Shown: positions 1 to 64,000 of the stretch, one piece after another
Layout: each line of letters opens with the position of its first letter
Position numbering within the stretch: position 1 is the first letter of the stretch
Assembly (NCBI GenBank): GCA_002269645.1
Contig: NIVC01000717.1
Span: 248,001-312,000, forward strand
Direction: 5' to 3'
Source: Macrostomum lignano
Taxonomy: Eukaryota
Length of the DNA: 64,000 nucleotides
The notes under the pieces: model-generated
Databases searched by the model: none
Told to the model about the DNA's origin: nothing
What the model saw: the letters and a program-made list of their open reading frames with translations, nothing else
Program-made: the position numbers and the translations under genes

Positions 1-244
1 CAAAGGCGAACGCCAGGGCGAGCTGAACTCGACGCCTGAAGCTGCGAACGAACATCAGATAGACCCAGAAGTTGATGGCGTAGCTGATGTCCTGAAATCG
101 ATTAGTCGATTGATTCGTTTCTAGAGACGTTTTTTTCTGGTTCAAAATAACGATAGAAGTACCCCTAGCATGCTGCATGATAGCTGCGTACATTACAACT
201 TGCATACTTCCTTGCTGGGGTACGCTTCCTGAATTCTGGCCCGG

Positions 245-585
245 CAGAGCAGCTGAGTGATAAACGAGTCTGACGCTCTTGCGCCACGACCCAGCTGGTT
301 CGATTCCACATTTATTTGGGGCTTGAGCATTAAAAATGGCCTGGGGTTGTCGTTGCGATTGACATCCATGTCGGCCAACTCCCCATGAGCACAGAGTGCA
401 TATGCCTGACGATTAAAAAAGTCGGGACAGCTCATGCTCCCTGTGTGAGTGTGTGTATGAGTTCGTGTCTGTGTATGGTACTGCACCCACCGCTTGTACA
501 CAGGAGTGCTCATGTGCTCTGGAGTAAGCGAAATGACCTGAATTGCCTGAGCACTAGTTAAATGACAATGTCGCTGTAATGTAGA
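245..585 (+). mobile_element. Putative tRNA-derived SINE, copy 1 (inside the intron of the GPCR at 739-1689)
   Basis: It has a B-box-like GGTTCGATTCC at ~298-308 preceded by an A-box-like AGCTGAGTGA. It shares ordered blocks with ~51100-51380: tcgattccacat..atttggggct, agtg..atgcct.acgat, ctgtg(tg)agtgtgtg, tgacaatgtcgct. Boundaries are approximate. Confidence 0.5.
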
Positions 586-738
586 TCTATCTACCTGGTC
601 TATTATTTCTGTCATAGCTCAAAGGAGTGATGCAAGCAGTGCTCGAAGCCCACTGGACTAGTGACAAAAATAGAACTAGTACTCAAAAATCACGTCTTTT
701 TGGCTTTTCTAGCATGACAACATCGAGCGTATACGCAC

Positions 739-1689
739 CTTGACGGAGTCCAGCAGCTTGGCAGCCTGTTCAAGGACGTGACACCGGCAGCTCGGTCGAG
801 GCTCGCAGAGGCCGCAGCCCGTCCTCATCACGATCACTACGCAGAGCGGACTCGACAGCAGACAGAAGGTGATGGACACCGCCAGGTTGGCATAGTAACG
901 CGACATCGCCAAGTCTTTATCGTGTGAGCCGGGCAGCAGGTCGCGTCTCAAGCGTCTCACCTGAATAAGCTTGGCAACAATGGCTGCACTGAGTGCCGCT
1001 TGCAGTAGGCATGGAGCAACAAATATTCCGAATGCTTTAAAGTACAGGATGTACTTTGCTGCTGAGCTTGACTGTCCTCCATCGGTGCAGTTCAAAGCGA
1101 TTCGACAGCTAAACGACATGACATCCTCGTAGCCGGCGGTCTCCAGTCCATAGACCGCGATCACCGGGGACATGAGAATCAGGCCGAGGACTGCCACAGA
1201 GACTGCCGCAGCCACAGACTGAGTCACGTACCGGTGAGTCATCATTCGCATCGGCTGACTCACTGTCAGCAGTCGGTCAGCTGAGAATATCACTAGCAGG
1301 TAGGACGAGGCGAACAATGTCGAGTGTTGCATGTACTCGAGCAGTCGGCAACTCATCGGATGAGAGGCATCGAGCTTCAGCACCTCACTACCGTAAATGT
1401 GAGCCAAGCCTCTGCCAAGGAAGTCGTCGATGAAGCTGCTGAAGATAAGCACGCTGGAGTCCGATATCGCCAGAGCTACACACCAGATACCAAATCGGTT
1501 CCATCGCGACAGCCGAGCCTCCAGTGAGAAGATTGCAATTGTGAGAGCGTTCCCGAGAAGGCCCAGAATCACAATGGCAGGCGAACCAATTGCCCTGGTG
1601 GCACCGACTCCGTATCTTAGACGGTTCTCGAACTTGTCCGAACAGTTGTCCGGCCAGTGGTGCGAGAGCTCTCGGACGCCGTCAGGCAT
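739..1689 (-). CDS. Rhodopsin-class peptide (FMRFamide-receptor-like) GPCR, main exon with TM1-TM6; TM7 exon not located in the window
   Basis: The ORF track start at 1779 is GTG, so the first ATG is at 1689 (MPDG). TM1 is ILGLLGNALTIAIF, TM2 CVALAISDSSVL, TM3 YLLVIFSADRLLTV (DRY-like), TM6 FCLLSSPL. A phase-0 donor AAG|GTGCGT follows 739. No matching TM7 exon was found in 1-738. Confidence 0.8.
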
Positions 1690-3171
1690 GCTGCGAGGTT
1701 GCAAGCCTTTGGAGAGTGAAAGTTGGAGACAGTATTTCTGTAAAATACGTGCAATGGATTGTAACAAAACTTTTTTCACAGGAATACTTACAAAGATCCT
1801 GTTATCCCTTCTGTTTCAGTTAGGTTGTTCTCGTTAAACAGTATTTAAGTTGACGCAAACAAGAACGTTTTTTACTGCTGACCTAGAATTCGCCCCTTTG
1901 CCCGTTCTGACAAACTGTTTGCTTTCCTGTTGCATCGCATGGGGATGTGCCAGGGGTTTTTACCTATTATCTGGTTTGCTGGTGCCTGTACACCGAAGCA
2001 GTGCAGTGAAGGTAGCTCGGGTGGTGGCAGAGAGATACAGATAGAATGCTGCACAGAAAGGATCATTCGGTAAGGTTGTAGGATATTTTCGTCCCAGCTT
2101 ATACCCAACGCTGAACCGCTCGTTAAACCCTTGCAGAATGCATCTTGCTAACTTGACTGCAAGCTGGAAGGGGGGGTAAGGGATGACTGAAGGTAGACTA
2201 GGCTGGGTTCTGGCCTATCGACCAGAAGCTAAAACCCTATTGCTTCTTTCACGATCTTACCCTACATATGCTTACCCATAAATTCTACAGCTATAGGCCA
2301 TGCAGCTTTATAATAAATTGTATCATAGTGCTTCGGATCGAGCTAGACCACGATAATCAACGGTATTGGTGTTAGCACCAGGGTACCCAACAAGTTCGTG
2401 CAACCTGCGTAGAATGCTTAAAATTAAGAAGGGTAGTTTTTACGCGAAATGGAAAGATCCGATAGGAAGAAACGGTCAAAAAGTAGATAAGAGCTTGAAC
2501 AAGTGCGTCAAGGATAAAAGAAAGAGTCAAAGGCATTTGGAGAGCCAAGAAATGAAATTCAATAGAAGAATATACTTAAAACCAACATAAATTGGTTAAA
2601 CAACGCGCAAAAAGATCCCGACAATAATGTCACTGACATGGTCAGAAGTGACATTTAAAAAGGTCGATGTATATATGTACGAGTATATAGACAAAATTTC
2701 GTGAATTTGGATTAATTAATTAATGATTTTCGCGGCGACTCGCAGCCATGAAGGCCATGCAACCTTGCTTTTACATCTTGCTTTCTTGCTTTTACAAAAT
2801 TATTATTACTACGACAGATGGTGTGTTTATTGGAAATTATATATAATTTTCCAGTCTATGTCCGATTCTATGACAAGTGCATTTGCAACACGCCCGATTT
2901 GTTATAATGAGTTTAGTGCAAAAAAACTTGATAGCTACTTCTCATTTTTTAATGTCAAAAGAGTAGAACGTTTTGATCTAACGGGTTTTCAATTTAGTTT
3001 CAGGGTAAATTTCTGTAGTTTTCTTAGTTTGATTCCGAAAAATCCGAAGTAAAATTCTTTCATACAGACTACTCATAGTAGAGCATGTTGAAAAAAGTTA
3101 TACTTATGTTATTGCGGGGTTGAAAGATCTGGTGTTGCGGATGCACTGGACTATCGTAACAGCCAAATATA

Positions 3172-4538
3172 CTTCGGGTCTGTCTAAAATATGTAGGCAC
3201 ATGGGCTTGTGGGTTAGTGTAGCTGCAAAGAATATTGGTTTTTGCGAGCTATCTCAGCCAAGGAGCAAGCAAAGTCATCCATCCCATAGATTTCAATACG
3301 ACGAAGGAGGTGGTTTGAACCATAGACTATCACGTTTTTTCAACCAAACTCATCCAACGGGCGAGCAATCTCAGCCATAGCTTGTCTGCCCATTCATTTC
3401 CTCTTCCCTTCTTTCTTTCCTCCTCCTCCGATGGCTCAGTTGTGTTCTGATGTGCTGCTCTATCATAAAGTCTCTTATATACGAACCAATTAAATTTTTC
3501 GCTTAATAAACAAGCTATGGCTGAGATTGCTCGCCCGTTGGATGAGTTTGGTTGAAAAAACGTGATAGTCTATGGTTCAAACCACCTCCTTCGTCGTATT
3601 GAAATCTATGGGATGGATGACTTTGCTTGCTCCTTGGCTGAGATAGCTCGCAAAAACCAATACTTAGTGAAGCAATACCAGTGCATTTGAGACGTGCATA
3701 GGTTGTTTATGGCCCAAGCTATCGCAAGAATACGCCAAGCAGATTTAGCAAATGCAACGCGATGAAAACTCGCCTATGCAGCGAACAAAAATAACCATGA
3801 ATCTCGACAAGACGCCTGCACCAAGCAGATCCGCAAGGTGTTCAGCAGCCGGTGCTTGAATGACATCCTAAACTGCCTGGTTGATGAGGATGAAAGCTGG
3901 CTCCACCTAGATGGTAAGGGCAGCAAGGCAGACAATCGCTGCTGGCTGGGAGCTGGGGTCTGCTGCCGACCGTGACCACGAGGTCCGTCTCGGACAAGAA
4001 GACCATGCTGCTGGTGGCCTTTACGCCAAACAAAGATGTCTCATCGAGGGTCAAACGTCAAGTTCGATTGTCAGTAGTTTTTATCCGCTTTTGCCCGGCA
4101 CACTGGGGTCCTTTGGCGTACTCTTCGGTCAAATTCATGTCTCCTGAACGAGGTTCTGTGGCAGGTGGACACCGCACGGTCGCACACCTGTAAGCCTTTT
4201 TCGGATTTTCTACCTGCACGGCGAGTGAATCTGCTCTGACAGAGTCCCTACAGCCCGGACCTCAACTTGTGCGACAGACTTCTGTTCAAATGGCTAAAGG
4301 CTGACTTTTCCAAGAAGAGTTTCGCAAATCATGAAGAGGTCAAACAGGCCGCGTTGCACTGGTTATGGCTGTTGGATTAAAAACACCCGCAGGCTGAGGT
4401 GGACAAGCTGTATGAGCACTGCCAGAGAGTGATTGATATTGGGGGACTCTATATTGTTGAGTGGTACAGTTTTGTTCATCTGCGATTGCAAGTTCGTCTG
4501 TTTTCACATCAGTGACATTACTTTTGACACACCCGAAG
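3172..4538 (+). mobile_element. Degenerate Tc1/mariner DNA transposon
   Basis: Transposase remnants are LVDEDESWLH (~3877-3906, mariner IVTGDETWVH-like), SDKKTMLLVAF, and PYSPDLNLCDRLLFKWLK..EEVKQAALHWL (~4246-4365). Degenerate TIRs are cttcgggtctgtctaaaata at 3172 and the reverse complement cttcgggtgtgtcaaaagta ending at 4538. TA precedes the left TIR. The frames contain stops and shifts. Confidence 0.8.
3233..3662. mobile_element. MITE / foldback element with 153-bp inverted arms
   Basis: 3233-3385 is the reverse complement of 3510-3662 with no mismatch seen on reading. The spacer is 124 bp. The element begins and ends with TA, consistent with a Tc1/mariner-type TA target site. Confidence 0.85.
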
Positions 4539-5114
4539 CATTAGATTTTTGCGATGACAACTAAAAGCAGTTTTCCGGTTTCGAGTGTTTTTATACATGC
4601 TTATTTAAGCATTTTAAAAGTTTTCGTGTAATGTGTAGCTCGTACGCTCGACTTGTATTGCTTTTCTTCTAATATTTATTTGAAAAAAACAGTCTTTGTC
4701 GTTACCATGTTTACAGAAACACCTATTCGAATTCCCCAGTCCCCCCTGAAGGGCGGAATTTTTTTGCCTTTGTATTTTGCTTCCCATCGTCAACATCGGA
4801 GATGGGTTGATATCTCTGTGTCCCCCCCCCTGACGTTGTGGGTCGATGTTGGTGAAGGCGTTGCGCCAGCTATGTTGCCAAAAGCCATCATTCATCATTT
4901 TAATAAACTATATGCATAGCTTCTGATTCATCAGCTTTGTAATCTCAGCCCTCCCTCCCCCGCGTGGGCCTTGACATCTCAGCAATTTTCCCCATGATTC
5001 ACAGCGTTATCGAAACCCCCCGAGCCTTGAAATATTAAGCAATTCCCCAAATGGGGACACATGATTAAGCGCGCATGACATAAGCGCGCTTGCGCTATTT
5101 TTAACTGTTTTCAG

Positions 5115-5800
5115 TGACACAAGCGCGCATCTCAAATGAATGAGTCTGGCACAAGCGCGCATCTCAAATGAATGAGTCTGGCACAAGCGCGCATCTCAAA
5201 TGCATGAGTCTGGCACAAGCGCGCATCTCAAATGCATGAGTCTGGCACAAGCGCGCATCTCAAATGAATGAGTCTGGCACAAGCGCGCATCTCAAATGAA
5301 TGAGTCTGGCACAAGCGCGCATCTCAAATGAATGAGTCTGGCACAAGCGCGCATCTCAAATGAATGAGTCTGGCACAAGCGCGCATCTCAAATGCATGAG
5401 TCTGGCACAAGCGCGCATCTCAAATGCATGAGTCTGGCACAAGCGCGCATCTCAAATGAATGAGTCTGGCACAAGCGCGCATCTCAAATGAATGAGTCTG
5501 GCACAAGCGCGCATCTCAAATGCATGAGTCTGGCACAAGCGCGCATCTCAAATGAATGAGTCTGGCACAAGCGCGCATCTCAAATGCATGAGTCTGGCAC
5601 AAGCGCGCATCTCAAATGAATGAGTCTGGCACAAGCGCGCATCTCAAATGCATGAGTCTGGCACAAGCGCGCATCTCAAATGCATGAGTCTGGCACAAGC
5701 GCGCATCTCAAATGAATGAGTCTGGCACAAGCGCGCATCTCAAATGCATGAGTCTGGCACAAGCGCGCATCTCAAATGCATGAGTCTGGCACAAGCGCAC
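5115..5800. repeat. 32-bp tandem repeat, ~21 copies
   Basis: The unit is gcacaagcgcgcatctcaaatg(a/c)atgagtctg, with a single A/C variant site. Confidence 0.95.
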
Positions 5801-6514
5801 ATTCTAGACGCATCAATCTGAATGCTGCAGCCAGTGCCGGACTACCAGCTGCAGCCAGCGACAGACCATCAAAACCCGGCCCCAGACTTGCATAACATGT
5901 GGTTTTATTCTTAGCTACTAAACATTTCACCATTTTAAATAAAAAATTTCAGTATTTTAAATCTGAACATTTCAACTTTGTGAAAAATAAATATAGAGAA
6001 AATAAAGTTTCCTGACTTTGTGTCGGATAGTCGAAAAAATTCCACCGCGCTTATGTCTTAGCTTATGTCTATGGTAAAGTTACTGTGGTTTTTGCGCGCT
6101 TTTGTCTGTGCGCGCAATTGTTTCCCCACTTGCCAAAAAATACACGTGCGCGCTAATGTCATGCTTCAGCCCTCCCCCAATAAATCTTTTATTTTTGTTG
6201 ATTTCTTTATTTCATTTTTGAAATGGCGCTTCTTCGTTCTTGCTTCACAAGACGCTTCTTCTATGTTTTACATGACGTCTTTTTTGCTATACATTTGTTA
6301 TTATTTTATGTTTGACACGATGCTTTACTATTTTTGACATGACGATTGGCGCTTCTGATTTGTTATTTCTTTTGTTGAAGTTTCTTTACTTAAAAATGCT
6401 TATAATAACAATAATTATTATTATTTCCACTTCATTTGAACTGAAATTCAATCATACCGATAATCTGCAACAAACTACACCTTTTCACGTTCATTTTGAT
6501 CAAGGTCCAGCTTT

Positions 6515-6688
6515 TAAAAAAACTAGCCGAAAATTCAATTCAGACAATTCGGACTGGGGCAACGCTTACGCAAAATCAATAGAAACAAACCGAAGTTCAA
6601 AGCATTCTGCCACCGAAGCAAGGTTTGGCCATAGACAAAATTGTCCCCAGTCTGAATTGTCTGAATTGAATTTCCGCTAGTTTTTTTA
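6515..6688. mobile_element. Small MITE-like element with ~47-bp imperfect TIRs
   Basis: The arms are 6516-6562 (aaaaaaactagccgaaaattcaattcagacaattcggactggggcaa) and 6641-6687, its near-exact reverse complement. TA lies at both ends. Confidence 0.65.
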
Positions 6689-6719
6689 GAACTTTCTTTA
6701 GAACTTTTTTTAGAATTTT

Positions 6720-9136
6720 GCCGCCGTCAGCCGCCTCTCGCGAGACCTCCGCCGCCAGAACTTCCGCAGCAGCGTTTCGCGAGCCGGCGCTGACAGCCAT
6801 GGGAGCAGAGACTTTGAAAAGCCGTTCTCGCACCGCGAGCAGGACAGGGCTCTCCGCTCCCTCCCGGCCAGGAAGGCCCCAGGACCCGATGAGATCTGCG
6901 CCGAACACCTGCAGCACCTCGGCGCTGCCGGCCGCCGGGCGGTCCTGCAGCTGATCAACGCGTCCTGGACCCAGGGGGAGGTCCCCGCGGCGTGGCGCCG
7001 TGCCGATCCTCAAGAAGGGCAAGCCGCCCGACAAGATCGGCTCATACCGGCCGATTGCCCTCACCTCCACCCTGGCCAAGCTGGCCGAGCGTCTGGTTCA
7101 AGCGCGGCTCTACTGGTGGCCGAGTCCCGGCACCTGCTGCACACCGCCAAAGCCGGCTTCCGCAAGCGGCGCAGCACCGAGGACCAGATTGCCCGGCTCA
7201 CCCAGCTCATCAGTGACAGCCACCAGTCGGCCCCTGCCAGGTGGACGGTCGTCGTCCTGTTCAACTTCCGGCGGGCGTACGACACCGTCTGGAAGCAGGG
7301 CCTGCTGTACAAGCTGCACAACACCGGCATCCCAGCGGCCGGGGAATGCTGGCTCAGCAGCTTCCTGGCCGATCGCCGTGCTGCCGTCAGGGTGGACGGC
7401 GCGCTGAGCAGCTGGCGGCTTTTCCGCGAGTGCCTGCCACAGGGGAGTGTCCTTGCCCTCTGCTCTTTGCGCTGTACATCAACGCCTAACCACCTGCCGT
7501 CCGACTGCACGCCGTTCCTCTACGCCGACGACCTGGCCATCGCAGTGCAAGGCCTGACCGTGGAGGAGGCCGAGACGAAGGCGCAGGCTACGATCGACGC
7601 GGTCTCTGATTGGGCAAGCGAGTGGCGGATGGAGCTGGCGCCAAACAAGTGCGCCGCTTCCCTGTTCACCATCACCGCCGGAGAGGCCAGCCGCGAGCTG
7701 CGTCTGCGGCTGTCGAACGACGCTCCGCTCTCGACGGGCCGCCAGCCGCGCTTCCTCGACGTCATCCTGGACTGACTGCTCAGCTTCTCGGCGCACGCCG
7801 CCAACGTCGCCGGCCGCGCCCAGCGTTCTGGCGGCGCTGTCTGGCAGCAACTGGGGCGCCAAGCAGAGCGACGTGCGCCAGCTCTACACGGCCTACGTGC
7901 GGCCGGTACTGGAGTACGCTGCCAGCGCTTGGATGCCAACGGCCTGCAAGACGGCTATCAACCACCTGGACCGGGCCCAGCGCCTGGGCGCGCGCATCAT
8001 CACCGGGTGTCCGCGGAACACCAGGTCGGAGGTGCTGGAGCGCGAGGCTGGACTGCCGCCGATGGCACGCCGGCTTCCTCCACGAGCGCGCCCTCAGGCT
8101 GCCGCCCGACAACCCGCTGCGCGCCTGCGCGGCCAGCGTCGGCCCGCGCCGCCGTCTTCAAAGCGCCCGTGGCTGGCGCGAGACGGCGGCCAGCGTATGC
8201 AGCACTGCGGGCCTGGGCGGCCACCCGCGAGAGCCCTCCACGCTGTCCCGACGACACCTCCCTGGGCTGACCTGGGCTCCGTCACCTTCGGGCTGCAGTT
8301 GGCCTCCCCGACCTCGCGGGGGGACCTGCCGGAGGCCCGGAGAGCTGCGGCGGAGCAGACGCTCGCCGTACTGCCGCCCGCCGGCACCGTGGTCTGGACC
8401 GATGGAGCGGCGAAGGACGGCATACTGGACTGACTCATCTGCTCTGACTCACTGAGCGCGCTTACCGCACTCGCGTCCGGCCCCGGGTCGACGGGCGCCA
8501 CCATGATCGACGCCGTCTGGGCCAGCCTCGCCGACCTCGTGGCCTGGGGAACCTTGGTCCACCTGCAGTGGGTGCCTGGCCACGCGGGAATCCCCGGCAA
8601 CGAGGCCGTGGACGAGGTCGCCAAGCGAGGCTCCATGCTGGCGCAAGGCGCCGCGCCCGTCCCGTTGGCTGCCGCGTAGGCTGCCGTCCGCCGCCACTGC
8701 CTCGCCCGCTGGCACCAGACCTACAACGCGGCGGCCACCGAGGCGGCAAGCACGAGCTCGCTGGCCTGGCACCTTGCCTGCACGTCGGGCCGCCTGCCGC
8801 CTCCGTCGACGAGCGACCTCACGCGGCGGCAGGAGCGGCTGATTTGCCAGCTGCGCGCCGACCGCTGCCCGGCCCTGCGGGGCTTCCAAGCCGCCATCGG
8901 CGCGTTGACGTGGCCCCCACCTGCCGCTTCTGCGGCGATGGAGGAGACGGCGGCCCATCTTCTGATCTCCTGCCCCGCCCTGACTCCACACCGCTGCCGC
9001 CTCTGGGGGGAGCCCGGGGCAGTTTTCGAGAACTGCGTCGCCGTCGCGGTGCTGAACTTCATCGGGAAGGCGGGCGCTGTCTGACGCCCGGTGCCATGGG
9101 CTCTGGCCCGAGCGCGCCCGAATGGAAGAAGAAGAA
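6720..9136 (+). mobile_element. 5'-truncated, degenerate non-LTR retrotransposon (RT + RNase H + C-terminal Cys/His knuckle; I-group, Ingi/Nimb/Loa-like)
   Basis: RT motifs lie across shifted frames: KAPGPDEI, PILKKGKP..SYRPIALTS, AGFRKRRSTEDQI, FNFRRAYDTVW, LPQGSVL, LYADDL, RPVLEYA. RNase H motifs are VVWTDGA and LQWVPGHAGIPGNEAVDEVAK, followed by CRFCG..EETAAHLLISCP. A (GAA)4 tail lies at 9125-9136. There are multiple frameshifts and stops, and no TSD was found. Confidence 0.92.
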
Positions 9137-10184
9137 ATGCGCAATGGCAGTGTATGGTATGCGTCATTTTCTTTTGGAGGGAAGTGGGGGGCCACAGCAG
9201 ACCAAGAAAAGGTACTAGACTGCGCTTTGGACGAAAAAGCAGGACAAAAACTCGCATTGAAATCTGGCACCGCTCCCCCACCCCAAACTGCCGGAAGGTA
9301 TAGCTGTGGAAATTTACTCCAGATTCCGGGGTTGCTCGAGTTGAGTGAGCATACGTAACATGCAATGCATTATTTAAAGTTTTTACTGAAACGGACTCTT
9401 GGAAAAATTTTTGATAAGCATTGCGGGTTTGGTTTAAGGGGCAGCCTGCAAGGCAAACAGTCCAAGGCATTGTGGCGGAGAGTGTGCTTCGTGAGTCAGG
9501 CTTTCAGGCAGTCTGTCCCCCAGACCAGGGACCTCCTGGTCTAGTTGCTAGTTGCATGTTGCAGGTCTAGTTGCTGGCGTAGTTGCTGGGGACCGCGGTA
9601 AGTCTTTCTATTGTTCTGGCTTTATTTCTTAACTGAGGGGTAGGAAGGGAAGGGAAGCCTTTGATATCGATCAAAGAATTCTATGATCGATATCTAGAAT
9701 TCTATGTATCGATCGTGAGGGGGTAAGAGCTGGGATGCCATTTTTCCTACTTAGAAAGAGGCACACATTTCTTGCCCCCCATGCGCAGTCTAGTTATACT
9801 TACTGGTCTGTGGGTACAGGGTGTTTTTAAACTGCGGGTTGAGGTTTGTTGCATTGGCTGGGGTTGGTGCGTGTGGGGCTGGTGTGTTGGAGTTGGAGCA
9901 CAGACCATATAGAATAGTCCTGTCTCCGCTTGTGAACGTAAGCCTCTTATTTGCTGTTTTTTCTTTCCCACGCAGTCACTCGCAGAAGCTCCTGAGGCTC
10001 TCTAAATTCTCTTTCAGCTTTCTACTGTTACTCTCATAGTCCAAGTTTGAAGCTTGGTTTTGAAACTTTGCCAAGTTTGCTTTGTCTTACTTTAAAATAA
10101 ATTTTAACAAAGCACCATCAAACTTCCATAGCTAATTGTTCGTAATCCCGGTGCCTCCTCCAACGAGATTCGTTCTCGGGGAGC

Positions 10185-14223
<4,039 letters not shown>

Positions 14224-14369
14224 GAGCGTCTTTCGAAAGTCAAGCAAATAATTCAACGGCAATAAAATTGTCTATTCGCGTAAGTTGATTGCGAAACGAA
14301 AATGTACTAACACATTTTTAGCAATTTTTTTGTTTGTTAACTTTCTCTATTGGAACCTATAATTTTCCA

Positions 14370-14710
14370 GTTTATTTCTGATTTTGTGACAAATGCATCT
14401 GCAACACGTTCGATTTGCTACAGCAAAGTTTAGTGGCCAAAAAGCAATGTTTTTTCATTTGATAAATTACCAAAAAGTTAAAATCGGAACGAACCGGCCT
14501 TTCGGAAGTTTCATTCCGGAAAATCCATAGTAGGATTCTTTCATATAGATTACTGACAGTAGAGCTGAAAAAGTTATACTTATGTTATGGCCGGGTTGAA
14601 AGATCTGGTGCTGCAGATGCCCGGGGTAGGTGTGTTGCGACGGCAACTGCACATGAGAGCAGTTTTCCTGTTTTGAGTGTTTTTAACCTGCTTTCTTATA
14701 TGTGCCGTTT
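14370..14710. repeat. Interspersed repeat, copy 2 (uninterrupted homologue of 2850-3170/4540-4630)
   Basis: It has the same ordered blocks as copy 1, without the mariner insertion. Confidence 0.7.
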
Positions 14711-14799
14711 TAATTTTTCTTGTAATGTTTTTCTAATGTTTTTTCTCTCCATTATTAAAAAAATGTCTTTACCATGGTTTTCGTTGTTGCCATGTTTAC

Positions 14800-17690
14800 A
14801 TATGCATATATTCTTATTCCGATTGATAACCTATGCTGATATGCACACAATATTCCGATCGATAACCTATGCTGATATGGACACATTATCCCGATTGATA
14901 ACCTATGCTGATATGGACACATTATCCCGATTGATAACCTATGCTGATATGCACACATTATTCCGATTGATAACCTATGCTGATATGCACACAATATTCC
15001 GATCGATAACCTATGCTGATATGCACACATTATCCCGATTGATAACCTATGCTGATATGGACACATTATCCCGATTGATAACCTATGCTGATATGCACAC
15101 ATTATCCCGATTGATAACCTATGCTGATATGCACACATTATTCCGATCGATAACCTATGCTGATATGCACACATTATTCCGATTGATAACCTATGCTGAT
15201 ATGCACACATTATCCCGATTGATAACCTATGCTGATATGCACACATTATTCCGATCGATAACCTATGCTGATATGCACACATTATTCCGATTGATAACCT
15301 ATGCTGATATGCACACATTATTCCGATTGATAACCTATGCTGATATGCACACATTATTCCGATTGATAACCTATGCTGATATGCACACATTATTCCGATT
15401 GATAACCTATGCTGATATGCACACATTATTCCGATCGATAACCTATGCTGATATGCACACATTATCCCGATTGATAACCTATGCTGATATGCACACATTA
15501 TTCCGATCGATAACCTATGCTGATATGCACACATTATTCCGATCGATAACCTATGCTGATATGCACACATTATTCCGATTGATAACCTATGCTGATATGC
15601 ACACATTATCCCGATTGATAACCTATGCTGATATGCACACATTATTCCGATCGATAACCTATGCTGATATGCACACATTATTCCGATTGATAACCTATGC
15701 TGATATGCACACATTATTCCGATTGATAACCTATGCTGATATGCACACATTATTCCGATTGATAACCTATGCTGATATGCACACATTATTCCGATCGATA
15801 ACCTATGCTGATATGCACACATTATCCCGATCGATAACCTATGCTGATATGCACACATTATTCCGATTGATAACCTATGCTGATATGCACACATTATCCC
15901 GATTGATAACCTATGCTGATATGGACACATTATTCCGATTGATAACCTATGCTGATATGCACACATTATTCCGATCGATAACCTATGCTGATATGCACAC
16001 ATTATTCCGATCGATAACCTATGCTGATATGGACACATTATTCCGATTGATAACCTATGCTGATATGCACACATTATTCCGATTGATAACCTATGCTGAT
16101 ATGCACACATTATTCCGATTGATAACCTATGCTGATATGCACACATTATCCCGATTGATAACCTATGCTGATATGCACACATTATCCCGATTGATAACCT
16201 ATGCTGATATGCACACATTATTCCGATCGATAACCTATGCTGATATGCACACATTATCCCGATTGATAACCTATGCTGATATGCACACATTATTCCGATC
16301 GATAACCTATGCTGATATGGACACATTATTCCGATTGATAACCTATGCTGATATGCACACATTATTCCGATTGATAACCTATGCTGATATGCACACATTA
16401 TTCCGATCGATAACCTATGCTGATATGGACACATTATTCCGATTGATAACCTATGCTGATATGGACACATTATTCCGATTGATAACCTATGCTGATATGC
16501 ACACATTATTCCGATTGATAACCTATGCTGATATGCACACATTATTCCGATTGATAACCTATGCTGATATGCACACATTATTCCGATTGATAACCTATGC
16601 TGATATGGACACATTATTCCGATTGATAACCTATGCTGATATGCACACATTATTCCGATCGATAACCTATGCTGATATGGACACATTATTCCGATTGATA
16701 ACCTATGCTGATATGCACACATTATTCCGATCGATAACCTATGCTGATATGCACACATTATTCCGATTGATAACCTATGCTGATATGCACACATTATTCC
16801 GATTGATAACCTATGCTGATATGCACACATTATTCCGATTGATAACCTATGCTGATATGCACACATTATTCCGATTGATAACCTATGCTGATATGGACAC
16901 ATTATCCCGATCGATAACCTATGCTGATATGCACACAATATTCCGATCGATAACCTATGCTGATATGCACACATTATTCCGATTGATAACCTATGCTGAT
17001 ATGGACACATTATCCCGATTGATAACCTATGCTGATATGCACACATTATTCCGATCGATAACCTATGCTGATATGCACACAATATTCCGATCGATAACCT
17101 ATGCTGATATGGACACATTATTCCGATTGATAACCTATGCTGATATGGACACATTATCCCGATTGATAACCTATGCTGATATGCACACATTATTCCGATC
17201 GATAACCTATGCTGATATGCACACAATATTCCGATCGATAACCTATGCTGATATGCACACATTATTCCGATTGATAACCTATGCTGATATGGACACATTA
17301 TCCCGATTGATAACCTATGCTGATATGCACACATTATTCCGATTGATAACCTATGCTGATATGCACACATTATTCCGATCGATAACCTATGCTGATATGC
17401 ACACAATATTCCGATCGATAACCTATGCTGATATGGACACAATATTCCGATTGATAACCTATGCTGATATGGACACATTATCCCGATCGATAACCTATGC
17501 TGATATGCACACAATATTCCGATTGATAACCTATGCTGATATGCACACATTATTCCGATTGATAACCTATGCTGATATGCACACATTATTCCGATCGATA
17601 ACCTATGCTGATATGCACACTTTATTCCGATTGATAACCTATGCTGATATGCACACTTTATTCCGATCGATAACCTATGCCTACACATGT
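14800..17690. repeat. 36-bp satellite, ~80 copies
   Basis: The unit is ccgat(t/c)gataacctatgctgatatg(c/g)acaca(t/a)tat(t/c), with four recurrent two-state sites and no unique spacers. Confidence 0.97.
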
Positions 17691-19347
17691 CGTTTGCTAA
17701 CCTATACATGTACGTTATATTACGTGCATACGATAACCTATAATACTTATGTAATGTGCATCGTGCGTGGTATAACTTTGCCAAATGATTTTACTCAACT
17801 CGAACAATGCTAATTAACCGCTTCTAGAAATGCTTGCTGTCTTTTTCATGATGCTGTTATTATGCAACAAATTAATTTTTCATTTTAAAGTTTCAATTTG
17901 TTTAACTTAAACTAATACTCAGCAACATTGAAAAGTCGCCACTCTACGCGCCAGTGAGCAATGTCTCTGGGACTATTCTGAAATAAAATATATGAGAAAA
18001 CTGATCGGTGTAGCTTCAGTCCGTCCAACCCTCGCACACCACTCCCACTTCATTCATCAGCTCAAGTCCGGCGTAGCTGAGTTGCGTCACTCGCAAAGAT
18101 TGAGAGACTTTACCTGCACTATCAAAAGTGGCGACCACAGACGGAATCTTCTGTGATGGCGACTTTTCGTGTTTCTGAGTATAGCGACAATTAACCAATA
18201 AAGCTATCTAATTGCCAATGCTATCATAAGAAAGTTTTTGAAATGCTCTAAACTAAAAATAAGGATGCATAAATATTTACAATCCAGCAATTTTCTAGAC
18301 CAAACGAAGATCCGCAAAATGTTATATGTGCCTTTTTAAACAAACTTTTAGCAATTACATCTGAAATATAGTTGTTTTGTCTTCACACTGTGGTATCCAT
18401 CCGTTGCGAATGCTTTATCTGCCATCTAATTTAAATAAATATAAAAATTTTTGCAGAAGTGACCATCACAGAGAAGGTGTCATCTGGGAATTTACTGTTG
18501 ATTGTTATTGTCTTTGTTATTTTTTAAGTTTGAAAAAATATTGTAGTAAACATTAAAACGAATCACATTTTAGGAATCCGTTATTCAGAAGCAAATGAAA
18601 ACAATATTGGATTAATTTGCATGTATATTTGTATGTTTTTAATAATCCGATTAGAGAATTGGCTGAAAAGATAATAAAGAAGTATAAAAATGTGTTTCTG
18701 TTTTGATTACACCATCTTAATCTGCTGCTGAAGCGCAGTAGCAATGAATGTTCTTTTTAAATCAACATGACATTGAAGTCAATACCAATTCCAGAGTCAG
18801 AACCAATTTTCAAAGTAGAACTTTTTAGCTACTTAATTTAGAGGTCAGGACACGTTATACAGGTTCGATTTTTAAAATTAAAACTTTACTTCTTGATGTA
18901 GCTAACATGATGTTCTCGCATGATTCTGGTTCTGAAATCGCGTCGTGTAAAAACAGGATGAACAGCTTGTACAATAGTTAAACAAAAACATTTTAACAAA
19001 GTAAAAAAACTGTGATTAACGATTGAAATGAAAAGAAGCAGTGAAAAAATTACCGGGCCCAACCGGAACTTCTATAAGATTTTTTTTCGAGAGACCGAAA
19101 AAATTTTTTCATCGTTCGCGCAAATCAATGACAAAATTAAAGTGCAAACGATTCCAGTAGACGTTCTTTTGCTCACGAGAAGCTAATGAAAATATGACAG
19201 CTATATGAGTAGACAATGAGGTAGATTACGAGTATTTATGAGGGCCAACAGATGAGGTGACGATTTCTAAAATAGTTTTATTGGATAGTATGAGATGAAC
19301 AGCATTCCAGGACATCACTGCAACTGGGTCACTACCAGGAGGTTTCA

Positions 19348-22300
19348 TTACCCAGAGTGCAAACTGCAGCGGGCATCGGCCATGGAGCACAGGTTTCTCC
19401 ACTGCTGGTGCACCTTGCCACCGTAGTGCAACAGCTTCGGCTGTGCGGGCAGACGTGCCTCGTCGGCGTCAGAAGTTCGATTGACAGCTCCAATGTTGCT
19501 GGCATAGTACCAGAAATCCTGTCCAGAGATCAGAAACACGGTCGAGTCGCTGCGACGATAATACGCTGCATCCAAGGGCGTTACGAGCGGTTTCAAGTTG
19601 TTGGGAGCTTTCGGGAACATCCGGTTGAGCTTGACGTGTCTGACGCAACAGTTGTTCTTGCGCAGGGAGCCATTGTGCTGGAGCAGGTCGTACTCGAATG
19701 CCTGCAATTGAGAGTATAACGATATCTTCATTAGTACTTCAGAGTAATAAGTTGATCATATTTCAATTTCTGCAGGTCCACTTTTGAGGTTTATATTAAG
19801 CCGATAGGGTGTGTTTAATCCCACCATGAAACCTTCAATCTTTTCTGCTCAGCACTTCGACATGGCCGCTAGAACTCCAGTCTCTACCGACCCCCTCCTC
19901 GCCTAACTTTTTGTCGTCAAACAACTAAATTGTTAAGCCTCCTAGTTCTAGTTCAACGTCACTCACCCAGTCTCCTTTGATGAAGACGGCCGTTCTCTTG
20001 GCATAGTCATAGTAGGCAGCGTCAATCGATTCCGGAATGCCGTACTGTTCCCCAGTTCTCCGACCAAAGTCTGCAGATATGCGAGCCGCTGAGCTCAGCA
20101 GTGCACCGGTGGAGCTGTTCATCACGAAGTACTCGGCGCCTGGGTGGCGGTGGATTAAATTTGCGAAGTAGTTAGTATTAATAATTGTAGTTAATTACTT
20201 CCACCTCACGTGGAACACTTCTGCATGTGTCAGTGGAATTTCACTATGAAATACGAGTGAGATGCACGTGACCATGGAAACATTCGAGTAGAATGGATGT
20301 GTGAGAGGGTGAGAGGAAGTTAATTGAGAAACAATGAGAGAATGCCTCAGGGAGACTGCGAGTCGAAAAGAGTGAGAGACAAAGAGCGAGGAAAATGTTT
20401 GAGAGAAGTAGAGAGGGGGAGTGAGATAGAGCGGGGAAATGACAGAGGGTGAGGGGGTGAGAGAGGGTGAGGGGAGTGAGAGAAGGTGAGGGGAGTGAGA
20501 GAGGGTGAAGGGAGTGAGAGAGGGTGAGGGGAGTGAGAGAGGGTGAGGGGAGTGAGAGAGGGTGAGGGGAGTGAGAGAGGGTGAGGGGAGTGAGAGAGGG
20601 TGAAGGGAGTGAGAGGGGTGAGGGAGTGAGAGAGGGTGAGGGGAGTGAGAGAGGGTGAGGGGAGTGAAAGGGGGTGAGGGGAGTGAGAGAGGGTGAGGGG
20701 AGTGAGAGAGGGTGAGGGGAGTGAGAGAGGGTGAGGGGAGTGAGAGAGGGTGAGGGGAGTGAGAGGGGTAAGAGAAGGGATAGATAAGGTTAGAGAGGAG
20801 GAGATTAGATTAGGAAGGATTAGATTAGAATAGATTAGATTAGAATAGATTAGATTAGAATAGATATGATTAGATGAGATTAGATTAGATTAGAAGATTA
20901 GGAAGGTTAGAGAGGGGGAAGGTATAGAGTTAGATTGAGAGACTTCAAGGAGAATTCCATTCCCATTCTCTCACCAGAGAAAGCCAGGCTGATCAGCGCT
21001 CGCCCGTCAGGTGACTCCGCCTGCAAAACGGCGTCCACGCGATCCAAACGGCCGTCCAGCCCCGGCCACGCGCAGCCCAGACTGTCCGGGTAGCCGCCGC
21101 GACCTTGGGTCCACACGGAACCCCTGGAGACCACTCGAGTGTAGGATTCGAACCCGCGACCTAGCTCGTAGCGCCAATCGATGATGGCGTCGATTCTTGG
21201 AGAACAGGGACCTGCAAGTAGAGGGTTGCGAATTCTATGAAATTACTTGCATTGCATGTGTGAGCCACTGGACCGCTTTTTTTATTGTTCCTCCCTGTGT
21301 CCCGATATCCCACTACCCCTTCCACTCTCTCCTCTGCTCATCTCCTCTCTCCCCTCTCTCCATCATCTCCTATCTCTCCCTTTTTCTCCATCTCCCATAG
21401 CTCCATCTCCCATCTCCTTATCTCTCATCTCCCATCTCTCCTTCTCCCATCTCTCCATCTCCCCTCTCCCCTCATCTTAACCCACCGTATCTCTCCCGAA
21501 CCAGCCGGATCTCGTCCCTGCCAATCAGAGCTGCTGGGACACGAGATGTCGGACGCCGGAGCAGTGCCGGCCGAGCATTCACGCTAGACGGGTGCATAAT
21601 TGAGCTCAAGTGGGACGAGTGCCCCAGACCCAGCAGGTGTCCGATTTCGTGCACCAGCAGTCGCAGAAGGTGCACCGCTCCTCGTTGTCGAACAGGGCGA
21701 TTGTCGGACAGCTGTAATTCTTCCTCAATGTCGATGTGAATCGCCGAGGCGGCCTGCGTGTGCGCCGCGTCGCCTCCGGGGCCATCGAATCTGCGCTGGC
21801 AGTTGTGCGAGCCTGCGGCGGTGACAGCGGTGACTCATCAATCATTTTTATGCGCTTTTGTTTACAAGATTTATTGATAAAATCTCCCATTTTCTGCGCG
21901 TTTTTTAGAGGCCCTCACAGACACTTGCTCTCGTCTCATCTCTCTTTCTCTTATCTCTTCTCTCCCCATCAATTCTCCCTTATCTCTCTCTATCTCTCTT
22001 TTCCCTCCTTTTCCTTTCTTCCCCTCTCTTGCCCCACCTCTCTTCTCCCCTCACGTTTCCCCTCTCTTCTCCCATCTCTCTTCCCCCCTCTCTTCTCCCC
22101 TCTCTCTTCTCCCCTCTCTTCTCCTCTCTCTTCTCCCCTCTCCCTTCTCCCCCTCTCTTCTTCCCTCTCTTCTCCCCTCTCTCTTCTCCCCTCTCTTCTC
22201 CTCTCTCTTCTCCCCTCTCCCTTCTCCCCCTCTCTTCTTCCCTCTCTTCTCCCCTCTCTCTTCTCCCCTCTCTTCTCCCCCTCTCTTCTCCTCTCTCTTC

Positions 22301-25286
22301 TCCCCTGTCCCTTCTCCCCCTCTCTTCTCCCATCTATCCTCTCCCCCTTTCTTCTCCCTCTCTCTTCTCCCCTCGCTTTTCCCCTCTCTTTTTCTTTCTA
22401 TTCTCCCCCTCTCTTCTCATATCTCTCCTCTCCCCATCATTTCCCCTCATTTTCCCTTAAATGTACCTTTCTCTCCATCTCTCATTCTCCCTATTTACTT
22501 TCATCTCTCTTGTCTCCCGCATCCATAAAAAAATTTAATTCTGAACCTCAAAAACTAACTACACCAAAGCAAACGCAGACAGCTTGCTCAGACAGAGAAA
22601 GAAGAAGTGCACTATAGTCACGCATCCTGAAAAAGTAGTCTATTTTCGAGCTAACCCGGAAGGCGCCAAAAAGTCTGTCGCGATTGAGTTAAACAGCGCT
22701 CGCTAGCGGGGAGACCTACTCGTAGTCCCTGATACAGGTGCTCAAAAGGTATGTAGCCAACTATAGAAAAACACGCGCGCAAGCCACCAGTCTTTCCGGG
22801 TGGACTCTCCTCCTCTGCCGCCTCCCGCCCGACTCCTCAGATTTTTATTGCCCCTTCGATAGCCATAGCGGAATGGTCATCCCACCCAATCCCTCCAGGG
22901 GCTGTGTTTGTCCTGTCATTTCCTATCCGCATTTGAAATTGTAAAACAGTTTAAATTATTGTTCTTAATAGCTAACATTGGTCCTATTCAAAGTTTTCAA
23001 GGTAGCGTAGACCTATCAGATAATAATGATTTGAAATTTCTTACTTTTATTACACTAATTAGCCAACAATAATTGACTCGCCCATATTTCTCACCTTTAC
23101 GACACTAATTAGCCAACAATTATTGACTCGCCCCTATTTCTCACCTGTACGACACTAATTAGCCAACAATCATTGACTCGCCCCTATTTCTCACCTGTAC
23201 GACACTAATTAGCCAACAATCATTGACTCACCCCTATTTCTCACCTGTACGACACTAATTAGCCAACAATCATTGACTCGCCCCTATTTCTCACCTGTAC
23301 GACACTAATTAGCCAACAATCATTGACTCGCCCCTATTTCTCACCTGTACGACACTAATTAGCCAACAATCATTGACTCACCCCTATTTCTCACCTGTAC
23401 GACACTAATTAGCCAACAATCATTGACTCACCCCTATTTCTCACCTGTACGACACTAATTAGCCAACAATCATTGACTCGCCCCTATTTCTCACCTGTAC
23501 GACACTAATTAGCCAACAATCATTGACTCACCCCTATTTCTCACCTTTGCGACACGAATTAGCCAACAATTATTGACTCGCCCCTATTTCTCACCTTTGC
23601 AAAACTAATTAGCCAACAATCATTGACTCACCCCTATTTCTCACCTTTGCGACACGAATTAGCCAACAATTATTGACTCGCCCCTATTTCTCACCTGTAC
23701 GACACTAATTAGCCAACAATCATTGACTCACCCCTATTTCTCACCTGTACGACACTAATTAGCCAACAATCATTGACTCGCCCCTATTTCTCACCTGTAC
23801 GACACTAATTAGCCAAAAATAATTGACTCGCCCATATTTCTCACCTGTACAAAACTAATTAGCCAACAATCATTGACTCACCCCTATTTCTCACCTGTAC
23901 GACACTAATTAGCCAACAATAATTGACTCGCCCATATTTGTCACCTTAACGACACAAATTAAGTCAACAATTATTGACTCGCCCCTATTTCTCACCTGTA
24001 CGACACTAATTATCCAACAATCATTGACTCACCCCTATTTCTCACCTTTGCAACACTAATTAGCCAACAATTATTGACTCACCCCTATTTCTCACCTTTG
24101 CGACACTAATTAGCCAACAAATTTATTTGACTACTTTAACTAGACAGTAGTTTGAATTGCTTTAGTAACACAAACTGCATGTAGCTGAAAATTAAGGTTA
24201 ATTACTAATCTAGTATGCAATATTATTCGCACCTGTAAACCACCTATAAAATGCAGTGAATTTGCAACTCACCCCTGTAGAATCCGATTTCGATATCAGC
24301 TGTTCCCTCCTGCTCATTGAACACCTGACTGAACCGTAGTGGCGCCACCGAGGCCCAGAGAGAGAAGGCCCTGCGAATCAGCTTAGTCACCTGATTTCGA
24401 TTGAGTCGTTCGCTCATTCGGGCTAGACGCCAGCTAAGATTTCTAGTGTCGAATCGGCGAGGCTCGGCGTCCATCTCGACTCGAATCGGTGTGCTTCGTT
24501 TTGGTCGTCGGGCAGCTCTGCTGCTGCTGCTATCGAACTGCGCATCCGCCACTCCGCACCGACCCTCTCGCATGGCCGCCAGAGTTGCCAAGTCCAACAA
24601 GCCGGTCATTGGCAGCTGATAGACGGCCTGAAATTTGGAGACAGCCTCAGCTAAATCGATGGAGTCGAGAGCGGTCGAGTTGTCGATGTCGGAGCCGGAG
24701 TCGATTTCGTCGGTAGAGTTGCTGCTGTTGAGCAGAGCATGGATCTGTGCTGACGGCTCCAGAGAGTTCAGGTAGCCAAATTTCTGCAGGTAGGCCTAAC
24801 AGTTTTAATGATAGACTTTTATTAGACTGAGAGCATGAGACTGTGTTACATATCGGGGATATGGAGGAGAGAAGTGGGAATAGAAAATATGATTGAAGAA
24901 ATGACTGAATAGAGAGGGTTGAAGGGAAGAGTGAAGGGAGGGTTGAAGGGGGAGTGAAGGGAGGAGTGAAGGGAGGGTTGAAGCGGTGAGTGAAGATTAA
25001 AGAGAGGGTTGAAGGGAGGAAGGAATGAAGGAAGGGTATAGGTTAAAGGGAAGTTGAAAGGATTAGTAAATTCCAACAAATTAGCACTCACCACAGCCTC
25101 TCGTACTTCACCATCCGATAGCAAGCTTCCATTGCTGATTGCAGATTCAAAATCAACTGCTCGATTTTGAGTCTCATTCGAGTCAACAGTGCTCAAGGCT
25201 TTGGCAGGTCGAGCGTAGCAAGGAGCGCCACAGACCAGGAGCAGCAAGTACCCAATCAGAAGCGGCAATCTGGGATAGCAGGACAT
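19348..25286 (-). CDS. Secreted matrix metalloproteinase (M10A) with signal peptide, prodomain, furin site, catalytic domain and hemopexin domain; ~602 aa; MMP21-like features
   Basis: Exons (-) are 25092-25286, 24273-24795, 21486-21812, 20975-21211, 19967-20139 and 19348-19701. All are GT-AG with consistent phases (1809 nt). Motifs: signal peptide MSCYPRLPLLIGYLLLLVCGAPCYA, cysteine switch GRCGVAD, RRPKR, HEIGHLLGLGH, Met-turn SIMHP, hemopexin CSPRIDAI, IDAAYY, LDAAYY and QQWRNLC. AATAAA on the minus strand is at 19277-19282. Confidence 0.93.
20445..20770. repeat. 19-bp GA-rich tandem repeat, followed by (ATTAG)n at ~20805-20900
   Basis: The unit is ggtgaggggagtgagagag, ~17 copies, in an MMP intron. 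Confidence 0.9.
21920..22520. repeat. CT-rich low-complexity tract in an MMP intron
   Basis: It consists of degenerate ctcttctcccct repeats. Similar tracts lie at 21310-21480, 33020-33480 and 47970-48110. Confidence 0.9.
23050..24120. repeat. 50-bp tandem repeat, ~21 copies, in MMP intron 2
   Basis: The unit is gacactaattagccaacaatcattgactc(g/a)cccctatttctcacctgtac. Confidence 0.95.
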
Positions 25287-26094
25287 TTCTGTCAAAGAAA
25301 TTCTGTTTGTTGTCGATCAAATTATAATTTCACAGCAAATCTGCCTCTTATTTATAGACGAAAAAATGATAATTAAATTAATTGGCGCAGATGCTAAAGA
25401 GGCATAATTGCTCGGCTTGGAGAGGGATTCGATGACCCCAGGGCCGCTGTCTCAAAAACTCGAATTGCTACTTTTTCTGTCTACATTTTTTCTAGTCCAG
25501 ACTTTTGAAGACATTTTACTGAAGCTGGGGTCGGCGAGAATTCCGTTGGCTGAGCCAAAGGGCTCTTTATAGCCACCTCAGTTGCAGCCTACCTACGAGC
25601 TATAAGTTCTAAGGACAAATTTCGAATGAGGCGTCCAGGCCAGCTTCTTTTCTAATTTTTAAATTGTCTGTTCAAGAAGTGCATTAAAATTTCTTTGAAG
25701 TGCAATCCGAAACCTTTTTGCGGTTGTAAAATGCATCGGTTGAAAAAACTGAAATAAGTGCATCTGAAAGATAATCTCTAGAATAAGACAGCTTTTCTAG
25801 TTTAAAAAGGTTCAGTCAAACCTTCGCCAAGAACACTTGAGACAGGAATTCTAAGAAATGTTGAATTGTTCATTTCTGAATTCTGCTACTTTGAAGATTT
25901 TTCAAGTCTTTTTTAATGACATCCCGGCTTGAATTCTTGGAAAAATAATGAAATGTAACACAAAAGGTCAAGTATATTGTAAAATTGCAACTTCAAAAGA
26001 TTTTCCGAATACTTCTAAAATAGATTTCTCGGCGGAAATTTCACCTTTAATAGTGGTTTGAAAGGACTATACGAGTAATTAAGACTCGGCACTT

Positions 26095-28490
26095 GAGAAG
26101 TGAATCTCAATAAGACTCGGAGTTTAAGGAGTGAATCTCAATAAGACTCGGAGTTTAAGGAGTGAATCTCAATAAGACTCGGAGTTTAAGGAGTGAATCT
26201 CAATAAGACTCGGAGTTTAAGGAGTGAATCTCAATAAGACTCGGAGTTTAAGGAGTGAATCTCAATAAGACTCGGAGTTTAAGGAGTGAATCTCAATAAG
26301 ACTCGGAGTTTAAGGAGTGAATCTCAATAAGACTCGGAGTTTAAGGAGTGAATCTCAATAAGACTCGGAGTTTAAGGAGTGAATCTCAATAAGACTCGGA
26401 GTTTAAGGAGTGAATCTCAATAAGACTCGGAGTTTAAGGAGTGAATCTCAATAAGACTCGGAGTTTAAGGAGTGAATCTCAATAAGACTCGGAGTTTAAG
26501 GAGTGAATCTCAATAAGACTCGGAGTTTAAGGAGTGAATCTCAATAAGACTCGGAGTTTAAGGAGTGAATCTCAATAAGACTCGGAGTTTAAGGAGTGAA
26601 TCTCAATAAGACTCGGAGTTTAAGGAGTGAATCTCAATAAGACTCGGAGTTTAAGGAGTGAATCTCAATAAGACTCGGAGTTTAAGGAGTGAATCTCAAT
26701 AAGACTCGGAGTTTAAGGAGTGAATCTCAATAAGACTCGGAGTTTAAGGAGTGAATCTCAATAAGACTCGGAGTTTAAGGAGTGAATCTCAATAAGACTC
26801 GGAGTTTAAGGAGTGAATCTCAATAAGACTCGGAGTTTAAGGAGTGAATCTCAATAAGACTCGGAGTTTAAGGAGTGAATCTCAGTGAGACTCAACGTTT
26901 AGGAGCTGTGAAAAATCTCAGTGAAACTCAGTGTTTAGGAGTGAATCTCGATAAGACTCAGTGTTTAGGAGTGAACCTCAATGAGACTCAGTGTTTAGGA
27001 GTGAATCTCAATGAGACTCAGTGTTTAGGAGTGAATCTCAATGAGACTCAGTGTTTAGGAGTGAACCTCAATGAGACTCAGTGTTTAGGAGTGAATCTCA
27101 ATAAGACTCAATGTTTAGGAGTGAATCTCAATAAGACTCAATGTTTAGGAGTGAATCTCAATAAGACTCAATGTTTAGGAGTGAATCTCAATAAGACTCA
27201 ATGTTTAGGAGTGAATCTCGATAAGACTCAGTGTTTAGGATCAGCGAATCTCAATAATACTCAATGTTTAGGAGTGAATCTCAATAAGACTCAATGTTTA
27301 GGAGTGAATCTCAATAAGACTCAATGTTTAGGAGTGAATCTCGATAAGACTCAGTGTTTAGGATCAGCGAATCTCAATAATACTCAATTTTTAGGAGTGA
27401 ATCTCAATAAGACTCAATGTTTAAGGTGAACCTGAATAAGACTCAAAGTTTAGGAGTGAATCTCAACAAGACTCTGTGTAAGGAGTGAATCTCAATAAGA
27501 CTCAGTGTTTAGGAGTGAATCTCAATAAGACTCAATGTTTAAGGTGAACCTGAATAAGACTCAAAGTTTAGGAGTGAATCTCAACAAGACTCTGTGTAAG
27601 GAGTGAATCTCAATAAGACTCAGTGTTTAGGAGTGAATCTCAATAAGACTCAAAGTTTAGGAGTGAATCTCAATAAGACTCAGTGTTTAGGAGTGAAACT
27701 CAATAAGACTCAATGTTTAGGAGTGAATCTCAATAAGACTCGGAGTTTAAGGAGTGAATCTCAATAAGACTCGGAGTTTAAGGAGTGAATCTCAATAAGA
27801 CTCGGAGTTTAAGGAGTGAATCTCAATAAGACTCGGAGTTTAAGGAGTGAATCTCAGTGAGACTCAACGTTTAGGAGCTGTGAAAATTCTCAGTAAGACT
27901 CAATGTTTAGGAGTGAATCTCAATAAGACTCAGTGTAGGCAGTTAATCTCAATAAGACTCAGTGTAGGCAGTTAATCTCAATAAGACTCAGTGTAGGCAG
28001 TTAATCTCAATAAGACTCAGTGTAGGCAGTTAATCTCAATAAGACTCAGTGTAGGCAGTTAATCTCAATAAGACTCAATGTTTAGGGTTAATCTCAATAA
28101 TACTCAGTGTAAGAAGTTAATCTCATAAGACTCAGTGTTTAGGAGTCAATCTCAATAAGACTCAATGTTTAGGGTGAATCTCAATAAGACTCAAAGTTTA
28201 GGAGTGAATCTCAACAAGACTCTGTGTAAGGAGTGAATCCCAATAAGACTCAATGTTTAGGGTGAATCTCAATAAGACTCAATGTTTAGGGTGAATCTCA
28301 ATAAGACTCAATGTTTAGGGTGAATCTCAATAAGACTCAATGTTTAGGGTGAATCTCAATAAGACTCAATGTTTAGGGTGAATCTCAATAAGACTCAATG
28401 TTTAGGGTGAATCTCAATAAGACTCTGTGTTTAGGTGTGAATATCCGTGAGACTTAGTGTTTAGGAGTGAATCTTAGTGAGACTCATCAC
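26095..28490. repeat. 31/30/29-bp satellite family, ~2.4 kb
   Basis: A homogeneous block of gagtgaatctcaataagactcggagtttaag (31 bp, ~25 copies, ~26107-26875) is followed by 30-bp (..actcaatgtttagga) and shorter variants. Confidence 0.95.
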
Positions 28491-29054
28491 TTGAGAAATG
28501 AAGCTCAGCACTTAACTGAATCAGTCAGGCCCTTCTGACTTTCTAATCGTTAAGCATGTACACTGTCTGCGCTTTGGGAGTTGGTGTGAAGTCGCAGAGT
28601 CAAATTCATCATCTGACGATCGGGTATAAGAGAAGGTTAAATCAAGCGATACCATGCGACCCGACCGCGGGGCAATTGAAAATTTCGGCGGAAGAATGTA
28701 GCAATGCTCAGTAAAAGGTCTCGAATTCAAGTCGCAACGTCATGAATCCAGCAGACGTCGCCCCGTTACGCCTAGACGTCTAGACAATGGCGGCAAATTA
28801 ACCTTCGACTAGAGTGCCCCCAGACAAGTAATTAACCTAATTAACCTGTATGCTTGGAAAAATTCATTCGTTTGAAGTTTCCCGCCGCTAATTTAGCGAG
28901 CAAAATTATCTTGTAAACAACTTTGAGTCATCAAATTTTGCTCAATTATTGCACTAAAACGAAAATTTTATAGTGGTTTGAATTTCATAAATAAGAATTC
29001 ACGCCCAAAACTAGCTTACACAGGTATGACCTTAGTGGGTTTGTTGTCCACTTA

Positions 29055-29820
29055 AGATTGTAATCGATAGCGCAAAGGATCAAATGGAGATGGCGCCATG
29101 ATTGATTGGGATGGCACCAAGATTGAATAGAGATGGCGCTAAGATTGATTCGAGATGGCGCCAAGATTGAGTGGAGATGGCGCCAAGAATGAATAGAGAC
29201 GGCGCCAAGATTGATTCCAGATGGCGCCAAGATTGATTGGAGATGGCGCCAAGATTGAATAGAGATAGCGCTAAGATTGAGTGAAGATGGCGCCAAGAAT
29301 CAGTAAAGATGGCGCCAATAATCAGTGAAAATGGCGCCAAGAATCAATGAAAATGGCGCTAAGAATCAGTGAAAATGCCGCCAAGAATCGATTATGGCAC
29401 CAATATTGAGTGAAGATGGCGCCAAGAATCAGTAAAGGTGGCGCCAAGAATCAGTAAAGATGGCGCCAAAAATCAGTGAAGATGGCGCCAAGAATCAATG
29501 AAAATGGCGCTAAGAATCAGTGAAGATGCCGCCAAGAATCGATTATGGCACCAATATTGAGTGAAGATGGCGCCAAGAATCAATGAAAATGGCGCCAAGA
29601 ATCAGTGAAGATGGCGCCAAAAATCAGTAAAGATGGCGCCAAGAATCGATGAAGATGGCGCCAAGATTGAATAGAGATGGCGCCAAAAATCAGCAAAGAT
29701 GGCGCCAAGAATCGATGAAAATGTCGCCAAGAATCAGTGAAGATGGCGCAAAGAATCAGTGAAGATGGCGCCAAGAATCAGTGAAGATAGCGCAAAGAAT
29801 CAGTGAAGATGGCGCCAACG
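29055..29820. repeat. Degenerate ~21-bp tandem repeat built on (A/G)ATGGCGCCAA
   Basis: There are repeated aagatggcgccaagaatcagtg-type units, ~35 copies, downstream of RPS8. Confidence 0.85.
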
Positions 29821-30053
29821 ATATGCAGTGTCGGTGCTTGAGCAAAGAATGAAGACAATTGGCACGATAACTAGGTTTTTTCTTCCAGAGCAAACAAGAG
29901 CGCTAAATTGCAAATTACCGAAACGCACTGCCTTACATCTCAATGCTTTATTAAGCTTAGATTTAAATTTCTCTTAATCAACCGATCGAAAAAAGACACC
30001 AAAGACTGGATAGAGTCGTTGCCAAGCTCCAGCGCCAAGCCATGCATCTAAAA

Positions 30054-30407
30054 CTACTTGGTCTTCTTAGCGCGAATCTTTCTCAGGTAGAAGTCCAACT
30101 CTTTGCCCTCCAGGATGTAGCCGTCCGCTCTGCCGCACTGGCCAGGCCGGGAGGTGAGGCAGGCGTACAGGCGGCCGCTGGCGAACTGCTCTAGCAGGGC
30201 TGGCGGCACCTCGGCCTGCGGAGCGTTCGGTTTTGGCATTATCGATTCATTGATTTATTTTCTAAACTGATGCTGGCTTAAACAGTCCACGTTTTCTACT
30301 ATGACCAGTAGTCAGTTAAGACTTTCTTTATTTCATTAACGGAAATCAGGTAGGGCCACCTGTCTATCTATCTACCAGTATCTATTCATCTGTCTATCAT
30401 TTATCTG

Positions 30408-30458
<51 letters not shown>

Positions 30459-30545
30459 GTCTATCTATCTATCTATCTATGTATCTATCTATCTATCTAT
30501 CTATGTATCTATCTATCTATCTGTCTATCCATCTATCTGTCTATG

Positions 30546-30578
<33 letters not shown>

Positions 30579-30579
30579 G

Positions 30580-30620
<41 letters not shown>

Positions 30621-30650
30621 GTATCTATCTATCTATCTATCTGTCTATCC

Positions 30651-30729
<79 letters not shown>

Positions 30730-31295
30730 GATCAATGATATTCAGACGCCAACAAGAACCGCACCTTCTTCTGCCTCTCCAGGTACTTCTTCATGGTTTT
30801 CTTGCTGCGGGTGAATGAGATGGGGCCACCGGCAGCGCCAGGATCGGCGCCCTCCTTGTCGGCGCCATCGGCAGGTTTGTCGGCGGCTTTAGGGGCGGAC
30901 TTCTTCTCCTTCTTGCGAGCCAATGGCAGCAGATAGTGCGACTCGAACCACTGACGGAATGGTGTAGCGTCAATCAGCACGATGGCATTTTTAACCAGAG
31001 TCTTGGTGCGCACCAGCTCATTGTTGCTAGCATTATACACTGTGTCGATAATGCGGGTTTTCCGAGCGACGCCTCTCGATGGCCAGCTGAAATTGCCGGT
31101 GTCCAACCGGAGACCTCGCAGCTTGATACCGCCGCCGCGGACTCGAACCGTGTGCACTCGCTTCACTGTGCCAGCCAGGGCAATCTTTGTGAGGCTGGGC
31201 GGCCGGCCCAGTTCGAACTTGCGCTTCTTACGCAGCTGTTCTCGGCGACCGCCTGTCTTACGGCGCTTGTGGGTTCGGTCTCGGGTGATGCCCAT
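30054..31295 (-). CDS. RPS8: 40S ribosomal protein S8 (eS8), 230 aa, 2 exons
   Basis: Exons are 30765-31295 and 30054-30215 (phase 0, AAG|GTGCGG..CCGCAG|GCC). Motifs: [78 protein letters not shown]. Confidence 0.98.
30361..30729. repeat. (TCTA)n microsatellite in the RPS8 intron
   Basis: Direct inspection. Confidence 0.97.
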
Positions 31296-34200
31296 GTTTG
31301 CATGCAATGAAAGTTTTATCATAGAAAATTAATACAACTACGAGATACTTCAGCTTTGTTTTACTGTAGTCTTTGTATCAAAATAGTTAAAGATTGTTTG
31401 TGGTCAAATTTTGAAGAGGACTGGTAAAACTGGAGCGGCGCTATGGAGGATTTAGTGAAAAACTTGGCACTTTTTAGCAGTTTTTTTGCACTTTTAGGTA
31501 GGAAGACTTGGATTCAGGAAATTTTAAGGTAGCCTAAGACTTTCTTCATAGTGAGTTTAGGGTGGGTGCAAAATTTGGTGCAATTTGGTTTTTGGTTGAG
31601 CAGTTTGGGAGTCCATGGTGAACAAATTTGTACACAAACAATATTCAACTATACAAGCTTTATGCCTGGTATATATGATATGTATTTTGTATTTACATAT
31701 ACAAATTTGTATACACAGAGACAGTGTTTTCATTTTTATAGGTATAGCTAGCATAATACTAAATAACTATCAAAGAATGCATTAGAAGTTTAAAAAAAAT
31801 ATCATATAAACCTTTTAGAACAAAATGTTTTAAAAGCCTAAATATAGTAACTTGTTAATATAAAAATAGATTAGTGCATTTATCTACACTTTTTTATAAA
31901 AGGTTATAAATATAGTAATTAAAAATAAAGAAACTTACTTTAAATATTTTGATGCAATACTAACTTTTAATAGTCCTTATGATCAACATTAGCTTATAAC
32001 TTAATCTAAACTATGTTATTATAATGAATTATCTTTCAATACCATTAAATTAGGCTTAACATAACATTTAGACAGATAGACAGATACAAGGGGGCTTAAA
32101 GTTCCTAAAAAATGTAGCTTAAAAATGTGCAAATCAAACAAAACCTAACTAGCTGTTAAGAGTTAGATATTTTACATTTGCTTTTAAAATTTAAGCTCAA
32201 TTAGTTCTAATGATATGCCACATTGCAATAGCCAAATTTTGGCTATTGCAAAGTTGCGCCATCCTAGGACCTAGTTGATAGTGTATAGGTGGGTGGTTTG
32301 CATGCTTTTGCTGCGGCTTAACCATAACCACTGGATTATCCTTGCAAGACAAAGGGCAAGTTGTTGCTACTACTTAATGCCACATAGATAAAGATCGGCA
32401 AGTGATAAATTGCTAGTTGGAGCAACTTGTTGGGATGTTGGATTCTACCATCATTAAGATCTTGCAATAGCACCTTGACTTGACATGTCTACTTGCTAAG
32501 AACCTCAGCATAGACAGATACAAGCCTATGTGGAGTTTGCAAACCTTATAGCAAGCAACCAGGTTTGACAAAGGCTGCTCAAAGTTGGTAGATAACATCT
32601 GACATTGGTGATGAAATCTAGGGCAGGGCTAGGCCTAGGTCCAAGGTGCCCGCAGATTTTGAGCAAGTAAAAAAAGGAGACTCTTTGACTGATACCAAAA
32701 TAAAGGAGATTTAATTTGGTAATGTAACAATATAGACCTAAACATACATCACTTATTTGTTGTTTATGCTTCAAAAAAAACTATTATAACCTGCAGATTT
32801 TGAACCCACTGAGTTCCAATCACTAGAACAATATTTTTAAATCTGAAGTCATAGGCCTACTCCAACAAAAACCTATTAATAGGCCTTAGTTAGAATAGAG
32901 GTAAATAAAAATTAAAGTAAATTTGTGGTTTGAGGATACATTGATCTTCTTAGTTAGTATTACCATGGACTGACAGGCAGTGTCTATCTAAGGCTTATAT
33001 AAACAAACTCAGGCCTTTTGTCTCTATATCTTTTTATGTCCTTTGGGTGCTCTGAAACTTCTATCTCCTTTTCTGTTTCCTCTTTTCTCTCTTTTTGTCT
33101 TTTCTTTTTTCTTCCCTTTCTCTTGTCCTCTCTACTCTTCTTTCTTATCTTGCTTATCTCCACTCTTTCATTACTCTTTCCTTTCTTCTCTCTGCTCTTT
33201 CATCTTTTTCTTCTCTCTTCTTAGATCTTTCATCTTTCCTCTCTTCTCTCAGATCTCTCATCTTTCCTCTCTTCTTTCAGATCTCTCATCTTTCCTATCT
33301 TCTCTCAGATCTCTCATCTTTCCTTTCTTCTCTCAGCTTTCCAATCTTTCCTCTCTTCTCTTAGCTCTCTTATCTTTATTTTCTTCTCTCAGCTTTCTCA
33401 TCTTTCCTCTCTTCTCTTAGCTCTCCTATCTTTCCTCTGTTCTCTCAGCTTTCCCATCTTTCCTCTTTTCTCTTAGCTCTTTTACATAACTTTAGGCCCT
33501 ATCTAGAAAAATAATACAAGTCATTGGAAAAGTCTTCTTAAAAATGATTATTTAAAAGGACCCTAAACTGATAATATTAAGTATGTATTATGTGCTAAAA
33601 ATCCTAGGACAAGAGCCTAAGAGAAGTAGCTAAAATAAAGGAGAAAGTCCCAAAAATCTTCCAAATAAAGGAGATAAAGGAGATAAAGGAGGGGTTTGCC
33701 AAAAAGAGAATAAAGGAGATAAAGGAGATAAAGGACGTGGTCGCGGACACCCTATAATGTAGGTCTACTTCTACAACCCAAAGACCAAGGAGCAAAGTAG
33801 GCAGTGGGTCACTTGAGCAGTGGGCATGGAGATTCATTTACATAGTGTTTACATTACATGTTAGCTTAGCCTTAGCTGTACTCAGTAGGGCTAGCTAAAA
33901 TTGAAACAAAACTCATTGAAGAACTTTATCCAGACCAACCCGACCTTCTAATTTGCCAAAACAAATAGGGCATATTTTTTAAAGCCTATACTCAAGACTT
34001 GTAATTAGAATCTAGATTAGCCTAGAACTAGATTCCTAGATCAAACCATAATAGACAGGCAGGAGTAGCATTATATATGTCCGATCCGATTTAGAGCACA
34101 AACTAACAGAATACAACCGAATTATTGATTATATAACAACCCTGTTATACTAAAAATGGGAGCAGGCGAAGGCAAGCCTAGTCAAGGAACACGTTATACA

Positions 34201-34780
34201 AGATATTAGATAGGGTCTATGAAATAATCAGTCAAAGATTGAAGACGGAATTGCGCACCTGTAGTGTGCCGGCAATATATAGCTTCATGCGCGCGCGTGA
34301 AAAACTACTACTGTTTAAAAAACAAAAAATATTGCTTTAAAGGAAGTAGTTTAGATTGATATTTTAATACTATAAGTATTTAGTTTTATTAATATCAGCA
34401 ATTAGAATTAGGAATTTATTTTTTCCAAATGTGCATGGACTCTTTGTTATAACTGTAACTACTGTAAATGCTTTTTTTAATAAGGCAGAACGATCAGAAT
34501 AAATTACTCTCACAAAAGAAAAATAGGCCCTAGCTACTGTTACTCAATCCATTGTTATTTATTATTGCAAAGACATATTGAGGTTTTACAGGTATCTTTA
34601 ATCTATAGTGAATAGGCTGCTTAGCTGAAAAATACTGATAGCTTAGCTAATTGCTAGTTATCTCGAACGGACTATCAGACCTACTACTTACACCTTACAC
34701 GTACTTGTTTGATTCTTTGCAATTTAAGTGCTTAGTTTTTACAAATTTTATGCAAATATTTGCTTTAAACTGACTATAAA

Positions 34781-41294
<6,514 letters not shown>

Positions 41295-41789
41295 TCGAAA
41301 TCTTTTCAGATGTTGTTATTTCTTTTTTCTTATCTTCTTTTGAATACGCCTTAAGACAATAAAAGGTTCTATAGGGATTTACATTTTGCTGATGTAAAGA
41401 ATTCGGGAATCTATGAAAACTATAAAGTATGTTTTAATCATATTGTTTTTTACATCATTTAAAAAAACTTTTTGGTGCCTACATGCGTTAATTTTATGTA
41501 TTTCGTTTACATTGCTCATTTTTTTTCGAATTGTAAAAAGCTGCTTTCTTTCAAATTCCTTTCTCTAAAATTGGCCTTGACATATCCGCCGAGCTTTGAG
41601 CTTTGATTTCCGGTTAGGAAAAATTTAACAATTGTAAATTCGTACTCAATGTTTGTGCATGTACATTACACTGTTTAGATACTGTTGTTGTCTTATAATT
41701 CCAAAGAACTAGAAGATCTTGGTTTTAAGACACAGTTGAAGAAAATATTTTATACTTAGATTTAATTTAAGTTTTGTTTATCCTTTAGC

Positions 41790-42400
41790 AAATGTGAGTG
41801 TACAGTGGGGTAAGAGATCTTCAAGTGGATTTACTTGGCCTCAGTGAGTGTACAATTGGGTAAGAGATCTTCAAGTGGATTTACTTGGCCTCAGTGAGTG
41901 TACAGTGGGGTAAGAGATCTTCAAGTGGATTTACTTGGCCTCAGTGAGTGTACAGTGGGGTAAGAGAGCTTCAAGTGGATTTACTTGGCCTCAGTGAGTG
42001 TACAGTGGGGTAAGAGATCTTCAAGTGGATTTACTTGGCCTCAGTGAGTGTACAGTGGGGTAAGAGATCTTCAAGTGGATTTACTTGGCCTCAGTGAGTG
42101 TACAGTGGGGTAAGAGAGCTTCAAGTGGATTTACTTGGCCTCAGTGAGTGTACAGTGGGGTAAGAGATCTTCAAGTGGATTTACTTGGCCTCAGTGAGTG
42201 TACAGTGGGGTAAGAGATCTTCAAGTGGATTTACTTGGCCTCAGTGAGTGTACAGTGGGGTAAGAGATCTTCAAGTGGATTTAATTGGCCTCAGTAAGTG
42301 TGCAATGTGGTAACAGATTTTTACTTGGCGTCAGTGAATGTACAGTGGGGTAAGAGATTTTTAAGTAGATTTAATTGCCTCAGGGTTAGTGCTAGTGTGT
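41790..42400. repeat. 50-bp tandem repeat, ~12 copies
   Basis: The unit is cagtgagtgtacagtggggtaagagatcttcaagtggatttacttggcct. Confidence 0.93.
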
Positions 42401-43074
42401 AAGAGATTTTTAAGTAGATTTAATTGCCTCAGGGTTAGTGTTAGTGTACAGGGCGGGGGGTAAGAGATCCTCCAATTAGAAATAAGTGGGGTAAAAGACT
42501 TCTGAAGACCAGAATAGGTGACATATTTGACTTGGACAGAAACACAAGTAGTAGTCTTTATTTCTGTGTTAGATCACTTTTTGCGTCCGTGCAAAAAATG
42601 AACAAGTACACGTGCAATTCGAGGTACTGTCAATTTTCCACGGGATTTAGCTTTAACTATAGCCAAGACTGTCCGAAAAGACTATCATGAAAGCCTACCA
42701 TTAAGACTTAACTATACTATTAATCTGCGAAAGACGTGTAATCCCGCCTGCGTTAACAACGATCATCGTGTGCTGCTTAAAATTCGAAGTGGATTTTTTT
42801 CGAGCTAAGAACAGCCAATAGAGGTGCAATAATTGGATTTAGAACTGCTTATTAGAGTTGAGAGTGTAGAGAATCTCACTAGTTCGGCCTCGGGTGGACT
42901 AGAGGTATAATTTTCTCTAGGGACTTCATTATTCTAATCAAACAAGGCGATGCCGAATGAAGATGGCATCTAATTACTATACCTGCTTGCCTTCAATCCG
43001 ACAAAACACGAAGCTGACGTAGTTGAGTAGCTGGTTCATAGCTAAAAACTCACCAATATCGCCAAGAAATTCAC

Positions 43075-43600
<526 letters not shown>

Positions 43601-43773
43601 CTAACTATTAACAAAAGAACTATTTTGATTAACAAAAGAACTAAGAGAACTGCTTAACTTTTGGATTTTGTTTATTGGACAGAAGCTAGTTGATTCTGTG
43701 GTAAATTCAGGAATGAATTAAAAGGTACACGTGGTACTGAAAAATATTCATAATGTGCTGGTTAGGGTACAAC

Positions 43774-44347
43774 TTGACTTGACTTAGCTGCAGGGGGCGT
43801 CCGGCGGATGCAGCGAGGAGGCGGAGGAGACCGCCCATTCCGCTAGTCCTAATGACTTCCGTTGAAGTGGTGTCGCTCAGGGGGACCCGTCGGTCTCGCC
43901 TGCAGCGCGGTCCTCCTCACCGACGGTGGGGAAGAAATCAGCTCGTCCCGTGTCCCTGAGGTACCGGGCGAGCAGCGGGATGCTCTCGGGCCTGCAAACG
44001 TCGGAGAGAACCGGGTTTGGCCCGAGGTGAGTGAGCCTGGCCCTGGTGAAAACCGGGCAGTGGCAGATAAAATGCTCGGCGTTTTCACTGCCTGAGCGGC
44101 AGAAGGGGCACCGCTCCTCGGGTACTTGGCCCTGGAGGAAGCGGTGGCGAGAGAAGCAGCCATGCCCGGAGAGGGCCATGCTAACTGCTCTGAGGTCTCT
44201 GCGGTTGAGCCTGAGGAGGGCTCTACGCAGGAGAGGAGAGGGGCAGGGGACGGCTGCCCGGGATTGCCTACAATTCCGGGTGTCGCGCCACCTGCGGAGA
44301 TGCTCGGAGTCAGTCCAGCGCTTAACGCGGGAGTTCATCACCGAGGC
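43774..44347 (-). mobile_element. 5'-truncated non-LTR retrotransposon 3' end (R1/Loa-like), flanked by a 12-bp TSD
   Basis: The minus-strand frame encodes LSGHGCFSRHRFLQG..CPFCRSGSENAEHFICHCPVFTRARLTHLG, a C-terminal knuckle typical of R1/Loa ORF2. A 3' UTR and short (AAGTC)n tail follow. The direct repeat TTAGGGTACAAC lies at 43762-43773 and 44348-44359. Confidence 0.88.
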
Positions 44348-45860
44348 TTAGGGTACAACACTTCTTCTGTCTTATTCTTAGGTGCATGTAACTTGTTACT
44401 GTCAGTTTCGGCCAATATTTTTTGTCATTTCCAGTTGCATAAACAATGGAGCTTAGCGATATGTGTGAAGAAACTGTTCTTTGGGTCCATCCAAAGAGTG
44501 AAATATTCATTAAGAGTTCGATACAAGTTCTAGTGTCACCAGATGATTTTAATCACGGATATAAAAACTACAGGTTCGGCTGGCTTTCGTTAAAGTCTGA
44601 CGTTCTGACTTTCATTTTAATTTCAAACGCGTTCTTATTCCTATACTAGGTATTACCGAGGTCCGTGTTGTCAACGCTATCCGACTGCTCACACTGTTAA
44701 ACTTAAAGGCAGCTTTTTTGCCAAAGAACTCTAGTTAATAGGGGTAGGCGTGATTAGACTTTGCCATATTAAGTTCCTATTTTTACCGTACATTATCTGA
44801 TGATATAATGAAGCAATCCTAACTGGTTGGTAATTTTCTTGGTGTTTTAAGCATTTATAGGGTAGCATTTAATGTTAAGGAAATAGCATCGTAGGCATGA
44901 CGAATACTTGAACATGTCTAGACTAAATAGAAAAGCTAAAGGGCTGGAAAAACTGTAGAACGTGCTCAAATCTCCAGTAGCTAGTCCAGTGTGCACATCA
45001 TTAGTGTACCGCATATCGATCTGCATTTGAATTTTTACCTCGAGAAAGAGATCGACATTTTATTTCGAATGATTTTTCTACATGGTCTCTTGCGTGGCAG
45101 CTTTTTCTCATTAAAATTCTAGTTCAGCATTATTAGTACTGTTTGTCATTTGAAAAACGGTTGCTAAAGGTTCGGTGCATCCGATCGGTTGAGGAATCAA
45201 ATATATTTGTTTGATTTTACGCTCATATTCTGGAAATTTTGTGGCATAGGTAAGTATTTATTAAGTTTGTAGAGCATACAACAACAACTAAGTTACAATT
45301 GATATAAATTCAGATTTCACAGAAACAAAAATGACAGAAATAAGCCTCTAATCAAGTTGGGTTTATAGACGAAGTTGATGTCGATATAACCATACACTCG
45401 TAGTAAGTCATCGGCTATGGGCTAATTATAACAAACTCGACTTTTAGAATTAAGAACACGCAAGACTTCTTGCAAGACACAAGAGATAGCTGAATGACGC
45501 ATGACTCATAATTGATTAAAACTCGTAATCGTCATTGACCAAGCTAAAGTCATTAAAATTAAATAAAACATGAAAAGCAGTTTCAACACGCAGGGGTCAT
45601 CAGCAAAGCTATTGTTTCCGTCACGTCGCTCAGAAGTTGCATGTACCTGTCTACGCTCGTAAAATACAATTGATGCAGTTTTGTGCAAAAAAGGCCCAAG
45701 TGAATTATTAAAATGACCACGGTTTTCTTCCAGTACTTTTACATTCGCTGTGCGAAAAGTTCATGAGCATTGTTCTAGATGACGCCTCAAGCTCATTAAA
45801 AAATATCTTCTTACTATTTCTTAGTGAAAATCCACAAAAACGTCTAAAAACTTCAACACG

Positions 45861-47117
45861 TCAGACAAACGGTTTGACTTCCTCTCTCATTGAAGTGGAA
45901 ATTCTTGACAATTCAACCATCTCAAAGTCCAATGCATTCCGACCGTGATTGCGACCCGGCTGTCGTTCTCGCTGCTCCGACAACCTCTGCACTTGATGCC
46001 TTTGTCGGCAAGTTCCTGACTGGCTCAGCCGGTGCCGACTGCCCCCATTCTGAGTCGGCGGATTCCGTAGCAGCACCTGCCGAAACGTGCTGTTCGTTTT
46101 CATGTAAATGAAGAAGTTGCACGTGGAGTCCAGGTTCAAGCACAGGTTGGTCACCTCAATGGCGTAGGCCATAAAGATGTCCCAAAATTTGCTCTCGTCG
46201 GGCAGCCGGATGCCGACCATCACGGTGAGGAACATCGGCATCTCCAGGCTAACGAAAGTAACCAGCAACAGTTGAACCATTCGAGTGGCTCTGCTCCTGC
46301 GCGCTTGACCATTGCTGAAGTGACATCGATGCAACTGGCTGCTCTGAGTTCGCTGATCCACAGACTGGCTCGTCGACTCGTTGATTAACTGGTTACCAAC
46401 GTTGGTTTCACGTCGCAAAACAATTGTCATAGCAACGGAAACCAGACCGACAATTATCACCGGCAGCACTGCTTGAAAGAACATCGAAGCGAGATAGAAC
46501 CCAGCATAGTTGCTGAAGGGTTCCACCGGCTGCACGCCAACAATGCGTCCAGTACTCGAGCAGAAGTCGTAGTTCTCTTGAAACGCCTTCGGCACTCCGA
46601 AAGCGCAGCTCAACAGTAGGACGCCAATGAAGCTGATCAGAACTGTTCGGTGGCTGAACACTCGTCGAACTCAGTGACGCGAGAACGGTCGCAGGACAAC
46701 TTCGTACCGAGTGACGGCAATGAGAACGATGCACCAGTTCCGAGCCATCAGGAAGGTGTTGGCTATAACCCAGGACACGCTCAGGTAGTCGATGGTTGCC
46801 TTAGCAACCGCGGCAGACGGATAGCTCACCCGGTCACGAAGAATATCCGTGAGCAGACGGATCGTCTGGACGCTGGTCATGCCCAGACTGGCCAGGGACT
46901 CCGTGGCCGACAGGAATAGCAGCAGAATGCGGACTATGCTCTCCTTCTGGCGATGCCAGAGAAACACCAGAAAGCTGATCGTGTTTAGGACCAGATTGAT
47001 TGACCCCAGCGAGATGAAGATTACCTTGAAGATGCCTTTGTAAACAGTTCGCGGATCGTTGATGGTGACATTGGTCAAGGAGCAGTTGTCATCGGTGAGA
47101 GTGACAAATGAAAACAT
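45861..47117 (-). pseudogene. Peptide-type (FMRFamide-receptor-like) GPCR paralogue A; intact 418-codon frame except an in-frame TGA at codon 149 (46671-46673)
   Basis: ORFs 46671..47162 and 45861..46661 are in the same frame. The ATG is at 47117, preceded by the acceptor-like TTACTTACAG. Seven TM segments are present (TM3 IAVTRY, TM7 DSTCNFFIY). Paralogue B has GGA (Gly) at this codon. Confidence 0.8.
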
Positions 47118-50100
47118 TTTACTAGCTGTAAGTAATTGCGTATTTGCGTAAAAGATTGCCAAAAGAAAAGAAATTCTTTAGGGACTTAGGCAAGATATAA
47201 AAGATCTCCCTTTTATGTTGTTTTTGTGCTGATTTGAAACTGGACAAGCAGATGTAAAAAGGAAGAAGTTGGGATGGTTTAGTCAGCCAATGGTAGATCG
47301 ATTTTCCATCCACACAAAGCCACTCATAGCCATGCACGGAGACGCCCTGCCAAGTCATTTTCGGATGCCTCCGGTCATTCTCTAGTTAGGTAACCATCTC
47401 GCGCTGGAGCTATCTATTCATATACAAAGCAACTCTTGATTCAAAATCATTTGCTACGAAAGAAATTGATTGGACTGGTTTGTGAGGCGAAAGCGCACAA
47501 ACCGGCTTTAGTGCCCAGCGCGTTGATTGTACATCGCCGCCTGCCCCCCCCTTTGGGTGGCAGGGGTGTTTTTAAACCCCCGTCGCGCTCTACTGGCGGC
47601 TCACTTTGCCTTCTCGCAGTGAAGTTTTTTTTCGTGTTAAGTTTGCTTTAAGCCAAATATACTCGTAGATTGAAGTTCGAAACACTTTTTTATTGACGGA
47701 GGCCTGCTTCGTTTCTGTGCCAAGTTCGCGTCTTAATGCCTTTGTTGCTGGAAGCACTAATGCAATATCTATGCCTCTGACGATGAAATTTTATCGTTTT
47801 GCGTAGAATGGGGATTCCTAAGATTTTTTCTCTGCACCTTTCAAAGCAGCTAGCAGCTAGGGTTCGGCGAACTTCTGCCCACATGCAGCCCTTGAAGCAT
47901 CTCTATGGAGCTCTCGGGTCATTTGAAACTTCGCAATGGCAATCTGGTCCGCTCAGGGTTTGTGTCGCTTCTCAGCTCCCTTTTCTTCTTTTTCTCCTCT
48001 CCACTCTCTTGTCTCTCTCTCCCCTCATCTCCACCCTCCTCTCATCTGCCCTCTCTCCTTTCTCTTTTCGCTTCTCCTCAATTCCCTTCTTTCCTCTCCT
48101 CTCCCTGGCCCGCAGTCATGCGCTAGATTCTACATTCAGCCCTCAAGTTAAAAAAGTTTGCCGACTTATGTTTTAAAGCTGACATTGCTCATACATGCTC
48201 CCTACTATCTCGCTGTTATGATAGCGTATTACCTCTCCGACCTTCACAGGGATTTTCGTTGTTGCTGTAATTTTTTAAATTGTCGTTTGCTGGTGAAAGA
48301 AATGCTAAATTGCTCAAATGATTAATTTGGTTGCTAACCATGAAAGGGGCGAAGAAACGGTGAACCATGCATGCCAACTTGATCGATAAACCGGATAAGT
48401 TAGACCCCGTACACTTTGAGGAAGTGGTCAGGGTCAATTGGCTTGCTTGATGGAAAGTTGGCCGAATACTACCCAAGCATTGCTATGGACGCATTGCTTT
48501 TAATGGCCCCGGCGTGACGTAGGTCACGTGACTGCACTGTACGCAGCCGGGAATGTACATTTAGAAGTGCCCTGATTAGGCAAATATTGGTATCGTTGCT
48601 TGAATAATGATGAGCTATTGTTGAAAACTTGGCAAACTGTTGGACGGACTTATGTTTGCTGATGTTGCATGATCAACAGTTGCTCCACCGTTGGCAAAAA
48701 AGGTTGGATGCCATCATTTGACTGGCTCAACTGGATTGCCGGCGGTTAAGGTTAGAGTGAATGTTTAGGTTAATTAATGTTTGGAATGTCGTAGACTCTC
48801 AATGTCGGTTTGAATGTCAAGCCTGCAATTAGAATAGGTTCGGGTGATATCCAATGACGGTTTTACTAAACGACTCGAATAACCGTAGAACAAAAATATG
48901 ATGCGCAATGCAGACAAAACAATTCTTTAGAAAGCAATTCTTATTTTAGAAATTGACTGGCTTAGAAAAGAAATGGCGCAATGCAAGCACGCTAGTGCAA
49001 CAAAAGCGAATCGTACATGTATAGAACTGGCTGATTAGCCAACAGGACGAAGACGGAGGCGAGGGCGTGGCGATGAGAACGAAGGGCAGGCGAGGCGAGA
49101 CCGCAAGCAAATGTATTTCGATATATTTAAGATTGAACACATTGAAAATCGCAGGATAAAACAACGGTAGAACAGGATAAAACAGGATAAAAAAGGATAT
49201 AACAGGAAAAAAACATTTTCTCACGCGAGGGCAGGGCGCAATGCACACAGGCCCGCGCACGGGCTTAAATGACCAGCCGCCCCACCACCCTACGCCTCCA
49301 CCCTGACGCCGGCAACAGGGCAGCCCGCGCGCAGGGGCGGCCGTCCTGTCAGCTTAACACGATTACGGCACCGGTACACCAGCACCGAAATCGCAAACAT
49401 ATTGAATAATCACCTCGTATAATTACGAGTTGGGCCTGCCATAGTACTACTGTGACAATATTAGCGCGAGTCTGGTTTACCTTTAGCCAGTGTTGTGTTA
49501 CAGGCCGGATCACTACCCTGACTATCACAGTGAACGAGCCGAAGATGGCGTCAGTCAACTGGCCGGACTGACTTCGGACTCTGAGCGGGGGATCGCGTCA
49601 GGAGACTTGATCAGCCTGTCCCTAATGCACAGATTAATTCCCGCCAGTCCCTCAAATAAAAAAGACACGCGACTCACTCTGTTTCTTCGGGTAACAGCGG
49701 TGGCGGCAGCAGGGGTGGCTTCTCTCAATGTTCTCTCTTCAGTCTATAGAATAGACAGGTATCTAGATTGCAGTATTAGACTTATGGCTGTGACTTGCAC
49801 AATTCAACCAAAAAGATGCCCCCCCCCTATCGCCGCTCCTGCACACATTTATATTTACGCTAGCTGGTTGAGCCCTAGGGTATCGCTACCCAAGGCCCAG
49901 CTAGCCAAAATTACGATCGTCTTATAAAAGTTACAAAGTCGGGGTCGCGATTGGAGGGGGGGAAAGAATACAAACCGATTGGCTGGACCACCAGCCAATC
50001 GCAGGGCGAGCGAGGGGCGCACTGGAGCCGCAGCCAGCCAAAACCGGCTGGCCTAACAGACAGTGGGGTGGGTGCAACTGGAGGGGGTTGACGCAGACAG

Positions 50101-51099
50101 AATGGGGGTTGGCGCAGGCACGCGGCCGGGGGGGGAGTGCAGTGCCGGGCACACTTGACCGAGAGCCAGAGATTGCTCATCGGTGCATGTGCACCCGGGC
50201 ACAACACTAGCTATTTTTTTCTGAAATCTATCGCATACCTACAGACAACTCATTTTTAGTATTAGTTATCTTCTTTTTCCTCGTGACCGGCACTTGAAAG
50301 TTTGGAATTATAAGAAATATTCGTTAAAAATTTATTGTTTAGCGTACACAGCTTTTATTAGCTCGTAGCTTAACAAAAGATGCAATCCAGGAAAGTCGCG
50401 GTGTCTCATACAGCGTAGCTTAAATGGGCCCTGCAGGACGTCCTAAGGAGACTGGGGCAGCAGCTCTCGGCCTGGATCACGTCCAGTCCAGCTGAATGTT
50501 TGTCTGACAGCAATTCCTGGAGGTGTCAGCACTAGTAGCACAATGTACGTGCTGCGGTCGGCTGCCGACGTTTAAAAGAGGCTCCATCAGGCTCCAAGGT
50601 CCTCTGAATAGAGACCTGGCTCAACCAGGATAGAACCGCTTGCTTCTAATTTTCATCATAAAGTTTCCTTTTTAAATATATCAATTTTCCAACAATATCC
50701 TGCCAATCTGATGGTCATTTTTCCCAGAAAAACTTTTTAGGAGTTTCATAACCTTTGTTTACCTACCCCAAATAGCACCTTTTTAATATAGTCTTACAAT
50801 AGGCTACGTACTCGTAAATAAACAAAACAGTACTATATATGGCCAGGTAAAAACTCCAGCGAGAAAAATCTGTTTTTTAATTGACAAACCTATGGATTTA
50901 ACTCGATTTGGATTAAAGCATAAAAAATCAGATTATTCTTAAAGACAACATTCCAGTTCAAGCTACGTGTAGAAAGACTTTCTAGCGCAAAACTTACTTT
51001 TTAACGTTCCTTGGAGACTAGTTTCAGTAGTAATTGTTGCCCATGGGATTCAAATACGCTATGGGAGCGGTTCAAGTATGCATGAATTAAACACCTAAC

Positions 51100-51380
51100 A
51101 GATATTGCGTGGCGGTCTGGTGTGCCAGCGGCCCAGGCTCGATTCCACATGCAGTCGCATTAATTTGGGGCTAAACTGGAATCCCAGCTTGTGTAATTAA
51201 CCGCCTTGAGAGCAAACCCCAATGCACAGTAAAGTGTACATGCCTAACGATCCTGTGAGTGTGTGCCTGTGCTTATGGCTGCGTACGTATCCGCGCGCTT
51301 GTATGCCTGCTCAGGGAAGTCGGCGGAATGGGCAGTAATGCCTCTTGCCGGTTGTGTGACAATGTCGCTTAAAGTGCACC
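51100..51380 (+). mobile_element. Putative tRNA-derived SINE, diverged copy 2
   Basis: It shares ordered blocks with 245-585 (gctcgattccacat, atttggggct, atgcctaacgat, ctgtgagtgtgtg, tgacaatgtcgct). Confidence 0.45.
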
Positions 51381-51860
51381 AGGGTCACACAGTCCCTGCC
51401 TCTTAAAAATATCTTATTTGGATGACGATATCACTTACGTCATCGGATTTTTCGTGTGATCGTGAAGAAGAAGAATAAAACATTACGAAAGCAAAGAGCC
51501 AAGGCGTGTTGTAAAAGTTTGCGTCCGTGGTCGGGGCAGCCAGGAAGTTCGAAGAGGAACAGTGACGCAAAATAGAAATAATTAGGTCACCCGAACTAAT
51601 AAGAAATAAATACCTCGACTCGACACAGCTGACATGCATTGGGCAGTCCTCAAGTGAAAAATCTTCAGTTAGAAATTATTTCCCGCTCGAGTGAATAGGA
51701 AAAATACATGTAGCTGGGAGGTTGCGGGCGTCCAGTGAGCCTCGGCTGGACCTGGATTAGTGTAACAAAACAGATGCGTTCTACAATTAAAAAGAACTCG
51801 ACAAGCGCTATATCGCAAGTTTAATGGTAAAATAAAACCTCTAATGCATACACTCAGCAA

Positions 51861-54800
51861 CTCTAGCCTCTATAGCCTCTAGCCTCAAGCCTCTAGCCTC
51901 TAGCCTCTAGCCTCTAGCCTCTAGCCTCTAGCCTCTATAGCCTCTAGCCTCTAGCCTCTAGCCTCTAGCCTCTAAGCCTGTAGCCTCTAGCCTCTAGCCT
52001 CTAGCCTCTAGCCTCTAGCCTCTAGCCTCGAGCCTCTATAGCCTCTAGCCTCGAGCCTCTATAGCCTCTAGCCTCTAGCCTCTAGCCTCGAGCCTCTATA
52101 TCCTCTAGCCTCTAGCCTCTAGCCTCTAGCCTATATAGCCTCTAGCCTCTAGCCTCTAGCCTATATAGCCTCTAGTCTATAGCCTCTAGCCTCTAGTCTC
52201 TAGCCTCTAGCCTCTAGCCTCTAGCCTCTAGCCTCTAGCCTCTAGCCTCTAGCCTCTAGCCTCTAGCCTCTAGCCTCTATAGCCTCTAGCCTCTAGCCTC
52301 TAGCCTCTAGCCTCTAGCCTCTAGCCTCTAGCCTCTAGCCTCTAGCCTCTAGCCTCTAGCCTCTAGCCTCTAGCCTCTATAGCCTCTAGCCTCTAGCCTC
52401 TATAGCCTCTAGCCTCTAGCCTCTAGCCTCTAGCCTCTATAGCCTCTAGCCTCTAGCCTCGAGCCTCTAGCCTCTAGCCTCTAGCCTCTAGCCTCTATAG
52501 CCTCTAGCCTCTAGCCTCTAGCCTCTAGCCTCTAAGCCTGTAGCCTCTAGCCTCTAGCCTCTAGCCTCTAGCCTCTAGTCTCTAGCCTCTAGCCTCTAGC
52601 CTCTAGCCTCTAGCCTCTAGCCTCTAGCCTCCAGCCTCTAGCCTCTAGCCTCTAGCCTCTAGCCTCTAGCCTCTAGCCTCTAGCCTCTAGCCTCTAGCCT
52701 CTAGCCTCTAGCCTCTAGCCTCTATAGCTCGTAGCCTCTAGTCTCTAGCCTCTATATCCTCTAGCTCCTAGCCTCCAGCCTCTAGTTTATAGCCTCTATA
52801 GCCTTCAGCCTCTAGCCTCTAGCCTCTAGCCTCTAGCCTCTAGCCTCTAGCCTCTAGCCTCTAGCCTCTAGCCTCTATAGCTCGTAGCCTCTAGTCTCTA
52901 GCCTCTATATCCTCTAGCTCCTAGCCTCCAGCCTCTAGCCTCTATAGCTCGTAGCCTCTATAGCTCGTAGCCTCTAATCTCTAGCCTCTATATCCTCTAG
53001 CCTCTTGTCTCTAGCCTCTATAGCCTCTAGCCTCTAGCCTCTAGCCTCTAGCCACATAGCCTCTAGCCACATAGCCTCTAGCCTCTAGCCTCTAGCCTAT
53101 AGCCTCTATAGCCTCTAGCCTCTAGCCTCTAGCCTCTAGCCTCTATAGCTTGTAGCCTCTAGTCTCTAGCCTCTATATCCTCTAGCCTCTAGCCTCTAGC
53201 CTCTATAGCCTCTAGCCTCTATAGCCTCTAGCCTCTATAGCCTCTAGCCTCTATAGCCTCTAGCCTCTATAGCCTCTAGCCTCAAGACTCTAGCCTCTAG
53301 CCTCTAGCCTCTAGCCTCTAACCTCTAGCCTCTAGCCTCTAGCCTCTAGCCTCTAGCCTCTAGCCTCTAGCCTCTAGCCTCTAGCCTCTAGCCTCTATAG
53401 CTCGTAGCCTCTAGTCTCTAGCCTCTATATCCTCTAGCCTCTATAGCCTCTAGCCTCTATAGCCTCTAGCCTCTATAGCCTCTAGCCTCTATAGCCTCTA
53501 GCCTCAAGACTCTAGCCTCTAGCCTCTAGCCTCTAGCCTCTAACCTCTAGCCTCTAGCCTCTAGCCTCTAGCCTCTAGCCTCTAGCCTCTAGCCTCTAGC
53601 CTCTAGCCTCTAGCCTCTAGCCTCTAGCCTCTAGCCTCTAGCCTCTAGCCTCTATAGCTCGTAGCCTCTAGTCTCTAGCCTCTATATCCTCTAGCTCCTA
53701 GCCTCCAGCCTCTAGCCTCTATAGCTCGTAGCCTCTATAGCTCGTAGCCTCTAATCTCTAGCCTCTATATCCTCTAGCCTCTTGTCTCTAGCCTCTATAG
53801 CCTCTAGCCTCTAGCCTCTAGCCTCTAGCCTCTAGCCTCTAGCCTATAGCCTCTATAGCCTCTAGCCTCTAGCCTCTAGCCTCTAGCCTCTATAGCTCGT
53901 AGCCTCTAGTCTCTAGCCTCTATATCCTCTAGCCTCTAGCCTCTAGCCTCTAGCCTCTAGCCTCTAGCCTCTAAGCCTCTAGCCTCTAGCCTCTAGCCTC
54001 TAGCCTCTAGCCTCTAGCCTCTAGCCTCTAGCCTCTAGCCTCTAGCCTCTAGCCTCTAGCCTCTAGCCTCTAGCCTCTAGCCTCTAGCCTCTAGCCTCTA
54101 GCCTCGAGCCTCTAGCCTATATAGCCTCTAGCCTATATAGCCTCTAGCCTCTAGCCTCTAGCCTTCAGCCTCTAGACTCTAGCCTCTAGCCTCTAGCCTC
54201 TAGCCTCTAGCCTCTAGCCTCTAGCCTCTAGCCTCTAGCCTCTAGCCTCTAGCCTCTAGCCTCTAGCCTCTAGCCTCTAGCCTCTAGCCTCTAGCCTCTA
54301 GCCTCTAGCCTCTATAGCTCGTAGCCTCTAGTCTCTAGCCTCTATATCCTCTAGCTCCTAGCCTCCAGCCTCTAGTTTATAGCCTCTATAGCCTTCAGCC
54401 TCTAGCCTCTAGCCTCTAGCCTCTAGCCTCTAGCCTCTAGCCTCTAGCCTCTAGCCTCTAGCCTCTATAGCTCGTAGCCTCTAGTCTCTAGCCTCTATAT
54501 CCTCTAGCTCCTAGCCTCCAGCCTCTAGCCTCTATAGCTCGTAGCCTCTATAGCTCGTAGCCTCTAATCTCTAGCCTCTATATCCTCTAGCCTCTTGTCT
54601 CTAGCCTCTATAGCCTCTAGCCTCTAGCCTCTAGCCTCTAGCCACATAGCCTCTAGCCACATAGCCTCTAGCCTCTAGCCTCTAGCCTATAGCCTCTATA
54701 GCCTCTAGCCTCTAGCCTCTAGCCTCTAGCCTCTATAGCTTGTAGCCTCTAGTCTCTAGCCTCTATATCCTCTAGCCTCTAGCCTCTAGCCTCTATAGCC

Positions 54801-57699
54801 TCTAGCCTCTATAGCCTCTAGCCTCTATAGCCTCTAGCCTCTATAGCCTCTAGCCTCTATAGCCTCTAGCCTCAAGACTCTAGCCTCTAGCCTCTAGCCT
54901 CTAGCCTCTAACCTCTAGCCTCTAGCCTCTAGCCTCTAGCCTCTAGCCTCTAGCCTCTAGCCTCTAGCCTCTAGCCTCTAGCCTCTAGCCTCTATAGCTC
55001 GTAGCCTCTAGTCTCTAGCCTCTATATCCTCTAGCCTCTATAGCCTCTAGCCTCTATAGCCTCTAGCCTCTATAGCCTCTAGCCTCTATAGCCTCTAGCC
55101 TCTAGCCTCTAGCCTCTATAGCCTCTAGCCTCTATAGCCTCTAGCCTCTATAGCCTCTAGCCTCTATAGCCTCTAGCCTCTATAGCCTCTAGCCTCAAGA
55201 CTCTAGCCTCTAGCCTCTAGCCTCTAGCCTCTAACCTCTAGCCTCTAGCCTCTAGCCTCTAGCCTCTAGCCTCTAGCCTCTAGCCTCTAGCCTCTAGCCT
55301 CTAGCCTCTAGCCTCTATAGCTCGTAGCCTCTAGTCTCTAGCCTCTATATCCTCTAGCCTCTATAGCCTCTAGCCTCTATAGCCTCTAGCCTCTATAGCC
55401 TCTAGCCTCTATAGCCTCTAGCCTCAAGACTCTAGCCTCTAGCCTCTAGCCTCTAGCCTCTAACCTCTAGCCTCTAGCCTCTAGCCTCTAGCCTCTAGCC
55501 TCTAGCCTCTAGCCTCTAGCCTCTAGCCTCTAGCCTCTATAGCTCGTAGCCTCTAGTCTCTAGCCTCTATATCCTCTAGCTCCTAGCCTCCAGCCTCTAG
55601 CCTCTATAGCTCGTAGCCTCTATAGCTCGTAGCCTCTAATCTCTAGCCTCTATATCCTCTAGCCTCTTGTCTCTAGCCTCTATAGCCTCTAGCCTCTAGC
55701 CTCTAGCCTCTAGCCTCTAGCCTCTAGCCTATAGCCTCTATAGCCTCTAGCCTCTAGCCTCTAGCCTCTAGCCTCTATAGCTCGTAGCCTCTAGTCTCTA
55801 GCCTCTATATCCTCTAGCCTCTAGCCTCTAGCCTCTAGCCTCTAGCCTCTAGCCTCTAAGCCTCTAGCCTCTAGCCTCTAGCCTCTAGCCTCTAGCCTCT
55901 AGCCTCTAGCCTCTAGCCTCTAGCCTCTAGCCTCTAGCCTCTAGCCTCTAGCCTCTAGCCTCTAGCCTCTAGCCTCGAGCCTCTAGCCTATATAGCCTCT
56001 AGCCTATATAGCCTCTAGCCTCTAGCCTCTAGCCTTCAGCCTCTAGACTCTAGCCTCTAGCCTCTAGCCTCTAGCCTCTAGCCTCTAGCCTCTAGCCTCT
56101 AGCCTCTAGCCTCTAGCCTCTAGCCTCTAGCCTCTAGCCTCTAGCCTCTAGCCTCTAGCCTCTAGCCTCTAGCCTCTAGCCTCTAGCCTCTAGCCTCTAT
56201 AGCTCGTAGCCTCTAGTCTCTAGCCTCTATATCCTCTAGCTCCTAGCCTCCAGCCTCTAGTTTATAGCCTCTATAGCCTTCAGCCTCTAGCCTCTAGCCT
56301 CTAGCCTCTAGCCTCTAGCCTCTAGCCTCTAGCCTCTAGCCTCTAGCCTCTATAGCTCGTAGCCTCTAGTCTCTAGCCTCTATATCCTCTAGCTCCTAGC
56401 CTCCAGCCTCTAGCCTCTATAGCTCGTAGCCTCTATAGCTCGTAGCCTCTAATCTCTAGCCTCTATATCCTCTAGCCTCTTGTCTCTAGCCTCTATAGCC
56501 TCTAGCCTCTAGCCTCTAGCCTCTAGCCACATAGCCTCTAGCCACATAGCCTCTAGCCTCTAGCCTCTAGCCTATAGCCTCTATAGCCTCTAGCCTCTAG
56601 CCTCTAGCCTCTAGCCTCTATAGCTTGTAGCCTCTAGTCTCTAGCCTCTATATCCTCTAGCCTCTAGCCTCTAGCCTCTATAGCCTCTAGCCTCTATAGC
56701 CTCTAGCCTCTATAGCCTCTAGCCTCTATAGCCTCTAGCCTCTATAGCCTCTAGCCTCAAGACTCTAGCCTCTAGCCTCTAGCCTCTAGCCTCTAACCTC
56801 TAGCCTCTAGCCTCTAGCCTCTAGCCTCTAGCCTCTAGCCTCTAGCCTCTAGCCTCTAGCCTCTAGCCTCTAGCCTCTATAGCTCGTAGCCTCTAGTCTC
56901 TAGCCTCTATATCCTCTAGCCTCTATAGCCTCTAGCCTCTATAGCCTCTAGCCTCTATAGCCTCTAGCCTCTATAGCCTCTAGCCTCAAGACTCTAGCCT
57001 CTAGCCTCTAGCCTCTAGCCTCTAACCTCTAGCCTCTTGCCTCTAGCCTCTAGCCTCTAGCCTCTAGCCTCTAGCCTCTAGCCTCTAGCCTCTAGCCTCT
57101 ATAGCTCGTAGCCTCTAGTCTCTAGCCTCTATATCCTCTAGCTCCTAGCCTCCAGCCTCTAGCCTCTATAGCTCGTAGCCTCTATAGCTCGTAGCCTCTA
57201 ATCTCTAGCCTCTATATCCTCTAGCCTCTTGTCTCTAGCCTCTATAGCCTCTAGCCTCTAGCCTCTAGCCTCTAGCCTCTAGCCTCTAGCCTATAGCCTC
57301 TATAGCCTCTAGCCTCTAGCCTCTAGCCTCTAGCCTCTATAGCTCGTAGCCTCTAGTCTCTAGCCTCTATATCCTCTAGCCTCTAGCCTCTAGCCTCTAG
57401 CCTCTAGCCTCTAGCCTCTAAGCCTCTAGCCTCTAGCCTCTAGCCTCTAGCCTCTAGCCTCTAGCCTCTAGCCTCTAGCCTCTAGCCTCTAGCCTCTAGC
57501 CTCTAGCCTCTAGCCTCTAGCCTCTAGCCTCTAGCCTCGAGCCTCTAGCCTATATAGCCTCTAGCCTATATAGCCTCTAGCCTCTAGCCTCTAGCCTTCA
57601 GCCTCTAGACTCTAGCCTCTAGCCTCTAGCCTCTAGCCTCTAGCCTCTAGCCTCTAGCCTCTAGCCTCTAGCCTCTAGCCTCTAGTCTCTAGCCTCTAG
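51861..57699. repeat. (GCCTCTA)n heptamer satellite, ~5.8 kb, with higher-order repeats
   Basis: The marker gccacatag occurs at 53051, 54641 and 56526. The marker gccttcagcctctagactc occurs at 54161, 56032 and 57594. Confidence 0.97.
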
Positions 57700-58709
57700 T
57701 CTTGTGAAAGCAACCCATTATTATGCATTCGGATAGTCCATCATATGCAACAGTCGAGCCATAACATATAATGTAAGTGGAGATCATACTATGGAAAGCA
57801 TGCAGTCTACTGATTTTACTTATTAAAACATTAATTGTTTCTTAATAGTCTGTTTGAATTACTTCCAGTATAGTTTTCTGAAATTAGTAACTACCTAGAG
57901 CTCCCTATTATTCTGGCCTATATACAAAAGTTGGAACAGACATCGGACGGGCTATGCTTTCCTACTCAAAAAGCTTCATTTTTCCTGACTAAAGTCTTGA
58001 TTGGGTCTTGGTTTTGGTTGTCACTAGGCTATAGGTTAGATAAGGCATGATCAACAGCATTTAACGATTAACGACGCAAGACGGATTGAAAATTAACTTT
58101 GCAGCCCTCGTCTAGCTGCCTCGGAAATTGAATTGAGGTAAACGCAATCTAATTATATAGATGATTCTCGAATGAATTATACGATCTTTTTCTGCCGAAG
58201 CCACCCGAGACAGAACTACGATAACTAGCTATACATGCAGTTCGCCTCGGGATTTCGAGGTGCAATTACGTCCCTATTCAACTCTTTGAAGCAGCTAAAA
58301 AGAACTTGCTCGGTTGGTCATGCCCAGCAATTTGTAACACCCCATTTGTCAGGTGCGTTAGGGTAGGTCAGAGGACGTCTAAATGTTGCACAGGTGGATT
58401 AAGCCTACGGAATTAGAGTAAACAAATTTACTTGATCGTCAAAAATCAGCTCATAAAGCGCTGGGTCAAGTCAAATCGATAACGAAGCAAGGAGAGGAGA
58501 AATTTACATGTTCGATCAGTCGTAATGGCGGGTGAATATTAATTTTTAATAGCATTCCATTACTGCGAAGAAAATGTAACTTGCTTTTTGGATTATCTGT
58601 TCCCTGGGGGTGAAATAGGACTGGTTACAAATGCAGTCAGGACATAATCTATCTACGTTTTATACTTTTACATTTCCGGGGTAAGTTGGTTAGTGAGCAA
58701 GAGCATAAA

Positions 58710-59121
<412 letters not shown>

Positions 59122-60792
59122 GCCTTTTGTAAATGTCTTTGTTGTGAAAGCGTTTGCGAACAGATAGCGCTTCTGCTGTGAGACGTTTCTTGTCTATGAA
59201 GTTATATTAGCAGGCATATACTCGTAGTATAACTTGTTTGGACTCACATTTACAAGCAATTACAGTGAAAGCAAACAAAATTAAGCATGCAGTTTAAGGA
59301 AAAAAATTTCATTTCTCGGGAGAAGCAATATCAAGCGGGGCTTATCAGGAGCAAAAGTCGACATGAGGATAAAAGGCTTCAAAATTTTTCAATATCCATA
59401 GTTTTCCTGATGTTTTAAAAAACCCCATGTCTGTGTATATCAATTCCAACTTTCACTAAACGTTGAGTTATAAAAAATGATCAATCTGATGAAGAAGCCT
59501 CCTGATATCTATTGGCAGCTTTAGCCGTTGGCTTCTTACGACAACGGAGTTTCCTCTGATCAACATTTTATCATGCAGTTCCAGTAAAGTGCTTGTTTTT
59601 TGTACTTTACTAGAAATTGTAGTATAGTTGCGCTTATGCCTCTGTCTTAGCTTTAATTTTTACCCTTCAGCCGCCATCACAGAAAGACAGAGAGCTCCTC
59701 ATCAAGATCGAACTGCGGATAAATACTGATTGAAGCTTGAGAAGATCGAATCAAAAATTTTAACCAGTTTTAATTAACTTTATCGCCACTTCAAAGAACG
59801 AAGTCATGCGTTACTCCTATGATTCAAATTTGAACGTCACAAAACAAGGAGATATCATTAAAAAATTCACCAAAGCAAAGAAATTAGCGAAAGAAGTGGA
59901 GAGGCGGTGACTTAAAACTGAACTTGGCTATCAAAGAAAATCTGCTCAAAGTTTCTGCGCTTGGCGTCCAATTACCCTTGCCAGAGACAACAATCGACAT
60001 GGAGTATCGTTGGGTAGGTCGGTGGACGTCTGAATGTCGAAGCTGTGTGTGTAGCAGGCTGTGTAATAATTACATGAATATCAATCAATTAATTGATATT
60101 TAAGCTATCAGATGAAGAAAATTGTTTTTACGATAGACATTTTGGATAGATAACATCGCTGCTAAAATAGCACTTGTACTTTTAAGCACAGATTTTCAGC
60201 GACAGTGACTGACTGCTTGTTGGCCTTGTCAACAATCGAACTGATTGCTGATGCAATTATTATAATATAATTCAGAAAATACGGCGCAGAATCTGGGAGG
60301 GGGGCTTTCTACAACTTATTCATAAAAAACAAAATATAGAAGCTTTAAGTTTTAGCTATCTGCTACCAGTATTCCTTATTCGTAGCAGGTTGTAATCTTT
60401 AAATTGCAATGCACTGATAAAACCAAATTCATTGAAACTAGGACAAAAAAGATAGCATATTGTTATCTGTCACGTCGTTCATGAATTATCCGTTCACGTT
60501 TTAAAAGAATATTGCGGTGCAATTGTCTTAAACGGTTTGAACAAAAAATCACGCTAGAGGAACAAGGGACTTTATTTTTTTGATAAGAGCTTTGCTTACC
60601 TCTAAGTAGTACTTTTTACATCCGCTCTGCTACAAAGAATTGGGGGTTGTTTTAGGCTCAGACTAAAGCGCGATCAATGAGATCGAGTCCAAGGTTTGCA
60701 ACTTCAACCTGCCTTTTTAACGCGTAAAAACTTTTACGAGCTGTAGACACTTTGTTGTTGATGTAGCTTAAACAAGCGTACAGGTAAATCAG

Positions 60793-62022
60793 TCAGACAA
60801 GCTGGTATTTTTTCGCTCTATTTAAACTAGAAATTCTTGATAATTCAGCCATTTCATAGTTCCGCGAATTTCGAGCTCGATTTTGATGCTGCTGTTCCTG
60901 ATGCCCTCGCCTGTTCCTTTCTGAACGGCTCAGCCGGTGCCGACTGGCGCCATTCTGAGTCGGCGGATTCCGTAGCAGCACCTGCCGAAACGTGCTGTTC
61001 GTTTTCATGTAAATGAAGAAGTTGCACGTGGAGTCCAGGTTCAAGCACAGGTTGGTCACCTCCATTGCGTAGGCCATAAAGATGTCCCAAAATTCGCTCT
61101 CGTCGGGCAGCCGGATGCCGACCATGACGGTGAGGAACATCGGCATCTCCAGGCTAACGAAAGCAACCAGCAACAGTTGAACCATTCGAGTGGCTCTACT
61201 CCTGCGCGCTTGACCGTTGCTGCAGTGTCATCGATGCAGCTGTCTGCTCTGAGTTCGCTGATCCACAGACTGGCTCGTCGACTCGTTGATTAACTGGTTA
61301 CCAACGTTGGTTTCACGTCGCAAAACAATTGTCATAGCAACGGAAACCAGACCGACAATTATCACTGGCAGCACTGCTTGAAAGAACATCGAAGCGAGAT
61401 AGAACCCAGCATAGTTGCTGAAGGGTTCCACCGGTTGCACGCCAACAATGCGTCCAGTACTCGAGCAGAAGTCGTAGTTCTCTTGAAACGCCTTCGGCAC
61501 TCCGAAAGCGCAGCTCAACAGTAGGATGCCAATGAAGCTGATCAGAACTGTTCGGTGGCTGAACACTCGTCGAACTCCGTGACGCGAGAACGGTCGCAGG
61601 ACAACTTCGCACCGAGTGACGGCAATGAGAACGATGCACCAGTTCCGAGCCATCAGGAAGGTGTTGGCTATAACCCAGGACACGCTTAGGTAGTCGATGG
61701 TTGCCTTAGCAACCGCGGCAGACGGATAGCTCACCCGGTCACGAAGAATATCAGTGAGCAGACGGATCGTCTGGACGCTGGTCATGCCCAGACTGGCCAG
61801 GGACTCCGTGGCCGACAGGAATAGCAGCAGAATGCGGACTATGCTCTCCTTCTGGCGATGCCAGAGAAACACCAGAAAGCTGATCGTGTTTAGGACCAGA
61901 TTGATTGACCCCAGCGAGATGAAGATTACCTTGAAGATGCCTTTGTAGACAGTTCGCGGATCGTTGATGGTGACATTCGCCAAGGTGCAGTTTTCATCGG
62001 TGAGAGGAACAAAGGAGAACAT
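60793..62022 (-). pseudogene. Peptide-type GPCR paralogue B; intact 409-codon frame except an in-frame TGA at codon 265 (61228-61230) in ICL3
   Basis: ORFs 61228..62022 (TM1-5) and 60793..61185 (TM6-7) are in the same frame. The sequence is colinear with paralogue A, which has TGT (Cys) at this codon (46323-46325). The same TACTTACAG acceptor-like site lies upstream of the ATG. Confidence 0.8.
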
Positions 62023-62809
62023 TTTTCTAGCTGTAAGTAATTGCGTCTTTTTTGTAAGTTATTGCCAATAGATTATCATGTCGAATTCTCTAGATTTAGG
62101 AAGAATTTGTATAGTATCCCCAAAACGCGGGGCTAGCTTTTATGCTTGCTGGTACAGGCAAATCCGACTTGAAATGCAGAAGTCGGGCCTGCTGGTGCAG
62201 CCAATAGTAGGCAGAGTTACGAGCGTACCGTTCCCATCAAGCGCTGGGGACGGCTTGTGTCGCATGCAAAGTCAGATTATAAGTATGAACTCTCTAGCCG
62301 TTTGCTTGCGTCCTAGGATGAAATAATCGCATCTTGAGCGTAAATTATAGGAGAAAAATATGATTTATAGTTCTTATGCAAGGCTTAGAACAACCTTAGC
62401 TTAATAAATCTTGTGATATCGTCGAGATTCCGAGAGAAATTTCAAGTTATTTTTGGTCTGTTAGTGACGCCTTAAAGTTTAATGTTCTATGGAGACTTAA
62501 AAGTACCACAAATTCGATAAAGCTACTGGGTTATCTTGCATCTGTTAATGTTGATCGTGACGCTAGAGGATGAGAAAAAAATTATCGGCAATTGCTCATT
62601 GTCCCATGCTGTACCCTCATTGCGTACCTTTCTGTACGCTCATCATTTAACGATTCGAAATCATTGCGTATGGCTACTAAAATGAGACATGAGACAATAT
62701 GCCTGTGTGTATGGTTTTGGAGGCAGACATTGGTAGATTTTCAGGAGTGGCGAAGCCAAAAGTGATAAAAATTAATCAGTGTTTATGACCATTGCCTGCC
62801 TCTAAAAGC

Positions 62810-63125
62810 ATAGACACAATCTACCATTGACTACTAAACAATCAAAACAATCTACCATTGTCTGACTCCAAATCCATAGACACAATCTGCCATAGTCTGA
62901 CTCCAAATCCATACACGCAATCTGCCATAGTCTGACTCCAAATCCATAGACACAATCTACCAGTCTGACTCTAAATCCATAGACACAATCTGCCATAGTC
63001 TGACTCCAAATCCATACACGCAATCTGCCATAGTCTGACTCCAAATCCATAGACACAATCTACCAGTCTAACTCTAAATCCATAGACACAATCTACCATT
63101 GTCTGACTCCCAAGCCATAGACACA
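62810..63125. repeat. 35/33-bp tandem repeat, ~9 copies
   Basis: The unit is cacaatctgccatagtctgactccaaatccataga. Confidence 0.9.
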
Positions 63126-63154
63126 ATTTTACGCTGCTCTGAGTTCTGATCTTC

Positions 63155-63900
63155 CGGCAGGTATTGATCCTGAATTAGAGATCCCATCATCCTGCAGGTA
63201 TCGATCCCTAATTAGAGATCTCATCATCCTGCAGGTATCGATCCCTAATTAGAGATCTCATCATCCTGCAGGTATTGATCCCTGATTAGAGATCCCATCA
63301 TCCTGCAGGTATTGATCCCTAATTAGAGATCCCATCATCCTGCAGTTATTGATCCCTAATTAGAGATCCCATCATCCTGCAGGTATTGATCCCTAATTAG
63401 AGATCCAATCATCCTGCAGGTATCATCCCTAATTGGAGATCCCATCATCAAGCAGGTATTGATCCCTGATTAGAGATCCCATCATCCTGCAGGTATTGAT
63501 CCCTGATTAGAGATCCCATCATCCTGCAGGTATTGATCCCTAATTAGAGATCCCATCATCCTGCAGGTATTGATCCCTAATTAGAGATCCAATCATCCTG
63601 CAGGTATCATCCCTAATTAGAGATCCCATCATCATGCAGGTATTGATCCCTGATTAGAGATCCCATCATCCTGCAGGTATTGATCCCTGATTAGAGATCC
63701 CATCATCCTGCAGGTATTGATTCCTGATTAGAGATCTCATCATCATGCAGGTATTGATCCCTGATTAGAGATCCCATCATCCTGCAGGTATTGATCCCTG
63801 ATTAGAGATCCCATCATCCTGCAGGTATTGATCCCTGATTAGAGATCCCATCATCATGCAGGTATTGATCCCTGATTAGAGATCCAATCATCCTGATCCT
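63155..63900. repeat. 37-bp tandem repeat, ~20 copies
   Basis: The unit is gcaggtattgatccct(a/g)attagagatcccatcatcct. Confidence 0.93.
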
Positions 63901-64000
63901 TAATTAGAGTTTTTATCAGTTATCCATTGCCTCGGTATTTATTATCTAATCTGCGGTTCAGTTCTATAGCGAATTCTCCGAAGCGACTCCGTTTGTACTA

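Follow-up and report, generated by a model that had tools for sequence, protein, structure and literature searches.

Tandem class-A receptor genes of Macrostomum lignano with one premature TGA each: probable gene conversion and a subsequent, very recent inactivation

Two tandem paralogues that are nearly identical over their coding body, while each is interrupted by an in-frame stop codon, raise the question of how such an identity came to be shared by genes that both appear to be dead. This configuration was found in the flatworm Macrostomum lignano, in a 64-kb stretch of contig NIVC01000717.1 that was analysed as a whole (the window). Two single-exon frames encoding G protein-coupled receptors (GPCRs) of class A lie there on the minus strand, in the same orientation and 14.9 kb apart, each as one uninterrupted exon frame. 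Copy A (45861..47117) comprises 1257 nt, corresponding to 418 codons and a terminal TGA, and copy B (60793..62022) comprises 1230 nt, corresponding to 409 codons and a terminal TGA. Much of the spacer is occupied by a 5.8-kb satellite of the 7-bp unit (CTCTAGC)n (51861..57699, unstranded, GC skew of about -0.48), which is placed outside the duplicated unit. A tblastn search of the window with B aligned its residues 1-404 to A at 89% and revealed no third copy in the 64 kb. The same type of search indicated that another GPCR, at 709-1779 of the window, is unrelated to A and B.

Translation of the minus strand revealed a single internal stop in each copy, at codon 149 in A and at codon 265 in B, and no frameshift in either of them, as the preliminary description of the locus had reported. 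The premature TGA of A (46671..46673, minus strand; cac TGA gtt, next base G) stands where B carries GGA (Gly) and falls between the hydropathy peaks of TM3 and TM4, in the second intracellular loop (ICL2). That of B (61228..61230, minus strand; cga TGA cac, next base C) stands where A carries TGT (Cys) and falls between the peaks of TM5 and TM6, in ICL3. In this way, the sites, contexts and loops given earlier for a GGA to TGA change in A and a TGT to TGA change in B were recovered, the direction of both changes being read solely from the codon of the other copy. A distance of 348 nt separates the two lesions. It had also been stated that colinearity, with no indels, reaches codon 265 in the two copies; the absence of indels held, but this limit was too short, and colinearity extends through codon 375, with the earliest indel being a 27-bp in-frame gap within the C-tail. 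The terminal TGA is common to A and B.

The class of these receptors was supported by a match of B to the Pfam family 7tm_1 (PF00001), with 34.4 bits against a gathering cut-off of 30.5 (E = 2.2e-8; residues 49-338). A Kyte-Doolittle scan displayed six clear peaks (TM1-6), and the TM7 segment (~313-338, DS..NFFIY) stayed under the threshold yet aligned with TM7 of the relatives. The canonical E/DRY and NPxxY motifs are absent: TM3 reads T-R-Y in A and T-R-C in B, and TM7 reads N-F-F-I-Y, with only the Arg, the Asn and the Tyr retained from both motifs. Since the relatives exhibit the same R and N..IY pattern, these departures represent a clade-wide variant and not damage. Moreover, all the residues that are invariant in the family (RNW, R137, C186, P219, F288 and DS..N...Y) are present in A and B, and the amino-acid differences between the two copies fall in columns that are variable across the family.

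An exhaustive HMMER search recovered 118 relatives, the best of them sharing only ~30-31% identity with the receptors. The named ones, including PAA76711.1 and PAA47587.1, were all from M. lignano, and the other top matches were Logan contigs. PAA76711.1 is a single-exon gene, its one exon measuring 1143 bp, and has no tandem pseudogenes within 10 kb on either side. The same genes were not found elsewhere: a word-index protein search gave no match, the exhaustive search gave nothing above ~31% identity, and an exact look-up of the 264-aa fragment of B returned no record. The receptor also presented weak Pfam matches to the nematode chemoreceptor models Srv and Srw. Judging from sequence, A and B appear to belong to a flatworm lineage-specific expansion of intronless class-A GPCRs, and their family is probably chemoreceptor-like. 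They are two unannotated members of a very divergent intronless GPCR clade of M. lignano that has been poorly described so far, and both are broken as sequenced.

The history of the pair was recorded in the uneven distribution of its differences. A blastn comparison of A with B delimited a tract of 96.45% identity over 1155 bp (46013..47166 in A and 60918..62072 in B, both on the minus strand), which includes ~49 nt of the 5' leader and codons 1 to ~365-368. Downstream, the C-tails from codon 366 to the stop (45861..46022 in A, nine codons longer than 60793..60927 in B, both on the minus strand) are diverged, and the flanks could not be aligned even at word size 7, in agreement with the earlier contrast between a near-identical TM1-7 body and diverged tails and flanks. 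In a comparison of two sequences with no close outgroup, in which substitutions are not split by lineage, 29 of the 1095 sites of the body (codons 1-365) differ (dS 0.059, dN 0.015), against 46 of the 129 sites of the tail, which is ~64-70% identical (dS 0.56, dN 0.46; Fisher P = 1.7e-29). Given that the tail exceeds the body roughly 10-fold in dS and that no alignment of the flanks was obtained, gene conversion, one of the options raised in the preliminary description, is supported. A retrocopy origin and a simple recent duplication were both ruled out, since divergence is much greater in the tail and the 3' flank than in the body and there is no common 3' end. The longest run of identity between A and B, considered for nested conversion tracts, was 194 nt and not significant (P = 0.10). 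Altogether, these results indicate that the tandem duplication is old and that gene conversion would have homogenised the body of the genes afterwards.

The differences accumulated in the body carry the signature of constraint. The dN/dS ratio was 0.25 (binomial P = 5e-4 against neutrality), not near 1, the value that the preliminary description had set, together with a lack of expression, against its own observation, and the differences were distributed as 8, 3 and 18 over the first, second and third codon positions. No indels occur across the 1095 nt, and dN/dS is as low 3' of the stops as 5' of them. Each copy bears a disabling lesion, one TGA, whereas neither relaxed constraint nor further lesions were observed. 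As pseudogenes, a dN/dS of 0.25 and the absence of indels would be compatible only with very recent inactivation. Most likely, both copies represent either pseudogenes of very young age or null alleles, within a gene family of fast turnover, which is an ordinary outcome. Among the options listed earlier, recent double pseudogenisation is the best fit to the dN/dS ratio, the codon-position distribution, the lack of frameshifts and the retention of the invariant residues, and the pairing of high identity with two dead copies, which had been regarded as odd, loses its oddity once conversion and very recent lesions are granted.

Chance alone could account for the number of lesions. With ~31 nonsense sites per gene and a dS of 0.059, ~1.8 nonsense mutations would be expected neutrally in both lineages combined, and two were observed, so that no special mechanism is needed, provided that selection did not act against nonsense mutations. 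Had it acted on them as on missense mutations, the expectation would fall to 0.46, with a probability of ~0.08 of finding two or more; the fact that both copies were hit so recently is, in these terms, a mild coincidence.

It could also be argued that at least one of the TGAs is absent from the real gene, having arisen as a consensus error or as a base brought in from near-identical subgenome copies by short-read polishing, in which case at least one receptor would be truly intact. Consensus errors of PacBio sequencing are typically indels, whereas neither of the two 1.2-kb frames is frameshifted. The window otherwise reads cleanly: it contains no Ns, two RPS8 exons match UniRef A0A1I8HN52 exactly, a match that also identifies the species as M. 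lignano, and both a 1010-codon ORF and another GPCR ORF are open. It would be a large coincidence for two independent substitution errors to create a stop each within 2.4 kb, and under mis-polishing a TGA would still be present in some copy. On the other hand, M. lignano assemblies are error-prone, with REAPR error-free bases amounting to 31.92% in ML2 and 63.95% in Mlig_3_7, Mlig_3_7 surpasses ML2 in the number of transcripts with intact ORFs, and 180 Mb of the genome lie in blocks at least 95% identical (PMC5730564), in a species whose genome comprises three homeologous subgenomes (PMC10733133). On balance, an artefact is considered unlikely, although it retains an appreciable chance.

Another possibility is that the TGAs are genuine and are decoded, be it by readthrough, by the insertion of selenocysteine or by A-to-I editing that turns UGA into UGG, both receptors being produced at full length. 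The intracellular loops that contain the two stops are variable and rich in gaps, and would tolerate any residue. UGA followed by C is a comparatively leaky stop context, and this is the context found in B, although it is not accompanied by any known extended readthrough motif. Besides, the codon of A opposite the TGA of B encodes Cys, a pairing known between Cys and Sec homologues, whereas the TGA of A stands for Gly. The low dN/dS continues downstream of the stops, but pseudogenes of very young age would be expected to show it just as well. At E<=5, neither a SECIS nor any other Rfam match was detected in either gene together with ~1.5 kb downstream, nor was there one at the gathering score in the whole window, and selenocysteine was ruled out on the lack of a SECIS. 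Folding of the sequence downstream of each TGA gave z = -2.2 for A and -0.1 for B; the sequence behind the former value is identical in B, where the codon is sense, and the TGA of B has no significant structure, so that readthrough structures were discarded as well on account of these unremarkable folds. Both genes also have TGA as their conserved terminator, and an alternative genetic code in which TGA is sense was ruled out for this metazoan flatworm, whose two genes terminate at the common TGA. Readthrough, as proposed earlier, was left unsupported by the missing SECIS, the lack of notable downstream structure and the shared terminator, and the decoding of the two codons by any of these routes is regarded as very improbable.

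The complementary position of the lesions had also suggested that the pair may be kept as a conversion reservoir, in which an exchange between codons 149 and 265 restores a receptor, or as a source of complementing receptor fragments. Gene conversion demonstrably acted on exactly this segment before, and, with the lesions 348 nt apart, a tract spanning just one of them would repair a copy. However, any two paralogues whose damage differs have this property, and there is no indication that it has been selected for. Reassembly in heterologous systems is possible for GPCRs split within the third intracellular loop, but the fragment containing TM6-7 would be available from neither gene without internal initiation, as A would provide TM1-3 and B TM1-5, and transcripts with premature stops are normally degraded. 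Moreover, paired lesions did not emerge as a pattern of the family, and a single intact gene is present at the only related locus that was inspected. Retention for either purpose is therefore judged extremely improbable. Taken more broadly, the idea that both UGAs are decoded, by readthrough or editing, or that interlocus gene conversion repairs the pair from time to time is also given only a small chance; if it were true, a chemoreceptor locus of a flatworm would be maintained in the form of two copies, each 'dead' by itself and both recoverable together.

The explanation that we consider probable as a whole is conversion followed by two inactivations of recent date, whether fixed or still segregating, in a chemoreceptor-like family with redundant members. 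An old tandem duplication would have generated A and B as intronless class-A GPCR genes. Much later, a conversion event would have copied ~1.15 kb, comprising the 5' leader and codons 1 to ~365, between the copies, and purifying selection would have acted on both of them for most of the time elapsed since then. Very recently, independent nonsense transversions, G>T at codon 149 of A and T>A at codon 265 of B, would have led to truncated and predicted non-signalling products with TM1-3 and TM1-5, respectively. The copies would now be very young pseudogenes, or nulls that have become fixed, or still segregate, in the inbred laboratory line. Redundancy, offered by a large receptor family and by the homeologous subgenomes, is the probable reason why their loss was tolerated. 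The protein collections searched yielded no intact or homeologous copy of the receptor, so that the contribution of homeologues to this redundancy is an assumption. A route to the homeologues through the KATNAL2 neighbour P0244 led to no contig on record, and the RPS8 paralogue P0125, present on three Mlig_3_7 contigs, lies in a different context.

If so, the locus would open no new mechanism, and would stand as a clear case in which interlocus conversion preceded a very recent inactivation, within a neopolyploid genome whose redundant genes are expected to decay. It also carries a warning for annotation, as gene models at this locus need a read-level check before they are labelled as pseudogenes.

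Several known systems resemble this pair to different extents. Selenoprotein genes and genes with programmed UGA readthrough share with it an in-frame TGA matched by a Cys codon in the paralogue (codon 265 of B), but A and B differ from them in having no SECIS and no conserved downstream signal, in that the other TGA corresponds to Gly, and in the use of TGA as terminator. Interlocus gene conversion among tandem paralogues, as in globin, opsin and olfactory-receptor clusters, leaves a sharp-edged coding block of low divergence amid old, diverged tails and flanks, as observed here, although the case of A and B, unlike those clusters, is built on two sequences only. Young or segregating chemoreceptor pseudogenes, such as those of vertebrate olfactory receptors and nematode sr genes, present a lone nonsense lesion in a frame otherwise intact, and A and B further share with them past purifying selection, a tandem layout and a family of rapid birth and death; they differ from the typical cases in that both copies were hit at once and in that their chemosensory role is putative. 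Large tandem lineage-specific expansions of class-A GPCRs, with pseudogenes, have been reported in free-living Platyhelminthes (Mol Biol Evol 2025, PMC11886862), and flatworm-restricted rhodopsin groups include PROF1/Srfb, Srfa, Srfc, Rho-L and Rho-R (PMC6114109). Compared by description, these are, like A and B, divergent flatworm receptors of the rhodopsin class. While A and B stand apart in having no relative closer than ~31% in the collections searched, they have in common with these expansions the lack of introns, the tandem arrangement, the weak Srv/Srw matches and the presence of pseudogenised members.

Copy A (45861..47117, minus strand, 1257 nt) and copy B (60793..62022, minus strand, 1230 nt), two neighbouring class-A GPCR genes, were each found on translation to occupy one reading frame, interrupted by exactly one internal stop and free of frameshifts in both cases. 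Comparison of the copies placed the premature TGA of A at codon 149 (46671..46673, minus strand), where B reads GGA, and that of B at codon 265 (61228..61230, minus strand), where A reads TGT. The preliminary description had reported both lesions, the absence of frameshifts and an indel-free colinearity through codon 265; all were confirmed, and the colinearity extends to codon 375, where a 27-bp in-frame indel is found in the tail (codon 366 to the stop). Its placement of codon 149 in the second intracellular loop and of codon 265 in the third agreed with that predicted from hydropathy and the family alignment, and it was right in all details that were testable. Copy B scored above the gathering score of Pfam 7tm_1. 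The terminal stop common to A and B is TGA, despite their diverged tails, and the nuclear code of M. lignano, a free-living flatworm, is the standard one.

The near-identity of the coding bodies, as against diverged C-tails and flanks, amounted to 96.45% over 1155 bp (46013..47166 versus 60918..62072), in a tract that starts ~49 nt 5′ of the ATG and runs to around codon 368. The dN/dS comparison that had been proposed as a check revealed, over the body (codons 1-365), 15 synonymous and 12 non-synonymous differences (dS 0.059, dN 0.015, omega 0.25; differences per codon position 8/3/18), and neutrality was rejected (binomial P = 5e-4). The 43 alignable codons of the tail gave a dS of 0.56 and a dN of 0.46 (body versus tail, Fisher P = 1.7e-29), and the flanks past the tail yielded no A/B alignment at all. 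A single recent duplication was ruled out as the source, since silent divergence rises tenfold across a sharp boundary, which such an event could not produce. The pattern fits an old tandem duplication that would have generated A and B, followed by interlocus gene conversion that would later have overwritten the coding body, as had been suggested, beside recent selection, for the high identity. Eight of the 29 body differences lie within the first 45 nt of coding sequence (P about 1e-5), which suggests that the tract has a second boundary there or that the extracellular N-terminus evolves fast; the longest stretch without differences, 194 nt, was not significant (P = 0.10). The ~27 nt directly 5′ of both ATGs are near-identical (ACGCAATTACTTACAG/CTAG.AAAATG; 47118..47166 and 62023..62072) and hold a possible splice or trans-splice acceptor, unlike the adjoining first 15 codons, which are unusually diverged. 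Together these features suggest that the 5′ leader is constrained or that conversion had a separate boundary here.

The gene contains about 31 nonsense sites, at which about 1.8 nonsense mutations would be expected at a neutral divergence of 0.059, both lineages summed, and 2 were observed; were nonsense purged as efficiently as missense, only 0.46 would be expected, with P(>=2) about 0.08. A hit in both copies is thus a mild coincidence and no anomaly, and the earlier view that two dead copies sit oddly with high identity was not sustained. A gene that has just died must show one lesion together with the footprint of earlier purifying selection, and functionally overlapping neighbours may plausibly lose constraint jointly. 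With one lesion per copy and the low omega, recent double pseudogenisation is favoured among the options first offered: A and B would each have taken one very recent nonsense lesion, and real, recent inactivation, or null alleles, is the probable explanation. That one or both TGAs are artefacts of assembly or polishing retains real weight because published assessments of M. lignano assemblies describe numerous base errors along with large duplicated blocks of near-identical sequence (PMC5730564); it is nonetheless unlikely, since it would take two independent substitution errors that each created a stop, and since neither frame has a frameshift and other genes of the window read cleanly.

Under recent inactivation, tolerance of the double loss may be explained by the three homeologous subgenomes of M. 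lignano (PMC10733133) and by the inbred, laboratory-kept status of the sequenced line. No intact homeologue of A or B was found in the protein collections searched or by neighbour-gene look-ups. The neighbouring RPS8 gene (exons 31295..30762 and 30218..30057, minus strand) matched M. lignano UniRef A0A1I8HN52, with 100% identity in the first 177 residues and a further match in the second exon, and its intron of roughly 540 bp is almost all (GATA)n microsatellite. An intronless RPS8 paralogue (P0125), 84% identical, was located on three Mlig_3_7 contigs in a neighbourhood unlike that of the window, a number that agrees with three subgenomes. The multi-exon katanin p60-like 2 gene, KATNAL2 (34781..41291, plus strand; best match in M. 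lignano), has its last exon at about 41175..41291, just past a (GTCT)n array (40742..41132). The M. lignano UniRef KATNAL2 model (P0244), with no contig on record, shares only 87-97% identity with these exons, which points to a homeologue or to a discrepancy between gene models. An open frame of 1010 codons (11191..14223, plus strand) matched no Pfam domain, and the collection contained no identical entry; the short motifs AAIVRGR.E..LV.P and LVP....G.Y were seen in it three times by eye, and BLASTP self-comparison detected no significant internal repeat.

Besides intron-containing genes, the window holds microsatellites, minisatellites and a non-LTR reverse-transcriptase remnant, a content that marks it as eukaryotic. 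Between A and B lies a 7-bp satellite, CTCTAGC, of about 800 copies and 5.8 kb (51861..57699), which shows pronounced strand asymmetry (GC skew about -0.48, AT skew about -0.28). A (CTAA)n array (43237..43607) is found 2.25 kb downstream of A and a (TTAG)n array (58710..59121) 1.7 kb downstream of B, both in plus-strand reading; these share one unit in opposite orientations while the genes are co-oriented, which places the arrays outside any single duplicated unit. A 36-bp minisatellite of about 80 copies (14814..17680, 2.9 kb, 96% matches) yields spurious ORFs of >1000 codons on both strands. The GC-rich (56-62%) non-LTR retrotransposon remnants (6597..9470 and 43849..44533) include an RVT_1 domain (7116..7775) and a C-terminal CCHC-like ORF2 tail (43877..44341), and their long ORFs overlap across both strands.

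Recoding of the TGAs, maintenance of the pair as a conversion reservoir and complementing fragments are, even taken together, improbable. Neither readthrough nor selenocysteine insertion found support: neither gene with its 1.5-kb 3′ flank matched SECIS or any other Rfam family at E<=5, the whole window gave nothing at gathering score, and the 100 nt 3′ of B's TGA folded no better than shuffles (z = -0.1). The sequence 3′ of A's TGA reached z = -2.2, but copy B has the same sequence after a sense codon. UGA-C, the context of B's premature stop, is comparatively leaky, and A carries Cys opposite that stop; neither counts as evidence. Fragment complementation would require a TM6-7 fragment, which neither gene yields without internal initiation. 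As to the reservoir, the two lesions are 348 nt apart, and a conversion tract covering one but missing the other would indeed restore a gene, as had been proposed; the same property belongs to any differently damaged paralogue pair, so that the idea stands in a trivial sense only.

A word-index protein search with the receptor gave no match at E<=0.001, and an exhaustive HMMER scan, covering 1.84 billion representatives, returned 118 relatives with E<=1e-3. Even the best of these shared only ~31% identity, and among them were M. lignano proteins present in the collection used for the word-index search. The A/B receptor fragments themselves were absent from the protein collections, by look-up and by exhaustive scan. 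The named relatives are M. lignano hypothetical GPCRs (PAA76711.1, a single exon of 1143 bp, PAA47587.1 and others), and the remainder are Logan contigs. Every invariant position of a 26-member alignment (R126-N127-W128, R137, C186, P219, F288, D330-S331, N334, Y338) is retained in both A and B; positions at which they differ (e.g., Y/C138) are variable across the family, and both premature TGAs fall in gap-rich loop columns. Judged by these residues and TGAs aside, A and B look like fully competent clade members. A second open single-exon class-A GPCR frame (709..1779, minus strand; Pfam 7tm_1 E = 5e-15) showed no detectable similarity to either copy, so that receptors of at least two different clades occur in the window.

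The original observation was thus correct and the phenomenon appears ordinary: a probably gene-converted tandem pair of apparently lineage-specific flatworm GPCRs, each with one apparently very recent nonsense lesion, constituting previously unannotated additions to a known kind of gene. Several flatworm-restricted rhodopsin groups are on record (PMC6114109), and published surveys of free-living flatworms describe the same kind of family as that of A and B: class-A GPCRs number in the hundreds there, and their lineage-specific tandem expansions contain pseudogenes and truncated members as well (PMC11886862).
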